Shown here: positions 1 to 64,000 of the stretch, piece after piece
Numbering within the stretch: position 1 is the first letter of the stretch
Layout of the letters: each line of letters opens with the position of its first letter
Sequence record: NZ_CP020440.2
Direction: 5' to 3' (one strand)
From: a plasmid
DNA length: 64,000 nt
Made by a program: the position numbers and the translations under genes
The notes under the pieces: generated by a model
Told to the model about the DNA's origin: nothing
Databases searched by the model: none
The model's input: the letters and a program-made list of their open reading frames with translations, nothing else

Positions 1-2
1 AG

Positions 3-713
3 ACCCAGATCATCACCCTGAACGTCAGCGCCTTCACCCCCGAGGACGCGCAGCAGATCGCCGCGGCGGTGTTCCAGGAAAGCTCGGACAAGATCAACGA
101 GCTGTCGGCCATTGCCCTGGACGATGCGACGCGCATGGCCAAGCTTGAACTGGACAAGGCGCGCCAGGAACTGACGGTGACGCGCCAGGCCATGACCGAT
201 TTCCGCATGCGCTCGCAGATCGTCGATCCCACGGCCGACCTCAGCAGCCAGATGGGCGTCATCGCGGGCCTGCAGGGGCAACTGGCCGAGCAACTGGTCG
301 CCCATGACCTGCTGCTGGACAGCGCCCCCCAGACCGACCACCGCGTCATCCAGTCGCAGCAAAAGATCGACGCCCTGCGCCGCCTGATCGACGCCGAGCG
401 CAACAAGTTCGGCGCCGACGGCAAGGGCCCCTCGGGGGAAAGCTATTCGCAACTGATGGCGGAATACGAAAAGCTGTCGGTGGACCGCGAATTCGCCGAG
501 GGCGCCTATCGCTCGGCCCGCATCGCCTATGAGGCGGCCTTGGCCACGGCGCAGCGGCAGTCGCGCTATCTCGCGGCGCATATCCAGCCCAAGGTGGCGC
601 AAAGCTCGACCGAGCCCGACCGGCCCTGGCTGCTGTTCATGGTCTTCGGCCTGCTGCTGACCGGCTGGTCCATCCTGATCCTGATCTATTACAGCATCCG
701 CGACCGCGCCTGA
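3..713 (+). CDS. kpsE: Capsule polysaccharide export inner-membrane protein, KpsE-like; 5' end lies outside the window
   Basis: Reading frame is open from position 3 and ends with a C-terminal TM helix; coiled-coil-like middle typical of KpsE/Wzc-type exporters; immediately followed by a KpsT-like ABC ATPase. Confidence 0.5.
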   Translation, partial: TQIITLNVSAFTPEDAQQIAAAVFQESSDKINELSAIALDDATRMAKLELDKARQELTVTRQAMTDFRMRSQIVDPTADLSSQMGVIAGLQGQLAEQLVAHDLLLDSAPQTDHRVIQSQQKIDALRRLIDAERNKFGADGKGPSGESYSQLMAEYEKLSVDREFAEGAYRSARIAYEAALATAQRQSRYLAAHIQPKVAQSSTEPDRPWLLFMVFGLLLTGWSILILIYYSIRDRA

Positions 714-716
714 GCC

Positions 717-1391
717 ATGATCGTTCTGGACAATCTGACCAAGGTCTACCGTCTCAAGGGCCGGCAGACCGTGGTCGCCGACCGGCTGAGCGCCGTGTTC
801 CCCACCGGCAGTTCGGTGGCGCTGCTGGGGCGCAACGGGGCGGGAAAATCGACCCTGCTGCGGATGATCGCGGGCACCATCGGGCTGGACGGCGGGCAGG
901 TTCTGTCCGACGGGACCATCTCGTGGCCGGTGGGCTTTGCCGGCAGCTTCCATGGCGAGCTGACGGGTGCGCAGAACGTGCGCTTCGTCGCGCGCATCTA
1001 TGGCGTCGATACCGACGAACTGGTCGATTACGTCGCCGATTTCGCCGAACTGGGGCAGCACTATTACCAGCCTTTTGCCAGCTATTCCTCGGGCATGCGC
1101 TCGCGCCTGGCGATGGGCACCAGCATGGGCATCCATTTCGACACCTATCTGGTCGACGAAGTGACCAGCGTGGGCGACGCGAACTTTCGCGCCAAGTCCC
1201 AGCGCGTGTTCAACGACCGGATGAGCAGCTCCAGCGCGATCGTGGTCAGCCATTCGATGCCCATGGTGCGGCAGATGTGCAATATGGGCGCGGTGCTGGA
1301 GCACGGCCGGCTGACCGTCTTTCCCGACCTCGAAGAGGCCATCGCCATGCACGAAAGGAACATGCGCGTGCCGCCCGGCGTTCCCGATTGA
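717..1391 (+). CDS. kpsT: Capsule polysaccharide export ABC transporter ATP-binding protein
   Basis: Walker A motif GRNGAGKST, ABC signature LSGG-like YSSGMRSRL, about 220 aa, a size typical of KpsT/Wzt exporters. Confidence 0.8.
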   Translation: MIVLDNLTKVYRLKGRQTVVADRLSAVFPTGSSVALLGRNGAGKSTLLRMIAGTIGLDGGQVLSDGTISWPVGFAGSFHGELTGAQNVRFVARIYGVDTDELVDYVADFAELGQHYYQPFASYSSGMRSRLAMGTSMGIHFDTYLVDEVTSVGDANFRAKSQRVFNDRMSSSSAIVVSHSMPMVRQMCNMGAVLEHGRLTVFPDLEEAIAMHERNMRVPPGVPD

Positions 1392-1501
1392 AGGCCGGAC
1401 CGTCAAGATTAACCTATGTTTGCTTTGACGCCAGGGGCGCGGCGGGCGTTGCAATTCGGGACAGCCGGCATTTACCAATGGCTGATGAAAGGGATGACGC
1501 C

Positions 1502-2038
1502 ATGAAACATGACGGTCTTCGCCATGCCCTGATGGCGGCCACGCGCGATCTGCACGAGACGCTGGACATCGGCATCGGCGGCTTTCGGTCGGCGCAGGAT
1601 TACGCGCGTTATGTGCAGGGCAGCCTGGCCTTTCGCCAGGCGATCGAGCAGGAACTGGCCCGTGGCGACGATGCCGGCTGGCAGGTTCTGCCCCTCGCCC
1701 CCTCCCTGCGCGGCGACCTTAAGGACCTGGGCCTGTCCGAATGGCCGGTCCCCGCCGCCCCCGCGCTGGAAGGAGCGGCCGCGCGGGCAGGCGCCTACTA
1801 TGTTCTGGAAGGGTCCGCCTTGGGTGCGCGGTTGCTGAAGCGGCGCGCGGGCGAACTGGGGCTGGATCAGGACCGCGGCGCGCGCCACCTTGCCGCACAG
1901 ACTCGGGACGCTGGGCGCTGGAGCCGTTTCCTGGCCTGGCTCGACGGTTCGGGCGCCGGCGCCGCCGAGGCCGGGGCGGCGGCCCGCTCGGTCTTCGGGC
2001 TGGCGCTTGCCGCGTACCGGCTGGACGCGACGGCATGA
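1502..2038 (+). CDS. bphO: Heme oxygenase (bacteriophytochrome-associated BphO)
   Basis: N-terminus LRHALMAATRDLHETLD matches the heme-oxygenase proximal helix with its His ligand; its stop overlaps the bphP ATG (ATGA). Confidence 0.75.
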   Translation: MKHDGLRHALMAATRDLHETLDIGIGGFRSAQDYARYVQGSLAFRQAIEQELARGDDAGWQVLPLAPSLRGDLKDLGLSEWPVPAAPALEGAAARAGAYYVLEGSALGARLLKRRAGELGLDQDRGARHLAAQTRDAGRWSRFLAWLDGSGAGAAEAGAAARSVFGLALAAYRLDATA

Positions 2039-4593
2039 CGGAAATCCCCGCTTCGGACATGATGCTGGCCGGCCAGCCCATCGACCTGACCAATTGCGAC
2101 CGCGAGCCGATCCACATTCCCGGCAGTATCCAGCCCCATGGCTGCCTGCTGGCCTGCGACCACGCCATGCGGCAGGTCCTGCACCATTCGGCCAATGCCG
2201 CTGCGATGCTGAAACTCGACGGCGCCCCGGTCGGGCGCTTCCTGGCCGAGGTGATCGGGGGCGAGGCGAGCCATGCCCTGGGCAACGCCCTGTCCGTTGC
2301 GCTGACCGGCACCGTGCCGCAGCCCGCGACGCTGTTCGGCGTGGAAATCAACGGTCGCATGCTGGATGTCACCGCGCATCGGTTCGACGAACGCACCATC
2401 ATCGAGTTCGAGCCCGCGACCCCTCTGCCGGGTCCGGTGCTGGGCATGGCGCGCACCGTCATCGGCCGCCTGCGCGCCGCCGAGACGCCCGAGCGCCTGA
2501 TCCAGCAGGCCGCGCTGCTGCTGCAGGCGCAGCTGGGCTATGACCGGGTGATGGTCTATGAACTGGGACCCGACGGCGCCGGCAAGGTCGTGGCTGAGGC
2601 CAAGCGCGATTGTCACGAAAGCTTTCGCGGCCAGTATTTCCCGGCAAGCGACATTCCCCGGCAGGCGCGGGCGCTGTATCTGCGCAACCCGATCCGGGTG
2701 ATCGGGGACGTGTCCTTTGCTCCGGTCCCGATCCTGCCCGGGGCCCAGGACCGGCCGCTGGACCTGTCCTATGCCCATCTGCGCAGCGTCTCGCCCATTC
2801 ATTGCGAATACCTGCGCAACATGGGTGTCGCGGCCTCGATGTCGGTCTCGATCATTCTCGACGGGGCGCTGTGGGGCCTGATCGCCTGCCACCATTATGC
2901 CCCACGCGTCCTGAGCATGGCCGAGCGCGCCGCGGCCGAGATGGTGGGCGAATTCTTCTCGATGCAGCTCGACACGCTGCGCCGCCGCCGCGCCCGCAAC
3001 GCGGAAATCGTGGCCCGTCGGGCGCTGGACGACCTGATGGTCGATGCCAGCCGCAGCGACGATGCCGCGGACACCCTGCGCAGCCGCCTGCCGCAACTGG
3101 CGGAACTGATCGCCGCCGAAGGGGTCGGGCTGTGGTTCGACGGCGAATGGACGCCCTTGGGCAACGCACCCGGGCGCGACCTGGTGGGTCCGCTGCTGCG
3201 CCTGGCGCAGGACAGTCCCGACGGGCAGGTGTTCCATACCGATCGCCTGATGGACCATCTGCCGGACGCGTCCGCCCTGACCGCGCAGATCGCCGGCGTC
3301 CTGATCGTGCCCCTGTCGCAGCGGCCGCGCGATTTCCTGTTCTATTTCCGGCCCGAGGCGGTGCGCACCCTGGATTGGGGCGGCGATCCGAACAAGACCT
3401 ACGAGACCGGCCCCTTGGGCGACCGCCTGACACCGCGCAAGAGCTTCGCGATCTGGAAGGAAACCGTCCGCGACCGCTCGCATCCCTGGTCCGAGGCCGA
3501 TCTGAGCTTTGCCGAGGCGCTGCGCATCTCGGTGGTCGAGGTGCTGCTGTTCAACAGCGAAGTCCTGGCGGACGAACGCACCCGGGCGGCGGTGCGCCAG
3601 CGCGTGCTGAACCAGGAACTGAACCATCGCGTCAAGAACATCCTGGCCATCATCCGCTCGCTCGTCTCCCAGCGCCCCACCCAGGGCGAGACGCTGGACA
3701 GCTATGTCGAAACGCTGCGCGGCCGCATCCAGGCGCTGGCCTATGCCCATGACCAGGCCGGGCGGGACGACAGTGGCGGGCTTCTGCGCACACTGGTCCA
3801 GGCGGAACTGGCGCCTTATTCCGGCGATCTTTCCCGGATCGGGGTCGAGGGAACGGAAATCGCGCTGGATGCGCGGGCCTTTTCCGTGATGGCGCTGGTG
3901 CTGCATGAACTGGCGACCAATGCGGTCAAATACGGGGCGCTGGCCCAGGCCTCGGGGCGGCTTTCCATCACCTGGCACCTGGACGATGCCGGCAACTGCC
4001 GGATCGTCTGGCGCGAGACGGGCGTGCCGGACCTGGTCGCGCCGCAGCGCACCGGCTTCGGATCATCCCTTGTCAACGAGGCGGTGCCGTACGACCTGGG
4101 CGGGGAAAGCGGGCTCGACTGGCGCCCGGACGGTGTCGAGGCGCGCTTTACCTTGCCCGCGCGCTTCGTGCGGCTTGCGCCGGCGGCTGCCGCGGCCCCC
4201 AGGACCGAGGAGCCGCCGCCGCCGGAACCGACCCCGGCCCATGCGCTGGACGGTCGCCGCGTGATGCTGGTCGAGGACCAGATCCTGATCGCCATGTCGC
4301 TTGAGGCGGACCTTACGGACTATGGCCTGGTCGTGACCGGCATCGCACCGGATTCCGCGACCGCCTTCGAGATGATCCGCCGCGACCCGCCCGAACTGGC
4401 CGTTCTGGACGTGAACCTGCGCAACGAGGATTCCTTCGGCGTTGCCGCCGCCTTGCAGGATCTGGGCGTGCCCTTTGTCTTTGCAACCGGCTACGGCGGG
4501 GATTTCGAACCGCCGCCTCGGTTCGAGGCTGTCCCGGTCGTGGACAAGCCCTATCACATCAGCGACGTGCTGAGCGGCTTGCGGCAGGCCTGA
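2035..4593 (+). CDS. bphP: Bacteriophytochrome (PAS-GAF-PHY photosensor) fused to HWE-type histidine kinase and C-terminal receiver domain
   Basis: N-terminal biliverdin-binding Cys in LTNCDREPIHIPG, GAF motif IHCEYLRNMGV..SMSVSI, HWE/HisKA_2 H-box ELNHRVKNILAIIRSL, C-terminal REC (VMLVEDQILIA...D); start M99 of the 1741 ORF. Confidence 0.9.
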   Translation: MTEIPASDMMLAGQPIDLTNCDREPIHIPGSIQPHGCLLACDHAMRQVLHHSANAAAMLKLDGAPVGRFLAEVIGGEASHALGNALSVALTGTVPQPATLFGVEINGRMLDVTAHRFDERTIIEFEPATPLPGPVLGMARTVIGRLRAAETPERLIQQAALLLQAQLGYDRVMVYELGPDGAGKVVAEAKRDCHESFRGQYFPASDIPRQARALYLRNPIRVIGDVSFAPVPILPGAQDRPLDLSYAHLRSVSPIHCEYLRNMGVAASMSVSIILDGALWGLIACHHYAPRVLSMAERAAAEMVGEFFSMQLDTLRRRRARNAEIVARRALDDLMVDASRSDDAADTLRSRLPQLAELIAAEGVGLWFDGEWTPLGNAPGRDLVGPLLRLAQDSPDGQVFHTDRLMDHLPDASALTAQIAGVLIVPLSQRPRDFLFYFRPEAVRTLDWGGDPNKTYETGPLGDRLTPRKSFAIWKETVRDRSHPWSEADLSFAEALRISVVEVLLFNSEVLADERTRAAVRQRVLNQELNHRVKNILAIIRSLVSQRPTQGETLDSYVETLRGRIQALAYAHDQAGRDDSGGLLRTLVQAELAPYSGDLSRIGVEGTEIALDARAFSVMALVLHELATNAVKYGALAQASGRLSITWHLDDAGNCRIVWRETGVPDLVAPQRTGFGSSLVNEAVPYDLGGESGLDWRPDGVEARFTLPARFVRLAPAAAAAPRTEEPPPPEPTPAHALDGRRVMLVEDQILIAMSLEADLTDYGLVVTGIAPDSATAFEMIRRDPPELAVLDVNLRNEDSFGVAAALQDLGVPFVFATGYGGDFEPPPRFEAVPVVDKPYHISDVLSGLRQA

Positions 4594-4801
4594 GGGCACC
4601 TCCGCCCGTCAAGCTATCGCAGTGGTAAAGATAGTCTTTGACCTGCTCGCCCCATGCGATACACAGGCGACATTGCCATCGGGCAATGCGATGACCATCG
4701 TGCTCGCGTGGGCTGTTTCCACGCTTGTTCCGACCCTGTTCATCCCTTGACTTTTCGGTGCCCCTCGGGGCGCCTGCGACCCTGAGTCCTGTGGAGTAAA
4801 A

Positions 4802-5899
4802 ATGGCCACCTATTCCCTTTATGTCCTGCCCGCGACGGCATTCACCACCTCGCCGGATGGTTACCAACCTTTTCAGGACGGCTACATCGCGCCTGATGGC
4901 TCGAACTGGCAATATGCGACGGGGACCTTCACCTACGCGCGCGACGCCGCCACCCTGATTACAGTCGATGACACCGACGGCCAAGACACGGTTCTGAACG
5001 ACTATGGCGTCGGTGAAAGCACCCAGCAGCTGGCCGAAGCCGTCGGCGGTTATCCCGCCGGCACGACGGTCGAGAACGAGTTCGAGATCACGGTGGTGGC
5101 CACGGTCGACGGCGTCGAGCGTGAATATCGCCTGGTCGCGCTCAGTGCAAATGGCGCAAGCGGCACCATCGCGGGCTATACTTTCGACGGCCCCTGGCCA
5201 CCCGAAGGCACGCTCTTGACCGCGCGCTGGTCCGGCACCCAGGACAGCGACGGTCAGTCGCTGGACAGCGGCAACATGTTGGCGCCCTGCTTTACCCGGG
5301 GCGTCCGCATCCTGACCGACGCGGGCGAGCGGGCGATCGAGGACCTGCGCGCGGGCGACCTGGTGCTGACCCTCGACCGTGGCTTGCAGCCGATCCGCTG
5401 GATCGGGTCGGCGCGGCTGACTGCGGCTGCGCTGGCGCGCAATCCGGCGATGCGCCCGGTCCGCATCCGCGCCCATGCGCTTGGCCGGGGCCTGCCGGCC
5501 ACCGACCTTGTCGTTTCGCCGCAGCACAGGATCCTGGTCCGTTCGAAGGTGGCGCGCACCATGTTCGGCGCCGACGAGGTGCTTGTCGCAGCCAAGCAGC
5601 TTTTGCAGATCGACGGCATCGACCTGGCCGATGATCTGCACGAGGTCGAATATTTCCACATGCTGTTCGACCGGCACGAGGTGGTCGTGTCGAACGGGGC
5701 GGAAACCGAGTCGCTTTATCCCGGTCCCGAGGCGCTGCGGTCCGTGGGGCGGGCGGCGCTGGACGAAATCCTGGCGCTGTTCCCCGAACTGCGCGCGCTG
5801 ACCCAGGCGCCTGTATCGGCCCGGCTCATGCCCTCGGGACGGCAGTCGCGCAAGCTGGCGGTGCGCCACCTGCAACACGGGCGGCCGTTGGTGTCCTGA
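4802..5899 (+). CDS. Hint (Hedgehog/intein-like) domain protein with an N-terminal domain of unknown function
   Basis: C-terminal half CFTRGVRILTDAGERAIEDLRAGDLVLTLDRGLQPIRWIG...VSPQHRIL is a canonical Hint module as found in Rhodobacterales Hint-domain proteins; no signal peptide; RBS GGAG before the ATG. Confidence 0.75.
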   Translation: MATYSLYVLPATAFTTSPDGYQPFQDGYIAPDGSNWQYATGTFTYARDAATLITVDDTDGQDTVLNDYGVGESTQQLAEAVGGYPAGTTVENEFEITVVATVDGVEREYRLVALSANGASGTIAGYTFDGPWPPEGTLLTARWSGTQDSDGQSLDSGNMLAPCFTRGVRILTDAGERAIEDLRAGDLVLTLDRGLQPIRWIGSARLTAAALARNPAMRPVRIRAHALGRGLPATDLVVSPQHRILVRSKVARTMFGADEVLVAAKQLLQIDGIDLADDLHEVEYFHMLFDRHEVVVSNGAETESLYPGPEALRSVGRAALDEILALFPELRALTQAPVSARLMPSGRQSRKLAVRHLQHGRPLVS

Positions 5900-5924
5900 C
5901 CCGGCGCGCGGCTTCGGAAACGGG

Positions 5925-5960
5925 AAGGGGGCAGGCCAGGCGGCCCGCCCCCTTTTTCGT
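5925..5960. terminator. Bidirectional intrinsic terminator between convergent Hint gene and fba
   Basis: GGGGGCAGGCC-aggc-GGCCCGCCCCC stem followed by TTTTTCG; an A/G-rich run on the other side. Confidence 0.6.
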
Positions 5961-5976
5961 TCTGCCGGCGCCCGGA

Positions 5977-7023
5977 TCAGGCGGCGTAGCGTTTCGCCAT
6001 CGCGGCCAGCGGCAGCGGCTTCAGCTTGGAGGCGTTGCCAGCGGTGCCGAAGGCTTCGTAGCGGGCCTTGCAGATCTCGGTCATCATCTCCATCGCCGGC
6101 TTGAGGTACTTGCGCGGGTCGAACTCGCCCGGCTCCTCGGCAAAGACCTTGCGGATCGCGGCGGTCATCGCCATGCGGTTGTCGGTGTCGATGTTGACCT
6201 TGCGCACGCCCGACTTGATGCCGCGCTGGATTTCCTCGACCGGGACGCCCCAGGTCGGCTTGATGTCGCCGCCATAGCTGTTGATGATCTGCTGCAGGTC
6301 CTCGGGGACCGAGCTCGACCCGTGCATCACCAGGTGGGTGTTGGGCAGGCGGCGGTGGATTTCCTCGATCACATGCATGGCCAGGATCTCGCCGTCGGGC
6401 TTGCGGGTGAACTTGTAGGCGCCGTGGCTGGTGCCCATGGCGATGGCCAGCGCGTCGACGCCGGTGTCCTTGACGAAACGCTCGGCCTCGGCGGGGTCGG
6501 TCAGCAGCTGGTCCTCGGACAGCTTGCCCTCGGCGCCGTGGCCGTCCTCCTTGTCGCCCATGCCGGTTTCCAGGCTGCCCAGGACGCCCAGCTCACCCTC
6601 GACCGAGACGCCGCAGGCATGGGCCATTTCGACCACCTTGGCGGTGACGCCGGCGTTATAGTCGTAATCCGCCGGGGTCTTGCCGTCGGATTTCAGCGAG
6701 CCGTCCATCATCACGCTGGTAAAGCCGTTCTGGATGGCGGTGGCGCAGGTCGCCAGGCCGTTGCCGTGGTCGAGATGCATGCAGATCGGGATTTCGGGAT
6801 AGGCGCGCGACAGGCCCTCGATCAGCGCCTTCAGCACCAGGTCGTTGGCATAGGCGCGCGCGCCGCGGCTGGCCTGCAGGATGACCGGGGAATTGGTCGC
6901 CTGGGCCGCGGCCATCACCGCGAGACCTTGCTCCATGTTGTTGATGTTGAAGGCCGGGACGGCATAGCCGTTCTCGGCCGCATGGTCGAGAAGCTGGCGC
7001 AGCGTGATCATGGACATGGGCAA
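5977..7023 (-). CDS. fba: Class II fructose-1,6-bisphosphate aldolase
   Basis: [27 protein letters not shown] and HLDHG metal-binding motifs; 348 aa. Confidence 0.9.
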
Positions 7024-8067
7024 TTATCCTTTGCTGGTGGCAAGATAGGCGTGAATGGTGTCGATTTCGTCGCGCGCGCCGAAATACAGCGGCGTCATGG
7101 CGTGCAGGCTGCCGGGCCGGCGGTCCAGGATCGGCCCCTGGCCGTCGGTCGCAAGCCCGCCGGCCTGTTCGATCAGGAAGGCGATGGGCGCGGCCTCATA
7201 GACCAGCCGCAGCCGGCCGTCGCCGTAGCCCGGGCGGCGGTCGTCGGGATACAGAAAGACGCCGCCCTTCAGCAGGATGCGGTGCAACTCGCCCACGGCG
7301 GCGGCCAACCAGCGCATGTTGAAGTCGCGCCCGCGCGGACCCTCGGACCCGGCCCGCAGGTCGCGCGCCCAGGCCTGCAGGCCGGGCGCCCAGTGGCGTT
7401 CATTCGAGGCGTTATAGGCGATGGTCGACGCGGCGGGCTTCAGCGCGACGGCTTCGCGCGTCACGCGGAAGATCCCGGCCTCGGCGTCATGGGTGGCGAC
7501 ATGGGTGCCCTGGCCCAGCGTCCAGCCGAAATCCAGCGAATGGCCAAAGCTGGCGTATCCGGCCCCGACCAGCGCCCGGCCGGGCCGCAGGAACCCTTCG
7601 GGCGCGGCGGGCAGGATCGAATAGAGCATCCCCAGCGGCGCCCCGATGCCGATGCTGCCCGAGCCATCGATGGGGTCGATCGCCACGTCATAGGCCGCGC
7701 CGGGGTTCAACTCGATCACCGCCTCGGCCTCTTCGGACAGGACGCGGCCGACGCCGGCGCGGGCCAGGGCGTCCAGCATGTGGTGATGGGCGGCCAGGTC
7801 CAGCGCCTTCTGCCGGTCGCCGCTGTCGTTGGTGCCCACGACCGCCTCGGGGTCGCCGTGCAGCCGTCCAGCGGCCAAGCGCGCGGCCAGGGGCGGCAGA
7901 GCCTGGGCAATCGCCAGGGTGATGGCGGCGGGGCCGTCGCCCGCCAGCGCCTCGGGCAGGGGGCGTCCGGTCGCGGCGCAGTCGCCCGGCAGTCGCAGCA
8001 TGGCGGCCGGATCGGTCCCGGGGCGGGCCGGGCCGGGGCCTAAGTTGCCTGACTGTGCCAACGTCAT
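7024..8067 (-). CDS. fbp: Fructose-1,6-bisphosphatase class 1
   Basis: FBPase class 1 motifs (AIDPIDGSGSIGIGAP, GRLRLVYEAAPIAFLIEQAGG); start chosen at M53 (MTLAQ) of the 7024..8223 ORF; directly abuts fba. Confidence 0.8.
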   Translation of the reverse strand: MTLAQSGNLGPGPARPGTDPAAMLRLPGDCAATGRPLPEALAGDGPAAITLAIAQALPPLAARLAAGRLHGDPEAVVGTNDSGDRQKALDLAAHHHMLDALARAGVGRVLSEEAEAVIELNPGAAYDVAIDPIDGSGSIGIGAPLGMLYSILPAAPEGFLRPGRALVGAGYASFGHSLDFGWTLGQGTHVATHDAEAGIFRVTREAVALKPAASTIAYNASNERHWAPGLQAWARDLRAGSEGPRGRDFNMRWLAAAVGELHRILLKGGVFLYPDDRRPGYGDGRLRLVYEAAPIAFLIEQAGGLATDGQGPILDRRPGSLHAMTPLYFGARDEIDTIHAYLATSKG

Positions 8068-8228
8068 CAACGGATCCTGTCGAAACCTTGCAGGGGCGCC
8101 GCCGTCACCGGCGGCGGCCCCCCTCTGCCATGCCGCGCGCCGGATGAGAAGCCCTTGATTGCGACAGGGTCCATCCGGCGGCATCATGGGGCGGTTTCCC
8201 CGGGAAAACAGCCCCGGCGGCACCCCGC

Positions 8229-9554
8229 TCAGACGTGCCTGGGTTCGGGCAGCGGGACCTCGGGTTCGGCGTCCAGCAGGTCGAAGCCGTCCGGTTCTTC
8301 TCCGTTCAGGATGCGGCGGGCGCGGTCGCGGTCGATGTCGCCGACCCAGGCCGCGACCACGACGGTCGCCACGCAGTTGCCGATATAGTTGCCGACGGCC
8401 CGGGCGATGCCCATGAACCAGTCGACCGACAGGACCAGCACCAGCCCGATGGCGGGGATTGCCGGGATCGCGGCCAGCGTGGCGGCCAGGATAACGATGG
8501 CCGAGCCGGGCACCCCATGCGCGCCTTTCGAGGTGATCAGCGCCACGCCCAGGATGGTCAGCAGATCCACGGTCGACAGGGGCGTGTTCGTGGCCTGCGC
8601 GATGAACACCGCGGCAAGCGTCAGATAGATCGAGAAAGCGTCGAGGTTGAAGCTGTAACCCGTTGGCACGACAAGGCCCACGGTCGATCCCTTGATGCCC
8701 AGCCGCTCGAGCTTGCGCATGGTCTGGGGCAGGACCGAGTCGCTGGACGCGGTGCCCGCCACGATGCCCAGCTCGGTGCGCAGATAGCGCAGCAGCTTGA
8801 CGATGCTGAACCCGGCCAGACGCATGACGGTGCCCAGGACGACGAAGACGAAGATCGCGATGGTGACATAGAACAGCGCCACCAGATACCCCAACTGCGC
8901 CAGCGAGCCGATGCCGTATTTGCCGACGGTGAAGGCGATGGCGCCGAAGACGCCCAAGGGCGCCAGCCGGACGATGAAGGACATGATCTTGAACGTGACC
9001 TCTCCGGTCAGTTCGATCATGTGCAACAGCGGCTTGCCGCGTTCGCCGATCAGCGACAGCGCGCAGCCGAACAGGACCGCGACCACCAGCACCTGCAGCA
9101 CGTCGCCCTGCGCAAAGCCGCTGACCATGGTGGCCGGGATCAGCTTCATCAGGAAATCGACGGTGCCGCCGCTGCTGACTTCATGCGCGCGGTCCACATA
9201 GGTCGACAGCGCCGAGGCGTCCAGCTGGCTGGGGTCCACGTTCATGCCGTGGCCGGGGCCGAACAGATAGGCCAGCAGGATGCCAAGCGCCAGGGCGATG
9301 GTGGTGATGACCTCGAAATACACGATGGCGCGGACGCCGACGCGGCCCACCTTCTTCAGGTCGCCCGCCCCGGCGATGCCGTGGACGACGACGCAAAAGA
9401 CGATGACCGGGATCAGCATCTTGACCAGCTTGATGAAGGCATCGCCCAGCGGCTTCATCTTGGCGGCGAATTCGGGGGCGAAGAAGCCCGCCGCGACCCC
9501 AAGCACCAGCGCGATGCAGACCTGCCCGAATAGGGACCGTGACCAGCCTGGCAT
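8229..9554 (-). CDS. dctA: C4-dicarboxylate transport protein (dicarboxylate/amino acid:cation symporter family)
   Basis: About 440 aa, multi-TM, DAACS-family motifs throughout (e.g. GxxxLxxxxxPxGxxF region, SSDSVLP-like segment). Confidence 0.85.
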   Translation of the reverse strand: MPGWSRSLFGQVCIALVLGVAAGFFAPEFAAKMKPLGDAFIKLVKMLIPVIVFCVVVHGIAGAGDLKKVGRVGVRAIVYFEVITTIALALGILLAYLFGPGHGMNVDPSQLDASALSTYVDRAHEVSSGGTVDFLMKLIPATMVSGFAQGDVLQVLVVAVLFGCALSLIGERGKPLLHMIELTGEVTFKIMSFIVRLAPLGVFGAIAFTVGKYGIGSLAQLGYLVALFYVTIAIFVFVVLGTVMRLAGFSIVKLLRYLRTELGIVAGTASSDSVLPQTMRKLERLGIKGSTVGLVVPTGYSFNLDAFSIYLTLAAVFIAQATNTPLSTVDLLTILGVALITSKGAHGVPGSAIVILAATLAAIPAIPAIGLVLVLSVDWFMGIARAVGNYIGNCVATVVVAAWVGDIDRDRARRILNGEEPDGFDLLDAEPEVPLPEPRHV

Positions 9555-9701
9555 TCATTCTCTCCCTGCAAGGCAGAAGGGGGCGGCGGATGCCGGTTGC
9601 ATCGCTTGTCCTGCGCACCCCTCCCGGACTGTCGTGGATAGTTGGTAAAAAGCCTCATTCATGTCTAATATTGATTTGGCATTGATCCATAGGGCCACCG
9701 T

Positions 9702-10604
9702 ATGCGCATTCGTCAGCTGCACTGTTTCGTGGCCCTGGCCGAGGAGCTGAGCTTTACCCGCGCCGCGCAGCGGCTGAACATGTCCCAGCCGCCCCTGAGC
9801 ACGCAGATTCAGACACTTGAGCGCGAGGTCGGGGTGGACCTGCTAAGCCGCACCAGCCGTCGCGTGGCGCTGACGCCGGCGGGGCAGGCGTTTCTGCTGC
9901 GGGCGCGCAACATGCTGGACCAATACGACCGCGCCCTGCAGGAGGTGCGCGAAATTCAGCATGGCCAGGACGGGCTGCTGGAAATCGGTGCAACGGGCTC
10001 GATCCTGCGGGGCGGGCTGGCGGGTCTGCTGGCGCGTTTCGCGGCCCGACACCCCCGAATCACCCTGCGGCTGCACGAACAGTCGCCCTCGGCGCAGATC
10101 GCCGAAGTGCTGAGCCGGCGCACCGATGTCAGCTTCAACCGCTCGATCCCGCGCGAGCCCGAATTGGCCCACGAATACGGCTGGCGCGAGGAAATGGTGG
10201 CGCTGTTGCCCGCATCCCATCCGCTTGCCGGACGGCCCGCGGTGTCCATCGACGACCTGCGCGCCGATCCCCATGTGGTGCTGCGGCCCGAAAGCTCGGA
10301 CTTCGCGGCTTATCTGATGGCCTGCCTGATGGCCCGGGGCCACCGGCCGCGCATCTCGCAGCAGGTGGTGGACGCGCAGTCGATTCCCAGCCTGATCGAG
10401 GCGGGTTTTGGCGTCAGCATCGTTCCGGCGGCCATCGCCACGTTGACGGCGGGACCGCTGGTCTTTCTGCCGATCCGGCCCGATCCGCCGGTCAGCGACG
10501 TCTTCATGGTCTATCGCCGGGACGATCCGGCTCCGGTCCTGCGCAGCTTTCTGGCCGAGATGCGCGCTTTTCTGGACGAAAAGCCGGCCGCCTCTGCCGG
10601 ATAG
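9702..10604 (+). CDS. LysR family transcriptional regulator
   Basis: N-terminal HTH LHCFVALAEELSFTRAAQRLNMSQPPLSTQIQTLE; 300 aa; divergent from dctA. Confidence 0.85.
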   Translation: MRIRQLHCFVALAEELSFTRAAQRLNMSQPPLSTQIQTLEREVGVDLLSRTSRRVALTPAGQAFLLRARNMLDQYDRALQEVREIQHGQDGLLEIGATGSILRGGLAGLLARFAARHPRITLRLHEQSPSAQIAEVLSRRTDVSFNRSIPREPELAHEYGWREEMVALLPASHPLAGRPAVSIDDLRADPHVVLRPESSDFAAYLMACLMARGHRPRISQQVVDAQSIPSLIEAGFGVSIVPAAIATLTAGPLVFLPIRPDPPVSDVFMVYRRDDPAPVLRSFLAEMRAFLDEKPAASAG

Positions 10605-10673
10605 GGGCGGTTTCCTTTTTCGGCGCGGGGTGGTCTGCGCTATGCTGGGGCTGGGACGGACGGAGATGCCCCG

Positions 10674-11795
10674 ATGCAGCGGATCGTCGAAACCTTCCGG
10701 TCGCGTGCCTTTGTCGCCATGATCGGCGAGACCCCGTGGGACCATGCGCTGGCCGTGCTGGCCTCCGGCCTGCCTGGCGCAGGCGTGGCGATGTTCGTCC
10801 AGTTCCGGGGCGGGCCGACCGACGCGGGGCTTTATCTGCACGGGATCGACCGAGCGGTGGCGGACCTGTACCTGCGCGACTATGCCGCCATCAATCCGCT
10901 CTGGCCCAAGGATTACCGCTGCGATGTCGGCCGCGCCCGCGCCGATTTCGAGTCGGTGCCCCGCCCGGTGCTGGAGCGGTCGGCCTATTACCAGGACTTT
11001 GCCCGCCCGCACGGGATCCTGGGCACCTCGGGCATGGTCATCAGCGCTCAGCCGCAAGAGGCGGCGGTCATCACCCTGAACATGGACAGCACCAGCCCCG
11101 ATGTGGCGCTGCTGGCCCGGGCCCGGCTGACGGCGGTCTGGCCGATGCTGGCCGCGATGGCGCGCTATTACCGTGCCCTGGGGTCGCGTCCGCCCGGGGG
11201 CGAGGCGGCCTCGGCCCATCTGGCGGCGCTGGGGCTGGACATGGCGCTGGTCGGGCAGGACGGCCGGCTGCGCCACGCGACGGCGCCCGAGCCCGCGCCG
11301 GGGGCGATGCGGATCGTCGCGGGCCGGCTGGTGCTGGCCGACCCCGAGGCGCAGAACCTGATGCGGCTGATGCTGCGATCCGATTACGCGGGCCCCCAAC
11401 GCCGGGTCGTGCAGACCGGGCAGGAGCTGATGTCGCTGGTGCGCCATGGCGCCGACCCGATGACGCGGCTGTTCGCGGGGCCGACCGTTTCCGTCACGGT
11501 GGACCGCAGCCGCACGGGGCGCAGCCCGGCCGGCTGCGATGCGCTGCTGGCCCGCCACGCCCTGACCCCGGCCGAGCGGCGCGTCGTGAGCGCGATCCTG
11601 GCGGGGCACAGCGTGTCCGATATCGCCCAGGGCGCGGGCCTGTCGCGCGAAACCATCCGCAGCCAGCTGAAAAGCATCTATGCCAAGACCGGCGTGAACA
11701 CACAGGCGGGGCTGGTGCGGCTGCTTGGGTCTTTGTCGGAAATCACCCAACCGGGTGATGACAGGTCCCCGCGGCCCGCAGATGATACGGGGTGA
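10674..11795 (+). CDS. LuxR-family transcriptional regulator with a large uncharacterised N-terminal domain
   Basis: C-terminal LuxR/GerE HTH LTPAERRVVSAILAGHSVSDIAQGAGLSRETIRSQLKSIYAKTGV; N-terminal 300 aa not recognisable. Confidence 0.7.
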   Translation: MQRIVETFRSRAFVAMIGETPWDHALAVLASGLPGAGVAMFVQFRGGPTDAGLYLHGIDRAVADLYLRDYAAINPLWPKDYRCDVGRARADFESVPRPVLERSAYYQDFARPHGILGTSGMVISAQPQEAAVITLNMDSTSPDVALLARARLTAVWPMLAAMARYYRALGSRPPGGEAASAHLAALGLDMALVGQDGRLRHATAPEPAPGAMRIVAGRLVLADPEAQNLMRLMLRSDYAGPQRRVVQTGQELMSLVRHGADPMTRLFAGPTVSVTVDRSRTGRSPAGCDALLARHALTPAERRVVSAILAGHSVSDIAQGAGLSRETIRSQLKSIYAKTGVNTQAGLVRLLGSLSEITQPGDDRSPRPADDTG

Positions 11796-11904
11796 GAGTG
11801 AACGGCCTCTCGCGTGGTTAGTAGCCTTGTTGCAGTGAACGGATAGTCTTCCCCCGGCCGTCTGCGCGCCCTTGGCTTTCCTGGGGCCAAGGCGCAGCGG
11901 ACTT

Positions 11905-11985
11905 GGCGGCGGCGGCCCCAGGGCTGCCGCCCCGGCTGGCTTAAGGGCGATGGCGTTTGGCCGCCGTCGCCTGTTTTCTTTTCCA
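11905..11985 (+). terminator. Structured GC-rich hairpin cluster and T-rich tract downstream of the LuxR-type gene (probable intrinsic terminator or structured 3' region)
   Basis: Inverted repeats GGCGGC..GCCGCC and GGCG-tttg-GCCGCC followed by TGTTTTCTTTTCC. Confidence 0.35.
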
Positions 11986-12130
11986 TCGCGGTAATCCGAC
12001 AGAAACGATTAGGGGTCGGGCCATAAAAGCCGACTACTTCCGTGTGAATATGCCTGCGGAATTCCCAGAAAAAATATCAGGCATCAAAGCCCAAGAAAAT
12101 AAATCAACTATTTGTTTTTATTGAATCTTT

Positions 12131-12159
12131 GTTGACACTGCCGGAATGAGGATTTATCT
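12131..12159 (+). promoter_or_regulatory. Sigma70-like promoter for the small ORF (TTGACA-17 nt-TATCTG) inside an AT-rich island
   Basis: Perfect -35 hexamer TTGACA, 17-nt spacer, -10-like TATCTG; local AT-richness unusual for this genome. Confidence 0.4.
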
Positions 12160-12236
12160 GCGGGTCCGGGTAAGCCAGCCAGCGCCACGCCAGCCAGCCG
12201 CCCATTCGGACAGTCAGCCAGACAGGAGAAAACAGA

Positions 12237-12433
12237 TGACCCATTCCGCATGCAATGCCTGCGCATTCTATGAGGATCACGTCGCGAACTCTGCCAGCAC
12301 GCTGTCGGATTCAGGTCTTTGCCGGGCCAATCCGCCGGTGACGCAGAAGGACCCGGAAAGCCGTGGATACTGGCCGGTGGTCAAGTCCAGCGACTGGTGC
12401 GGGCAATACACCGCCGCCTTCGCGGCCGAGTGA
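12237..12433 (+). CDS. Small (65 aa) cysteine-containing hypothetical protein (CxxC plus two further Cys)
   Basis: GGAG RBS 7 nt before the ATG, own promoter-like element and a clean intrinsic terminator; GC3-rich codons; no recognisable family. Confidence 0.5.
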
Positions 12434-12461
12434 TCGCGGCACTGATGCCGGCACGGATGCA

Positions 12462-12486
12462 GGGCAGCCTTCGGGCTGCCTTTTGC
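12462..12486 (+). terminator. Intrinsic terminator after the small ORF
   Basis: GGCAGCC-ttcg-GGCTGCC followed by TTTTG. Confidence 0.7.
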
Positions 12487-12614
12487 ATTGGGGGCAAACC
12501 GCCCTGACACGGGATAGTCATTGCGCAGGCCGTTGCACATCCCGCAGGACCACCGTCCTATGGGACGAAAGGCGGCGGGCCAGACCTGCCGCGCAATCGA
12601 CAGGAAAGCCGGAC

Positions 12615-13700
12615 ATGAACCGCCGTCATCTTCTTTGCCTTGCCCGGACAGGCAGCATCCTGGCCGCACTCTGGGCGTCGCCCGGCCAGGCCCAGCAGCC
12701 GCCGGCGCAGGGGGCCAGGGCAGTGGGGACGATCGTCCTGCAATCCGAATCGGTGCCGCTGATCAGCACCATCCCGGGGCGCGCGGTGGCGCGCGACGCG
12801 GTCAGCATCCGTCCCCGCGTCGACGGCTTCGTGACGGACATCCTGTACAGACCCGGCCAGCCCATCAAGGCGGGCGCGCCCATGTTCCAGATCGACCGCA
12901 CCACCTATCAGGCCTCGGTCGAACAGGCCCGCGCCAATCTCGCCTCGGCCAGGGCGGCGGTGCCGCAGGCCCAGGCGGCCTATGACCGGACCCGGCGGCT
13001 GCAGGGCTCTGCCGCGACCCAATCCTCGCTCGAAGAGGCGCTGGCGACGCTGGAACAGGCCCAGGCGGCCGAAATGGCGGCCGAGGCCGCCCTGCGCACG
13101 GCCGAGGCGCAGCTGTCCTGGACCACGATCACCAGCCCGCTGGACGGCCTGCCCTCGGTTTCGGCGGTGTCGGTGGGCGATCTGGTCACGGCCGGGCAAG
13201 GCGATGCGCTGGCCACCGTCACCCAGCTTGATCCCATCGACGTGGACATGTTCGAGCCATCGGCCCGGTTGCAGCGCATCCGCGACCGCATCGAGGCCGG
13301 CACGATCCAGCGCGCGGATTCGATCAACGCGCAACTGACGCTGGAAAACGGCCGGACCTATGCCGCGAAGGGAGAATTGGTGGCGCCGGGGTTCGAGGTC
13401 TCGACCTCGACCGGGGCCATCGACTTCCGCTTTCGCTTCGAGAACCCCGAACGCCGCATCCTGCCCGGCATGTTCGTGCGCGGCAGCATCGAAATCGGCC
13501 GCATCCAGGCGATCCTGGTGCCGCAGATGGCGGCAACCCGCGGCCGCGACGGCACGCTGAGCGCCTGGGTGGCCGAGGACGGCAAGGCCGTGCGCCGCAC
13601 CCTGACCGAGGAGGGCGTGCATGAAAACGCCTGGATCGTGACCGGCGGGCTGAACCCGGGCGAACGGCTGATCGTGAACGGCACCACGGGTCTGGCCTAG
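12615..13700 (+). CDS. RND efflux periplasmic adaptor (membrane fusion protein), ending at an in-frame TAG; coding-like sequence continues in frame to 13818
   Basis: Lipoprotein-like signal, coiled-coil hairpin and lipoyl/beta-barrel MFP motifs; start M85 of the 12363 ORF; TAG at 13698-13700 followed by 39 GC3-rich in-frame codons that end 2 nt before the RND ATG. Confidence 0.8.
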   Translation: MNRRHLLCLARTGSILAALWASPGQAQQPPAQGARAVGTIVLQSESVPLISTIPGRAVARDAVSIRPRVDGFVTDILYRPGQPIKAGAPMFQIDRTTYQASVEQARANLASARAAVPQAQAAYDRTRRLQGSAATQSSLEEALATLEQAQAAEMAAEAALRTAEAQLSWTTITSPLDGLPSVSAVSVGDLVTAGQGDALATVTQLDPIDVDMFEPSARLQRIRDRIEAGTIQRADSINAQLTLENGRTYAAKGELVAPGFEVSTSTGAIDFRFRFENPERRILPGMFVRGSIEIGRIQAILVPQMAATRGRDGTLSAWVAEDGKAVRRTLTEEGVHENAWIVTGGLNPGERLIVNGTTGLA

Positions 13701-13820
13701 GGCGCGGAAATCGCCCCGACCGCGGTCGAAATCGACGAAAACGGCGTCGTGCGCGATCTGCCGCCGGACGGAACCGATCCCGCCCCCGCCACGCCCGCCG
13801 ACGCAGGGACGAACTAGGCG

Positions 13821-16800
13821 ATGGCGCGTTTCTTCATTCACCGGCCCGTCTTTGCCTGGGTCTTGGCGATCATCACCATGCTGGCGGGGGTGTTCGGCCT
13901 GTCCAGCCTGCCCATCGCGCAATATCCCGACATCGCGCCGACCACGGTGCGCATCAGCGCGACCTATACCGGCGCGTCGCCCGACATCGTGGAAAACTCG
14001 GTCACGACGGTGATCGAGGACGGGATGACCGGCATCGACGGTCTGATCTACATGACCTCGACGTCGTCGCAGGGCTCGGCCTCCATCCAGCTGACCTTCG
14101 ACGGCAGCGTGGACCCCGACATCGCCCAGGTGCAGGTCCAGAACAAGCTGCAGCTGGTGACTCCGCAACTGCCCGACGCCGTGCAAAGCCAGGGCGTGTC
14201 GGTCAGCCGCTCGACCTCGTCGATCCTGCTGGTGGGGGCGCTGACCTCGACCGACGGCAGCCATACCTCGCTGGAACTGGGCGACCTGGTCAGCCAGATG
14301 ATCGAGGATCCGGTCAAGCGCACCGCCGGGGTCGGTTCGATCAACGCCTTTGGCTCGGGCTACGCGATGCGCATCTGGCTCGATCCCGACCGGATGCTGC
14401 AATATCAGGTGACGCCCGCGGATGTCGTCGCGGCCGTCAGCGAACAGAACACCAACGTCACCGTGGGCAGCCTGGGCGACCAACCCACGGTCAAGGGCCA
14501 GCAGCTGAACGTGGCCCTGTCGGCGCAGTCGCAACTGACCTCGGTGCGCGAATTCGAAAGCATCCTGCTGCGCACCGACAGCGACGGCGCGACCATCTTC
14601 CTGGGCGACGTGGCCGACATCGAGATCGGGCAGGAGGACTACGGCAGCGCCTCGCGCTTCAACGGGATGCCGGCGGCGGGCTTCGGCGTGAACCTGGCGA
14701 CGGGGGCGAATGCGGTCGACACCGCGGCGGCCGTGCGCCAGGTGCTGGACGGGCTGCAAGCCTCGCTGCCCGCCGGGGTGCAGATCGTCTATCCCTACGA
14801 CACCTCGCCCTTTGTCGAGGAATCGATCAACCAGGTCTATCACACGCTGGCCGAGGCGGTGGTGCTGGTCTTCGTCGTCATCCTGATCTTCCTGCAAAGC
14901 TGGCGCGCGACGCTGATCCCGACGCTGGCGATCCCGGTGGTGCTGCTGGGGACCTTTGCCGTGCTGGCCTTCGCGGGCATGTCGATCAACACGCTGACCA
15001 TGTTCGCCATGGTGCTGGCGATCGGCCTGCTGGTCGACGACGCCATCGTGGTGGTCGAGAACGTCGAGCGGGTGATGGAGGAAGAGGGTCTTGGCCCCGT
15101 CGAGGCGACCGAGAAGAGCATGGACGAGATCTCGTCCGCGCTGGTCGGCATCGTGCTGGTCCTGTCGGCGGTGTTCCTGCCGATGGCCTTCATGTCGGGC
15201 TCGACCGGGGTGATCTATCGCCAGTTCTCGATCACCATCATCAGCGCCATGGTGCTGTCCCTGGCGGTCGCGCTGATCCTGACGCCGGCGATGTGCGCTA
15301 CCTTGCTGAAGCCGAAGAAGCACGGCGGGGGCATCGCGCCGGCGCGCTGGTTCAACCGCACGCTCGACCGTGCGACCAACGGCTATGCCGGCACGGTCGG
15401 CGCCTTCGTCAAGCGGCCGTTCCGCTTTCTGGTCGTGCTGCTGGCCTTTGGCCTGGGCGCCTGGATGCTGTACCAGAAACTGCCCGGATCGTTCCTGCCG
15501 TCCGAGGACCAGGGCGTGCTGATGGTCATGGTTGAAACCCCCGAGGGCTCGACCGCCGAACGCACCCGGGCGCTGGTTGAGGAAGTCGAGCAGTTCGTCC
15601 TTCAGGATGAAAAGGATACCGCCGACAGCGTGTTCGCCGCGCTTGGCTTCGGCTTCGGAGGCTCGGGCCAGCGCAATGCGATGGTGTTCATCAAGCTCAA
15701 GGACTTTGCCGAACGCAAAGGGTTCGACGCCGCCTCGATGGCGACGCGGGGCAACATGAAGTTCATGTCGAACAAGAACGGCCGCGTGTTCTTCATGCAG
15801 CCGCCGGCAATCCAGGGCATGGGCAACTCCGCAGGCTTCACCATGCAGCTGATCGACCAGGCCGGCACCGGGCAGGAACGGCTGGCGGCCGCCGCCGACG
15901 AACTGGTCGCCAAGGCCAATGCCGACGGCCGCGTGACCAGCCTGCAGGGCAACGACGCGCCGTTCCAGACCTCGCGGCGCATCACCATCGACCAGCAGAA
16001 GGCCGCGGCCTATGGGCTGTCGATCTCGGACCTGAACCAGACGCTGTCGATCATCTTCGCCAGCGCCAACGTCAACGACTTTTCGCTGTCGGGCGAACTG
16101 CGGCCGGTGATCGTGCAGGGGCAGGCCCAGGCCCGGATGCAGCCCGACGACATCGAGAAGTGGTATGTCAGAAACAGCGATGGCGACATGGTGCCCTTCA
16201 CCGCCTTCACTGCGCAAAGCTGGGACCAGCAGGCGCAAAGCCTGGCGCGCTATGGCGGCACCCGCGCCATGCAGATTTCGGGCGAGGCGGCGCAAGGCGT
16301 CTCCTCCGGTACGGCGATGGACGTGATGGAGGAGCTGGTCGGCCAGCTCGACGGCGGCTACGGCACGGCCTGGACAGGGCTATCCTATCAGGAGCGGCTG
16401 TCGGGGAACCAGGCGCCCATGCTGTTCGCCCTGTCCGCGCTGGTCGTGTTCCTGGCCCTGGCCGCGCTTTACGAAAGCTGGTCGGTGCCGATCTCGGTGA
16501 TGATGACCGTGCCCATCGGCATCGTCGGCGCGATGGCGGCCGCGCTGGTCTTCGGGCAGTCGAACGACGTCTATTTCAAGGTCGGGATGCTGACCACCAT
16601 CGGCCTTGCCGCCCGCAATGCCATCCTGATCGTCGAGTTCGCCGAGATGCTGCGAAAGCAGGGCAAGCCTTTGCTGGAGGCGGCGGTCGAGGCCTCGCGC
16701 ATGCGGCTGCGGCCGATCCTGATGACGACGCTGGCCTTCATGCTGGGCGTCATGCCGCTTGCCCTGGCCAGCGGCGCGGGGGCAGCCGCGCAGAAATCCA

Positions 16801-16916
16801 TCGGCATCGGGGTTCTGGGCGGCATCGCGACATCGGCTGTCATCGGCATCTTCCTGGTCGCCGTGTTCTATGTCGTGGTCCTGCGCGGCGTCAGTTTGAT
16901 TCGGCGTAGGGGTTGA
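13821..16916 (+). CDS. RND multidrug efflux transporter permease (AcrB/MexB family)
   Basis: 1031 aa, 12-TM topology with two large periplasmic loops, canonical N-terminus MARFFIHRPVFAWVLAI. Confidence 0.9.
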   Translation: MARFFIHRPVFAWVLAIITMLAGVFGLSSLPIAQYPDIAPTTVRISATYTGASPDIVENSVTTVIEDGMTGIDGLIYMTSTSSQGSASIQLTFDGSVDPDIAQVQVQNKLQLVTPQLPDAVQSQGVSVSRSTSSILLVGALTSTDGSHTSLELGDLVSQMIEDPVKRTAGVGSINAFGSGYAMRIWLDPDRMLQYQVTPADVVAAVSEQNTNVTVGSLGDQPTVKGQQLNVALSAQSQLTSVREFESILLRTDSDGATIFLGDVADIEIGQEDYGSASRFNGMPAAGFGVNLATGANAVDTAAAVRQVLDGLQASLPAGVQIVYPYDTSPFVEESINQVYHTLAEAVVLVFVVILIFLQSWRATLIPTLAIPVVLLGTFAVLAFAGMSINTLTMFAMVLAIGLLVDDAIVVVENVERVMEEEGLGPVEATEKSMDEISSALVGIVLVLSAVFLPMAFMSGSTGVIYRQFSITIISAMVLSLAVALILTPAMCATLLKPKKHGGGIAPARWFNRTLDRATNGYAGTVGAFVKRPFRFLVVLLAFGLGAWMLYQKLPGSFLPSEDQGVLMVMVETPEGSTAERTRALVEEVEQFVLQDEKDTADSVFAALGFGFGGSGQRNAMVFIKLKDFAERKGFDAASMATRGNMKFMSNKNGRVFFMQPPAIQGMGNSAGFTMQLIDQAGTGQERLAAAADELVAKANADGRVTSLQGNDAPFQTSRRITIDQQKAAAYGLSISDLNQTLSIIFASANVNDFSLSGELRPVIVQGQAQARMQPDDIEKWYVRNSDGDMVPFTAFTAQSWDQQAQSLARYGGTRAMQISGEAAQGVSSGTAMDVMEELVGQLDGGYGTAWTGLSYQERLSGNQAPMLFALSALVVFLALAALYESWSVPISVMMTVPIGIVGAMAAALVFGQSNDVYFKVGMLTTIGLAARNAILIVEFAEMLRKQGKPLLEAAVEASRMRLRPILMTTLAFMLGVMPLALASGAGAAAQKSIGIGVLGGIATSAVIGIFLVAVFYVVVLRGVSLIRRRG

Positions 16917-16955
16917 TGTCAGGCGCTTGCATGAAGAAGCTGGAAACGGACTGAT

Positions 16956-19559
16956 CTATTCGGCGGCCCTTGCGACCGCCTGGGCCTCCAGGATGGCGCG
17001 AATCTCGGGCCGGCACGAACCGCAGTTCGTGCCCGCGCCAAGCGCCTTGCCCACCGCCTCGACCGAGGTCAGGGCCTGGCTGGCGATGGCCCGGACGATG
17101 CTGTTCACCCCGACCGAGAAGCAGGCGCAGATCAGCGCCCCGTCATCCGGCCGTCCGGCCGCGGCCTGACCCGCCAGCAGGTCCGGCCCGCAGTCCGCGC
17201 CAAGCGCGGCGGCCACATGGCTGCGCGACAGCGCGACGGGTTCGGGCGCGACGAACAGGGCCGCCTGCAGCCGCCCGTCCCGGACAAAGGCCAGCCGCAC
17301 CAGGCTGCGGCGGCGATCCTGCATCACCAGCGGATCGCCCGGCAGGCCGAACAGGGCGCGCGCCTCCTGTATCCAGTCCTCGGGCAGGGCGCCGCCGGCC
17401 AGTTCCACCTGCTGGCCCTTGGGCAAGGTGGCCCGCGCCCAGTAATCCGCGCGCGGCGTGATCGGCCCGGCCGCGACCGCGAAGCCGTACCAGGCCGCCG
17501 CAAAGGGCCGGATCGCAACCTGCGCCGATTTCAGCGCAGGCTGGCCCGAGACGGGGTCGGTCAGCGCCGGCACCAGGGCGTCGACGCGCCCGGTCGGCGC
17601 GGTTTCGGCGGTCCAGTGCATCGGGGCAAAGGGCTGGCCGGGCGCCACGCGGTCGGTGACCAGGACGCGCAGGACGGCACGGCCCAAGGGGCTTTCCACC
17701 TGCGCCAGCGTGGCGGGCCGCAGGCCCAGCCGGCCCGCATCCTGCGGGTGCAGTTCCAGGAAGGGCTCGGCCATGTGCCTCGACAGCCGGGGTGACAGGC
17801 CGGTGCGGGTCATTGTGTGCCAATGGTCCCGCACCCGCCCGGTGTTCAGCCGGAAGGGATGATCGGGATCGGGGGCCATCGGGATGCGTGGGGCCACCGC
17901 CACCATCCGCGCCTTGCCCGACGGGGTATGAAAGCGGCCATCGCCAAAGAACCGCCCGCCCGTCTTGCGCGGCGATTGCGGCCACAGGAACGGCTGCATC
18001 GCGTCGTAATCGGCCGTCTTGATGTTGGCATGGTCCGAGATGTCGAAGTCGCTGCCCAGCCGACCGGCGACGCCCGACAGGGCGGCGTGCTCGGCAAAGA
18101 CCTGGGCCGGGTTTTCCCAGGCAAAGGCCTTGCCCCAGCCCATGCGGGCGGCAACATCCGCGATGATGCGCCAGTCGTCGCGCGCCTGGCCCGCCGGCGG
18201 CAGACTGCGGCGCTGGCGCGAGATGCGGCGTTCCGAGTTTGTCACCGTGCCGTCCTTTTCGCCCCAGCCGGTGGCGGGCAGCAGCACATGTGCAAGCCGC
18301 GTCGTGTCGGTCCGCGCCACCATGTCCGAGACCACCACGAAGTCGCAGCCGGCGATGGCGCGGGCGACCCGGTCGGCCTCGGGCATCGAGACGGCGGGAT
18401 TGGTGCAGACGATCCACAGCGCCTTGATGCGCCCCTCCTCGACCGCGCGGAACATGTCCACGGCCTTCAGCCCGGGCTTTTCCGCGATGGTGGGCGAGGC
18501 CCAGAAGGACTGGACGGCGGCGCGATGGGCGGGGTTCTCGATCTCGAGGTGGCAGGCCAGCATGTTGGCAAGTCCGCCCACCTCGCGCCCGCCCATGGCG
18601 TTGGGCTGGCCGGTGATGCTGAAGGGACCCGTGCCGGGTTGGCCGATGCGCCCCGTCGCAAGGTGGCAGTTCAGGATGGCATTGACCTTGTCGGTCCCGT
18701 CGTCGGACTGGTTCACGCCCTGAGAATAGACCGTCACAACCCTGTCGCTGCCCCGCCAGATCGACAGAAACTGCGCCAGGTCGGCGGGGTCCAGGCCGGT
18801 GGTTTCCACAGCCGCCAGGCGGGCCTGCGCCAGGGCCTCTTCCACATCCTCGACATTTTCAAGGAAGTCCATGCAATCCACTGAATTGGAAAGAAGCCAG
18901 TTGAACAGATTGGTGTCTGTCCCAGGCCTCAGTGCCAGATGCAGATCGGCGATGTCGCAACTGGCCGTGCGGCGGGGATCGACGACCACGACCTGCGTGC
19001 CCCGCGCCTCGCGCGCGGCGGCAAGGCGCTGGTACAGCACCGGATGGCACCACGCCAGGTTCGACCCGACCAGCACCACCACATCCGCCTGCTCAAGGTC
19101 CTCGTACAGTCCCGGCACGGTGTCAGAGCCGAATGCCCGGCGGTGCCCCGCGACCGACGAGGCCATGCACAGCCGCGAATTCGTGTCGATGTTGGCGCTG
19201 CCGACAAAGCCCTTCATCAACTTGTTGGCGACATAGTAATCCTCGGTCAACAACTGGCCCGAGACATACATGGCGACCGCATCCGGCCCATGCGCGGCGA
19301 TGGTCCGGGACAGGCGCCCCGCGACCATGTCCAGCGCCTCGTCCCAGCCTGCCTCGCGCCCGTTGATGCGGGGGGCGAGCAGCCGGCCCCCCATCCCCAG
19401 GGTTTCACCCAGCGCCGCGCCCTTGACGCAGAGCCTGCCGAAATTCGCCGGATGATCGGGGTCGCCCGCGATGGCGAGCCCGCCCCGACCGTCGGGCGTG
19501 GCCAGCACCCCGCAGCCGGTGCCGCAATAGGGACAGGTGGTGCGGATGGGCTGGTGCAT
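16956..19559 (-). CDS. nasC: Assimilatory nitrate reductase catalytic subunit (molybdopterin, N-terminal 4Fe-4S, C-terminal BFD-like 2Fe-2S domain)
   Basis: CPYCGTGCG Fe-S motif, molybdopterin oxidoreductase core, C-terminal CxC..CGSC BFD-like domain; start M34 of the 16956..19658 ORF. Confidence 0.9.
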   Translation of the reverse strand: MHQPIRTTCPYCGTGCGVLATPDGRGGLAIAGDPDHPANFGRLCVKGAALGETLGMGGRLLAPRINGREAGWDEALDMVAGRLSRTIAAHGPDAVAMYVSGQLLTEDYYVANKLMKGFVGSANIDTNSRLCMASSVAGHRRAFGSDTVPGLYEDLEQADVVVLVGSNLAWCHPVLYQRLAAAREARGTQVVVVDPRRTASCDIADLHLALRPGTDTNLFNWLLSNSVDCMDFLENVEDVEEALAQARLAAVETTGLDPADLAQFLSIWRGSDRVVTVYSQGVNQSDDGTDKVNAILNCHLATGRIGQPGTGPFSITGQPNAMGGREVGGLANMLACHLEIENPAHRAAVQSFWASPTIAEKPGLKAVDMFRAVEEGRIKALWIVCTNPAVSMPEADRVARAIAGCDFVVVSDMVARTDTTRLAHVLLPATGWGEKDGTVTNSERRISRQRRSLPPAGQARDDWRIIADVAARMGWGKAFAWENPAQVFAEHAALSGVAGRLGSDFDISDHANIKTADYDAMQPFLWPQSPRKTGGRFFGDGRFHTPSGKARMVAVAPRIPMAPDPDHPFRLNTGRVRDHWHTMTRTGLSPRLSRHMAEPFLELHPQDAGRLGLRPATLAQVESPLGRAVLRVLVTDRVAPGQPFAPMHWTAETAPTGRVDALVPALTDPVSGQPALKSAQVAIRPFAAAWYGFAVAAGPITPRADYWARATLPKGQQVELAGGALPEDWIQEARALFGLPGDPLVMQDRRRSLVRLAFVRDGRLQAALFVAPEPVALSRSHVAAALGADCGPDLLAGQAAAGRPDDGALICACFSVGVNSIVRAIASQALTSVEAVGKALGAGTNCGSCRPEIRAILEAQAVARAAE

Positions 19560-19563
19560 CGCG

Positions 19564-20409
19564 TCACTCGGCCGGCACGGCGGGGGCCTGCGGGGCCGGG
19601 TTGCGGTCCAGTTCGGGCGAGGTCTTGTGATGCGTGGCATAGATAACCCCGCCGACAAAGGTCAGCCCGCCGACCAGGTTCCCGATGACGGTCGGGATCT
19701 CGTTCCAGATCATGTAATCCATGATCGTGAAATTGCCGCCCAGCAGCAGGCCCGCCGGGAACAGGAACATGTTCACGATGGAATGTTCGAACCCCATGTA
19801 GAAGAACACCAGGATCGGCATCCACATCGCCATGATCTTGCCCGAAACGCTGGTGGACATCATCGCGGCCACCACGCCGGTCGAGACCATCCAGTTGCAC
19901 ATGACCGCGCGCACGAACAGCGTCAGCATTCCCGCCGCGCCATGGGCGGCATAGCCGAGCGTCCGCCCTTCGCCGATATGGCCGATCTTTTCGCCCACCG
20001 CGTTCGGGGCCTCGGACCAGCCGAAGGTCACGATGATCGCCATGAACAGCGCGACCGTAAAGGCGCCGGCGAAATTGCCCGCGAACACCAGCCCCCAGTT
20101 GCGCAGCATGCCGCGCAGGGTGACGCCGTGCCGCCGGTCGATCAGCGCCAGCGGGACCAGCGTGAACACCCCGGTCAGCAGGTCGAACCCCAGCAGGTAA
20201 AGCATGCAGAACCCGACCGGGAACAGCAGCGCGCCCAAAAGCGGGTTGCCGGTGTTGACCGTCACGGTGACGGCAAAGGCCGCCGCCAGCGCCAGGATCG
20301 CGCCTGCCATATAGGCGCGGATCAGCGTGTCGCGGGTGGACATGAAGACCTTCGCCTCTCCGGCGTCGATCATCTTCTTTGCAAAATCAGCGGGATTGAC
20401 GTAGGACAT
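19564..20409 (-). CDS. nasH: Formate/nitrite transporter family protein (NirC-like nitrite channel)
   Basis: FNT family, 6-TM, about 280 aa; located between nasG and nasC as in P. denitrificans. Confidence 0.85.
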   Translation of the reverse strand: MSYVNPADFAKKMIDAGEAKVFMSTRDTLIRAYMAGAILALAAAFAVTVTVNTGNPLLGALLFPVGFCMLYLLGFDLLTGVFTLVPLALIDRRHGVTLRGMLRNWGLVFAGNFAGAFTVALFMAIIVTFGWSEAPNAVGEKIGHIGEGRTLGYAAHGAAGMLTLFVRAVMCNWMVSTGVVAAMMSTSVSGKIMAMWMPILVFFYMGFEHSIVNMFLFPAGLLLGGNFTIMDYMIWNEIPTVIGNLVGGLTFVGGVIYATHHKTSPELDRNPAPQAPAVPAE

Positions 20410-20420
20410 GATGTGTTTCC

Positions 20421-20756
20421 TCAGGCTGCGGCGTTGCGGCGGATCAAGCTGGCGTCGATCAGGACGCGGCCCTGCTGGACGCGGATGGGATAGGTGCGGA
20501 CAGTGCCCTGGTCGGCGCCCTGCGCCGCGCCGGTGTTCATGTCGAAGACCCAGTTGTGCAGCGGGCAGGTGACGGACGTGCCGTGCACGATGCCCTCGGA
20601 CAGCGGGCCGCCCTTGTGCGGGCAGCGGTCGTCCAGCGCAAAGACCTGGTCGTCCATGGTGCGGAACACCGCCACGCAGCCCTGCGCGGTCTTGACTAGA
20701 CGCGCGCCCTGCCGGGGGATGGCGTCCAAGGGTCCGATGTCAACGAAGATGGTCAT
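20421..20756 (-). CDS. nasG: Nitrite reductase small subunit (Rieske 2Fe-2S)
   Basis: CPHKGGPLSEG...CPLHNW Rieske motifs; 111 aa; start M65 of the ORF, overlapping the nasB stop. Confidence 0.85.
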   Translation of the reverse strand: MTIFVDIGPLDAIPRQGARLVKTAQGCVAVFRTMDDQVFALDDRCPHKGGPLSEGIVHGTSVTCPLHNWVFDMNTGAAQGADQGTVRTYPIRVQQGRVLIDASLIRRNAAA

Positions 20757-23182
20757 TCCGCAGCCTCCAGCGTCAGGTCGGCAAGGGGGGCCCATTTGGG
20801 CGTCTCGGCGGGGGTGGACAGGTCGGCCCAGGGGTCGCGGCGATAGATGGACTGGCTGATCTCGAACCGCTCGACCAGGGCGCGGCGGTTGTCCATGTCG
20901 TCCACGACCTGCGCCTTGATCCAGTCCAGCCCGACCTTGCCCATCCATTTCCAGATGCGGTCCAGATAGCGGGCGTTTTCGCGGTAAAGCTGTGTCACCG
21001 CCAGGATGATCTCGACCGCCTCATCCTCGGAGGGGGTCGAGGCCAGGGCCACGGTTTCCTTGACCTCCATCCCCGCCGCGCCGCCGATCGAGATGTTGTA
21101 GCCGCTGTCCACGCAGACCACGCCGATGTCCTTGCAGGTGGCCTCGGCGCAGTTCCTGGGACAGCCCGAGACGCCCAGCTTCAGCTTGTGCGGCGTCCAG
21201 GACCCCCACATCGCCTTTTCCAGCCGGATGCCCAGGCCGGTGGAATCCTGCGTGCCGACGCGGCAGAACTCCTTGCCGACGCAGGTCTTGACCGTGCGCA
21301 GCCCCTTGGAATAGGCCGCGCCCGACACCATCCCGGCGGCGTTCAGGTCGGCCCACATGTGCGGCAGGTCCTCTTTCCGCACGCCCAGCAGGTCGATGCG
21401 CTGGCCGCCCGTGACCTTGACCATCGGCACGTTGTATTTCTCGGCCGCGTCGGCGATGGCGCGCAGTTCCGCCGGCGTGGTGACGCCGCCCCACATGCGC
21501 GGCACCACCGAATAGGTGCCGTCCTTCTGGATGTTGGCGTGGTTTCTTTCGTTGACGAAACGCGACTGGCGGTCGTCGCGGTATTCCAGCGGCCATTCCG
21601 CCAGCAGGTAATAGTTCAGCGCCGGGCGGCAGGAATGGCATCCGCCGACGGTTTTCCAGCCCAGGTCCTGCATCACGGCGGGGATCGACTTCAGCCCCAT
21701 GGACCGGATCAGGCGGCGCACGTCCTCATGCGTGTGGTCGGTGCATTTGCACATCCCCGCCGGGGCCTCGGCCACCGCGCCGCCAAGCGCCAGCGCCATC
21801 ACCTGTTGCACCAGCCCGGTGCAGGTGCCGCAGGAGGCCGACGCCTTGGTGCAGGTCCGCACCGCCTCAAGCGTGCAGACCCCGCCCGCCACCGCGTCGA
21901 GGATGGTGCCCTTGGAAACGCCGTTGCAGCCGCAGATCTCCGCCTCAGGCGGCAAGGCTGCAACGGCCGCCATAGGGTCCGGCGCACCACCCCCCTGAAA
22001 GGCCGGGCCGAAGATCAGCGTGTCGCGCATCGGCCCGATGTCGGCCCCCTCCTTCATCAGCCCATAGAACCAGTTGCCGTCGGCCGTGTCGCCATACATG
22101 ACGACGCCGACAATGCGGTCGTTTTCCAGGACCAGCCGCTTGTAGATGCCGCGCCCCGGATCGCGAAAGACGATATCCTCGCGGCCCGGCGCGTCGGCGA
22201 AATCGCCTGCGCTGAACAGGTCGCAGCCGGTGACCTTCAGCTTGGTCGCGGTCTGGACCGGGGCAAAGGCGGCCGCCTCGCCCATCAGCGTGCGGGCCAG
22301 CACCTTGGCCTGGTCGTAAAGCGGCGCGACCAGGCCGAAAAGCTGGCCACGATGTTCGACGCATTCGCCAAGCGCAAAGATATGCGGGTCGCTGGTGCAC
22401 ATGGCGTCGTCGACGACAATGCCGCGCTCGACCTCAAGATGTGCGTCGGTGGCGATGCGGGTTTCGGGGCGGATGCCGACGGCCATGCAGACCAGATCGG
22501 CGGGATAGATGGTGCCGTCCTCCAGCAGCACGGCCTCGGCGCGGTCGCGGCCCAGGATCGCCTTGGTCGCGCCCTTGCAATGCACCGTGATGCCGCGCTT
22601 CTCCAGATCGCGCTGCAGCAGATAGCCGGCGGCGGGGTCCAGTTGACGCTCCATCAGGTGGCCCATCAGGTGGATGACGGTGACGCGGGCGCCGCGCGCG
22701 GCCATGCCTGCCGCAGCCTCAAGGCCCAGGAGCCCGCCGCCGATCACCACTGCGTCCTTGCCTGCAGTCGCCATCATGGCCTGCGTATCCTCAAGGTCGC
22801 GATAGGCGACCACGCCGGGCAGGTCCTTGCCCGCCACCGGGATGATGAAGGGCGCCGAGCCGGTGGCGATGACCAGCGCGTCGTATCCGACGCTGGATTT
22901 GTTTGAATGCACCACGCGCGCTGCGCGGTCGATGCGGACCACGGCCTCGCCGAAGCGGCAATCGACGCCATGGGCGGCATACCAGTCGGCGTCATGGGTG
23001 ACGATCTGTTCATAGGTCTTTTCGCCCGACAGCACCGGCGACAGCATCAGCCGGTTGTAGTTGCCGCGCGGCTCGGCGTTGAACAGGGTCACGTCCCAGG
23101 CGTCGGGGGCTGCATCGAACAGCTGTTCCAGCATCCGGCCCGAGGCCATGCCGGCGCCGATGACGACAAGTTTCTTCCTCAT
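20753..23182 (-). CDS. nasB: Assimilatory NAD(P)H nitrite reductase large subunit
   Basis: N-terminal FAD/NAD Rossmann KKLVVIGAGMASGR, BFD-like and siroheme/4Fe-4S C-terminal region; 809 aa from M50. Confidence 0.9.
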   Translation of the reverse strand: MRKKLVVIGAGMASGRMLEQLFDAAPDAWDVTLFNAEPRGNYNRLMLSPVLSGEKTYEQIVTHDADWYAAHGVDCRFGEAVVRIDRAARVVHSNKSSVGYDALVIATGSAPFIIPVAGKDLPGVVAYRDLEDTQAMMATAGKDAVVIGGGLLGLEAAAGMAARGARVTVIHLMGHLMERQLDPAAGYLLQRDLEKRGITVHCKGATKAILGRDRAEAVLLEDGTIYPADLVCMAVGIRPETRIATDAHLEVERGIVVDDAMCTSDPHIFALGECVEHRGQLFGLVAPLYDQAKVLARTLMGEAAAFAPVQTATKLKVTGCDLFSAGDFADAPGREDIVFRDPGRGIYKRLVLENDRIVGVVMYGDTADGNWFYGLMKEGADIGPMRDTLIFGPAFQGGGAPDPMAAVAALPPEAEICGCNGVSKGTILDAVAGGVCTLEAVRTCTKASASCGTCTGLVQQVMALALGGAVAEAPAGMCKCTDHTHEDVRRLIRSMGLKSIPAVMQDLGWKTVGGCHSCRPALNYYLLAEWPLEYRDDRQSRFVNERNHANIQKDGTYSVVPRMWGGVTTPAELRAIADAAEKYNVPMVKVTGGQRIDLLGVRKEDLPHMWADLNAAGMVSGAAYSKGLRTVKTCVGKEFCRVGTQDSTGLGIRLEKAMWGSWTPHKLKLGVSGCPRNCAEATCKDIGVVCVDSGYNISIGGAAGMEVKETVALASTPSEDEAVEIILAVTQLYRENARYLDRIWKWMGKVGLDWIKAQVVDDMDNRRALVERFEISQSIYRRDPWADLSTPAETPKWAPLADLTLEAAE

Positions 23183-23195
23183 GGCTTGCTCCTTC

Positions 23196-24404
23196 TCAGG
23201 CGGCTTGCAGGGCGGGGGCGGGCAGGCGGCGGATCGAGGCGTGCATCCAGATCGCGCAGGCCGCGACCAGCAGGAACAGGACCGCGAAACAGCTGGACCA
23301 CAGCCCGGTCTGGTCCTTGAGCCAGCCAAACAGCAGCGGCAGCACGAAGCCGCCCAGGCCGCCGATCATGCCCACGAGCCCGCCGACCGCGCCAACGTTC
23401 TGCGGATAATAGGTCGGGATGTGCTTGTAGACGGCGGCCTTGCCGAGGCTCATGAAGAACCCGAGGACGAAGATCACCGCCAGGAACAGGCCCACCGGTA
23501 CGCCCGCGGGTAGCGCTAGGATCGCGGTCGCGGCCAGCGAGACGGCAAAGGTCGCATACATCACCTTGCGCGCGCCGATCCGATCCGACAGCACGCCGCC
23601 ATAGGCGCGAAAGATCGAGGCAGGGATGGAGTAGGCCGCGCCGACCATGCCCGCGACCTTGACGTCAAAGCCATAGACGCCGATCAGGTAATGCGGCAGC
23701 CACAGCGCCAGCGCGACGAAGGCCCCGAAGCTGAAGAAGTAATAGGCCGAAAAGCGCCAGACCTGCAGGTTCTTCAGCGGCGCGAATTCGGCCCGCAGGC
23801 TGCGCAGCGGCGCGCGAGTGCCCCGGCGGGCGGCGGTCACCGGGTCGTCCTTGCTGAAGGCCCAGAACAGCACCGCCGTCAGTGCCAGCGCGGCGGCCCA
23901 GATCTGCGCGGTCGCCTGCCAGCCCCAAGCCAGCATCACGAAGGGGGCGACGAACTTGGTCAGCGCCGCGCCGATGTTGCCGACGCCGAAAATGCCAAGC
24001 GCGGTGCCCTGCCGCGCGCCCTCGAAAAAGCGCGACACATAAGCCACGCCCACCGCGAAGGACCCGCCCGCCAGGCCCACACCCAGGGCCGCGACCAGCA
24101 ACTGGGGATAGGTCTCGGCCCGGCTCAGCAGGAAGGTGGCAAGCGCGGCGGCCAGCATGGTCAGCGTATAGACGCGCCGCCCGCCCAGCCGGTCGGTGGC
24201 GACGCCCAGCACGATGCGGACCAGCGATCCGGTCAGGATGGGCATGCCGGCCAGCAGGCCGAACTGCGTCTCGGTCAGGTTCAGCTCCCTGCCGATCTGG
24301 ATGCCTATGATGGAAAAGATCGTCCAGACGGCAAAGCAGATGGTGAAGGCAAAGGTCGACAGGGTCAGCGCGCGGCTGGAATCGGCGGGGGATGTGGCGG
24401 ACAT
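23196..24404 (-). CDS. nasA: Nitrate/nitrite transporter (MFS, NNP family)
   Basis: 12-TM MFS with NNP signature region (GxxxNxGGG-like), about 400 aa; start M18. Confidence 0.85.
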   Translation of the reverse strand: MSATSPADSSRALTLSTFAFTICFAVWTIFSIIGIQIGRELNLTETQFGLLAGMPILTGSLVRIVLGVATDRLGGRRVYTLTMLAAALATFLLSRAETYPQLLVAALGVGLAGGSFAVGVAYVSRFFEGARQGTALGIFGVGNIGAALTKFVAPFVMLAWGWQATAQIWAAALALTAVLFWAFSKDDPVTAARRGTRAPLRSLRAEFAPLKNLQVWRFSAYYFFSFGAFVALALWLPHYLIGVYGFDVKVAGMVGAAYSIPASIFRAYGGVLSDRIGARKVMYATFAVSLAATAILALPAGVPVGLFLAVIFVLGFFMSLGKAAVYKHIPTYYPQNVGAVGGLVGMIGGLGGFVLPLLFGWLKDQTGLWSSCFAVLFLLVAACAIWMHASIRRLPAPALQAA

Positions 24405-24680
24405 GGATGCTCCGATGGCGAAACTGGGGGCAGTGGCTGTCGGAAAGCGGCACAAGCGGTCGGGACGCCCCTTGGGGGTCCTGCGGCGATCCGCAGCGTG
24501 ACGCTTTCATCGGGAATGCCGCATCGTTGCGAGCGGGCCTGTGGCGCGCCATTGCGCCGGGCCATGTCCCTTGATCGCCTGTGCCGGGTGCCATCGCAAG
24601 CCTGGGATCCGGCCCAACGCAGGAAAACGGCCTGCCGCGCGAAAATGATGCGGGCGCGGCACCCGTTGCCTGCGGTTTCG
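24405..24680 (-). promoter_or_regulatory. Structured 5' leader between nasS and nasA; candidate NasT (ANTAR) antitermination target
   Basis: In mRNA sense several short hairpins, including GGCGC-AAUGGC-GCGCC (hexaloop with A1/G4) and CUGCGG-aucg-CCGCAG; the position is equivalent to the nasA leader bound by NasT in P. denitrificans. Confidence 0.4.
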
Positions 24681-25859
24681 TCAGTTTGTGGACGCGGGCG
24701 CGGCGGGGTCGAAGGTGAAGCCGTCGAAGAACCCGTCGGCACCCAGAATCATCTGGCCCTTTTCGGCGGCGACCAGGCGGTCTTGGGGCAGGGCGCCTTC
24801 GACCCGGGACGAGGCACCGGGCAGCGCCGCGCCGGCCGGGCGCAGGTGCTGGCGATAAAGGTCGGTGCGGAAATGGCCCATCGCCGCCTGCATGGCGGGG
24901 CCGGGGTCCAGACCGTGCCGTTGTGCAATGCGGTGGGCGAAGAGGGCCGCGCGGCTTTTCCACGGAAAATTCGCCGCGCCATCGTGGAACGCGATGAAGT
25001 GCGCGTCCTGCCGCATGTCGCCGTCGGGCGTGACCATGAGGCGGCCGGTCAGGCCCCGCTCGGCCAGTTCGGGGGACAGGTCCAGATAGGCCGGGCGGGA
25101 CAGGATGTCGGCGGCGGTGCCACGGTTCTGCGCCTCGTCCAGCCAGCGGCAGGCCCGCCAGACGGCGCGCATCAGGCGGCCGGTGATCTCGGGCCGGCCC
25201 TCGGCCAGGTCGCGGCGCATGACCAGCCCCTTTTCCGGGGCCGCCGCCCAGATCGCATTGCCCGGCAACAGCAGCGCGGCAAGGCCGCGTTCGACCGCGA
25301 ACGAGGCCCAGGGCTCGCCCACGCAAAAGGCGTCGACCTCGGCCGAGGCGAGGGCGTCGGCCATCATCGGCGGCGGCACGGTCGTCACGCGCACATCGCC
25401 GACGCCGCAGGCGCCCAGCCAATGCGCGATCAGCTCGTGCTGGGTCGAAAAGGCAAAGGGCACCGCCACCCGCAGCCCCTGGGGCGCGACGGCGCGCAAC
25501 GCAAGACCGGCGGCACGGGCGTCGTCAAAGGCGAAGTCTTGGCCCCGCGCGCGCAGCCGGGCGGTCAGATCGCGGCTGACGGCGACCGCCTGGCCCCCCT
25601 GCGACAGCACCATCAGCAGGTCCAGCGCCGGCATCCGGGGGCCCAGACCCATGGCCTGCGCGACCGGCATCGGCGCCAGCATATGCGCGGCATCGACCAG
25701 CCCCGCGCCCAGCATGTCGCGGCTTTGCGCCCAGGCGGTCTGGCGCACCAGATCGAGGCCCAGCCCTTCCTCGGCGGCAAAGCCCAGCTCATGGGCGACG
25801 ACCAGGGGCGCGGCATCGATCAGCGGCAGATAGCCCAGGCGCAGCGGCGTCAGGTTCAT
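24681..25859 (-). CDS. nasS: Nitrate/nitrite-binding sensor protein (NrtA-like periplasmic-binding fold), partner of NasT
   Basis: NMT1/NrtA-like substrate-binding domain without a signal peptide; 392 aa; its stop overlaps the nasT start. Confidence 0.8.
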   Translation of the reverse strand: MNLTPLRLGYLPLIDAAPLVVAHELGFAAEEGLGLDLVRQTAWAQSRDMLGAGLVDAAHMLAPMPVAQAMGLGPRMPALDLLMVLSQGGQAVAVSRDLTARLRARGQDFAFDDARAAGLALRAVAPQGLRVAVPFAFSTQHELIAHWLGACGVGDVRVTTVPPPMMADALASAEVDAFCVGEPWASFAVERGLAALLLPGNAIWAAAPEKGLVMRRDLAEGRPEITGRLMRAVWRACRWLDEAQNRGTAADILSRPAYLDLSPELAERGLTGRLMVTPDGDMRQDAHFIAFHDGAANFPWKSRAALFAHRIAQRHGLDPGPAMQAAMGHFRTDLYRQHLRPAGAALPGASSRVEGALPQDRLVAAEKGQMILGADGFFDGFTFDPAAPASTN

Positions 25860-26440
25860 GTCAGAAGCCCCGCCGCCATGACCAGCTGCTGGGCGATCTC
25901 GGCCACGCGCTTGCCCTGGTCCATCGCGGTCTTGCGCAGCAGGGCATAGGCCGCTTCCTCGTCGATTCCGCGCGCCTTCATCAGGATCGCCTTGGCGCGG
26001 TCGATGATCTTGCGCTCCTCCAGCGCGGTGCGCATCGACGCCAGTTCCGCCCGCATCCGCTGGAACAGGTGAAAGCGCGCGATGGCGGCGTCCAGGATCG
26101 GCTTCAGCCGGTCGGCGCGCAGCCCGTCGACGACATAGGCGGAAATGCCGGCCTCGATCGCGGCGCGGGTCAACTGTTCGTCGGACTGGTCCACGAACAT
26201 GGCGACCGGCCGCTCCATGGGGCCCGAGGCCAGCGCCAGTTCCTCGAGGATGTCGCGCGAGGGGTTCGCAAGGTCGATCAGCACCACGTCGGGGCGCAGT
26301 TCGGCGATGCGGCGCGCCAGGCCGGTTTCGCCCGCGATGATGCGGATGTCGTGATCGCCCGCATCGCGCAAGCCGGCCATGATCGGTTCGGCCCGGTCCG
26401 GGTCTGGTTCGATGATGACGATTGATAGCCGCTTGTCCAT
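25856..26440 (-). CDS. nasT: ANTAR-domain response regulator (RNA-binding antiterminator)
   Basis: REC domain plus C-terminal ANTAR (RKIIDRAKAILMKARGIDEEAAYALLRKTAMDQGKRVAEIAQQLV); start M20. Confidence 0.85.
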   Translation of the reverse strand: MDKRLSIVIIEPDPDRAEPIMAGLRDAGDHDIRIIAGETGLARRIAELRPDVVLIDLANPSRDILEELALASGPMERPVAMFVDQSDEQLTRAAIEAGISAYVVDGLRADRLKPILDAAIARFHLFQRMRAELASMRTALEERKIIDRAKAILMKARGIDEEAAYALLRKTAMDQGKRVAEIAQQLVMAAGLLT

Positions 26441-26533
26441 CTGCCTTCCGGGCCGGTGCCTTGCCGGATCAATGGCAAGCCGCGCGCCGGAATGCATCGC
26501 ATGGAGGCGCGGTATCGGTGGCTGGGGCGGTGT

Positions 26534-26552
26534 CTGCCCATGTGCTGGGCAG
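26534..26552. promoter_or_regulatory. Dyad-symmetric element CTGCCCA-N5-TGGGCAG about 95 bp upstream of nasT (NtrC-site geometry)
   Basis: Perfect 7-bp inverted repeat with 5-bp spacer, same 6-5-6 architecture as the NtrC consensus TGCACC-N5-GGTGCA. Confidence 0.3.
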
Positions 26553-26575
26553 ATCGCGCGCCGGATGCCCGTCCG

Positions 26576-29218
26576 TCAGGCATCCTCGCGCACGGCGCTG
26601 CCCGCGCCGGGCTGGCGGGCAATCAGCCGGGCGGCATCGGCCAGGGGCAGCAGCGGCGGCATCGCGGTGGGCGTGGCCAGGTAATGCGGGCTCCAGTCCG
26701 GATCGAACTTGTCCTTGAAGGCGCGCAGCCCCTCGAACTTGTAGAAGCTGCCGCCGTGGCGAAAGATCAGCGCCCCGAAGCGGTCCCAGACCCGGCGCGA
26801 ACGGTTCGGGTCAAGCCCGGCCAGCGGCGCCATGCCCAGCGAAAAGGCCGGATAGCCGCGTTCCTTCAGCGCCAGCATCAGGGCGGTGAACATGAACTCC
26901 ATCGTCCCCGAGGGCGCGTCCGAGCGGTGCCGCATCAGGTCGATCGAAGCCATGGCGTGGCGGTCGGTCGTCATGATGTTGCCGAATGCGACCAGCCGGC
27001 CATCCTGGCGCACCAGCGCCAGGGCCCAGCGATCCAGCCACTCCGGGTCGAAGCGGCCGACCGAAAAGCCCTTCTCGCGCGATTTCTTGGCCGCCAGCCA
27101 TTCGTCGGAAATCGCCCGCAGTTCGGCCATCAGGGCGGGGTCGTGCGGCGGCATGGCGATGTCCAGCGTCAGCCCGTCCCGGCCCGCGCGGGCATAGGTG
27201 GTGCGCAGCCGCTTGCGCTGCGGCCCTTCCAGGGTAAAGCGGCGCAGGTTCACGACCGCCTCTTCGCCCATCTTGTGCAGCGTCATGCCCAGGTCCAGCA
27301 TCAGCGGCACGGCCTCGGGCCCGACCTCGTAAAAGATCGGCCGGGCGCCGGCGCGGCGGGCGGCATCGACAAAGCTGTAGGCGACCTCCTCGCAGGCTTC
27401 CTCATCGCCCACGGGGGGGCCATAGGCGATCCAGCTGGAGCCCGCGACGCCGAACATCAGGAAAGCGTGCTGGTTGTCGGACAGCATGATCGCCTTGTCC
27501 CCGGTCAGCACGAAGCCCGCGTCGGGGTTCTCGCCCGCCATGGCGATCTGGCCGGCGATTTCCAGCGTGCGCGGATCGGGGGGCACGGGGCGAAAGCGCG
27601 GGATGCGCAGCAGCAGGAACAGCGAGCCGAGGCCGACCAGCAGCCCCGCCAGCAGGCCCGAGCGCAGCGCGCGCGGCGCGCGTTCGTCGGCCGCGAACTG
27701 CCACCAGAGTTCGTTCGAATAGGGGGTTTCCTTGTGCGAAAAGAACAGCACGAAGCCAAAGCCCACCAGCGCCGCCACGATCAGGGCGATCCAGCCCGGC
27801 GTCAGCGCCGAATGGGTCAGCATCGAGCGGCGGTGAAAGGCGCGGCGGAACGGCATCAGGATCAGCACGAACAGGACCAGCGCGCCGGCCTGCTGCAGGT
27901 CCGCGCCCTCCAGCACGGCAAAGACCGCGCCAGCGAGCATTGCCCCGACCGTCAGCCAGAACGCCCCCAGGCTGCGCCGCACGACGCCCAGCGACAGCAC
28001 GATCAGCGCCGCGCCAAGCGCGCTGGACAGCAGCACCGAGCCTTCGACGAAGGCCAGCGGAAAGAAGCTTTCGGCCAGTTCCGAGGTCTCGGTCATTGGC
28101 GGCAGCACGGCCGAGACGCTCATCCACAGGCCCGAACCGAAGACCATGACGGCCAGCAGCAGCGGCGCCAGCGGCGTCACGGCGCGCAGGGCGGGCTCGA
28201 TGGCCGCAAGCCCGCGACCCAGGGCCGATGCGGGGCTGCGCCGGCCCAGCACGCGCCAGCCCTCGTAGACGGCAAGCAGCACCAGGGCCAGGGCAAAGGG
28301 CATCAGGTAATAGATCAGCCGGAACAGCAGCAGGGCGGCAGCCACGGTGTCGATGGGCACGCTGGGCGGCATGGCGGCGATGATGACGCTTTCAAAGACG
28401 CCGACGCCGCCTGGAACGTGGCTCAGGACGCCCGCCATGGTGGCGGCGGCAAAGATCGCCAGGAAGGTCGGAAAGCCGATCCCCGCGTCGGGCAGCAGGA
28501 CATAAAGCGTCAGCGCCGAAAAGCAGATGTCGCCCAGGCAGATGAACAGCTGCGTGCCCAGCACCGACAGGCCCGGCGCGTGCAGACGGAACCGGCCGAT
28601 GCGCAGTTCGCGCCGGGTGATCCCGGCCCAGAGCAACGGCAGGATGACCGCCAGGATCGCCGCCAGCGCGAACAGCCGGATGCTGGCCTGGGGCAGGGGC
28701 AGCAGGGGCCCCAGCGCGCCCGGGTGCATCGCCAGCGCCGTGAAGCCCAGCAGCGAGGCCGCGATCCCGAAGGACGCCGCCGTGAAGGTCGAGATCGCCG
28801 CGATGTCATAGCCGTCCAGCCCCAGGCCCGAATAGACCCGCCAGCGCACCGCCCCCCCGGTGATCGCCGAAAGTCCGATGGTGTTGCCAAAGGCATAGGC
28901 CATCAGCCCGCCGGTCATCGCGACCGGCAGGGGCAGGGGCTTGCCGATATGGCGCAGTGCCGACCAGTCATAGCCCGCCAGGAACAGATAGCCCGCAACC
29001 GTGGACAGGATCGCAAGCCCCGTCACATGCCAGGGCGTGGCGCGGATCTGGTTCGCGACCTCGTGGATGTTGACCGGGGCCAGCAGCTTGTTCAGCGCGT
29101 AAAGCCCCGCCGCGAACAGCAGCGAGGCCACGACATAGGGCAGGAACTGCCGCCAGAGCGCGGGCGAGCTCGGGTCCTCGATCGGGGCAGGCCGCGGGGG
29201 CGTGGGCTGGGCGCTCAT
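26576..29218 (-). CDS. mprF: Bifunctional lysyl-phosphatidylglycerol synthase/flippase MprF (LpiA-like)
   Basis: 880 aa; N-terminal multi-TM flippase domain, C-terminal lysyl-tRNA-dependent transferase domain (DUF2156-like, ...FYKFEGLRAFKDKF). Confidence 0.85.
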   Translation of the reverse strand: MSAQPTPPRPAPIEDPSSPALWRQFLPYVVASLLFAAGLYALNKLLAPVNIHEVANQIRATPWHVTGLAILSTVAGYLFLAGYDWSALRHIGKPLPLPVAMTGGLMAYAFGNTIGLSAITGGAVRWRVYSGLGLDGYDIAAISTFTAASFGIAASLLGFTALAMHPGALGPLLPLPQASIRLFALAAILAVILPLLWAGITRRELRIGRFRLHAPGLSVLGTQLFICLGDICFSALTLYVLLPDAGIGFPTFLAIFAAATMAGVLSHVPGGVGVFESVIIAAMPPSVPIDTVAAALLLFRLIYYLMPFALALVLLAVYEGWRVLGRRSPASALGRGLAAIEPALRAVTPLAPLLLAVMVFGSGLWMSVSAVLPPMTETSELAESFFPLAFVEGSVLLSSALGAALIVLSLGVVRRSLGAFWLTVGAMLAGAVFAVLEGADLQQAGALVLFVLILMPFRRAFHRRSMLTHSALTPGWIALIVAALVGFGFVLFFSHKETPYSNELWWQFAADERAPRALRSGLLAGLLVGLGSLFLLLRIPRFRPVPPDPRTLEIAGQIAMAGENPDAGFVLTGDKAIMLSDNQHAFLMFGVAGSSWIAYGPPVGDEEACEEVAYSFVDAARRAGARPIFYEVGPEAVPLMLDLGMTLHKMGEEAVVNLRRFTLEGPQRKRLRTTYARAGRDGLTLDIAMPPHDPALMAELRAISDEWLAAKKSREKGFSVGRFDPEWLDRWALALVRQDGRLVAFGNIMTTDRHAMASIDLMRHRSDAPSGTMEFMFTALMLALKERGYPAFSLGMAPLAGLDPNRSRRVWDRFGALIFRHGGSFYKFEGLRAFKDKFDPDWSPHYLATPTAMPPLLPLADAARLIARQPGAGSAVREDA

Positions 29219-29400
29219 GGTCTCGTGCTGGAATCGGGGCCGGGTCTGTCGTGTCGGGTCGGATAGGTTCCCGGCTGCATAGAGCAGCCGGCCGTCGCGG
29301 AAAAGTCGATACAGCGGTATGGTAGATCGCGCCGCCTGGGCTTGCCCCGGCGCGCGCCATCCGGCAGGGTCCGGCGGCCGCGGGCAAGGGGGGGACGACG

Positions 29401-30561
29401 ATGAGCAAGGGACAGGGCATGGACGGACGCAGCCTGCTGCGGGGCCTCGGGCCCGCGATTGCCCCGGGTCGTCCGGTCGAGGCGCTGCGCGCGGCCCTGG
29501 GCGCGGCGCTGGGGCTGGGCGTCTCGGGGTTCTTCATGCTGGCGGGCCGCCTGGACCCGGTGCTGGGGCTTTATCTGATCGCGCCCTTCGGGGCCAGCTC
29601 GGTCCTGCTGTTCGCGGTCCCGAACAGCCCGCTTGCGCAGCCCTGGTCGGCGCTGGTCGGGAACGGCGCCGCCGCCGCCGCGGGCGTGCTCGCCTGCATG
29701 GTCATTCCCGATCCCCTGGCGCGGGTCGCCGTGTCGGTCGGCGGCGCCATCGCCCTGACCATCATGCTGCGCGCCGTGCATCCGCCCGCCGGCGCCGTCG
29801 CCATGACCGCCGCCCTGAACCCCGAGCCGATCGAGAAGCTGGGCTTCGGCTTCGTGCTGGCGCCGGTGCTGACGGGAACGCTGATCCTGGTCGGCATGGC
29901 GATGATCTATGCCCGGCTGACCGGCCGCCACTATCCGCTGCGCCAGTTCGACGAACCCGGCCCTGCGGGCACCGCCGACCACCCCGCGCCCGAGCGGCTG
30001 GGCCTGGCGCGCGAGGAGCTCGAGGAGATCCTGCGCAACTATCGCCAGTCGCTGAACCTGGGGGTCGAGGACCTGGCGCGGCTGATCGGCGCGGCCGAGA
30101 TGCAGGCCGCGGGCCATCGCGCCGACCCCCTGCCGGCCGAGGCCTTCATGTCGCGCGACCTGGTGACCGTCGCCCCGGAAACCCCGCTGGCCGAGGTGGC
30201 CGAACTGTTTCGCGCCCACGGCTTCACCTCGATCCCGGTGGTCGAGGAGGGGGACAAGTATCTGGGCATCATCTTCCAGATCGACCTGATCCGGCTGGCG
30301 GCGCATCCCGGCCCCGGGCTGCGCGCCCGGCTGCTGTCCCAGCCCGAGGCGCTGAGCGCGGGCCAGGTCATGCGCCGCGACATTCCCCATGCCGCCCCGG
30401 AAAGCACCATCGGCGCGCTGCTGCCGCTGCTGTCGGGGCCGGGCGCCCATGCGGTGCCGATCCTGAACCGCGGGCGCATCCGGGGCATCGTGACGCAGAC
30501 CGACCTGATCGCGGCCCTGGCCCGGCAGTTGCTGCGGCCCCGCGCCGCGCCGCCCGCCTAA
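29401..30561 (+). CDS. HPP-family integral membrane protein with a C-terminal tandem CBS-domain pair
   Basis: N-terminal 4-TM HPP domain (..HPPAGA.. motif), two CBS domains (FMSRDLVTVAP..., VMRRDIPHAAP...); divergent from mprF. Confidence 0.8.
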   Translation: MSKGQGMDGRSLLRGLGPAIAPGRPVEALRAALGAALGLGVSGFFMLAGRLDPVLGLYLIAPFGASSVLLFAVPNSPLAQPWSALVGNGAAAAAGVLACMVIPDPLARVAVSVGGAIALTIMLRAVHPPAGAVAMTAALNPEPIEKLGFGFVLAPVLTGTLILVGMAMIYARLTGRHYPLRQFDEPGPAGTADHPAPERLGLAREELEEILRNYRQSLNLGVEDLARLIGAAEMQAAGHRADPLPAEAFMSRDLVTVAPETPLAEVAELFRAHGFTSIPVVEEGDKYLGIIFQIDLIRLAAHPGPGLRARLLSQPEALSAGQVMRRDIPHAAPESTIGALLPLLSGPGAHAVPILNRGRIRGIVTQTDLIAALARQLLRPRAAPPA

Positions 30562-31265
30562 CGGCGGCGCAGCCAGTCCTGCATGTCGCGCTCGGCGCTG
30601 CGCAGCGCCTCGGCGTTCAGCGCGCCGCTGGTCAGGGCGCAGGCGACGGCGCGGACGCGCTTGTTCATGACGCCTTCGGCCACGGGCAGTTCGACCGCCA
30701 GCTTTTCGTAAAGCGACAGCAGCCGGTTCTGCACCGTGCGCTCCGACATGCCGCGCCGGCGCGCGATCTCGCGGTCGGGCAGGCCAAGCGCCATGTCCAG
30801 CAGAACGGTATATTCGCTTTCGCTCAGCCCCTGCGCGGGGCGCGACTGGCGCTGTTGCAGGCGGTGGATCTCGCGGTCGACGACCACCTGGCCTTCGACC
30901 AGCACGGCGCGCATGGCCAGGTGCAGCCGCTGGACCGGCGCGGTTTTCAGCACATAGCCATAGGGCGAGCCGGGCGGCACGATGCGCGTCAGCCCGCGCA
31001 GATAGGCTTCGTCGGCGTAGTTCGACCAGAACAGGATGCGGGTTTCCGGGCGTTCGGACCAGATCGTGCGGGCGGCGTCGATGCCGTTGCGTTCCTTCAT
31101 CTGCAGGTCCATGACGACGGCCAGTACGCCCTTGCGGGCCATCGCCTCGCCCTCGCGGCCGTTTTCCGCGGTCAGGATCTGGCTGGCCTCGGGCAGGGCC
31201 TGCCCGACCGCGTCGCGCAGGAAGGCCGCGTGCAGGGGGTCGTCCTCGACCAGCAGGATCTTCAT
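30558..31265 (-). CDS. Response regulator, NarL/FixJ family (REC + LuxR-type HTH)
   Basis: MKILLVEDDP...D receiver domain and C-terminal LuxR HTH LSESEYTVLLDMALGLPDREIARRRGMSERTVQNRL; start M150, overlapping the kinase stop (ATGA). Confidence 0.85.
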   Translation of the reverse strand: MKILLVEDDPLHAAFLRDAVGQALPEASQILTAENGREGEAMARKGVLAVVMDLQMKERNGIDAARTIWSERPETRILFWSNYADEAYLRGLTRIVPPGSPYGYVLKTAPVQRLHLAMRAVLVEGQVVVDREIHRLQQRQSRPAQGLSESEYTVLLDMALGLPDREIARRRGMSERTVQNRLLSLYEKLAVELPVAEGVMNKRVRAVACALTSGALNAEALRSAERDMQDWLRRR

Positions 31266-32476
31266 GGCGGGCCCCCCGCGGGCAGGCTGACCGAAACGCT
31301 GGTGCCGGTCCGGCCCGAACGGACCGAAAGCCGCGCGCCGATCAGCTGGGCGCGGGTGCGCATGTGCGACAGGCCGCCTTTCTTGCGGCTGCGGCGCACG
31401 TCCTCGGGCAGGCCGCAGCCATCGTCGGCCACGGTGATGCGCAGGCGCGGCTGGGCCGCGATGCGCACGTCGATGCGCCCCGCGCGGGCGTGGCGGCCGG
31501 CGTTGTTGATCGCCTCCTGCACGATGCGGAACAGGGCGATCCTGGCCACCGGGTCCAGCGCGTCGGGGGCGCCCTGGCTGTCGTCCTGCACCTCGACCTG
31601 GGCGTCGCCCGCGGCCCGTTCCAGATGCACCCGCACCGCATGGGCAAAGCCGAACATGTCCAGGATCGAGGGCACCGCCGTGTCGATGATGCGCCGCAGG
31701 TCGGCCACGCAATCGTCCAGCCGCGCCAGCACCGTTTCCGCGTCCAGCGCGCCGGGGCGCGACAGGTCGCGCATCAGCCGCGACAGGTCGGCCAGGGTCT
31801 GGTCGTGCAGGTCCATGCCGATGCGCTGGCGTTCCTGTTCCAGCGCCTGGGTCAGGTCGCGCGCGCCCAGCCGCAGCCCTTCCTCGCGCGCGCGGGCCTC
31901 GGTTTCGACGATGGCGGCCTGGCGCGACCGTTCCGCCTCGCGCAGCGCGAACAGATAGGGCGAGATCAGGTCCGCCACATAGCGCGCCGCCGCCACGTCG
32001 CGCGGCCCATAGCGCCCCGGCGCAAAGGACGAGATGCTGAGCGCGCCGATGATGTCCCCCGCCACCACCAGCGGCGCATGGACCCGGGCGCGCAGGTTGT
32101 GGTCATGGATCGGGGCGCAGAACACGCCCGGAAAGGCAAAGCGCGGGTCGGCGGTCGCGTCCTCGGTCAGGATGTGATCGACATGGCCCCACAGCAGCTC
32201 GCGGATCGGGCTGTTCTGGACGCCTGCCGTCTCCTTGCGGCCCCAAGCGGTCTCGATCCCGGTCTCGTAGGCGGCCGACAGGGTTCCGTCGTGGCGCAGC
32301 AGGCACAGGTCCAAGTGATCATAGGGCAGGAAGCGGCTGATTTCCTGCGCGACCGAGCGGATCGCCGACAGGAAGTCCAGCCGCCCCGCCAGCGCGCGCG
32401 AGATGCGGAACAGATGCGGCAGCAGCGGCCCGGGATCGACCTCCTGGTCCGAAAGCTCGCTCATCCTCTCGTGCAC
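31262..32476 (-). CDS. GAF-domain sensor histidine kinase (HisKA_3/NarX-DegS type)
   Basis: N-terminal GAF-like domain, H-box RIGMDLHDQTLADLS, HATPase_c (IVQEAINNAGRHA...DDGCGL); the likely true start is M5 at 32464. Confidence 0.8.
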   Translation of the reverse strand: MHERMSELSDQEVDPGPLLPHLFRISRALAGRLDFLSAIRSVAQEISRFLPYDHLDLCLLRHDGTLSAAYETGIETAWGRKETAGVQNSPIRELLWGHVDHILTEDATADPRFAFPGVFCAPIHDHNLRARVHAPLVVAGDIIGALSISSFAPGRYGPRDVAAARYVADLISPYLFALREAERSRQAAIVETEARAREEGLRLGARDLTQALEQERQRIGMDLHDQTLADLSRLMRDLSRPGALDAETVLARLDDCVADLRRIIDTAVPSILDMFGFAHAVRVHLERAAGDAQVEVQDDSQGAPDALDPVARIALFRIVQEAINNAGRHARAGRIDVRIAAQPRLRITVADDGCGLPEDVRRSRKKGGLSHMRTRAQLIGARLSVRSGRTGTSVSVSLPAGGPP

Positions 32477-32692
32477 GGCGCGCCTCCGCTGGTGTCCCTC
32501 GGGGGCGACGATGCCACAGGCGCCGGCCTGCGTCCAAGCGGCGCCGCGCCGAACTTGCGGGTTTCCGCAAACGGCGCGCGGAAAGATGCAGGTCCGGGCC
32601 CAGTTCCGGTCTAGGCAGCCTGCCGTCCCGCCCTATCCTTGACCCCGGAGGACGGCGCCCGGCGCCGGGATATGAAGGGGGAGGACTCAAGG

Positions 32693-33703
32693 ATGACCCG
32701 CAAGGGACTGCTGCTGACGGCCGCGACGATCCTGGCCATGGGCGGGACGGCGATGGCCGACACCGCGCAAAAGCGCATCGCACTGTCGAACAACTATGCC
32801 GGCAACAGCTGGCGCCAGGCCATGCTGGAAAGCTGGAAGCGCGTGACCGACAAGGCCGTGGCCGACGGCATCGTCGCCGCCGCTGACGCCTTTACCACCG
32901 CCGAAAACCAGGCGACGGAACAGGCCGCGCAGATCCAGAACATGGTCCTGCAGGGCTATGACGCGATCGTGGTCAACGCCGCATCGCCCACCGCGCTGAA
33001 CGGCGCCATCAAGGAGGCCTGCGACGCGGGCATCACCGTCGTCAGCTTCGACGGCATCGTGACCGAGCCCTGCGCCTGGCGCGTCAAGGTCGATTTCAAG
33101 AAGATGGGCGCGGACGAGATCGCCTATCTGGCCGGCCGCCTGCCCGACGGCGGCAACCTGCTGGAGATCCGGGGCCTGGCCGGCGTGTCCGTCGACGACG
33201 AGATCCACGCGGGCATCGAGGAAGGCGTCAAGGCCCACCCGAACTTCAAGGTCGTGGGGTCCGTGAACGGCGACTGGGCGCAGGACGTGGCGCAGAAGGC
33301 GGTCGCGGGCATCCTGCCCTCGCTGCCCGAGATCGCGGCCGTGGTGACGCAGGGCGGCGACGGCTATGGCGCGGCGCAGGCCTTTGCCGCCGCCGGGCGG
33401 CCGATGCCGATCATCATCATGGGCAACCGCCAGGACGAGCTGAAATGGTGGGCCGAACAGCGCGACGCGAACGGCTATGAAACCATCTCGACCTCGATTG
33501 CGCCGGGCGTCTCGACGCTGGCGTTCTGGGTCGCGCAGCAGATCCTGGACGGGGCCGAGGTGCCCAAGGACCTGACCGTGCCCTTCCTGTCGGTGACGCA
33601 GGAAACCCTGGACCAGGCGCTGAAGGATACGCCCGAAGGCGGCGTCACCAACGTGGACTACACGCTGGACGACGCCAAGAAAGTGATTGCCGGAACCGAC
33701 TGA
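32693..33703 (+). CDS. Sugar ABC transporter periplasmic substrate-binding protein (RbsB/LacI-type PBP)
   Basis: Signal peptide MTRKGLLLTAATILAMGGTAMA, Peripla_BP_4-like fold; GGAGG RBS. Confidence 0.8.
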   Translation: MTRKGLLLTAATILAMGGTAMADTAQKRIALSNNYAGNSWRQAMLESWKRVTDKAVADGIVAAADAFTTAENQATEQAAQIQNMVLQGYDAIVVNAASPTALNGAIKEACDAGITVVSFDGIVTEPCAWRVKVDFKKMGADEIAYLAGRLPDGGNLLEIRGLAGVSVDDEIHAGIEEGVKAHPNFKVVGSVNGDWAQDVAQKAVAGILPSLPEIAAVVTQGGDGYGAAQAFAAAGRPMPIIIMGNRQDELKWWAEQRDANGYETISTSIAPGVSTLAFWVAQQILDGAEVPKDLTVPFLSVTQETLDQALKDTPEGGVTNVDYTLDDAKKVIAGTD

Positions 33704-35190
33704 TGGCAGGCATCGAAGGCGAGGATCGGGCCGGGGCGCAAGCCCCGGCAGCGGATGGAGGCGGCGCGGTCGTGCGCCTTGAGACGGCGTCGAAAACCTT
33801 TGGCGCGCTCAGGGCGCTGGATCGTGTGGACCTGGCCATCCGCCCCGGCGAATGCCTGGGGCTGGTCGGCCACAACGGGGCGGGAAAATCGACCCTGGTG
33901 AACCTTGTCACCGGCCTTTTCGCGCCTTCGGACGGGCGTGTGGTCTATCCCGGCGCCGACGGTCCCCTGCAGGCCGGCGTCCGTGCCATTTCCCAGGAAG
34001 GCACGCTCTGCCCGAACCTGACGGTGCTGGAAAACCTGTCCGTCGTGCAGCGCGACCTGACCGGGCCGGGCTGGCGCGGGCGGGCCGCGGACCGGATCGG
34101 AGCGGCGCTGGACGCGATCTTTCCCGGCCACCGTATCCGCCCCGACATGCTGGTCGCCGACATGACCTTGGCCGAGGCGCAGATGGCCGAGATCGCCATC
34201 GGCTTCGCCGAAGGGCCCATCCCCGCCCGCCTGGTGGTGCTGGACGAGCCCACCTCGTCGCTGGACGCCTCGATCGCGGCGCAGCTTCTGGCGCATGTCC
34301 GCCGCTTTTGCGCCGAAGGGGGCGCGGTGGTCTTCATCTCGCACATGCTGGGCGAGATTTTCGCCGTCGCCAGCCGCATCGTCGTCATGCGCGATGGGCA
34401 GGCGATCGCCGACCGGCCGGCGCATGGCTTCAGCCGCCGCGGTCTGGTCGATGCCATGGGCCATGTCGCGGCCGAGGACGATCGCCCCGCCACGCCCGCC
34501 GCGCTTGCCCGCGCCCTGGGCGACAAGAGCGCCGCGATCCTGCGCACCCCCGAAGGGATCGAGGCGCGGCGCGGCGAGATCGTCGGCCTTGCCGGCCTTG
34601 CCGGTCACGGCCAGGCCGAGGCGCTGGCGCGGTTCTATCTGGCGCAAAGTTCGGACTGGCGCAGTTCGGCCCGGCCCCGCGCGGCCTTTGTCGCCGGCGA
34701 CAGGCGGCGCGACGGGATCATGCCGGTCTGGTCGATCCGGCGCAACCTGACGCTGGCCGCGCTGGACACGCTGCTGCGCCGGGGCCTTGTGGACCGCGAC
34801 CGCGAACGCGAGATCGGCGCGCACTGGCAGCGCCGCATCGGCATCCGCACGCCCGACATGGGCAACCCCATCTTGTCGCTGTCCGGCGGCAACCAGCAAA
34901 AGGCGCTGTTCGCGCGGGCCCTGGCCACCAGCGCGCCGGTGATCGTCATGGACGACCCGATGCGCGGCGTCGACATCGGCACCAAGACCGAGGTCTACGA
35001 CATGATCCGGCACGAGGCCGCGCAGGGCCGCACCTTCCTGTGGTATTCGACCGAGATGGACGAGATCCGCAACTGCGACCGCGTCTTCGTGTTCCGCGAC
35101 GGCGCCATCTCGGCCGAACTCGAGGGTACGGCCATCACCGAGGAAAACGTCCTGGCCGCCAGCTTCGAATTCGGGGAAACCGCCGCATGA
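33703..35190 (+). CDS. Sugar ABC transporter ATP-binding protein (tandem ABC domains)
   Basis: Two Walker A motifs (GHNGAGKST; second domain), two signature motifs; 495 aa as in RbsA/XylG. Confidence 0.85.
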   Translation: MAGIEGEDRAGAQAPAADGGGAVVRLETASKTFGALRALDRVDLAIRPGECLGLVGHNGAGKSTLVNLVTGLFAPSDGRVVYPGADGPLQAGVRAISQEGTLCPNLTVLENLSVVQRDLTGPGWRGRAADRIGAALDAIFPGHRIRPDMLVADMTLAEAQMAEIAIGFAEGPIPARLVVLDEPTSSLDASIAAQLLAHVRRFCAEGGAVVFISHMLGEIFAVASRIVVMRDGQAIADRPAHGFSRRGLVDAMGHVAAEDDRPATPAALARALGDKSAAILRTPEGIEARRGEIVGLAGLAGHGQAEALARFYLAQSSDWRSSARPRAAFVAGDRRRDGIMPVWSIRRNLTLAALDTLLRRGLVDRDREREIGAHWQRRIGIRTPDMGNPILSLSGGNQQKALFARALATSAPVIVMDDPMRGVDIGTKTEVYDMIRHEAAQGRTFLWYSTEMDEIRNCDRVFVFRDGAISAELEGTAITEENVLAASFEFGETAA

Positions 35191-36116
35191 CACGGCTGAT
35201 CAACCCGCGCCTGGCGCTGCCGGTGCTGTCGCTGGCCGTCCTGGTCGCCGCCGTCTTCTGGTTGCAGCCCCGCGCCATGAGCTATGTGGGCGTGAACCTG
35301 CTGTTCAATCTGGCGGTGCCCATCGCGCTGGCGACGGTGGCGCAGATGGTCGTCATCATGGTGGGCGACATCGACCTGTCGATGGGCGCCTTCGTCAGCC
35401 TGGTGGCCTGCATCACCGCCGCCATCCTGCCAGTCAATCCCGTGCTGGGGGCCTTGATGCTGGCGGGCTGCGTGCTGGCCTATGCCGCGCTTGGCGCGCT
35501 GATCGAGGCGCGGGGCCTGCCGGCCATCGTCGTGACCCTGGGCATGTCCTTTGTCTGGGGGGGTGCGGCGGTGTTGATCCTGCCCTCGCCCGGAGGGACG
35601 GCGCCGGGCTGGCTGACCGGGGTGATGAAGGCCAAGCCACCGCTGGTCCCGATGGCCATCGTTGCCAGCGTGCTGATCGCCGCCGTGGCGCATCTGGTCA
35701 TCATGCGCTCAAGCTTCGGGGTGCGGCTGCGGGCGCTCGGGGGCAATGCGCGGGCCCTGTCGCGCGCGGGCCGCTCGACCGTGGCGCTGCGGGCCTGGGC
35801 CTATGCGCTGGCGGGGCTGTTCGCGGTGCTGTCGGGGATGGCGCTGGTCGGGCTGACCACCTCGGGCGACGCCAATATCGCGCTGCGCTATACGCTTTTG
35901 TCCATCGCGGGCGTGATCCTGGGCGGGGGCGAGTTCACCGGCGGGCGCGTCTCGCCCATCGGCGCGGTGATCGGGGCGCTGACGCTGACGCTGGCGGGCA
36001 GCTTCCTGTCCTTCCTGCGGCTGTCGCCCGACTGGCAGATCGGCGCCCAGGGCGCGATCCTGATTCTGGTGCTGGCGGCGCGGCTGGTCTTGCGCCAGGC
36101 GGAGAAACGTTCATGA
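35187..36116 (+). CDS. Sugar ABC transporter permease (BPD_transp_2 family)
   Basis: Multi-TM permease; start ATG overlaps the upstream stop; 309 aa. Confidence 0.8.
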   Translation: MTRLINPRLALPVLSLAVLVAAVFWLQPRAMSYVGVNLLFNLAVPIALATVAQMVVIMVGDIDLSMGAFVSLVACITAAILPVNPVLGALMLAGCVLAYAALGALIEARGLPAIVVTLGMSFVWGGAAVLILPSPGGTAPGWLTGVMKAKPPLVPMAIVASVLIAAVAHLVIMRSSFGVRLRALGGNARALSRAGRSTVALRAWAYALAGLFAVLSGMALVGLTTSGDANIALRYTLLSIAGVILGGGEFTGGRVSPIGAVIGALTLTLAGSFLSFLRLSPDWQIGAQGAILILVLAARLVLRQAEKRS

Positions 36117-37060
36117 CCATGACCATGACCTTGCACAAGGCGCCCTGGTTCTGGGCCTGGGTCGCGGCCCTCGCGGCGTTCCTGGCCACCTGGTCGCTGA
36201 GCACCGGAGGCGGCGGAGCCGCCCTGGCGGTCGCTGCGCTGACCTTCGGCAGCTTCTCGGTCCTGACCGGGCTGGGGCAGATGCTGGTCATCACCCTGGG
36301 CCCCGGCAACACCGACCTGTCGATCCCCGCCACGATGACGCTGGCCGCCACCCTGTCGCTGAAGCTGATGGCGGGCGCGGGCGGGATCTGGATCGCCGCC
36401 GGGCTGGTGGCGGCGCTTGCCATCGGGGCAGGGGTCGGGGTCGTCAACTTCGCGCTGATCCGGCTGCTGCGCATCCCGCCGATCATCGCCACGCTGTCGG
36501 CCAGTTTCCTTTACCAGTCGCTGGCGATCTGGTCGAACCGCGGTCTGCGCATCAAGCCGCCCGCGGCGCTGGCCGAGTTCACCACCGGCCGGGCGCTGCT
36601 GGGTGTGCCGAACCTGGCCTGGGTGGCCCTGGCGATCAGCATCGTGTTCTGGGTGCTGCTGAACCGCTCGGGCTTTGGCCGGCGTGTCTCGGCCATCGGG
36701 CAGAATCCGCGCGCGGCGCGGCTGGCGGGGGTGCCGGTCGCCCGCACGTCGGCCGCGACCTATGTGATCTCGGCGGTGATGGCGGCGCTCGCCGGCTTCC
36801 TGCTGGCCTGCTTCTCGGGCGGCGCCGCGCTGAACATGGGGGCCGAGTTCCTGCTGATGTCCATCGCCGTCACGGTGATCGGCGGCTCGTCCATCGCGGG
36901 GGGCAATTCCAACGTGCCCGGCATCTGGGCGGGCGCGCTGTTCATGTATCTGATCGTCTCGATGCTGAACTCCTACGGGCTGGGGGCCGGGGTGCGGCTG
37001 CTGTCGACGGGGATCATCATCATCGCCATCGTCGCCGTGGCCAGCGGCAGAAAGGGCTGA
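36113..37060 (+). CDS. Sugar ABC transporter permease (second subunit)
   Basis: Multi-TM permease, 315 aa, translationally coupled. Confidence 0.8.
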   Translation: MTMTMTLHKAPWFWAWVAALAAFLATWSLSTGGGGAALAVAALTFGSFSVLTGLGQMLVITLGPGNTDLSIPATMTLAATLSLKLMAGAGGIWIAAGLVAALAIGAGVGVVNFALIRLLRIPPIIATLSASFLYQSLAIWSNRGLRIKPPAALAEFTTGRALLGVPNLAWVALAISIVFWVLLNRSGFGRRVSAIGQNPRAARLAGVPVARTSAATYVISAVMAALAGFLLACFSGGAALNMGAEFLLMSIAVTVIGGSSIAGGNSNVPGIWAGALFMYLIVSMLNSYGLGAGVRLLSTGIIIIAIVAVASGRKG

Positions 37061-37064
37061 ACCC

Positions 37065-37982
37065 ATGTCCATCTATGACCGGCGCGACCCGCGCTTTCGG
37101 GCGCTGATCCATCCGAACGCGGGGCTGCACCAGATCGGCAGCGGCTTTGAATGGGCCGAGGGGCCGGCCTGGTTTCCCGCCGCCCAGATGCTGCTGTTTT
37201 CCGACATCCCGGCGCATCGGATGATGCGCTGGACCGCGCAGACCGGCTGCAGCATCTTTCGCGAGGATTCGGGCTATTCGAACGGCAACACCCGCGACCC
37301 GCAGGGTCGGCTTGTCACCTGCCACCACGGGCTGCGCGCGGTGACGCGGACCGAACACGACGGCAGCCTGACCACACTGGCCGCCCAAGGCCAGGGCCGG
37401 CGGCTGAATTCCCCCAACGACGTGGTGGTGAAGGCCGACGGCTCGGTCTGGTTCACCGATCCGACCTATGGCATCCTGTCGGACCTCGAAGGCTACAAGG
37501 CAGCGCCCGAACAGGCCGGCAGCTTCGTCTGGCGCATCCCGCCCGGGGGCGGCGCCCCGTTGCCGGTCTGCAAGGACTTCACCCAACCGAACGGGCTGTG
37601 CTTTTCGCCCGACGAAAGCCTGCTCTACATCGCGGAATCGGGGTCGAGCCACGATCCCTCGGTGCCCCCGGTCATCCGGGTCTATGACGTCGCGGGCGAT
37701 GGGCTGGGACAGGGCCGCGACTTTGCGACCGTCGATGCCGGCCTGCCCGACGGCATCCGCTGCGACGCGGCGGGCAACCTCTGGTCCTCGGCCGCCGACG
37801 GGGTGCATGTCTTTGCCCCCGACAGCACGCTTCTGGGCAAGATCCTGGTGCCCGAGGTGGTCTCGAACCTGTGCTTCGGCGGGCCGCGCGGCAACCGGCT
37901 GTTCATCACCGCGACGACCAGCCTTTACATGCTGGCCGTCGATGCCTGCGCCGCCGGCTGGCCCGGTCAGGGCGCGGTATAG
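37065..37982 (+). CDS. SMP-30/gluconolactonase/LRE-like sugar lactone lactonase
   Basis: EGPAW, SNGN, NGL and DG motifs of the six-bladed beta-propeller lactonase family; 305 aa. Confidence 0.8.
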   Translation: MSIYDRRDPRFRALIHPNAGLHQIGSGFEWAEGPAWFPAAQMLLFSDIPAHRMMRWTAQTGCSIFREDSGYSNGNTRDPQGRLVTCHHGLRAVTRTEHDGSLTTLAAQGQGRRLNSPNDVVVKADGSVWFTDPTYGILSDLEGYKAAPEQAGSFVWRIPPGGGAPLPVCKDFTQPNGLCFSPDESLLYIAESGSSHDPSVPPVIRVYDVAGDGLGQGRDFATVDAGLPDGIRCDAAGNLWSSAADGVHVFAPDSTLLGKILVPEVVSNLCFGGPRGNRLFITATTSLYMLAVDACAAGWPGQGAV

Positions 37983-38716
37983 CCGCCGTCGACCAGGTGA
38001 TAGCTGCCGGTGATGAAGCTGGCGTGGTCGGACAGCAGGAACAGGACCAGGCCCGAGATTTCCTCGGACCGGCCCAGCCGCCCGATCGGGTGCTTGCCGA
38101 TCAGCCAGCTGCGCTGGTCCTGGTCCATGTGCGACAGCAGCGGCGTGTCGATGAAGCCGGGCCCGACCGAGTTCACGCGGATGCCCTTGTCGCCGTATTC
38201 CATCGCCGCCGACTTGGTCAGCCCGACGACGGCGTGCTTGGCCGCGACATAGGCGGGCGACCCGGCGAATCCGACGGACCCCAGGATCGAGGCCATGTTG
38301 ACGATGGCTCCGCCGCCCGCATCCAGCATTGCGGGAATGCCGAACCGCATGCCGTAGAAGACGGCGTTCAGGTTGACGCCGATGACCTTGTCCCAAGCCT
38401 CCAGCGGGTATTCCCCGGTCGGCGCGCTTGCCCCGCCGATGCCGGCATTGTTGACCAGCAGGTGCAGCCCGCCGTTGTCGCGGGCCAGATCGACCAGCCG
38501 CGACACCGCCTGGGGGTCCGACACGTCGCCGCCCGCCGCCAGCGCCTGGCCGCCCTCGCCGCCGATCCGGTCCGTGACCCGTTGCGCGGCGTCTGCGTTC
38601 AGGTCGGCCACGATCACCTTGGCGCCGGCCCGCGCCAGGTCCAGCGTAATCGCCTCGCCGATGCCCGAGCCTGCGCCCGTCACCAGGACGGTCTTTCCAT
38701 CAAAGCGGATGTCCAT
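37967..38716 (-). CDS. SDR-family NAD(P)-dependent oxidoreductase
   Basis: TGAGSGIG cofactor motif, NNAG, catalytic YxxxK (YVAAK); start M33. Confidence 0.85.
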   Translation of the reverse strand: MDIRFDGKTVLVTGAGSGIGEAITLDLARAGAKVIVADLNADAAQRVTDRIGGEGGQALAAGGDVSDPQAVSRLVDLARDNGGLHLLVNNAGIGGASAPTGEYPLEAWDKVIGVNLNAVFYGMRFGIPAMLDAGGGAIVNMASILGSVGFAGSPAYVAAKHAVVGLTKSAAMEYGDKGIRVNSVGPGFIDTPLLSHMDQDQRSWLIGKHPIGRLGRSEEISGLVLFLLSDHASFITGSYHLVDGGYTAP

Positions 38717-38808
38717 GGCATGTCCTTTCTGGTTCGCGGGCGCGCTGCCGCGCCCGTTTGGAACAGCGTGCCGCCGCCCCGGTTCCGGCCCGGGCCTGCG
38801 GCCTTGCG

Positions 38809-39204
38809 TCACAGATAGCGGCCCCGCCGCTGCAGCACCTCGATCTGGTAGCCGTCCGGGTCGGCGACGAAGAAGAAGCGCGCGATCACCTCGCCCCCCG
38901 GGGCAAAGTCGACCAGTTTGCGCGGCGCCAGGCCCAGGGCGCTCAGCCGCGCATGTTCAGCGTCGACATCCGCGACCGAAACGGCCAGATGCCCATAGCC
39001 GTCGCCCAGGTCATAGGGTGCCTCGCGGTCCTTGTTGATCGTCAGCTCCAGTTCGAACCCGGTTTCGTCATTGGACAGATAGACCAGCGTGAAGCTGTCG
39101 AAATCCAGCCTTTGCGCCACCCGCAGGCCGAACGCCTGGCCGTAGAAATCAACCGAGCGTGCCTCGTCCAGCACCCGGATCATCGAGTGGATCATCTTTG
39201 CCAT
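38809..39204 (-). CDS. VOC/glyoxalase-family protein (lactoylglutathione lyase-like)
   Basis: 131 aa, glyoxalase I-like HSMIRVLDEARSVDFY...HLAVSVADVD motifs. Confidence 0.75.
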   Translation of the reverse strand: MAKMIHSMIRVLDEARSVDFYGQAFGLRVAQRLDFDSFTLVYLSNDETGFELELTINKDREAPYDLGDGYGHLAVSVADVDAEHARLSALGLAPRKLVDFAPGGEVIARFFFVADPDGYQIEVLQRRGRYL

Positions 39205-39342
39205 CGGGTTTGCATCCTTTCGCCCCTGTCGTGCGCATGGTTCCCCGGCCGGCGCAAAGATGCAACCGGCGCTGGAGCTTCGGAACCGGATATGCGATCA
39301 ATTCCGGGCACTGGCACGGACCCGATTGCAAAGGAAAACAGC

Positions 39343-40251
39343 ATGATCGTTAAGCCCGCCGCCCTGAAACCAGGCCGCCGCGCCGTGATCGGCATGGGAC
39401 TGGGCCTTGCCGCCCTTGGCCTGGGTGCCCGCAGCCCGGCGGGCGCCCAGGGCCAGCCGACGCTGTATTTCTCGGCCATTCCCGATGACGACGAAACCCG
39501 GCTGATGCAGCGCTTCTCGGGCGTCGCCGCCTATCTGGAACGCCAGCTCGGCGTTCCGGTGCGCTATGTCCCGGTCAAGGATTACGCGGCCTCGGTCGTG
39601 GCCTTTCGCAACGACCAGATCCAGCTGGGCTGGTTCGGCGGGCTGACCGGCGTGCAGGCGCAACTGGCCGTTCCCGGATCGCAGGCCATCGCCCAAGGGG
39701 ACGAGGACGCGCGCTTCGTGTCCTATTTCATCGCCCATGAGAGCACCGGGTTGCAGAAATCCGACGGCTTCCCGATGGGCGCGCGCGGCATGAGCTTTAC
39801 CTTCGGCGCGCAGACCTCGACCTCGGGGCGGCTGTTCCCGGATTATTACATCCGCAAGGAAACGGGCGAGGCGCCGGACCAGTTCTTTTCGCGCGTGGGC
39901 TTTTCGGGGGATCACGCGCAGACGCTGCGGCTGGTGTCGACCGGGGCCTATCAGGTCGGCGCGCTGAACTATACCGTCTATGAAAAGGCCGTGGCCGAAC
40001 AGGCCCCCGAGGTCGCGACCACCCGCGTGATCTGGCAGACGCCGCCGTTCCCGGACTACAACTGGACGATCCGGGGCGATGTCGATGCGCGGTTCGGCGA
40101 AGGCTTCATCGAAAAGGTCCGCGCCGCCCTGATCGGCATGACCGACCCGGCGCTGCTTGAATCCTTCCCGCGCAAGGCGTTCATCCCGACCTCGAACGAG
40201 GCCTATCAGCCGATCCTGGAAACCGGCCGCGCGCTGGGTCTGCTGGACTGA
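39343..40251 (+). CDS. phnD: Phosphonate/phosphite ABC transporter substrate-binding protein (PhnD-like)
   Basis: Signal peptide, PhnD/SsuA/PBP-like fold, followed by a PhnC-like ATPase and a PhnE-like permease; RBS AAAGGAAAA. Confidence 0.7.
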   Translation: MIVKPAALKPGRRAVIGMGLGLAALGLGARSPAGAQGQPTLYFSAIPDDDETRLMQRFSGVAAYLERQLGVPVRYVPVKDYAASVVAFRNDQIQLGWFGGLTGVQAQLAVPGSQAIAQGDEDARFVSYFIAHESTGLQKSDGFPMGARGMSFTFGAQTSTSGRLFPDYYIRKETGEAPDQFFSRVGFSGDHAQTLRLVSTGAYQVGALNYTVYEKAVAEQAPEVATTRVIWQTPPFPDYNWTIRGDVDARFGEGFIEKVRAALIGMTDPALLESFPRKAFIPTSNEAYQPILETGRALGLLD

Positions 40252-40260
40252 CCGCCGCGG

Positions 40261-40923
40261 ATGCTGCGGATCGAGGGCGAGACGCTGGGATACGGCGACC
40301 GGGCGGTGCTGGCCGACCTGCGCTTTCACATGCGCCAGGGCGAGCGCGTCGTCCTGCTGGGCCGCAGCGGCAGCGGGAAAAGCACGCTGCTGAACGCGGC
40401 CTATGCGCGTCTTGCCCCCGAACACGCCGCGCGCATCGCGCTGGTGCCGCAGGAACACGGGCTGGTGCCGCAGCTTTCGGTCTTTCACAACACCTACATG
40501 GGGCGGCTGGACCGCCATTCGACGGCCTGGAACCTGCTGAACCTGGTCTGGCCCCAGCGAAGCGCGCGCGCCTCGGTCGATCTGGCGCTGGACCGGGTGG
40601 GCCTGGCGGGCCTGGCGCGCCGGCCGGTCGGCGCGCTGTCGGGCGGGCAGAAGCAGCGCACCGCGCTGGCGCGGGCGATCCACCGCGGCGGCGATGTGCT
40701 GATCGCGGACGAACCCGTCTCGGCCGTGGACGAACGCTACGGGGCCGCGCTTCTGGACCTGCTGGCGGCGCGGTTTCCGACCATGCTGGTCGCGCTGCAT
40801 GATGTGGCGCAGGCACGGCGGCTGGCCAGCCGGATCGTCGGCATCCGGGGCGGGCGGCTGGTGCTGGACCAGCCCGCGCAGGCGGTGACGGATGACCAGA
40901 TCGACGCGCTTTACCGTGTCTAG
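40261..40923 (+). CDS. phnC: Phosphonate ABC transporter ATP-binding protein
   Basis: Walker A GRSGSGKST, signature LSGGQKQR, Walker B; 220 aa. Confidence 0.8.
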   Translation: MLRIEGETLGYGDRAVLADLRFHMRQGERVVLLGRSGSGKSTLLNAAYARLAPEHAARIALVPQEHGLVPQLSVFHNTYMGRLDRHSTAWNLLNLVWPQRSARASVDLALDRVGLAGLARRPVGALSGGQKQRTALARAIHRGGDVLIADEPVSAVDERYGAALLDLLAARFPTMLVALHDVAQARRLASRIVGIRGGRLVLDQPAQAVTDDQIDALYRV

Positions 40924-42472
40924 CCGCGCGCGCGGATATGCGCCCGGCCGCATCGGCACGGCGCTGGCCTTCGTGGCTCTGGGGCTGGCGCTGCTGCCCT
41001 TTGCGGACCTGGGCATCGCCGGCCACGCCCCCTGGGTCGAACTCAGGCGCATGGTCTCGGGTCTGATGGCGCCCGATTTCGGCGCGCTGGAGTCGCTGAC
41101 CCGCACCGCGGGGCTGACCGTGGCCTTCGCGCTGTGTGGCGTCGCCCTGGGCGCGGCCTGCGGCTTTGCGCTGGCGCCGCTTTACAGGCTCGGCCCGGTG
41201 CGGCTGGGCTGTGTCGCCATCCGCGCGGTCCACGAACTGTTCTGGGCCATCCTGCTGATGCAGGTCACGGGCCTGTCGGCCACCACCGGCATCCTGGCCA
41301 TCGCGATCCCTTATGCGGGCATCTTCGCCAAGGTCTTCTCGGAATACCTGGACGAGGCCGACCCCCGCCCCGCCCGCGCCATGCCGCCGGGCGCCGGGGT
41401 CCTGTCGGTGTTCTTCTATGCCCGCCTGCCGCTGGTCTTGCGCGAATTCGGGACCTATGCGCTTTACCGGCTGGAATGTGCGCTGCGGTCCAGCGCGGTC
41501 CTGGGCTTCATCGGCCTGCCCACGCTGGGGTTCGAACTGGACAGCTTTTTCCGCCAGGGCATGTACGGCGCCGTCGCGGCGGTGCTGATCGTCTATTACG
41601 CGATGATCGCCAGCATGCGGCTGTGGATGCGCTGGCGGCTGGCGCCGCTTTACGTGCTGGGCTCGGCTGCGTTCCTGGCGACGCTTGCGACCCCGCCGAT
41701 GGCGCCCGGCGCGCTGTGGCGGTTTCTGACCAGCGACATCGTGCCCGCGCCCCTGCGCAGCGGTGAGCTGGGCGATGCCGCGACCTGGCAACGCTTCTCC
41801 GGCTGGCTGGGCGATCTTCTGTTGCACCAAGCGCTGCCGGGACTGGGGGCGACGATGGTGGTGGCGCAGCTTGCGCTGGTCCTTGCGGGGCTTGTCGCGT
41901 TGCTGGGCTTTCCGCTGATCGTGCCGCGCATCGCCGGCCGCTGGGGGGCGCTGGCGGGCCATCTGGGGCTGGTCGTTGGGCGATCGACGCCGGAATACAT
42001 GCTGGCCTATGTGATGCTTCAGATCCTCGGCCCCTCGATGCTGCCGGCGGTCATCGCGCTGGGGCTGCACAACGGCGCGATCATCGCCCATCTGGTCGGC
42101 CGCCAGTCCGACCATGTGACGCGCGACCTGCGCCCCGACGCGCCGCGCGGCGTCGACCTTTACACCTGGGAGGTGCTGCCCCGCATCTACGGCAACTTCC
42201 TGGCGCTGTGCCTCTACCGATGGGAGATCATCGTCCGGGAATCGGCGATCCTGGGGCTTTTGGGCATTTCGACCCTGGGGTTCTACATCGGCACCGCCAT
42301 CCAGGAAATCAGGACCGACCGTGCCGTCGTCCTGCTGGCGGTGACGGTCCTGGTCACGGTGCTGATCGACCTGGTGTCGCGCCGCAGCCGTGCCCGCCTG
42401 GGGCTGAGCGTACGCATCCGGCAGTCGCAGGACGGGGCAGAAAACGAGACGGCTGCCGAGGCCTTGGGCTGA
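40892..42472 (+). CDS. phnE: Phosphonate ABC transporter permease (fused double PhnE domains)
   Basis: 526 aa with two repeats of the PhnE-type permease core; the start may lie slightly downstream of 40892. Confidence 0.7.
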   Translation: MTRSTRFTVSSRARGYAPGRIGTALAFVALGLALLPFADLGIAGHAPWVELRRMVSGLMAPDFGALESLTRTAGLTVAFALCGVALGAACGFALAPLYRLGPVRLGCVAIRAVHELFWAILLMQVTGLSATTGILAIAIPYAGIFAKVFSEYLDEADPRPARAMPPGAGVLSVFFYARLPLVLREFGTYALYRLECALRSSAVLGFIGLPTLGFELDSFFRQGMYGAVAAVLIVYYAMIASMRLWMRWRLAPLYVLGSAAFLATLATPPMAPGALWRFLTSDIVPAPLRSGELGDAATWQRFSGWLGDLLLHQALPGLGATMVVAQLALVLAGLVALLGFPLIVPRIAGRWGALAGHLGLVVGRSTPEYMLAYVMLQILGPSMLPAVIALGLHNGAIIAHLVGRQSDHVTRDLRPDAPRGVDLYTWEVLPRIYGNFLALCLYRWEIIVRESAILGLLGISTLGFYIGTAIQEIRTDRAVVLLAVTVLVTVLIDLVSRRSRARLGLSVRIRQSQDGAENETAAEALG

Positions 42473-42492
42473 ACGGACATCCCTGGTGATCT

Positions 42493-42520
42493 GACACACT
42501 AGTATCTTGGTGTGTCTTTA
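42493..42520 (+). terminator. Weak hairpin plus TTT after phnE
   Basis: GACACAC-10 nt-GTGTGTC followed by TTT. Confidence 0.3.
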
Positions 42521-42560
42521 CTCCCGGAGCAAGGGGAACGCGGCCCGAAATGGGCCATAG

Positions 42561-43290
42561 GGAAAAATCACGATAAGGATTTTCGACTGGGCAGCCAACG
42601 GCTGCGCCGCAATGCTGGCCGCCGGCAGCCTGCCCGCCGCGGCGCAGGACTATCCGGCCAAGCCAGTCACAGTAGTGGTGCCGCTTTAGCCCGGCGGCGC
42701 CAACGGCGCGTCCCGACGGCTACACGATCATGCAGGCCTCGATCGGCGCCTGTGCGATCAACCCGGCGCTGCAGGACGACCTGCCCTATGATCCGCGCAA
42801 GGATCTGGACATGCTGACCAGCGCCGTCCGCACGCCGAACGCCCTGGTCGCGCGCCCGACGATGGAAGCCGCGACCCTTGAGGAGCTGATCGCCAAGCTG
42901 AAGGCGGAACCCGACAGCATGCTTTTCGCCTCGTCCGGGACCGGCTCGTCGGACCACCTGCCGGCCGAGCTGTTCTGGCAGGTCACCGGCACCTCGGGCA
43001 TCCATGTACTCTACAAGGGCGGCGGGCCTGCCCAGACCGACCTGATGGGCGGCCATGCCGATGCCTCGTTCCAGAACCTGGGCGCCATCGCCAATTTCGT
43101 GCGCGACGGCAAGATGAAGCTCTTGGCCATTGCCGCCGAGGAGCGCTCGCCCGAGTTTCCCGACGTGCCCACGCTGAAGGAACTGGAGAGCGAGGGGATA
43201 CGTCCGCCGAGACCGACGCCTTCGTCGCCGCCGAGATCGACCGCCGGACCGAGGTGGTCAAGGCGGGCGAAATCAAGCCCGAGGGCTGAT
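42561..43290 (+). pseudogene. tctC: Decayed tctC (tripartite tricarboxylate transporter substrate-binding protein, Bug family): no start codon, in-frame TAG, internal deletion and at least two frameshifts
   Basis: Three frames together reconstruct ...AAAQDYPAKPVTVVVPL*PGGANGAS / PDGYTIMQASIGACAINPALQDDLPYDPRKDLDMLTS...LYKGGGPAQTDLMGGHADASFQNL... / DTSAETDAFVAAEIDRRTEVVKAGEIKPEG*, the conserved TctC signature blocks. Confidence 0.75.
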
Positions 43291-43292
43291 CC

Positions 43293-43880
43293 TTGACAAG
43301 CCAAGCGACCGGGGTGCCGGGCCCTCGCACCCAGGATTTCTGGGCGGGCGTCGTCTATGTGGCGCTGGGGTCGGCCACGGTCCTTCTGGGCCGCGACCTG
43401 CCCATGGGCAGCGCCGCCCGGATGGGGCCGGGGTGTTTCCCGACCGTGCTGGGCGGGCTGCTTTCGCCTGAACACGCCGCGCGCTATCCGCACCAGTTCA
43501 GCGGCGGCCAGCGCCAGCGCATCGCGATCGCCCGGGCCCTGGCGATGGAGCCCAGGCTGATCGTCTGCGACGAGGCGGTCTCGGCGCTGGACGTGTCGAT
43601 CCAGGCGCAGGTGATCGCGCTGCTTGACGGGCTGCGGCGCGAATTCGGCCTGTCCTATCTGTTCATCGCCCACGACCTGCCGGTGGTGCGCGATTTCGCC
43701 GACCGCGTGATCGTCATGCGTCAGGGCCGCATCGTCGAGGAAGGCCCCGTCCGCCAGATCTTTGAAAACCCGCGCGAGCCCTATACCCAGGCCCTGCTGG
43801 CGGCGAGCCTGGACCCCGACCCCGAGGTGCAGGCCGCCCGCCGCCTCGCCCGCGACGCCCTGGAGAAGATCCCCGCATGA
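43293..43880 (+). pseudogene. Chimeric ORF: N-terminal fragment of tctB fused at about nt 43465 to the 3' third of a dipeptide/oligopeptide ABC ATPase gene (dppF/oppF-like)
   Basis: Residues 1-57 resemble the TctB N-terminus (..[23 protein letters not shown]); the rest is the oppF C-terminus starting at [42 protein letters not shown].. and lacking Walker A. Confidence 0.65.
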
Positions 43881-44824
43881 AACACGCCCCGATCAAGCCG
43901 CATGTCCTGGTCGCCTATCCGCTGCGCCCGCGCTTCATGGACGAACTCGAGGTGCGCTATACGCTGCACCGCCTCGACCGCGACGGGCCGGGGATGCTGG
44001 ACACGGCAGGGCCGCTTTGCACGGCGATGGTGGTGAACGGGCATGTGACGGTGGACCGGGCGCTGCTGGACCGGCTGCCGGCGCTGCGGCTTGCGGCCTG
44101 TTCCTCGGCCGGGTTCGACCTGATGGACCTGGCCGAAATGACGCGGCGCGGGATCACGCTGACCAACACCTCGGACGCGCTGGTCGACGAGGTGGCGAAC
44201 ATGGCCGTGCTGCTGGCGCTGGCGGCGCGGCGCCAGCTGGTCCGGGCGGATGCCTATGTCCGGTCCGGTGCATGGGGCGAATGCGGCATGTTCCCGCTGA
44301 CCCCCTCGACCGTGGGCAAGCGCACGGGGATCGTCGGGCTTGGCAATATCGGCCAGGCCATCGCGCGCCGGTGCGAGGCCCTGGGCCACCGGATCGGCTA
44401 TTTCGGGCGCAGCCGAAAGCCGGTGGATTACGACTTCTTTCCCGACCTGACGGCACTGGCCGGCTGGGCCGACATCCTGATCGTGGCGACCCCGGGCGGG
44501 CCCGAGACCGAGGGGCTGATCTCGGCCCCGGTGATCGAGGCGCTGGGACCGGAGGGAACGCTGGTCAATGTCGCGCGCGGCACGGTGGTGGACGAGGACG
44601 CGCTGGTCGCGGCCTTGCGCGATGGCCGCCTGGGCTCGGCCGGGCTGGACGTCTATCTGAACGAACCGCGGCCGGACCCCGCGTTCGCGGCGCTGCCGAA
44701 CGCGGTGCTTTATCCCCACCACGCCAGCGGGACCGAGGAAACCCGCGACCGCATGGCCCAGTTGACGCTGGACAACCTGGCGGCCTTCTTCGCAGGCCTG
44801 CCGTTGCCGACCCCGGTGAACTGA
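43877..44824 (+). CDS. D-isomer-specific 2-hydroxyacid dehydrogenase (glyoxylate/hydroxypyruvate reductase-like)
   Basis: NAD-binding [15 protein letters not shown], catalytic R/E/H arrangement; 315 aa. Confidence 0.85.
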
Positions 44825-44923
44825 AGCTGTGCCGGCCTTGGCACGCCTCCGTTGCCAGTGGCAGGAAGGGTGATCGCCCGCTAGAACGGGGCCAGCCCGC
44901 TTGCCATTTCCCGGAGGTCGACG

Positions 44924-45595
44924 ATGACGCTGACAGAGACGATGACGCTGACAGACTGGACCCCACGCCCGCGCCCTGCGCGTGCGCCGCTGGAGGGTCG
45001 CTATGTCCGCCTTGAGCCGCTGGCGCAGGATCATGCCCCGGCGCTGTTCGATGCTGCCACCGCTCCGGGGGCCGAGGACCGCTTTCGCTGGCTGTTCGAA
45101 ACGCCGCCTGAAAGCCAGGACGCGTTCGGCGACTGGCTTGAACGAGCCGCCCGTTCCGACGATCCGCTGTTCTTCGCCGTCGTGGACCGGCGGACCGGCC
45201 GCGCCGAGGGACGGCAGGCGCTGATGCGCATCGACCAGGGCCACGGCGTCATCGAGATCGGCAATATCATGTGGGGTCCGGCCCTGCAGCGCACGCGCAT
45301 GGCGACCGAGGCGCTGTTCCTGTTCGCCGACCATGTCTTCGACCTTGGCTACCGGCGCTTCGAATGGAAATGCAACGCCTTGAACGCGCCCTCGAAACGG
45401 GCCGCGGAACGCTTCGGCTTCCGGCCCGAAGGCGTGTTCCGCCAGCACATGGTCGTCAAGGGCGAAAGCCGCGACACGGCCTGGTTCGCGATGACGGACG
45501 GCGACTGGCAGCGGCTGCGGCCGCTTTACCTGGCATGGCTGCACCCCGACAACTTCGACGCCGCAGGCCGGCAGAAGGAGCCGCTGCGGATATAG
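44924..45595 (+). CDS. GNAT-family N-acetyltransferase (RimJ/RimL-like)
   Basis: Acetyltransferase fold motifs (RFEWKCNALNAPSKRAAERFGFRPEG). Confidence 0.8.
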   Translation: MTLTETMTLTDWTPRPRPARAPLEGRYVRLEPLAQDHAPALFDAATAPGAEDRFRWLFETPPESQDAFGDWLERAARSDDPLFFAVVDRRTGRAEGRQALMRIDQGHGVIEIGNIMWGPALQRTRMATEALFLFADHVFDLGYRRFEWKCNALNAPSKRAAERFGFRPEGVFRQHMVVKGESRDTAWFAMTDGDWQRLRPLYLAWLHPDNFDAAGRQKEPLRI

Positions 45596-45900
45596 CGAAG
45601 GGGGCGTGCGGGCGCCGTTCAGCCGTCAGCGCGGGCTGACGTCAGGGGTGGTGAGTCCGCTGCCCTGCCTCCGCATTGGTACGGGAAATGGATACCAAGC
45701 GAAACCCTGGTCGGCCGGTTGGCCGCGCCCTGGATGAGGCCGAGGCGCCGCTGGCTGCTGGTCGACATGAAGTCGGACTGGGCGCAGGTCTTCCGCCCTG
45801 CACCGCAAGAAGGCGCTCCGGTTGGCCCAGTCCGCTTCATGCGACCAGGGCTTGCGATCACGCGGGTTTGTGCACACGGTGGGATGCCGCGCTGCCTGTC

Positions 45901-46860
45901 TCAGGGTTCGGCCTGCATTTGAGTGATTGCGGCGGCGGCGATGATATCCTCGACCGAGCATCCGCGCGAGAGGTCGTTTGCGGGTTTGGCGAGGCCTTGC
46001 AGGATGGGGCCGATGGCGGTCAGGCCGCCCAGGCGTTGTGCGATCTTGTAGCCGATGTTGCCCGAGGCGAGGTCTGGGAAGACGAAGACGTTGGGGCGTC
46101 CCGTCAGGGCGCTGTTTGGCGCCTTTTTGGAACGGATCGCGTCGTCGAGGGCGGCGTCGAACTGCATCTCGCCGTCGATTTCCAGCCCCGGCGCGGCCGC
46201 GCGCACCAGGGCCAGCGCCTCGCGGATCTTGAGCAGGCTTGGGTGGTCGGCCGAGCCGGCGGTGGAAAAGGACAGCATTGCCACGCGCGGCTCCTCGGCC
46301 AGCAGGCGCCGGCAGCTGTCGGCGGCCGACAGCGCGATCGAGGCCAGCCCCTCGGCGTCCGGCTCGACCACCAGCCCGCAATCGGCAAAGATCATGCCGC
46401 CCCTGATCGGCGCCGCCGGGCCGCAGGACAGCATCAGGAAGAAGCTCGAGACGATGCCGGCGCCCGGCGCGCGGCCGATGATCTGGAGCGCCGCGCGCAC
46501 CGTGTCGGCGGTGGTGGCGACGGCCCCGCCCAGCGTGCCGTCCGCCTGGCCCAGCCGGACGCGCATTGCCGCCTGGCGGATCGGGTCGCGCATCTCGGCC
46601 AGGGCGCGCTCGGCGGTCATGCCCCGGGCGGCGCGCATCTTGTGCCAGTGCTCGGCAAGTTCGGGCAGGTCGGGCGCCTCGGCCGGGGCAAGCGCCGTCA
46701 CCCCCGCAACGGCCGGCCCGTCCATCAGCGTGATCCGGGCCAGGCCTTCGGCGGTCATGCGGGCGGCGGCCTCGGCCACGCGCGGGTCGCCCCCTTCGGG
46801 CAGGATGATGTGGCGCGGCCGGGCGCGCACGGCGGCCAGGATACGGTCGAGCGGTTTCAT
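45901..46860 (-). CDS. pta: Phosphate acetyltransferase (short form)
   Basis: PTA_PTB family motifs; 319 aa; sits downstream of xsc and tauZ as in taurine-degradation clusters. Confidence 0.85.
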   Translation of the reverse strand: MKPLDRILAAVRARPRHIILPEGGDPRVAEAAARMTAEGLARITLMDGPAVAGVTALAPAEAPDLPELAEHWHKMRAARGMTAERALAEMRDPIRQAAMRVRLGQADGTLGGAVATTADTVRAALQIIGRAPGAGIVSSFFLMLSCGPAAPIRGGMIFADCGLVVEPDAEGLASIALSAADSCRRLLAEEPRVAMLSFSTAGSADHPSLLKIREALALVRAAAPGLEIDGEMQFDAALDDAIRSKKAPNSALTGRPNVFVFPDLASGNIGYKIAQRLGGLTAIGPILQGLAKPANDLSRGCSVEDIIAAAAITQMQAEP

Positions 46861-46863
46861 GGC

Positions 46864-47925
46864 TTACCCCAGCAGATGCAGGCCGGCGGTGACAAAGCCG
46901 CCCAGGAACACGGTATCGGCCAGAAGCACCGCGATGGCGCCGGGACCCACCTCGAGCATGCGCCTGAGCGAGGTCTTGATCCCCACCGCCGCAATGGCGA
47001 TCAGCAGCGCCCAGCGGCTGGCAAGCCCCGCCGCATCGGCCAGCATCGCCGGCATCAGCCCCAGCGAGTTCACCGCCGCCAGCGCCAGGAAGCCCAGCAC
47101 GAAGCCCGGCAGCAGCGGCGGCTTTTGTCCCGCCTGCCGGTCGGCCAGGCCCCTGTGCCGGATGATCAACGAAAAGCACAGCACCACCGGCGCCAGCATC
47201 GAGACCCGGATCAGCTTGACCAGGGTGGCCGTCTCGCCCGCCTCGGGCCCGATCGAGAAGCCCGCGCCGACCACCTGCGCCACGTCGTGGATCGTGCCGC
47301 CGATGAAGACGCCCGCGTCCTGCGGCCCCAGGCCGAAAAGCCGCGCGAGCAGCGGATAGATCACCATGGCGACCGTCGAAAGCACGGTGACCGCCAGCAC
47401 GGTGAACACCAGGTCGCGTTCGGATTTCTCGTGTCTGGGCAGCACGGCGGCGATGGCCATGGCGGCCGAGGCGCCGCAGATCGCCACCGCGCCGCCGGTC
47501 AGCAGCCCGAAGCGCCAGTCGCGCCCGGCAAGCCGCGCCGCCGCGAGCCCGAAGAGGATGGTCAGCACGACGCCCGCCACCACCAGCCCGATGGCGCGCG
47601 GCCCCAGCGCCGCCAGCATGGCGACCGAGATGCGCGCCCCGAGGAGCGCGACGCCCAGCCGCAGCACGCTGCGCGCGGTAAAGGCGATGCCGGGCCCGGT
47701 CCTGGTGCCCTCATCGGCCAGGAAATTGAGCGCGAGGCCCAGAAGCAGCGCCATCAGCATGGCAGGCGCGCCGTAATGCTCGGACAGGAACTGTGCGGTG
47801 GCGGCGACCAGAACCGAGACGGCGATGCCCGGGAAAAGATCGGCAAGGCCGCTGCGCGCGGCGGAAACGACGCGGGCCGGGGCCTTCGGCACGGGTTCTT
47901 CCGGGATCGAGGGGCTGCGGGACAT
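46864..47925 (-). CDS. tauZ: YeiH/UPF0324-family membrane protein (putative sulfate exporter TauZ)
   Basis: 353 aa, about 10 TM helices, family typical of xsc-pta clusters. Confidence 0.75.
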   Translation of the reverse strand: MSRSPSIPEEPVPKAPARVVSAARSGLADLFPGIAVSVLVAATAQFLSEHYGAPAMLMALLLGLALNFLADEGTRTGPGIAFTARSVLRLGVALLGARISVAMLAALGPRAIGLVVAGVVLTILFGLAAARLAGRDWRFGLLTGGAVAICGASAAMAIAAVLPRHEKSERDLVFTVLAVTVLSTVAMVIYPLLARLFGLGPQDAGVFIGGTIHDVAQVVGAGFSIGPEAGETATLVKLIRVSMLAPVVLCFSLIIRHRGLADRQAGQKPPLLPGFVLGFLALAAVNSLGLMPAMLADAAGLASRWALLIAIAAVGIKTSLRRMLEVGPGAIAVLLADTVFLGGFVTAGLHLLG

Positions 47926-48083
47926 GGTGGTGCATCCTGACGATGAGAGGGGGCCGGCGGTCTGCCGGGCGGGCGTGGGCAGGGGGCTCTGCCCCCACGC
48001 TGCCGCGGCCCCTGGACGGGGCCGGGGCAGCGTTCCCCCGGGGTATTTTGCAAACGGAGAAAGCCAAGGCGCGCCCGAGCGGG

Positions 48084-49865
48084 TCAGGCGGCACCTTTCT
48101 GCGGGCGCATGTCGGCCGGGTCAATGCCCGCCACGACCACCGGCTTCTTCATCGCGTCGCGGCGGAAGGGCTCGCCCAACTCCTGGTTCAAGAGCACCTC
48201 GATGAAGGTGGTTTCGCCGTGCGTCATCTGCCGCTCGACCGCCTCGTGCAGGGCCCGGGTCAGCTCCTCCTGCGACTTGACCTGCACGCCGTTGACGCCG
48301 CAGGCCTTGGCGATGCCGGCATAGGTGGTGTCGCGGTCAAGCTCGGTGCCGACGAAGTTGTTGGCATACCACAGCGTCGTGTTGCGCTTTTCCGCGCCCC
48401 ACTGGTAGTTGCGGAAGATCACCATGGTGATCGCCGGCCAGCCCTTGCGGCCCACGGACACCATCTCGTTCATCGAGATGCCGAAGGCGCCGTCGCCCGC
48501 AAAGCCGATCACCGGCGTGTCGGGGTTGCCGATCTTGGCGCCGAGGATCGCCGGGAAGCCATAGCCGCAGGGACCGAACAGACCCGGCGCCAGATACTTC
48601 CGGCCACCCTCGAAGCTTGGATAGGCGTTGCCGATGGCGCAGTTGTTGCCGATGTCGGAGGACACGATAGCGTCCGACGGCACCGCCTGCATGATCGCCC
48701 GCCAGGCCTGGCGCGGGCTCATCAGGTCGCTGTCGCGTTGGCGCGCCTCGGCGTTCCATTCGGTGCCGGGGTCGTCATCTTCGTGGTCGAGGCTGGACAG
48801 CTCCTGCGCCCAACGCGACTTGGTCTGCGCGATCAGCGCCTTGCGCTCGGCCCGGCCGTCCTCGCCAGCGGTGTCGGAAAGCTGCGCCAGGATGGCGCGG
48901 GCCACTTTGCCCGCGTCGCCCTGGATGCCCACGGTGACCTTCTTGGTCAGGCCGATGCGGTCGGCGTTGATGTCGACCTGGATGATCTTCGCTTCCTTGG
49001 GCCAATAGTCGATGCCATAGCCCGGCAGGGTCGAGAACGGGTTGAGCCGCGTCCCCAGCGCCAGGACCACGTCGGCCTTGGCGATCAGTTCCATTGCGGC
49101 CTTGCTGCCGTTGTAGCCCAGGGGCCCGACCGCCAGCGGGTGGCTGCCTGGGAAGCTGTCGTTGTGCTGGTAGTTCGAGGCCACCGGTGCATCCAGCCGC
49201 TCGGCCAGTGTCACGAGATCCGGGATCGCGCCCGACAAGACCACGCCCGCGCCCGAAAGGATCGCCGGGAACTTGGCTTCCGACAGCAGCCGCGCCGCCT
49301 CGGCCACCGCCCCCTCGCCGCCCGCGGGGCGTTCGAAGCGGACCACCTGCGGCAGGTCGACGTCGATCACCTGGGTCCACATGTCGCGCGGAATGTTCAT
49401 CTGCGCCGGGGCCGAGTTGCGCCACGCCTGCATGATGACGCGGTTCAAGACCTCGGGAATGCGTGAAGGATCGCGCACTTCTTCTTGATAACACACGCAG
49501 TCCGCGAACAGACGCATCTGCTCCATCTCCTGGAAGCCGCCCTGGCCAATGGTCTTGTTGGCGGCCTGAGGCGTGACCAGCAAAAGCGGGGTGTGGTTCC
49601 AGTAGGCGGTCTTGACCGGCGTCACAAAGCCCGTCACCCCCGGCCCGTTCTGCGCGATCATCATCGACATCTTGCCGGTCGAGCGGGTGAAGCCGTCGGC
49701 CATCAGCCCGGCATTCGTCTCATGCGCGGTGTCCCAGAACGTGATCCCGGCCTTGGGAAAGAGGTCGCTGACCGGCATCATGGCCGAGCCAATGATCCCG
49801 AACGCATGCTCGATCCCATGCATCTGCAGAACTTTGACAAACGCTTCCTCGGTCGTCATCTTCAT
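48084..49865 (-). CDS. xsc: Sulfoacetaldehyde acetyltransferase (ThDP-dependent)
   Basis: MKMTTEEAFVKVLQMHGIEHAFGIIGSAMM N-terminus and ThDP-binding GDG..N motif (GFAGDGAFGISMNE); start M37 of the ORF. Confidence 0.9.
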   Translation of the reverse strand: MKMTTEEAFVKVLQMHGIEHAFGIIGSAMMPVSDLFPKAGITFWDTAHETNAGLMADGFTRSTGKMSMMIAQNGPGVTGFVTPVKTAYWNHTPLLLVTPQAANKTIGQGGFQEMEQMRLFADCVCYQEEVRDPSRIPEVLNRVIMQAWRNSAPAQMNIPRDMWTQVIDVDLPQVVRFERPAGGEGAVAEAARLLSEAKFPAILSGAGVVLSGAIPDLVTLAERLDAPVASNYQHNDSFPGSHPLAVGPLGYNGSKAAMELIAKADVVLALGTRLNPFSTLPGYGIDYWPKEAKIIQVDINADRIGLTKKVTVGIQGDAGKVARAILAQLSDTAGEDGRAERKALIAQTKSRWAQELSSLDHEDDDPGTEWNAEARQRDSDLMSPRQAWRAIMQAVPSDAIVSSDIGNNCAIGNAYPSFEGGRKYLAPGLFGPCGYGFPAILGAKIGNPDTPVIGFAGDGAFGISMNEMVSVGRKGWPAITMVIFRNYQWGAEKRNTTLWYANNFVGTELDRDTTYAGIAKACGVNGVQVKSQEELTRALHEAVERQMTHGETTFIEVLLNQELGEPFRRDAMKKPVVVAGIDPADMRPQKGAA

Positions 49866-49878
49866 GGCGGATAGCTCC

Positions 49879-51285
49879 TTATGCCCGCTCGTCGCGGTAG
49901 TGATAGAGGTGATAGAGGCCCCACTGGCCAAGCCGCCGGAACGGTGTCCTCCAGCCTTCGTGGGGCAATTCATCGTTGAAAATCGGGAGGTTGGGGATGC
50001 GCTCGCCGGCGACCAGCTGCGCCATGCGGCGGCCGGCCATGGCGGAATACATCACCCCGTTGCCGCCATAACCCAGCGCATAGAAGGCGCCCGGCAGGTC
50101 GGGCAGGCCGGTGATGCGCGGCATCATGTCGTGGCTGACATCGACCCAGCCCCACCAGCTGTAATCCAGCGGGATGCCGCGCAGGGCGGGGAACTTGCGC
50201 GCCATGCCTTCGCACAACCCATTGAGATGCGAGGGATTTGCCGCATCGCGTCCGGTGATCGCAGCGCGCGAGCCGATCTGCAGCCGGTTGTCGGGCAGCA
50301 GCCGGTAATAGTGCCGCAGCGTCCGGGTATCGGTCAGGGGCGAGCCGGTGCGGATGCCCACCGCCGCAAGTTCGTCGGGCGTCAGGACCCGCGTCACGAT
50401 GCTGTTCGACATGATCGGCAGCAGCCGGTCCTTGATGCGGGGGTGCAGGCCGCGGGGCGCGTAGGCCGCGGTTGCGACCGCCACACGGCGTGCACGGACC
50501 GTGCCTCCGGGCGTACACAGGGTGTGCACACCCCCCCGGTAATCCCATCGCGTGACCGGGCTGTCGGGGTGGACGGTGGCGCCCAGCTCGCGCGCCGCCC
50601 GCAGATAGCCGAAGGCCAGCTTCGCCGCGTGGATGCCGATGCCGTCGGGTTCCCACAGGGCGCCATGCGCTTCGTGGTCGCGGGCGACCTCGCGATGGAC
50701 CTGGTCGCGGTCGAGCATCCGGGCGCCATAGCCGAAGCTGTCGTTCAGCAGCGCCGCCTCGGCCCGCAGGGTGGGCATCAGCGCGGCCTTGTGGGCGATG
50801 TAGTAATGGCCGCCGTCCTGGGCGTCGCAGTCGATGGCGTGGTCGCGGATCAGGTTGCGGAACAGGTCGAAGGCCTCGGTCATCTCGGCATGCAGGGCGC
50901 GCGCCATGTCGATGCCCCAGCGCTGGGTCCACTGGCTGCGCTTGAGCCGGCCGGCGCTGATCTGGGCCTGGCCGCCGTTGCGGGTCGAGCAGCCATAGGC
51001 GACGCCGTTCGCCTCGAGCACCGTGGCCTTGATGCCGTGCATCTTGGCCAGGTGCAGCGCGCAGGAAAGACCGGTATAGCCCGAGCCGATCACCGCCACG
51101 TCCACGTCCATGTCGCGGCGGACCGGGCCGTCGTCCGCAGGCGCGGGGCCGGCGGTGCCGATCCAGTAGGTCGGCGCATAGTCGCTGCGGGGACCAAGCT
51201 GGCGCGCCTTGAGCGGGTCGTAAAGCGGATCGTAGGGGACAGAGCCTGCGCGTGGGGCGATGGTCTGCATGATGGCTGCACTCAT
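49879..51285 (-). CDS. tauY: FAD-dependent oxidoreductase (DAO family), probable taurine dehydrogenase large subunit
   Basis: Dinucleotide fold VAVIGSGYTGLSCA; 468 aa from M112; overlaps the tauX stop. Confidence 0.75.
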   Translation of the reverse strand: MSAAIMQTIAPRAGSVPYDPLYDPLKARQLGPRSDYAPTYWIGTAGPAPADDGPVRRDMDVDVAVIGSGYTGLSCALHLAKMHGIKATVLEANGVAYGCSTRNGGQAQISAGRLKRSQWTQRWGIDMARALHAEMTEAFDLFRNLIRDHAIDCDAQDGGHYYIAHKAALMPTLRAEAALLNDSFGYGARMLDRDQVHREVARDHEAHGALWEPDGIGIHAAKLAFGYLRAARELGATVHPDSPVTRWDYRGGVHTLCTPGGTVRARRVAVATAAYAPRGLHPRIKDRLLPIMSNSIVTRVLTPDELAAVGIRTGSPLTDTRTLRHYYRLLPDNRLQIGSRAAITGRDAANPSHLNGLCEGMARKFPALRGIPLDYSWWGWVDVSHDMMPRITGLPDLPGAFYALGYGGNGVMYSAMAGRRMAQLVAGERIPNLPIFNDELPHEGWRTPFRRLGQWGLYHLYHYRDERA

Positions 51286-51713
51286 TTCGCGGTTGCGGTT
51301 GCGGCGGGGGTCGGGACCGGGGTGGCGGGAATGGCGGGGCGCTGCTTGCGAAGGGCCTGTTTCTCGACGATCAGGCCGGCTTCGATGCGAAAGAGGTCCG
51401 CGCCCTGCACCTCGATCCGGCTGCCGTCGGGCTGGGTGGCGCGGAAGGTCCATTGGCTGACGCCGCGCGTGCCGTCCTGGGACAGGAAATGCCGGTGGTC
51501 GGCCCATTCCACGTCCGGCATGGCTTGCCAGACCGCCTGGAAGGCGCGGGCGATGGCCTCGCGACCCTGGATGCGGGTGCCGTATTCGGCCTCGCCCGCG
51601 ACGGTATAGAACACGCAAGCGTCGGCGAAATGGGTCATCACGGCGTCGATGTCGTGGCGGTTGAAGGCGTCGAAGGTGGCTTTCAGGTCGTCGGCGGTCA
51701 GGGTGCGGGTCAT
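51282..51713 (-). CDS. tauX: Small SnoaL/NTF2-like protein, putative taurine dehydrogenase small subunit
   Basis: 143 aa, NTF2-like fold signature; position between tauC and tauY. Confidence 0.5.
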   Translation of the reverse strand: MTRTLTADDLKATFDAFNRHDIDAVMTHFADACVFYTVAGEAEYGTRIQGREAIARAFQAVWQAMPDVEWADHRHFLSQDGTRGVSQWTFRATQPDGSRIEVQGADLFRIEAGLIVEKQALRKQRPAIPATPVPTPAATATAK

Positions 51714-51817
51714 CTGCGGATACTCCTGTCCCGGTCGAAGGCGGCGCTGCGCCTTCGATAGGGTCGTTCGGGGGTGATTCAGGGGGTCGTCGGTTCGGAG
51801 GACGGGCGCTCAGGCGG

Positions 51818-52645
51818 TCAGATCTTGCCCTTCCAGGGGATCAGCGCGCGTTCGATGCGCCGGATCAGCAGGTCGAAGGCGAATGCCAGCACGCCGATCA
51901 CGATGATGCCCATGATGACCGCATCCGAGGCGAGGTATTCGGCCGAGTTCAGCACCATGAAGCCCAGGCCCCGGCTTGCGGCCACCATTTCGGCGGCGAC
52001 AAGCGTGGTCCAGCCGACGCCGATGCCGATGCGCATGCCGGTGAAGATTTCCGGCAGGGCGGCCTTCAGGATGACGTGGAAGATCACCTGCATCTTGGTC
52101 GCGCCCATCGCATAGGCGGCGTGGATCTGTTCGATCGAGACCGAGCGCACCCCGGCCCGCGCCGCGATCGCCATGGGCGCAAAGATCGCCAGGAAGATCA
52201 GGAAGACCTTGGGAAATTCGCCGATGCCCAGCCAGATGATGATGAGCGGCAGATAGGCCAGGGGCGGCAGTGGGCGATAGAATTCGATCACCGGGTCCAG
52301 GATGCCGCGCACCCAGCGGTTCACCCCCATCAGGATGCCGGTCGGCACCGCCACGACCAGGGCCAGGAAGAACGCGCCCAGCACCCGGCCCAGGCTGGCC
52401 AGCGTGTGCTGGATCAGGGTCGAGTTCGACACGCCCTCGGTCATGGCCTGCATGAACTTGGCCCAGACCGCGCCGGGCGAGGGCAGGAACAGCGGCTTGA
52501 TCCAGCCCATGCCCGTGACCAGGAACCACAGCCCGATCAGCGCCAGGGCCGTCACCAGGCTGATCAGCGCGCTGGAGCCCGAGCCGGGCGCGCCGTAGCT
52601 GGCGCCGGCCTTGGCCGGGCGGGCGCGCATCAGCCGGTCAAGCAT
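51818..52645 (-). CDS. tauC: Taurine ABC transporter permease
   Basis: BPD_transp_1 permease with EAA loop; start M50. Confidence 0.85.
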
Positions 52646-53453
52646 CGAGTTCGGCCTGCTGTTCCTGACCGGCGCGTTCGTCGCCGTAGATGATGCCAAG
52701 GATCTGTTCACGCATGCGGATGAAGTCGGGGCTGGATTTGATGGCACGGGCGTTTCCCTCCGCCAGAAAGCGTTTGTTGAAGTCCAGGTCATAGGTGTGG
52801 GTGATGCGGCCGGGGCGCGGCGACATGACGATCAGCCGCGAGCCCAGGAACAGCGCCTCCTCGACGCTGTGGGTGATGAAGAAATACATCTTGTCGGTCT
52901 GCTGCCAGATCTTGAGCAGCAGTTCCTGCACGGTTTCGCGGGTCAGCGCGTCCAGGGCCGCCATGGGTTCGTCCATCAGCAGCATGGCCGGGTCGCAGGT
53001 CAGGGCGCGGGCGATGCCGACGCGCTGCTGCATGCCGCCCGACAGGTGATAGATCATGTGCTTGTGGAAATCCTGCAGGCCGACCAGCGCCAGGTTCCTG
53101 ACCGCGCGTTCGCGCCGGGTGCGGGCATCGACGCCCTGCAGCTTCAGGCCGAATTCGACATTGTCGATCACGTTCAGCCAGGGCAGCAGGGCGTGTTTCT
53201 GAAACACCACGCCGCGTTCGGCGCCCGGGCCCATGACCGGCTGGCCACCCAGCGTGATCTGCCCCGAGGTCGGCGCCATGAAGCCCGCCATCAGGTTCAG
53301 AAGCGTGGTCTTGCCGCAACCCGAGGCCCCCAGCGCCACGACGAAATCGCCGCTGTGGATGGTCAGGTCGACGCCCTTCAGGGCGACGATCTCGCGCCCC
53401 TTGAGCTGGCCGGGATAGATCAGGCTGACGTTGGCGATGTCCAGGGTCTGCAT
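52638..53453 (-). CDS. tauB: Taurine ABC transporter ATP-binding protein
   Basis: Walker [10 protein letters not shown], signature LSGGMQQR; start M15. Confidence 0.85.
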
Positions 53454-53491
53454 CCGGGCTCTCTCGGACAAGGGAAGGGGGGCCGCGGCGG

Positions 53492-54505
53492 TCATTCTGC
53501 CGCAGCCTGGGCGAAGCTTGCGTTCACATAGGGGGCGTAATCGGGCAGCGCCTTGTCGATCTGCTTCTGCTGGACCAGGAAGGCCGCGCTTTCGCCAAGC
53601 GCCCGCGTGGCGCCGCCGCCCAGCCAGCTGTCCGAGACCTGCGCCGCCGCATCCGGGAAGGACAGCATGTTCAGCGCCTGGACCGTGCCGGCCGGATCGC
53701 CCCCGATCATCTTGACGATGCCCTTGACCGGTTCGGATTCGGCGGTCCAGGCGGCCTTGTCGGCGTTGTAATCGGCATAGGCTGCGGCCAGGGCCCTGGT
53801 GAACTCGGTCATGAAGTCCTTGTGGCTTTCGGCGAAATCGCTGGCCACCACCAGCCCGTCGAAGGTCGGCACGCTGGCCGCGCCCACCTGTTCGCTGTCG
53901 GAAATCACCGTGCCGTCCGCCAGAAGCTGGGTCAGCGCCGGCGGCCAGACATAGGCCGCGTCGATGTCGCCGCGCTGCCAGGCGGCCATGATCTGCGGCG
54001 GTTTCATGTTCAGGATCTGGACCTGCTTCGGGTCGATGCCCCAGACCTTCTCCATCCCGACGAGCAGGTGGAAATGCGAGGTCGAGACGAAGGGCACCGC
54101 CACCTTCTTGCCGACCAGATCGGCGGGCTTTTCGATGCCCGAGCCGTTGCGGGCGACCAGCGCCTCGGACTTGCCGATGTTGTCGAGGATCCAGAACAGC
54201 TGGAAATCGACGCCGCGCGTCGCCGCCGCCGCGATCCCGGTCGAGCCGATCACGCCGACCGGCACGTTGCCCGAGGCGAGCGCGGTCGAGATGTCGCCGC
54301 CCGAGCTGAACTGGCGCCAGTCGATCTCTACGCCCGCCTTTTTCGCGGCGGCGTCGAGGCGTCCGTCGGCGATGGCCGCGACGAAGGGGCCAACGATCTG
54401 CTGGTAGCCCACGACCACGGTTTCGGCGCTTGCCGCGGTTCCCGACAGCAGCACGGCGGTCATGCCCAGGGCGGCCAGCCGCCGCCCGGAAAGGGTCGTC
54501 ATCAT
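53492..54505 (-). CDS. tauA: Taurine ABC transporter periplasmic substrate-binding protein
   Basis: Signal peptide, NMT1/SsuA/TauA fold; 337 aa. Confidence 0.85.
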
Positions 54506-54644
54506 GCGTTATTCTCCCTGTGTGCGGCCTGGCGGATGGTCCGGCGGGCCTTGGTCGCGTGCGTTCAGCGTCACGTCATGGCAGGAAATGTTGCAGGGGA
54601 AGGGGCCGAAGGATATGACCAGATCGAGACGATTTTAAGTCCAG

Positions 54645-56125
54645 ATGCCGAACCGTATCCCGCCCGAGATCATCCTGCTGCGCGACAACGACGCGCCGAC
54701 CCTGCAGGGCCGGCTGGCGGCGGCGATCGTGCGGGCGATTCTGGAAAGCCGGGCCCCGCCGGGGGTGCGGCTGCCCTCGTCGCGGGGGCTTGCCGATGCG
54801 TTGGGGGTGTCGCGCATGACGGTGACGCTGGTCTATCAGGAACTGGTCAGCCAGGGCTATCTGGAGACGGCGCCGCGCTCGGGCGTGATGGTCGCGGCCA
54901 CGGTGCCGCACGGCCGGCTGCGGGCGCAGGGCGGCGGCGGCGCGGCCGGGGCGGGGTCGGGGCTGGGGTCGACTGGGAGGGCTGGCTGGCCCATGTCCCG
55001 CAGCGCCAGCGGGTGATCCGCAAGCCGGCGAACTGGCGCGACTATCGCTATCCGTTCATCTATGGCCAGGCCGATCCGGCGCTGTTCGACCACCACGCCT
55101 GGCGCGACTGCGCGCGCCGGGCCTGGGGCACGCGCGATTTCGCGGAACTGGCGGCGGACCAGTATGGCGTCGATGACGCGCTGCTGATCGACTATATCTG
55201 CTCGAACAGCCTGCCCCGGCGCGGCATCCAGGCCCGTCCCGACGAGGTGCTGGTGACGCTGGGCGCGCAGAACGCGCTGTTCCTGGCGATCGAGCTGCTG
55301 GCCCGCCCCGACCGGCTGGCCGTGACCGAGGAGCCGGGATACCCTGATTTCGCCGAGGCGCTGCGCCGGGCGCAAAGCCCCACCACCTTTCTGCCGCTGC
55401 GGGGCGGGGGCCTTGATCCGGCCGACCTGCCGCCCGGCACCCGGCTGGTGATCGTCACGCCCAGCCACAACATCCCGACCGGCGCGACCATGCCGCTGGA
55501 CCGCCGCCGCCAGCTGCTGGCGCGGGCCGCGGCCGAGGATTTCCTGATCATCGAGGACGATTACGATTTCGAGATGTCCTATCTGGCGCCGCCGGCGCCC
55601 GCGCTGAAGTCCCTGGACCGGGCCGGACGGGTCATCTATATCGGCAGCTTTTCCAAGGCGTTGTTTCCCGGCTTGCGGATCGGCTACATGGTCGCGCCCG
55701 CCCCCCTGATCGCGCGGGCGCGCGACCTGCGCGCGATCATGCTGCGCCACCCGCCCGCGCATCTGCAGCGCATCACCGCCTATTTTCTGGCCCAAGGCCA
55801 TTACGACGCCCATATCGTGCGGCTGCGGCAGGCGCTGAAGGCCCGGCGCCAGGTGCTCGAGGAGGCGATTTCGCGCACCTCGCTGGTGATCGCGGGCGCG
55901 GCGGCCTCGGGCGGGTCCAGCGTGTGGATCCGGGGCGCGCCGGATGTCGACAGCGCGGACCTGGCCCGGCGGCTGCGCGCCGAAAGCGTGCTGATCGAGC
56001 CGGGGCACGTCTTTTTCGAAACCCCGCCCGAGCCCTGCCCGTTCTTTCGCCTGGGCTATTCCTCGATCAATGAGGCGGCGATCCCCGAGGGGATCCGCAT
56101 CATCGGCCGGATGAACCCCGGCTAG
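54645..56125 (+). pseudogene. tauR: MocR/GntR-family regulator with aminotransferase-like domain (TauR); the HTH and effector domain are in different frames (frameshift about 54930-54975)
   Basis: GntR HTH in the frame starting at 54645 (RLPSSRGLADALGVSRMTVTLVYQEL), stop at 55016; the PLP-fold domain (..KPANWRDYRYPFIYGQADPALF...SFSKALFPGLRIGY..) is in the +1 frame of the 53822 ORF; the switch lies within a (GGC)n/GGGGC-rich linker. Confidence 0.7.
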
Positions 56126-56164
56126 GGCCCCCTGCGCCCCGAATGACGGGCGGCGGCACCGTCC

Positions 56165-57124
56165 TTAGGCGTAGCGTTCCACGAAAGCGATCTGGTGATC
56201 GCCATAGCGGTCGCCGTGCGCAAACCCGGCCGGAAGGACGCGCTCGATCTCGGCGATATCCTCGGGCGCAAGGGCGGGGGGCTGCCAGTCGCGCAGGTGA
56301 TCCGCCGTCCGCGTGGCCGGGATCGGGATGATGTGATCGCCCTGCGCCAGCACCCAGGCCAGGGCCGCGCCGGGGACCGTCCAGCCGCGCGCGGCGCAAA
56401 GCTTCCGGAACGGCGCGATGGCCGCCAGATTGGCCGAGAAGTTCGGCTCGGTGAACCGCGGGTTGGTGTCGCGAAAGTCGATGCCGGCGCGGAAGTCGCG
56501 TTTCATCGGCGTGCGCCCGAACATCCCCCGGCCCAGCGGAGAGAAGGCGACGAAGGCCACGCCGAGGTCGCGGCAGGCCTGGATCAGGCCAAGCTGGGGC
56601 AGCCGCGTCCACAGCGAGAACTCGTTCTGAACCGCGGTCACGGGATGGACGGCATGGGCGCGGCGCAAGGTCGAGGGCGCGATCTCGGACAGGCCATAGC
56701 CGCCGATCTTTCCTTCCTGCACCAGCCGCGCCATCGTCCCGGCCAGATCCTCGACGGGGATCTCGGGCTGGCGGCGGTGGATGTAGTAAAGATCGACATG
56801 GTCGCGCTTCAGCCTGCGCAGCGAGTCCTCGAGGCATTGGCGGATATAGGGTTCGTCGTTGCGCACCGCGCGCGAGGGCGCGGTGACGATGCCGCATTTC
56901 GTCGCAAGGTGAATGTCCCGGCGGCCCCAGCGGCCCAGGATCTGTTCCGACACGCCCATGCCATAGATGTTGGCGGTGTCGAAATGGCTGATGCCCGCAT
57001 CCACCGCCGCATCGAGGCAGGCCAGCGAGGTAGTCTCGTCCGTCGCGCCGAAGATGCCGCCAAAGCTCATCGTGCCAAGGCCGATGGCGCCCACATCGCG
57101 GTGTCCAAGCCGTCTTTGTTCCAT
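56165..57124 (-). CDS. Aldo/keto reductase
   Basis: AKR motifs (GLGTMSFG, HFDTANIYG, catalytic D/Y/K/H positions); 319 aa. Confidence 0.85.
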   Translation of the reverse strand: MEQRRLGHRDVGAIGLGTMSFGGIFGATDETTSLACLDAAVDAGISHFDTANIYGMGVSEQILGRWGRRDIHLATKCGIVTAPSRAVRNDEPYIRQCLEDSLRRLKRDHVDLYYIHRRQPEIPVEDLAGTMARLVQEGKIGGYGLSEIAPSTLRRAHAVHPVTAVQNEFSLWTRLPQLGLIQACRDLGVAFVAFSPLGRGMFGRTPMKRDFRAGIDFRDTNPRFTEPNFSANLAAIAPFRKLCAARGWTVPGAALAWVLAQGDHIIPIPATRTADHLRDWQPPALAPEDIAEIERVLPAGFAHGDRYGDHQIAFVERYA

Positions 57125-57291
57125 TCCTGCCCCCTGTGCCGCGCTGCGGCAGGGAAGCGCGGCCCGCCCCGCCCGTCAAGGGGCGCCATTCACCCACAAT
57201 GGCTTTCCGTCGAACGCCATGATGGCGCTGACGCTGTTGGCCTTGATGATCCACGGCGTCGCGCCCGGCCCGAGCACGCAGCGCAGGTCGT

Positions 57292-58002
57292 TCAGCCCTT
57301 CAGGACCAGCGCCGCGCCGCTGACGATGGAGAAGATCAGCACCGCCAGCCGCAGGGCCGGGCCGTTGATGCGGGCGTGGACGTGACGCGAAAGCCAGCTG
57401 CCCGCCAGCACCGCCGGCACCAGCGTCAGCGCCGCCCCGAGCTGATCGGTCCCGACGCGGCCCGCGACCAGCAGGACGGCCAGCGAGATCAACTCTCCGA
57501 CCAAGAAGCAGGTGGCGACAGTGGCGCGCAGCACCGCGCCCGGGGCGTGCTGGTAAAGCAGCGCCAGCGGCGGGCCGCCGATCCCGGTCGCGGTTTCGGT
57601 CACGCCGGTGAAGAGCCCCACCCCCAGCGCCGCCGGGCGGCCGGGCGAAAAGGGCGGCGCCAGCAGCGCGATCAGCGCGGCAAGGATGGTCAGAAGCCCG
57701 ACGGTGATTTCAAGCTGGCGCACCGAAAGCGCGACCAGAACCGCCATGCCCAGGAAGGTGCCGAAGAACCGCCCGGCCGTGATCCAGCTTGCGCCGGGGC
57801 GGTCGATCGCCTCGCGCTCGCGCCAGGCGACCAGGAAGTTCAGCGGCAGCATCAGGATCAGCAGCGTGACCGGCAGATAGCTTGCGTCGAAGAAGCCGAA
57901 GACCGGCGCCATGATCAGCGCAAAGCCGATGCCGACCGCGCCCTGGATGAAGGCCGCGCCGCCGACCAGCAGCGACAGCAGAAGAAAGACGGAAAGGGTC
58001 AA
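57292..58002 (-). CDS. TSUP/TauE-SafE family (DUF81) membrane exporter; start assigned to a TTG overlapping the upstream stop
   Basis: 236 aa, 7-8 TM, repeated G-rich motifs of TauE/SafE; no in-frame ATG near the N-terminus. Confidence 0.65.
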   Translation of the reverse strand: MTLSVFLLLSLLVGGAAFIQGAVGIGFALIMAPVFGFFDASYLPVTLLILMLPLNFLVAWREREAIDRPGASWITAGRFFGTFLGMAVLVALSVRQLEITVGLLTILAALIALLAPPFSPGRPAALGVGLFTGVTETATGIGGPPLALLYQHAPGAVLRATVATCFLVGELISLAVLLVAGRVGTDQLGAALTLVPAVLAGSWLSRHVHARINGPALRLAVLIFSIVSGAALVLKG

Positions 58003-59396
58003 GCGGTCCTCGCGGCCAGCAGGCTGTCGGCGGTCGGATGGATGCGCTGGATCGGCGCGGCGGCGATGGCGGGGGTGGTCAGGGCGCGGATTTCCCGCAG
58101 CAGGGCGCGGGCGTCCCAATCGACCGGCCAGCCCTGGACCAGGCGCAGCCGGCCATTGGTGAAGACGGCGTCGATCTGGTCGCGGTTGCCATAGCGGACC
58201 AGTTCCCACGTCAGGTCGTGCGAGGGCGTGAACTCGGGCCGGTCCAGATCGACCAGCAGGAAATCGGCGGCCAGGCCCTCGGCGATGGTGCCGGTCACGG
58301 CGCCCAGCCCGCTGGCCTCGGCCGCCATGCGGGTCGCGGCCTCGATCCACAGCCAGCCGCCGCCGCAGGAGCTGTCGCCCGAGGCCAGGCCATAGCCCGC
58401 GCGCTGCATCGTCTCGGCCGCATCCATCAGCCGGAAGCCGTCGGCGCGGGTGCCGTCGGTGCCCAGGCCGAAGCGGATGCCAAGCGCCTGCATCTGCAGG
58501 GCCGGCGCGATGGCATTGCCCTTCCAGACCGAGGCGACGGGGTTGTAGGCCACCGCCGTGCCGCTGTCGCAGAGCAGGTTCAGCTCCGAAGGCGTGATCA
58601 GCGTGGAATGCGCGATCAGGGTCTGGGGACCCAGCGCGCCGACATGGGCCAGGTGTTCCAGCGGCCGGCGGCCGTTGGCGACCAGCGAGCGTTCGACCGC
58701 GACCAGGTGTTCGTTCACATGGGTCTGGAAGGTCGCCTGCGCCGCGGCCGCCATGGCCGAGACGTCGCGCAGCATCCCGTCGCTGGCCACCTCGGGGATG
58801 GAAATCGCGAGCGAAGGATGGATCAGCGCGTCGCCGCAATAGGTGGCCAGATGCGCCTCGGCCCGGCGCAGGATCTGGGCCCGGTCGGGAACCTGCGCCG
58901 CGCCGCCGAGGTCGTTGCAGATCTGCGCCACGACCAGCCGCAGCCCGGTTTCGCGCGCGGCATCGACCAGCCGGCCGATGTGGCCGGCCGAGCGGGTGCC
59001 GGCATCGACCGCCGTGGTGAAGCCCCCGCGCAGGCATTCCAGCGCCGCCAGCTTCGAGGACAGATAGACCATATGTTCATCCAGGCTGCCTTCGAGCGGC
59101 ACCCAGATGCGGCGAAAGATCTCGGACGGCTCGCCGAAGACCAGCGACTTGCCCAGCGATTGCGTCAGGTGGGTGTGGGTGTCGACAAAGCCGGGCATGA
59201 GCAGGTGGCCAGGCAGCTCGGCCACGGCGGCCTCGGGATGGGCCGCGCGCAGCCGCCCGACGCTGTCGACGCGGTGAAAGCGGCCGTCGCGGATCAGCAC
59301 CGCCATGCCCGGCTGCGGACCCCGGGGCAGCATCAGCCGCCCGGGCGCAACGATCAGGTTTTCGGTTCGGGCGAAGGTCTGGCGCAGGTCGGCCAT
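57999..59396 (-). CDS. Amidohydrolase-family metallo-deaminase (guanine/8-oxoguanine deaminase or chlorohydrolase-like)
   Basis: HxH metal-binding PGFVDTHTHLTQS, downstream His/Asp ligands; start M39. Confidence 0.8.
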   Translation of the reverse strand: MADLRQTFARTENLIVAPGRLMLPRGPQPGMAVLIRDGRFHRVDSVGRLRAAHPEAAVAELPGHLLMPGFVDTHTHLTQSLGKSLVFGEPSEIFRRIWVPLEGSLDEHMVYLSSKLAALECLRGGFTTAVDAGTRSAGHIGRLVDAARETGLRLVVAQICNDLGGAAQVPDRAQILRRAEAHLATYCGDALIHPSLAISIPEVASDGMLRDVSAMAAAAQATFQTHVNEHLVAVERSLVANGRRPLEHLAHVGALGPQTLIAHSTLITPSELNLLCDSGTAVAYNPVASVWKGNAIAPALQMQALGIRFGLGTDGTRADGFRLMDAAETMQRAGYGLASGDSSCGGGWLWIEAATRMAAEASGLGAVTGTIAEGLAADFLLVDLDRPEFTPSHDLTWELVRYGNRDQIDAVFTNGRLRLVQGWPVDWDARALLREIRALTTPAIAAAPIQRIHPTADSLLAARTA

Positions 59397-60733
59397 CAGG
59401 CAAGCTCCTTTTCGGTGGAACGCGGGGCGGTCAGCTGGAACATCGCGTTGACCAGCGCCGCCGTGATCGTGCCCATGGCGAGACCGTTCCCGAGGATCAT
59501 CTGGCTCCATTGCGGGAACTGGGTGTAGATGCCGGGCACCAGGATCGGCATCAGCCCCATGGCGAGGCCCGAGGCCAGGGTGAACATCGCCCCGTGGTCG
59601 CGCAGGTCGACGCGGCTGAGGACATGGATGCCGATCACCCCGATGATCGAAAAGACGATGATCGCCGTGCCGCCGACCACGGGCCCGGGCAGGACGCTGG
59701 CCAGGCGCGAGACCGGGGCGATCAGCGCGATCACCACCAGGATCACCCCCGCCATGGCGGTGACGTGGCGCGAGCGCACGCCGGTCGCCCGCACGATGCC
59801 CACGTTTTCGCCCGAGGTGATGATGAGCGAGGTGCCGAACAGCCCGCCCAGGACCGAGGCCAGCGCGTCGCCCCGGATGGTGCGCGGCACGATGGCATGG
59901 GCGTCGCCGTTGCGCCCGACGATCTCGGCGGTGGCGATGGTCTGGCCGGTGGCCTCGGCCATCGAGATGACCGAGAAGACGATCAGCGGCAGCGCGGCGA
60001 GCACGTCGAATTTCGGCATGCCGAAGGGAAAGAGATGCGGCACCGCCAGAAGCGGCCCCTGCATGACGCCCGACAGGTCAAGCCGCCCGAGCGCCGCCGC
60101 GGTCAGCGTGCCGGCGATCAGCCCCAACATGACCGAGATGCGCTGCAACGTGCCGGTGAACACCCGCGAAAAGATCACCGTCAGGGCGATGGTGGCCAGC
60201 GCCAGGCCGACGTTGACGGGATCGGCGAAATGCGCCTCGCCCGCGCGGCCGGTGATGGTGCCGCCATAGATCTTGACCAGGTTCACAGCCACCAGCAGCA
60301 GCATGGTGCCGACGACGATGGGCGGAAAGAACCGCAGCAGCCGCCGGAACACCGGCAGCGCCAGGAAGTAGAACACCCCGGTCACCAGCACGGCGCCCAC
60401 GGCCGTCTGCACGTCGGTCTGCGTGGCGATGGCCAGGAAGATGGCGATCGGCGCGCCGCCCGGCACCATGATGAAGGGCAGCCGCGCCCCGAAGCCGCCC
60501 GGCCCGTAGCTTTGCAGGATCGAGCCGATGCCGCAGACCAGAAAGGTCGCGCTGATGATCGAGACGGTCAGCGCCGGGTCGAAGCCCAGCGTCTGCGCGA
60601 CCAGGAACACCGCCGTGATCGGCGAGGCCGCCATGACCAGCACATGCTGGAAACCATAGAGAATCAGGTCCTTCAGCGGCAGGACCTGATCGACGGGATC
60701 CTGCGCCAGCGGCGGGTGAGGGTCGTTTGTCAT
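59396..60733 (-). CDS. Nucleobase:cation symporter-2 (NCS2) family purine/xanthine permease
   Basis: About 445 aa, 13-14 TM, xanthine/uracil permease-family motifs; start M15. Confidence 0.85.
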   Translation of the reverse strand: MTNDPHPPLAQDPVDQVLPLKDLILYGFQHVLVMAASPITAVFLVAQTLGFDPALTVSIISATFLVCGIGSILQSYGPGGFGARLPFIMVPGGAPIAIFLAIATQTDVQTAVGAVLVTGVFYFLALPVFRRLLRFFPPIVVGTMLLLVAVNLVKIYGGTITGRAGEAHFADPVNVGLALATIALTVIFSRVFTGTLQRISVMLGLIAGTLTAAALGRLDLSGVMQGPLLAVPHLFPFGMPKFDVLAALPLIVFSVISMAEATGQTIATAEIVGRNGDAHAIVPRTIRGDALASVLGGLFGTSLIITSGENVGIVRATGVRSRHVTAMAGVILVVIALIAPVSRLASVLPGPVVGGTAIIVFSIIGVIGIHVLSRVDLRDHGAMFTLASGLAMGLMPILVPGIYTQFPQWSQMILGNGLAMGTITAALVNAMFQLTAPRSTEKELA

Positions 60734-60761
60734 GGTGTCTTCCCTGTTGAGATGGGCTGTC

Positions 60762-60832
60762 TGCATGTCATGCAAATCGTTTTGCTATTGGCTTTGCTAG
60801 CATGCCCGCCGATTCGTGCAAAACGTTTTGTT
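60762..60832. promoter_or_regulatory. Three palindromes in the divergent promoter between the NCS2 permease and the LacI regulator (candidate LacI/PurR-type operators)
   Basis: TGCATG-t-CATGCA (60762-60774), TGCAAATCGTTTTGC (60771-60785), perfect CAAAACGTTTTG (60819-60830) fitting the LacI-family CG-centred operator consensus. Confidence 0.5.
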
Positions 60833-60886
60833 GCCTCTGGTCGGCAGACTGCTACCCTGCTGCACGGAAATCGGTCACGAGGACGC

Positions 60887-61891
60887 ATGAGCAAGCCCAC
60901 CATCTCGGACCTGGCCAGGGCGGCGGGGGTTTCGGTCACCACGGTCTCGCATGCCTTCAGCGGCCGGCGGCATGTCGACCCGGACACGCGCCGGCGCATC
61001 CAGGACCTTGCGGCCCAGATGGGTTATCACCCCAGCAGCATGGCGCGGGCGCTGCGCAGCGGGCGGACGGGGACCATCGCGCTGGCGTCCTCGATGCCGT
61101 TCGCGGTCGCGGCCGGGCCGTCGCGGCTGGGCTTTCTGATGGAGATCGCCGCCTCGGCCGCCATGTCGGCGCTCAGCCGCGACCTGGCCCTGTGCCTGAT
61201 CCCGCCGCATCCGACCGCCCAGGCCAGCAGCGCGGCCGGCTTCGACGGGGTGATCCTGGTCGAGCCGATGCGCGACGATCCCATGGTCGCGCATTTCGAG
61301 GCGCGCAACACGCCCATCGTCTCGATCGGGACGGTGCCGGGGCGGCCGGACATCCCCTCGGTCGATATCCGCTCGGCCGAGACGGCGACGCTGCTGCTGG
61401 CGCATCTGGCGGACCAGGGCTGCCGCCACATCGCGGCACTGATCGGCACCAGCCCCCGCACCAGCCAGATCGAGGGCGAGGCGGCCTATCGCGCCTTCGT
61501 CGCCGACCATGCGCTGCCCGCGACGCTGGACCATCTCGACGAAGCCGGGGGCGAGGAGGCCGGCTATCGCGCCACCCTGCGCCTGCTCGGGGCCGAACCC
61601 GGCATCGACGGCATCTTTGCCGCCATCGACGCCTTTGCCAGCGGGGCGGTGCGCGCCGCCCATGACCTTGGTCGCGAGATCCCGGCGCAGCTGCGCATCG
61701 TGACGCGCTATGACGGGCTGCGCGCCAAGCTGTCGCAACCGCCCCTGACGGCGGTCGACCTGCACCTGCCGGCGGTGGCGGAGCAGGCCGTGCAACTGCT
61801 GCTGTCCCGCATCGAAGGCGCCGGCGGCCGGGCCCTGGCGGAGGTGCCGGAGCTGGTTCCGCGCAGATCCTCGACGGCGTCCGCAGGCTAG
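60887..61891 (+). CDS. LacI-family transcriptional regulator
   Basis: N-terminal HTH ISDLARAAGVSVTTVSHAFSG, periplasmic-binding-like effector domain. Confidence 0.85.
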   Translation: MSKPTISDLARAAGVSVTTVSHAFSGRRHVDPDTRRRIQDLAAQMGYHPSSMARALRSGRTGTIALASSMPFAVAAGPSRLGFLMEIAASAAMSALSRDLALCLIPPHPTAQASSAAGFDGVILVEPMRDDPMVAHFEARNTPIVSIGTVPGRPDIPSVDIRSAETATLLLAHLADQGCRHIAALIGTSPRTSQIEGEAAYRAFVADHALPATLDHLDEAGGEEAGYRATLRLLGAEPGIDGIFAAIDAFASGAVRAAHDLGREIPAQLRIVTRYDGLRAKLSQPPLTAVDLHLPAVAEQAVQLLLSRIEGAGGRALAEVPELVPRRSSTASAG

Positions 61892-61942
61892 GCGCGCTGC
61901 CGAGTCAGCCGCCGGTCGTCCGGCCTGCGGGACGACGCGGCA

Positions 61943-62647
61943 TCATGTCCGGGCAGGCTGCACCATGCCGGCCGTGCCAAAGGCGACCGCCGTATCGAGC
62001 AGCCCCGCCATCGGATCGGCGTCCTCTTCCTTGACCAGTTCGTTTAGGCGGCTGGCGCCCGAAAAGGCATAGAGATAGGCGCCGATCAGCAACGACATGC
62101 GCTGGTAGATCTCGCGCGTCGTCAGTTCGGGCAGCAATGCTGCGAAGGCATCGGCATAGGCGCGGGTCGGCTCGTTATGGACCAGCCGGCGCAGTTCATA
62201 GGACAGTTCCTCGGGCTCCATGTGCAGCCTGGCATGCAGGCGCAGGAACGCGCGCCCCTGCGGGTCGTCGAACAGCGCCGCGGCGGGCGCGATGAAGGCG
62301 CGCACCAGGTCCTCGACCGTATGCGGACCGGCTGTCTGAAGCTGCTGCAACCGCTCCATCCGCTGGCGCGAGATGGAAAACCCCCGCCGGGTGAAGACGG
62401 CGCGAAACAGGTTGTCCTTGCTCTGGAAGTAATAGGCGATCATCGCCGGGGTCACCGCCAGCCGCTCGGCAACCTGGCGCAAGGTGGTGCCGGCATAGCC
62501 GCTTTCGGCGAACAGGACCTCGGCGGCGTCAAGGATGTTGTCGGCCAGGTTCGTCTGCCCCTCGGGCCTGCCGGGACGGCGAATCCTGCCGCCGCGCGGA
62601 CGGGCGGGCAGGGCGGCTTCGGCCATCCGATCTTGCGGCGCGCTCAT
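61943..62647 (-). CDS. TetR/AcrR-family transcriptional regulator
   Basis: HTH ILDAAEVLFAESGYAGTTLRQVAERLAVTPAMIAYYF. Confidence 0.85.
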   Translation of the reverse strand: MSAPQDRMAEAALPARPRGGRIRRPGRPEGQTNLADNILDAAEVLFAESGYAGTTLRQVAERLAVTPAMIAYYFQSKDNLFRAVFTRRGFSISRQRMERLQQLQTAGPHTVEDLVRAFIAPAAALFDDPQGRAFLRLHARLHMEPEELSYELRRLVHNEPTRAYADAFAALLPELTTREIYQRMSLLIGAYLYAFSGASRLNELVKEEDADPMAGLLDTAVAFGTAGMVQPART

Positions 62648-62793
62648 GTCGCGGCTCTGCTGGGCAACGGCGCGCGGGCCCGCGACGGGCGGGGCAGGGC
62701 GCTGCGGAATGTCTTGTAAAACTGCATGCTTATCCGAATTCGTGATTGCTTTTCCGCCTCATCCTAGCCCCGAAACCAGGCAGAGGGAAAAAT

Positions 62794-62819
62794 ATTAATT
62801 ACATGCTTGATTAATTAAT
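62794..62819. promoter_or_regulatory. AT-rich repeat ATTAATTA-N-TTAATTAAT in the TetR/SBP divergent region (candidate TetR operator)
   Basis: TTAATTAA palindromes and a direct ATTAAT repeat, highly unusual in a 67% GC background. Confidence 0.3.
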
Positions 62820-62875
62820 GGGTGGCGCTACTCTGGGTTCAATAACAAAGACCAACCGCCAACAGGGTTTACACC

Positions 62876-63892
62876 ATGATCAACGCCTTTCGCTGCGGCA
62901 TGCTTGCCGCTGTCCTGACGTCTGTTGCCTTGCCCACTTGGGCAGAGAGCCTGCCCGAGGTGACGATGCAAGCCGTGGCCGGCAGCATCGGCGGCGTCCC
63001 GATGATGATCATCGAGGGTGAGAAACTGGACGAGAAGTACGGCTTCGACGGGACGTTCGAATATCTGCCCAGCGACGGGCTGTTCCAGAACTTCCTGATC
63101 GGCAATGCCGACGTCTCGATGGACAACGACATGCTGGGCGTGGCGATCGCGCGGGCCGAGGGATTCGACGTCTCGGCTTTCTATCCGGTGGGGAACCTGT
63201 ATCTGGGCATCATCGTGCCCGGTTCGTCCACGGCCAAGACGCCCGAGGACCTGAAGGGGCACAAGGTCGGCCATTTCGGCGCGGAATCCGGCACCACGTC
63301 CTTCATCAGGCTGATCGTGCAGGAAATGTACGGCTTCGACGTCCTCAAGGAATACCAGATGTCGCAGGTCGGGCCGGGTGCGCTTGTGCCGCTGCTGGCC
63401 GAGGGCGAGGTCGACGCGATCTTCAACTTCGAGGGCTTTGCCTCGGAGGCGATGGTCGCAACCGACGGGCGCTATCTGCTGCAGGCCCATGCCGACTACG
63501 CCAAGTTCAACGGCGGGTTTTCGCCTTGGATCACCAACATGGCCGCCCACGGCGATTGGCTGCGTGACAATCCGGCGCTCGCCTATGCCGTTCGCGATGC
63601 CTATGACGAGGCGATCCGCCTGCTCGAGAGCAGCAATTACGACATCCTGAAAAAGCCCTATATCGCCGAAAAGCTGGGCATCAGCAGCGAGGCGGTACTG
63701 GACAAGGTCATCGAGAACGGCCGCACCTACGGCTATTTCTCGAACGACTGGTCCCCCGAGAAGCGCGCCGCGGCCGCAGCCTTCCTGGACAAGCTGGCGC
63801 AGGACGGCTCGGTCATCCAGAGCGTGCCGGAAGGAACGCTGGTCGCGCTGGAAGACGCGATCGGTCCCCGCCCGGAAGGCAAGGCGCAATGA
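62876..63892 (+). CDS. ABC transporter periplasmic substrate-binding protein (NMT1/SsuA/TauA-like, aliphatic sulfonate/nitrate family)
   Basis: Signal peptide MINAFRCGMLAAVLTSVALPTWA, NMT1-like fold. Confidence 0.75.
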   Translation: MINAFRCGMLAAVLTSVALPTWAESLPEVTMQAVAGSIGGVPMMIIEGEKLDEKYGFDGTFEYLPSDGLFQNFLIGNADVSMDNDMLGVAIARAEGFDVSAFYPVGNLYLGIIVPGSSTAKTPEDLKGHKVGHFGAESGTTSFIRLIVQEMYGFDVLKEYQMSQVGPGALVPLLAEGEVDAIFNFEGFASEAMVATDGRYLLQAHADYAKFNGGFSPWITNMAAHGDWLRDNPALAYAVRDAYDEAIRLLESSNYDILKKPYIAEKLGISSEAVLDKVIENGRTYGYFSNDWSPEKRAAAAAFLDKLAQDGSVIQSVPEGTLVALEDAIGPRPEGKAQ

Positions 63893-64000
63893 GCGGGCTG
63901 GCAAGAACGGCCTGGGCCGGGCTGGCGCTGGCCCTGCTGATCCCCGCCTGGCATCTGGCAGCGGCCGGCACGACCTTCATCGAAAGCCCCTCGGTGGTGC
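63889..64000 (+). CDS. ABC transporter permease, 5' fragment (continues beyond the window)
   Basis: Hydrophobic N-terminus, ATG overlapping the upstream stop. Confidence 0.55.
   Translation, partial: MSGLARTAWAGLALALLIPAWHLAAAGTTFIESPSVV

Follow-up and report, generated by a model that had tools for sequence, protein, structure and literature searches.

We analysed a 64-kb stretch of DNA (the window) that was 99% identical to Paracoccus yeei plasmids, and we focused on a gene for a membrane protein with an HPP domain and a CBS pair (HPP-CBS) and on the two-component system beside it. The locus carries the following features.

16956-26440, minus strand: nasT-nasS-nasA-nasB-nasG-nasH-nasC, nitrate/nitrite assimilation cluster (Pfam and PGAP)
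26576-29218, minus strand: mprF, lysyl-phosphatidylglycerol synthase/flippase, divergent from HPP-CBS (NCBIfam bifunc_MprF)
29274-29288: inverted repeat GCTGC-ATAGA-GCAGC (mprF/HPP-CBS intergenic alignment)
29401-30561, plus strand: HPP-CBS membrane protein gene, 386 aa (Pfam)
30558-31265, minus strand: NarL/LuxR (GerE)-type response regulator gene, 235 aa (Pfam Response_reg and GerE)
31262-32476, minus strand: kinase gene with GAF, HisKA_3-type and HATPase_c regions, 404 aa (Pfam, NCBIfam, PDB)
32555-32570: 16-bp palindrome TTGCGGGTTTCCGCAA between the kinase and binding-protein genes
32693-37982, plus strand: ABC importer/SMP-30 operon, divergent from the kinase (Pfam, PGAP, PDB)

Pfam domains confirmed the gene content named in the original prediction, namely an HPP and CBS protein, a NarL-type regulator and a GAF kinase. 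Its description of the layout was also accurate: the kinase stop overlaps the regulator start in an ATGA, and mprF followed by nasTSABGHC lies to the left of HPP-CBS, about 3 kb away. The mprF product reached 836 bits with bifunc_MprF against a cut-off of 600, and the nas cluster carried the Pfam families ANTAR, NMT1_2, MFS_1, Pyr_redox_2 with NIR_SIR, Rieske_2, Form_Nir_trans and Molybdopterin. This cluster is context and stands outside any module with HPP-CBS or the kinase/regulator pair. Transcription of HPP-CBS and of the two-component operon converges: the sequence shows their stop codons overlapping at 30558-30561, and they therefore have no common promoter. No terminator-like site was found between them.

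The HPP-family assignment of the membrane protein is solid by profile comparison, with TM_HPP (PF04982) predicted over residues 24-179 (nt about 29470-29937; profile positions 5-157 of 157; E 1.6e-40; 138.7 bits against a gathering cut-off of 27.2). The HPP motif itself, H127-P128-P129, was invariant in 20 orthologues and nearly so in 150 representatives. At the C-terminus, the CBS pair occupies residues about 247-375 (nt about 30139-30525) and was matched by Pfam CBS in two stretches (E 6e-25). The PDB CBS pairs MJ1225, AcuB and Rv2626c aligned to residues about 248-372, and PDB 4esy, a CBS fragment deposited as 'CBS domain containing membrane protein', aligned to residues 223-300. The CBS2 motif GIVTQTD, within a G-h-h-T-x-x-D signature at G362-D368, was likewise invariant in the 20 orthologues and fits the ribose-phosphate-binding signature. 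Start and stop of the gene were those of the PGAP 'HPP family protein' in NZ_CP024424.1. We found 1471 word-sharing homologues, with orthologues across Rhodobacterales at 53-69% identity, and of the 150 nearest representatives of HPP-domain clusters at 50% identity, 86 carried CBS. The combination of an HPP domain with a CBS pair is thus a common architecture, and the P. yeei protein is an ordinary member of a large family: its architecture is identical to that of the 'CBS domain-containing membrane proteins' (PGAP 'HPP family protein'), and nothing sets it apart from them. We found no experimentally defined function for this family.

MgtE, CNNM/CorC, ClC and OpuA likewise combine a transport domain in the membrane with a Bateman module in the cytoplasm, and weak NCBIfam matches of HPP-CBS to mgtE, proV and ClcB were recorded. 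However, the transmembrane domain of HPP-CBS is unrelated to theirs, and any likeness in ligand or gating is putative. Ligand gating is a reasonable inference from the CBS pair, and an adenosine-type ligand on this pair may set the activity of the protein. The HPP transmembrane domain would form a channel or transporter for a small solute, probably a small anion. In the AF2 model the pLDDT was 75-91 in the CBS region and about 40-70 in the membrane part, and this low confidence leaves the channel idea without structural support. Nitrite would be the foremost candidate substrate, judging from the HPP proteins of cyanobacteria and plastids. Synechococcus NitM and Arabidopsis AtNITR2;1 are HPP-family nitrite transporters (Maeda et al. 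2014, cited in PMC7438415). HPP-CBS, a putative transporter, shares with NitM and AtNITR2;1 the full-length PF04982 domain and the HPP motif, but it has CBS repeats at its C-terminus and falls within a branch of alphaproteobacterial HPP-CBS proteins.

The kinase comprises 404 aa when counted from the GTG at 32476, while the PGAP start is 32464. Pfam matched its GAF and HATPase_c domains (the latter at 61 bits) and reported no HisKA_3 match at E up to 0.01. The translation shows an H-box, ERQRIGMDLHDQ. Residues 198-400 aligned to MctS, UhpB, NarQ and LiaS (NCBIfam) and residues 213-400 to DesK (PDB). For the regulator, Response_reg (40.2 bits) and GerE (26.3 bits) both exceeded the Pfam cut-offs. 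The kinase core thus resembles DesK, DevS/DosT and MctS, and the regulator resembles MctR and NarL, in line with the cytoplasmically sensing DesK-DesR and GAF-containing DosS/DosT-DosR systems and with MctS-MctR. All equivalog scores of the pair were far under their cut-offs: the kinase reached 92 with MctS against 700 (NCBIfam), and the best matches of the regulator were MctR and NarL (NarL 45 against 250). The P. yeei kinase also differs from these systems in having a single N-terminal GAF domain and no membrane segments.

We considered and rejected the kinase as a NarX/NarQ-type nitrate/nitrite sensor: NarQ and NarX matched only the kinase core (residues 245-399), scoring 55 and 50 bits where the cut-offs are 553 and 578, and no hydrophobic N-terminal segment was seen in the sequence, so that a periplasmic sensor is lacking. 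The original prediction had pointed to GAF domains as nitrate or NO sensors, as in NreA. A likeness to NreA did not hold, because a PDB search with the GAF region (residues 1-200, E up to 10) returned only a NifA GAF (E 0.19) and an exonuclease. On the same sequence-level search, an NreA-, DosS- or other ligand-defined GAF type was also rejected, as no sequence similarity was detectable.

To the right of the kinase, the divergent operon encodes a sugar-type uptake system.

32693-33703, plus strand: CUT2-type binding protein (Pfam Peripla_BP_4; closest solved structure 4pe6, a CUT2 binding protein)
33703-35190, plus strand: double-ABC ATPase (Pfam ABC_tran, twice)
35187-36116 and 36119-37060, plus strand: two permeases (Pfam BPD_transp_2)
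37065-37982, plus strand: SMP-30/gluconolactonase-family protein (Pfam SGL; closest structures the gluconolactonases 3e5z and 3dr2)

Together with the two-component genes they form a seven-gene cassette, with regulator and kinase reading leftwards and binding protein, ATPase, permease, permease and SMP-30 gene reading rightwards. The cassette was present in all nine genomes inspected, P. yeei included, which represent eight genera (Paracoccus, Sagittula, Pseudosulfitobacter, Rhizobium, Sinorhizobium, Shinella, Aureimonas and Roseibium) and two orders. The divergent arrangement was seen in P. yeei, Sagittula, Pseudosulfitobacter, R. leguminosarum, S. meliloti, Shinella, Aureimonas and Roseibium, and the regulator-side flank differed in each of these genomes. 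In Rhizobium sp. BG4 the cassette was rearranged and co-directional, with the same partners and a kinase 45% identical to ours. Moreover, all 27 of the non-Paracoccus megablast matches listed spanned the kinase and binding-protein genes, and a kinase homologue occurred in 233 plasmid records. An HPP gene beside the regulator was found in none of the eight other cassette-bearing genomes. The kinase and regulator belong to the neighbouring sugar-uptake cassette.

A palindrome, TTGCGGGnnCCCGCAA, is also common to the cassettes; it lies between the kinase and binding-protein genes and, in eight genera, 132-197 bp ahead of the start of the binding-protein gene. Among the eight divergent-type cassettes, six carried it with at most one mismatch and those of Rhizobium and Sinorhizobium with three; it was not recognisable in the rearranged cassette of Rhizobium sp. 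BG4. At up to one mismatch, the 64-kb window held a single site, the one in the kinase/binding-protein intergenic region, and up to three mismatches added only one at 11384-11399, away from HPP-CBS and nas. The palindrome was absent upstream of both HPP-CBS and nas in the window. By position, symmetry and conservation, it is a candidate operator of the GerE-type regulator.

These observations suggest that the GAF-HisKA_3 kinase and the NarL/LuxR-type regulator act as the regulatory arm of a mobile seven-gene cassette. With its GAF domain the soluble kinase may sense a metabolite in the cytoplasm, the likeliest being the sugar or sugar-lactone taken up or something derived from it, and would phosphorylate the regulator. 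The regulator would then bind the palindrome conserved between the divergent operons and control the operon for the CUT2 ABC importer and the SMP-30 lactonase, probably along with its own. The MctSR system of Rhizobium leguminosarum adjoins transporter genes, and the P. yeei pair likewise adjoins transporter genes presumably under its control, with the difference that these partner genes encode a CUT2 ABC importer together with an SMP-30 lactonase. A cassette of a soluble GAF kinase, a LuxR-type regulator, a CUT2 importer and an SMP-30 lactonase is widespread, apparently uncharacterised, and now has a candidate operator.

We then compared 80 HPP-CBS loci, each from a different species, at 53-99% identity. 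Only in P. yeei did the genes for the kinase, regulator, binding protein and SMP-30 protein lie near HPP-CBS, and neither kinase nor regulator was found near an HPP-CBS orthologue in any of the 79 other species. Pfam classification of the immediate neighbours (77 on each side) yielded 83 and 106 distinct families, and a response regulator did not occur a second time. Because the adjacency is seen only in P. yeei, the juxtaposition of HPP-CBS and kinase is no more than chance would give. The original prediction had described HPP-CBS as paired with the two-component system, in a neighbourhood that related genomes would conserve; the genes are convergent and none of the 79 other species had the neighbourhood, an outcome that the prediction itself had named as counting against it. 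We consider it likely that two unrelated transcription units simply abut on the P. yeei plasmid, one being a stand-alone HPP-CBS gene and the other the regulatory arm of the sugar-uptake cassette. HPP-CBS would be served by its own upstream region, shared divergently with mprF. A lineage-specific regulatory wiring in P. yeei may be compatible with the missing conserved synteny.

With the kinase set aside, a link of HPP-CBS alone to nitrite or other N-oxides is weakly supported. Clusters of nas, nar, nap or nos genes, the types screened for, lay within 10 kb of HPP-CBS in 7 of the 80 species, in differing arrangements. They were nas in P. yeei, narK-GHJ plus narR directly upstream in P. siganidrum, narK in Rubellimicrobium, narH in a Rhodobacterales MAG, nosRZDFY plus a Crp/FNR regulator directly upstream in Oceaniglobus ichthyenteri, napDA in Albimonas and nasTS-nrtA in Seohaeicola. 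Our own rough calculation under uniform placement gave an expectation of one to two loci, somewhat fewer than observed, under a null model that ignores replicon structure, when both gene sets may sit on small chromids. The co-occurrence expected from the original prediction appeared weakly for the nitrate and N-oxide genes (7 of 80 species) and not for the kinase (none of 79 others).

One reading of this excess is that HPP-CBS by itself is an anion channel or exporter for nitrite or N-oxides whose gene was recruited near nitrate/N-oxide genes, and that in P. yeei it serves nas or protects from nitrite. Circumstantial literature on other HPP proteins points the same way, but 73 of the 80 loci and six further metagenomic or genomic contexts had no N-oxide genes, and none of the 80 genes had an FNR/NNR box within 300 bp upstream. 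In the four closest relatives in which mprF and HPP-CBS are still paired, no nas genes lay nearby, and the characterised nitrite-transporting HPP proteins are reportedly HPP-only, without CBS domains. Moreover, our own script located an ANTAR target (two hexaloop hairpins, A1/G4) in the nasS-nasA leader at about 24519-24558 on the minus strand, but no such hairpin pair in the HPP-CBS, kinase or binding-protein leaders of the window. We regard this reading as possible though unlikely. The broader proposal, that Rhodobacterales HPP-CBS proteins are nucleotide-gated channels for nitrite or small N-oxide anions, repeatedly and independently recruited beside nitrate/N-oxide clusters and unrelated to the adjacent kinase, appears less probable still. 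If it were true, bacterial denitrification and assimilation would gain a nitrite conduit under CBS regulation; as it stands, the excess is a weak statistical hint that may link a large, function-less family to nitrate/N-oxide metabolism. Membership of HPP-CBS in the NasT/NasS-controlled nas regulon was considered separately and rejected, as its leader has no ANTAR target.

Reports on three other HPP proteins are circumstantial for HPP-CBS: one was up-regulated under nitrite limitation in Kuenenia (PMC7438415), one next to hcpR1 was up-regulated with NO in Desulfovibrio (PMC5701242), and a GlnR site was present at the gene of another in M. smegmatis (PMC3662644).

The neighbours of HPP-CBS could also tie it functionally to membrane-lipid or envelope remodelling, through mprF here and through a glycosyltransferase plus oxidoreductase in the P. 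denitrificans clade. The divergent mprF/HPP-CBS pair was found in P. yeei and four other Paracoccus species, and the intergenic GCTGC-ATAGA-GCAGC repeat, unrelated to the cassette palindrome, was conserved in all five. At 11 loci a co-directional GT2/GT21-type glycosyltransferase gene lies directly downstream of HPP-CBS, followed by a GFO/epimerase fusion. However, these 16 loci represent only two clade-specific arrangements and therefore two evolutionary events, most other species show neither, and we know of no mechanistic link of HPP-CBS to such remodelling, which makes this reading quite improbable.

Finally, the scheme of the original prediction, in which the GAF kinase detects nitrate, nitrite or NO and the NarL-type regulator controls HPP-CBS as a nitrite transporter within one accessory module of nas, is very hard to credit: the physical adjacency 3 kb from nasTSABGHC, the published nitrite-transport member of the HPP family and the weak NarL/NarQ-family matches speak for it, but the convergent genes, the adjacency confined to P. 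yeei, the constant linkage of the pair to the ABC/SMP-30 cassette instead (nine of nine genomes), the palindrome missing upstream of HPP-CBS and nas, the core-only NarX/NarQ matches, the lack of a periplasmic sensor and a GAF domain unlike NreA or any solved GAF all speak against it. The Paracoccus nas system is well studied, and a new transport module in it that senses nitrite would be notable, but the evidence says that this module is not real; the case shows how adjacency on a mosaic plasmid can mislead. With NreABC, the P. yeei pair shares only the generic GAF fold class and the NarL-type output. Its GAF domain is fused to the kinase and has no sequence similarity to NreA, a nitrate-binding GAF protein, and its genomic partners are sugar-uptake genes.

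At the level of gene content the original prediction was accurate: all three genes with their domains, the ATGA overlap of the kinase stop codon with the regulator start, mprF and the nas cluster were confirmed, and Paracoccus yeei plasmids, e.g. pTT13-2 (NZ_CP024424.1), carry this DNA at 99% identity to the window. The features are as follows.

26440 to 16956, minus strand: nasT-S-A-B-G-H-C, left of HPP-CBS
26576-29218, minus strand: mprF (NCBIfam equivalog, ~837 bits), left of HPP-CBS
29401-30561, plus strand: HPP-CBS, 386 aa, full-length PF04982 (E 1.6e-40) and two CBS repeats
30558-31265, minus strand: regulator, 235 aa, receiver and GerE/LuxR-HTH
31262-32476, minus strand: kinase, 404 aa, N-terminal GAF and HATPase_c
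32693-37982: importer/lactonase operon (binding protein, double-ABC ATPase, two permeases, SMP-30/gluconolactonase-family protein)
30558-37982: seven-gene cassette (regulator, kinase and importer/lactonase operon) with a palindrome at 32555-32570; also in loci L002, L003, L084, L085 and L087-L090 from other records

Each of these module components is an unremarkable member of a known family, and the kinase core aligned to the HisKA_3-type kinases MctS, UhpB, NarQ/X, LiaS and DesK. The prediction joined HPP-CBS, kinase and regulator into one nitrite/nitrate-responsive module. We found that HPP-CBS (rightward) and the kinase-regulator operon (leftward) are convergent and that their stop codons (TAA/TAG) overlap at 30558-30561, indicating that no common promoter is possible. 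The upstream region of HPP-CBS (29219-29400) is common to the divergent mprF, and that of the kinase (32465-32692) to the divergent periplasmic binding-protein gene. At the HPP-CBS/regulator junction nothing resembling a terminator was detected, and read-through from either gene would there be antisense to the other. An Rfam scan of window 23000-34000 (E up to 1) gave no match.

We compared the neighbourhood of HPP-CBS in 80 species, taking a single locus from each with 10 kb on either side of the orthologue (53-99% identity). In tblastn searches of these loci, the kinase, regulator, binding protein and SMP-30 protein were found near HPP-CBS in P. yeei only. Clustering of the neighbouring ORFs revealed no partner in more than 14 loci, and a Pfam census of immediate neighbours counted 83 families upstream and 106 downstream among 77 genes each, the commonest being a glycosyltransferase (11, P. 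denitrificans clade), GntR (7), MprF (5), pantoate ligase (5) and TauE (4). The four closest relatives (P. litorisediminis, P. laeviglucosivorans, P. aestuariivivens and P. limosus) have retained the divergent mprF/HPP-CBS pair with neither nas nor the cassette nearby, which indicates that both joined an older pair in P. yeei. Moreover, five Paracoccus species carry the inverted repeat GCTGC-ATAGA-GCAGC (GCTGC-N5-GCAGC; window 29274-29288) between mprF and HPP-CBS, where it may be a regulator site for one or other gene or for both. A CGG-AAAG block that follows the repeat is likewise conserved.

The cassette was then followed from its own side. Megablast of 26500-33800 against 72,556 plasmids showed that three P. 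yeei plasmids cover the whole query and that 189 other records match (Rhizobium 118 records, Sinorhizobium 51, also Roseibium, Sagittula and others); the 27 non-P. yeei matches listed were all confined, at 75-81% DNA identity, to the stretch that starts in the kinase interior, in some cases in the regulator, and reaches into the binding-protein gene. The kinase gave tblastn matches in 233 plasmid records, nearly all full length and at 45-55% identity. We examined the annotation of eight of these records (Sagittula sp. MA-2, R. leguminosarum Ta6, S. meliloti RCAM1750, Roseibium aggregatum, Pseudosulfitobacter sp., Aureimonas sp. AU20, Shinella sp. HZN7 and Rhizobium sp. BG4), and seven have the exact order of leftward kinase and regulator, then rightward binding protein, ATPase, permease, permease and SMP-30. 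Rhizobium sp. BG4, with the most distant kinase (45% identical), has the same cassette partners in co-directional arrangement. On its plasmid pRPC2 (L089 7980-15753) the kinase and regulator are followed by a 4-oxalocrotonate tautomerase-family gene, SMP-30 and then the ABC importer, all in one direction, and a recognisable palindrome is absent. The seven-gene cassette is thus conserved in at least eight alphaproteobacterial genera, where plasmids and chromids carry it. Its regulator-side flank is a different gene in each case (repC, MocR-type regulator, hypothetical gene, GNAT, LysR, ABC ATPase, polysaccharide deacetylase), and among the genomes inspected an HPP gene lies there in P. yeei only.

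The adjacency was therefore observed in P. yeei alone, both across the 80 HPP-CBS loci and among the other seven-gene cassettes, and the single module did not survive this comparison: its two halves are convergent, and kinase and regulator lie near HPP-CBS in that species only. Judged from these genomes, the proposed module is best regarded as a chance juxtaposition on a mosaic plasmid. Two modest leads come out of it, the uncharacterised kinase/importer/lactonase cassette and a weak association of HPP-CBS with nitrogen-oxide genes.

For the cassette, we found that the kinase/binding-protein intergenic regions have the palindrome TTGCGGGnnCCCGCAA in common, always 132-197 bp upstream of the binding-protein start; the copies of six genera deviate from it at 0-1 position, those of Rhizobium and Sinorhizobium at 3. 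Within the 64-kb window, no site other than 32555-32570 comes within one mismatch of it, and none was found upstream of HPP-CBS or the nas genes even when three mismatches were allowed. GerE-type HTH regulators bind such palindromes as dimers. The simplest reading of this arrangement is that the kinase/regulator pair controls the divergent importer/lactonase operon: the soluble GAF kinase would respond to a metabolite in the cytoplasm and direct the LuxR-type regulator to the candidate palindrome, for which we infer an operator function. The nearest solved structure to the CUT2-type binding protein is 4pe6, and the nearest to the SMP-30 protein are the bacterial gluconolactonases 3e5z and 3dr2, from which we infer that the cassette's substrate is probably a sugar or sugar-lactone. 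A literature search found no paper on the seven-gene cassette.

The GAF domain had been proposed as a nitrate/NO sensor, a proposal that reduces to family-level analogy. A PDB search with kinase residues 1-200 (E up to 10) matched only the NifA GAF (E 0.19) and one unrelated protein, with no match to NreA, DosS or DosT. Matches to NarX/NarQ covered the kinase core only and scored 50-55 bits, whereas the cut-offs exceed 550. No membrane segment was readable in the kinase N-terminus, indicating a cytoplasmic sensor.

The suggested link between HPP and nitrogen oxides fared better in part. We screened the 80 loci for nas, nar, nap and nos genes, with the nas proteins of the window and then with seeds from the loci themselves, and identified nitrate/N-oxide clusters within 10 kb of HPP-CBS in seven.

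P. yeei: nas near HPP-CBS
P. siganidrum (L037 105-11137): narJHG-narK divergent from narR; narR directly upstream of and co-directional with HPP-CBS
Rubellimicrobium: Crp/FNR regulator and fused narK
Rhodobacterales MAG: narH
Oceaniglobus ichthyenteri (L050 1011-11125): nosRZDFY divergent from a Crp/FNR regulator; regulator directly upstream of and co-directional with HPP-CBS
Albimonas: napD-napA with a Crp/FNR regulator
Seohaeicola: nasT-nasS-nrtA

Because all seven arrangements differ, they look like independent events. Two species (L037 and L050) have a Crp/FNR-family regulator immediately before HPP-CBS and divergent from a respiratory N-oxide cluster. Six loci were observed among the 79 non-query species against a rough expectation of 1-2 (Poisson p ~0.001-0.02, for species that are not independent), under a null of 1.5-3 uniformly placed N-oxide clusters per 4.5-Mb genome that ignores the concentration of accessory genes on small replicons. 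However, six further metagenome/genome contexts of HPP-CBS all lacked N-oxide genes, none of the 80 genes has an FNR-type box in the preceding 300 bp, and FNR/NNR boxes, NtrC half-sites and cassette half-sites showed no meaningful enrichment upstream of HPP-CBS in the 80 loci. The nasS-nasA leader (window ~24519-24558, minus strand) contains two adjacent hairpins with hexaloops AATGGC and AACGAT, whose A at position 1 and G at position 4 are the expected pattern of an ANTAR (NasT) antitermination target; this site had no Rfam match, and such a hairpin pair is absent from the P. yeei HPP-CBS leader. Altogether, these comparisons suggest a weak HPP-CBS/N-oxide association.

Two further candidates were rejected. 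A sigma-54-like TGGC-N8-TGCW motif occurred upstream of HPP-CBS in 13 of 80 loci versus ~2 in shuffles, but in related species the matches lie within conserved coding sequence of the preceding genes (GntR, TauE), indicating a shared-ancestry artefact. Nitronate monooxygenase (NMO) genes near HPP-CBS in two of the six extra contexts were attributed to chance, since none of the 80 loci has one.

For other bacterial HPP proteins the published evidence is circumstantial: two HPP genes of Kuenenia are up-regulated under nitrite limitation (PMC7438415), a Desulfovibrio HPP gene adjoining hcpR1 is NO-induced (PMC5701242), and an M. smegmatis HPP gene has a GlnR site (PMC3662644). A literature search on HPP-CBS, Paracoccus and denitrification found no study of the HPP-CBS subfamily, and generic mentions of a 'CBS domain' in Bradyrhizobium and Rhodobacter papers could not be linked to it.

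The HPP-CBS gene, labelled 'HPP family protein' by PGAP, has 1471 scored homologues, of which the best 120 all carry HPP and CBS. With the HPP domain alone as the query, 2845 50%-identity cluster representatives were found, and CBS was present in 86 of the best 150, indicating that the architecture is common. HPP-CBS would pass a small solute through the membrane, as a channel or a transporter, with its activity set by ligand binding to the Bateman module; the gene would be expressed from the region common to mprF. The second CBS repeat carries an invariant G-I-V-T-Q-T-D, which we take to be the ribose-phosphate signature. Nitrite is our best single guess for the substrate, tentative and rather unlikely as it is. 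Sequence searching of the PDB gave no solved structure of an HPP transmembrane domain, and an AlphaFold2 model from a 20-sequence alignment (mean pLDDT 63, membrane domain mostly below 70) was discarded as a basis for fold comparison.

Several neighbourhoods deserve mention in their own right. In the Salipiger/Alloyangia group (L031, L055 and L058, ~8400-9940; L052), the gene immediately preceding HPP-CBS encodes a TauE/SafE-family anion exporter extended by ~250 aa at its N-terminus. In the P. denitrificans/versutus clade (L007-L014, L016, L019 and L094; ~11200-14330), HPP-CBS is followed by a GT2/GT21-type glycosyltransferase and a GFO-IDH-MocA + epimerase fusion, co-directional and with short gaps, usually with a GntR/FCD regulator upstream, and this run may be an operon. 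When the relatives were checked for mprF/HPP-CBS joined directly to genes past the cassette or nas, only a different position of a VOC gene was seen. This VOC/glyoxalase-family gene (window 38809-39204, minus strand), 8 kb from HPP-CBS, has 82-83% identical counterparts in P. mangrovi and P. lutimaris (L012 9501-9890 and L013 9467-9856), which there directly adjoin HPP-CBS on its upstream side, and a related metagenomic contig (L094 9500-9895) has a Glyoxalase-family gene at the same position. The comparison points to an older VOC/HPP-CBS linkage that was probably broken by rearrangement in P. yeei.

Follow-up and report, generated by a model that had tools for sequence, protein, structure and literature searches.

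The region between positions 42,561 and 43,880 of the DNA analysed here, a 64,000-nucleotide stretch of a plasmid (sequence record NZ_CP020440.2; below, the window), is very probably a multi-step gene-decay scar on the DnaA-like (pYEE2-type) chromid of Paracoccus yeei, in which the remnants left by deletions have been joined in frame. Comparisons with intact loci show that the ancestral locus consisted of tctCBA, genes for an HpcH aldolase and an EamA transporter, two permease genes, a fused ATPase gene and a 2-hydroxyacid dehydrogenase gene. One 6,647-bp deletion joined tctB to the ATPase gene, and deletions of 113 and 148 bp, the loss of the start codon and a nonsense mutation inactivated tctC. 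Strain TT13 would afterwards have removed the whole scar. The first-pass annotation of the window had described a decayed tctC, a tctB fragment and the end of an ATPase gene, and these elements were all located where it had placed them, with small corrections.

As revealed by a megablast search against plasmids, the window matches the pYEE2-type replicon of P. yeei; pYEE2 has been described as a DnaA-like chromid (PMC6209633). Alignment with related strains, the check proposed at the outset, located the intact operons in FDAARGOS_643 (plasmid unnamed4; locus L001) and CCUG 32053 (pYEE2; L004), both of which carry a nine-gene block at the same position and between identical flanking genes. The block includes tctC (978 bp), tctB (480 bp) and tctA (1,506 bp), followed by genes for an HpcH/HpaI-type aldolase, an EamA/DMT transporter and two ABC permeases, and ends with a fused double ABC ATPase (1,632 bp, 543 aa) and the 2-hydroxyacid dehydrogenase. 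The flanks shared by the intact loci contain a selenate/phosphonate-type ABC operon upstream and GNAT, pta and xsc/tau genes downstream. In the window, the upstream phosphonate/selenate-type system (38758-42472) consists of a binding protein, an ATPase and a 526-aa fused permease, the last of which gave no Pfam match. Phosphate acetyltransferase and YeiH-like exporter genes lie downstream of the scar on the minus strand (45901-47925), and in L001 the pta and exporter genes lead into an xsc/tauABC taurine-sulfoacetaldehyde cluster.

The nine-gene block was also found in P. binzhouensis (L011) and in a second P. yeei genomic context (GCA_044626865.1, JBGTYG010000021.1; L009), and a full-length ATPase of 540-544 aa is the norm in 80 loci of Paracoccus and Rhizobiaceae. 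This conservation indicates that the long form is ancestral. In L009 (3377-12576), the block adjoins GntR, IlvD-Edd, RraA-like, aldehyde dehydrogenase and DHDPS genes, a GntR/dehydratase/aldolase/aldehyde dehydrogenase/DHDPS-like set that would form a sugar-acid cluster. An SBP_bac_5 gene is present in the same context, and the arrangement recurs in P. binzhouensis. L009 has a mosaic structure: its identity to the pYEE2-type copy is only 66-90% in tctC, in tctB and in the 5' portion of tctA, and 96-100% from the middle of tctA onward. It was therefore rejected as a simple intact allele and, because of its different context and divergent left end, was used as an intact comparator solely for the ATPase and the dehydrogenase.

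The features of the scar and its borders are listed below.

42473..42572, plus strand: upstream intergenic region, from the end of the preceding ABC permease gene (stop at 42472) to the former tctC, delimited by alignments
42573..43289, plus strand: tctC pseudogene, 717 of 978 bp left (Pfam, blastn to L001 and L004)
42573..42575, plus strand: former tctC start codon, ATG>ATA (alignment to the intact gene)
42687..42689, plus strand: tctC nonsense codon TAG (codon 39), TCG in the intact strains and in L009 (alignment)
42705, plus strand: junction of the 113-bp deletion in tctC, 1 bp of microhomology (blastn and MAFFT against L001)
43198..43199, plus strand: junction of the 148-bp deletion in tctC, 2 bp of microhomology (AT; blastn and MAFFT against L001)
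43293..43880, plus strand: chimeric ORF, 195 aa, 588 bp, TTG start (GTG in the intact gene; ORF search, Pfam)
43293..43462, plus strand: TctB-derived part, codons 1-56 and 2 nt (95% nucleotide identity to L001 5187-5356)
43460..43462, plus strand: junction of the 6,647-bp deletion, GCT common to both parents (comparison of parental sequences)
43463..43880, plus strand: ATPase-derived part, residues 405/406-543 (97% identity to L001 12001-12421, measured over 43460-43880, which corresponds to the 3'-terminal 421 nt of the fused gene)
43877..44824, plus strand: 2-hydroxyacid dehydrogenase, intact, 315 aa (Pfam 2-Hacid_dh_C, E=2e-43, full-length)

The blastn comparison of the window with the intact loci L001 and L004 revealed exactly three gaps, of 113, 148 and 6,647 bp, with microhomology of 1, 2 and 3 bp, respectively; these sizes take account of the overlapping microhomology bases. 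Together with a 1-bp deletion in the upstream intergenic region, the material missing relative to L001 amounts to 6,909 bp (blastn, MAFFT). The DNA is nearly identical and lies at the same locus, so the resemblance of the remnants to tct and ATPase genes is not due to chance.

Pfam TctC (PF03401) matches the middle ORF of the tctC remnant (E=1.3e-35, profile positions 51-205 of 274), and at the DNA level the remnant shares 95-96% identity with the intact tctC annotated on the P. yeei plasmids NZ_CP044082 and NZ_CP031080. The lack of a start codon and the internal TAG, both reported earlier, were borne out: ATA stands at the place of the ATG of the intact gene, and the stop replaces TCG. At site 42575, the window and two other scar-bearing loci, L005 and L008 (ENA ERZ27275079 k119_15706), have A where L001 and L004 have G; at site 42688, the same three have A and the intact alleles C. 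A missing segment of about 40-50 aa and two frameshifts had also been proposed. The loss of coding sequence is real, but it is not a single gap, the 113-bp and 148-bp deletions being themselves the frameshifts. They remove 261 bp, or 87 codons, in total, so that the 5' and 3' remnants share a frame and the middle one lies in another; the coding region of tctC is thus spread over two reading frames. No continuous frame of about 325 aa, with start codon and signal peptide, can be read from the remnant. Considering the start loss, the TAG and the two deletions, it is a pseudogene and not a functional member of the TctC family. L008 bears further deletions of 13 bp (42490-42502), 1 bp (42715), 4 bp (42833-42836) and 1 bp (43051), the first upstream of the tctC remnant, the other three inside it and none in the chimeric ORF; they represent either ongoing decay or metagenome assembly noise.

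The intergenic region in front of tctC (42473-42572) shows about 15 differences and a 1-bp deletion per approximately 100 bp relative to the intact strains, i.e., about 15% divergence, compared with about 2-4% in neighbouring sequence. This exceeds what relaxed constraint alone explains. Either the import of a divergent allele or the rapid evolution of a former promoter/operator may account for it.

The chimeric ORF begins like TctB, as had been noticed in the translation, and 43293-43462 is 95% identical to the intact tctB. The abrupt switch into ATPase sequence was also correctly recognised, except that it occurs at 43460-43462 and not at about 43465. The two ends of the 6,647-bp deletion lie at the second base of codon 57 in tctB and of codon 405 in the ATPase gene. 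Leu codon 57 of the chimera (43461-43463) is consequently built from both parents, each of which has a CTN Leu codon in the same phase, so that the reading frame continues across the join. The product consists of TctB 1-56, then Leu, then ATPase 406-543. The assignment of the second part to the C-terminal portion of a peptide ABC ATPase holds, but the parent is not a stand-alone oppF; it is a 543-aa fused DppD-DppF-type double ATPase. The proposal that most of tctBA and the 5' part of the ATPase gene had been deleted and the remainders joined is shown to be right by the intact sister loci, where the missing part of the ATPase gene makes up the 5' three-quarters. The deletion reached further than supposed, the aldolase and EamA/DMT transporter genes having also been removed and both ABC permease genes being gone.

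The TctB part of the chimera covers the first transmembrane helix and the beginning of the second. A full TctB has about 150-160 aa and four transmembrane helices, and only codons 1-56 are present here. No Pfam TctB (PF07331) match was obtained for the chimera at E<=0.01, so the TctB homology is based on the 95% DNA identity. The Pfam search recovered only positions 100-136 of 137 of ABC_tran (PF00005), plus oligo_HPY. The translation retains the signature FSGGQ, Walker B, the D-loop, the H-loop (FIAHD) and the oligo_HPY C-terminal region, while neither Walker A (GxxGxGK[ST]) nor the Q-loop was found in the 195 aa. The cognate permease genes, both present in L001, L004, L009 and L011, are deleted in the window. 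Lacking Walker A and the Q-loop and beginning with one and a half TctB membrane helices, the 195-aa ORF would be a by-product of the deletion and not a working ATPase. An identical protein has the RefSeq accession WP_339375337.1 and is named 'ABC transporter ATP-binding protein'.

The chimera retains a start codon, now TTG, and the tctB Shine-Dalgarno sequence GAGGG 7 nt before it. Its stop overlaps the start of the 2-hydroxyacid dehydrogenase, the last gene of the ancestral block still whole in the window, as ATGA (43877-43880). This coupling, noted previously, is present, and the same 4-bp overlap between ATPase and dehydrogenase genes in the intact operons of L009, L010 and L011 indicates that it was inherited and not made by the fusion. 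With the tctB ribosome-binding site and the ancestral coupling kept, the chimeric ORF may still be translated. A separate GGAG lies 11 nt before the start of the dehydrogenase gene. A scan of 42300-44000 detected neither a sigma-70-like promoter nor an intrinsic terminator, a result of little weight in a high-GC alphaproteobacterium.

Identical junctions were found in five further assemblies (L003, L005, L006, L007 and L008), colinear with the window and 96.0-99.6% identical to it. Including the window, the six scar assemblies come from separate projects and comprise isolates and metagenomes. The occurrence of the scar in five other independent assemblies, up to about 4% divergent, indicates that it is neither an assembly error nor recent. 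The chimera protein cluster at 90% identity has 11 distinct members, including eight full-length 195-aa variants, one of them in RefSeq. An exact search of GTDB representative genomes with a junction 21-mer gave no match, a weak negative, since the pattern contains site 43463, which is polymorphic. Distinct P. yeei sequences of the intact ATPase are about equally numerous and come from plasmids as well as from a 3.15-Mb chromosome contig; the intact and scar alleles are therefore both common in the species.

The plasmid pTT13-2 of P. yeei TT13 (L002) matches the window up to 42546 and resumes at 44300, so that 42547-44299 is absent. The deletion site lies at L002 9040-9055, and the loss of about 1.75 kb takes in the tctC remnant and the chimera and extends through codon 141 of the dehydrogenase. 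The left flank in TT13 has scar-type alleles, including the 1-bp deletion, and the right flank is nearest to the window haplotype. Judging from these flanks, TT13 most likely represents a later nested deletion on a scar-bearing ancestor, and the intact locus, the scar and the clean loss would form a three-stage series within P. yeei. The chimera and the dehydrogenase, lost or destroyed there, are thus dispensable, at least in TT13.

One more locus, L012 (Logan SRR20303026_147703), encodes a 187-aa ATPase fragment, the C-terminal 98 aa of which are identical to the window allele; over the N-terminal approximately 90 aa (within positions 1-300 of the contig), the identity to either ATPase domain is only about 55%. 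It was considered as a second independent fusion and rejected, as only the first 300 or so nucleotides differ, at an odd low-GC contig start. L012 may represent an assembly chimera or else a rearrangement involving a paralogous ATPase.

The fixed differences between scar and intact alleles are distributed unevenly, with 19 in about 890 bp to the left of the large junction and one to the right. Where a fixed non-synonymous difference can be aligned to L009 and L011, these two loci agree on the residue and the scar lineage has the derived state, as in TAT>TGT at 42752 and at 43435. Across the 139 residues that come from the ATPase, five private singleton replacements occur in 10 chimera variants and none in nine intact proteins, which do not vary at these positions; the comparison is biased by the sampling of distinct sequences. 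The dehydrogenase (43881-44821) shows 12 non-synonymous (N) and 10 synonymous (S) polymorphisms among the scar haplotypes and 12N:11S among the intact ones, with a concentration towards the N-terminus; constraint on this gene may be weak in P. yeei as a whole.

The polymorphism of the remnants was compared among six scar and four intact haplotypes. The counts within the scar are 16S:5N in the ATPase part of the chimera, 4S:7N in its TctB part and 19S:22N in the tctC remnants. The ATPase part differs from the pooled tctC and tctB remnants (23S:29N; Fisher p=0.019), and the excess of synonymous changes in it persists when only scar-private sites are counted (11S:3N, p=0.034). These figures alone would suggest purifying selection on the chimera, which could then be a functional new gene encoding a membrane-anchored ABC NBD fragment that, for example, modulates paralogous peptide ATPases. 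The allele is, moreover, old and widespread, and the 588-bp ORF is free of indels and stops in all six DNA haplotypes and all eight full-length protein variants. However, the four intact alleles show a like ratio in the same segment (9S:2N; p=1.0 against the scar ratio), and six of the 21 scar polymorphisms in the ATPase part are shared with these alleles, among them a three-site haplotype located 5-10 bp from the large junction and common to L006 and L009. In the dehydrogenase, 15 of 22 polymorphisms are shared between scar and intact loci. An apparent signal of selection obtained from the window and L003 only (ATPase part 9S:1N, TctB part 1S:4N) was discarded because the ratio matches the intact one and sites are shared. 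The sharing of sites with intact alleles points to variation imported from functional copies, and the mostly synonymous polymorphism of the ATPase part is best explained by recombination with intact alleles and not by selection on the chimera. The paucity of fixed differences to the right of the junction, the private singleton replacements, with the sampling bias stated above, the seemingly neutral TctB part, the missing Walker A and Q-loop, and the removal of the whole ORF in TT13 also speak against a working gene, and this reading is very unlikely.

Selection might instead act only against stops and frameshifts, and not against missense changes, if the ORF were kept open solely as a translational ramp for the dehydrogenase. 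The ATGA overlap is ancestral and present in all loci examined, the tctB Shine-Dalgarno sequence is retained, and the ORF has no indels where the tctC remnant of L008 has three. But the dehydrogenase has a ribosome-binding site of its own, and its share of non-synonymous changes is high in both allele classes. An open frame of 588 bp is also statistically unremarkable, with about one stop expected by our estimate, and TT13 destroyed the dehydrogenase itself; such a role is highly improbable. Taken together, it is very unlikely that the chimera is a young gene maintained in part of the P. yeei population, be it a membrane-tethered half NBD interfering or pairing with paralogous peptide ABC ATPases or an obligatory translated leader of the dehydrogenase. 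If true, such a role would explain how 1.3 kb of otherwise dead DNA came through about 3-4% divergence without any interruption of the ORF. The remaining alternatives, an assembly or sequencing artefact behind the frameshifts and the fusion, or an insertion that turned an ancestral short form into the long one, found no support and have a negligible probability. The identical junctions and frameshifts recur in six independent assemblies from isolates and metagenomes, relatives carry longer, intact genes at the locus, the long form recurs in other species with its genes at full length, and it is in the short form that genes are truncated, a nonsense codon has appeared and a start codon has been lost.

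Under the decay explanation, the 1-3 bp shared at each breakpoint suggest that the deletions arose by illegitimate, microhomology-mediated recombination (slippage or end-joining), and not through repeats or IS elements. The in-frame join would be accidental, with about one chance in three. It seems that the scar has a single, old origin and survives in some strains of the species, others keeping the intact block, and that its flanks, including the ATPase fragment, go on exchanging sequence with intact alleles. Homologous recombination with these alleles would run to the edge of homology and bring in functionally filtered variation; the short remnants between the deletions would be cut off from this exchange and hence drift. 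The strain would have lost a TTT importer, an aldolase, a DMT transporter and a peptide-type ABC importer. No binding-protein gene lies alongside the ABC genes of the block on the pYEE2-type replicon. The copy there may have been of little use already before its loss, which would have eased it.

TctC is the Bug-family binding protein of the tripartite tricarboxylate transporter (TTT). The remnants derive from a canonical tctC-tctB-tctA set of this family (PF03401, PF07331, PF01970), and sister strains still have this set intact; in the window, tctC is a pseudogene, tctB ends after codon 56 and tctA is missing, so that no TctCBA transporter can be made. The 3' part of the chimera, 97% identical in DNA over the last 139 codons, belongs with the GsiA-like/DppD-DppF fused double ATPases (two ABC_tran domains and oligo_HPY), but its first domain is gone, the second is partial and the permease genes are absent. 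Like other deletion-fusion ORFs, the chimera has been annotated as an ordinary gene, but it is probably without function here.

In its start loss, nonsense mutation, small frameshifting deletions and multi-gene microhomology deletion, as well as in its complete later removal in a related strain, the locus resembles other bacterial pseudogenes and deletion scars. Pseudogenes in bacteria are commonly thought to be quickly purged, and their turnover has reportedly been the subject of work by Kuo and Ochman. Unlike such short-lived remnants, the P. yeei scar has lasted through about 3-4% divergence beside the intact allele. This is long for dead bacterial DNA and, with the synonymous excess and the uninterrupted ORF discussed above, counts against decay. 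The genomes of P. yeei contain on average about 190 pseudogenes, approximately 45% of them on extrachromosomal replicons (PMC11578231), and no mention of the scar locus was found in the two P. yeei genome papers (PMC11578231, PMC6209633).

The scar is a case of ordinary genome decay and not a new molecular system. Its interest is modest and lies in a fusion annotated as a normal gene, in long persistence beside an intact allele and in the mimicry of selection. WP_339375337.1 is really a TctB/ATPase deletion fusion and would be better flagged as a pseudogene or fusion remnant. The series of intact, scar and loss states on one chromid could serve in studies of pseudogene lifetime, and the locus could show how recombination with functional alleles mimics purifying selection on a dead fragment.
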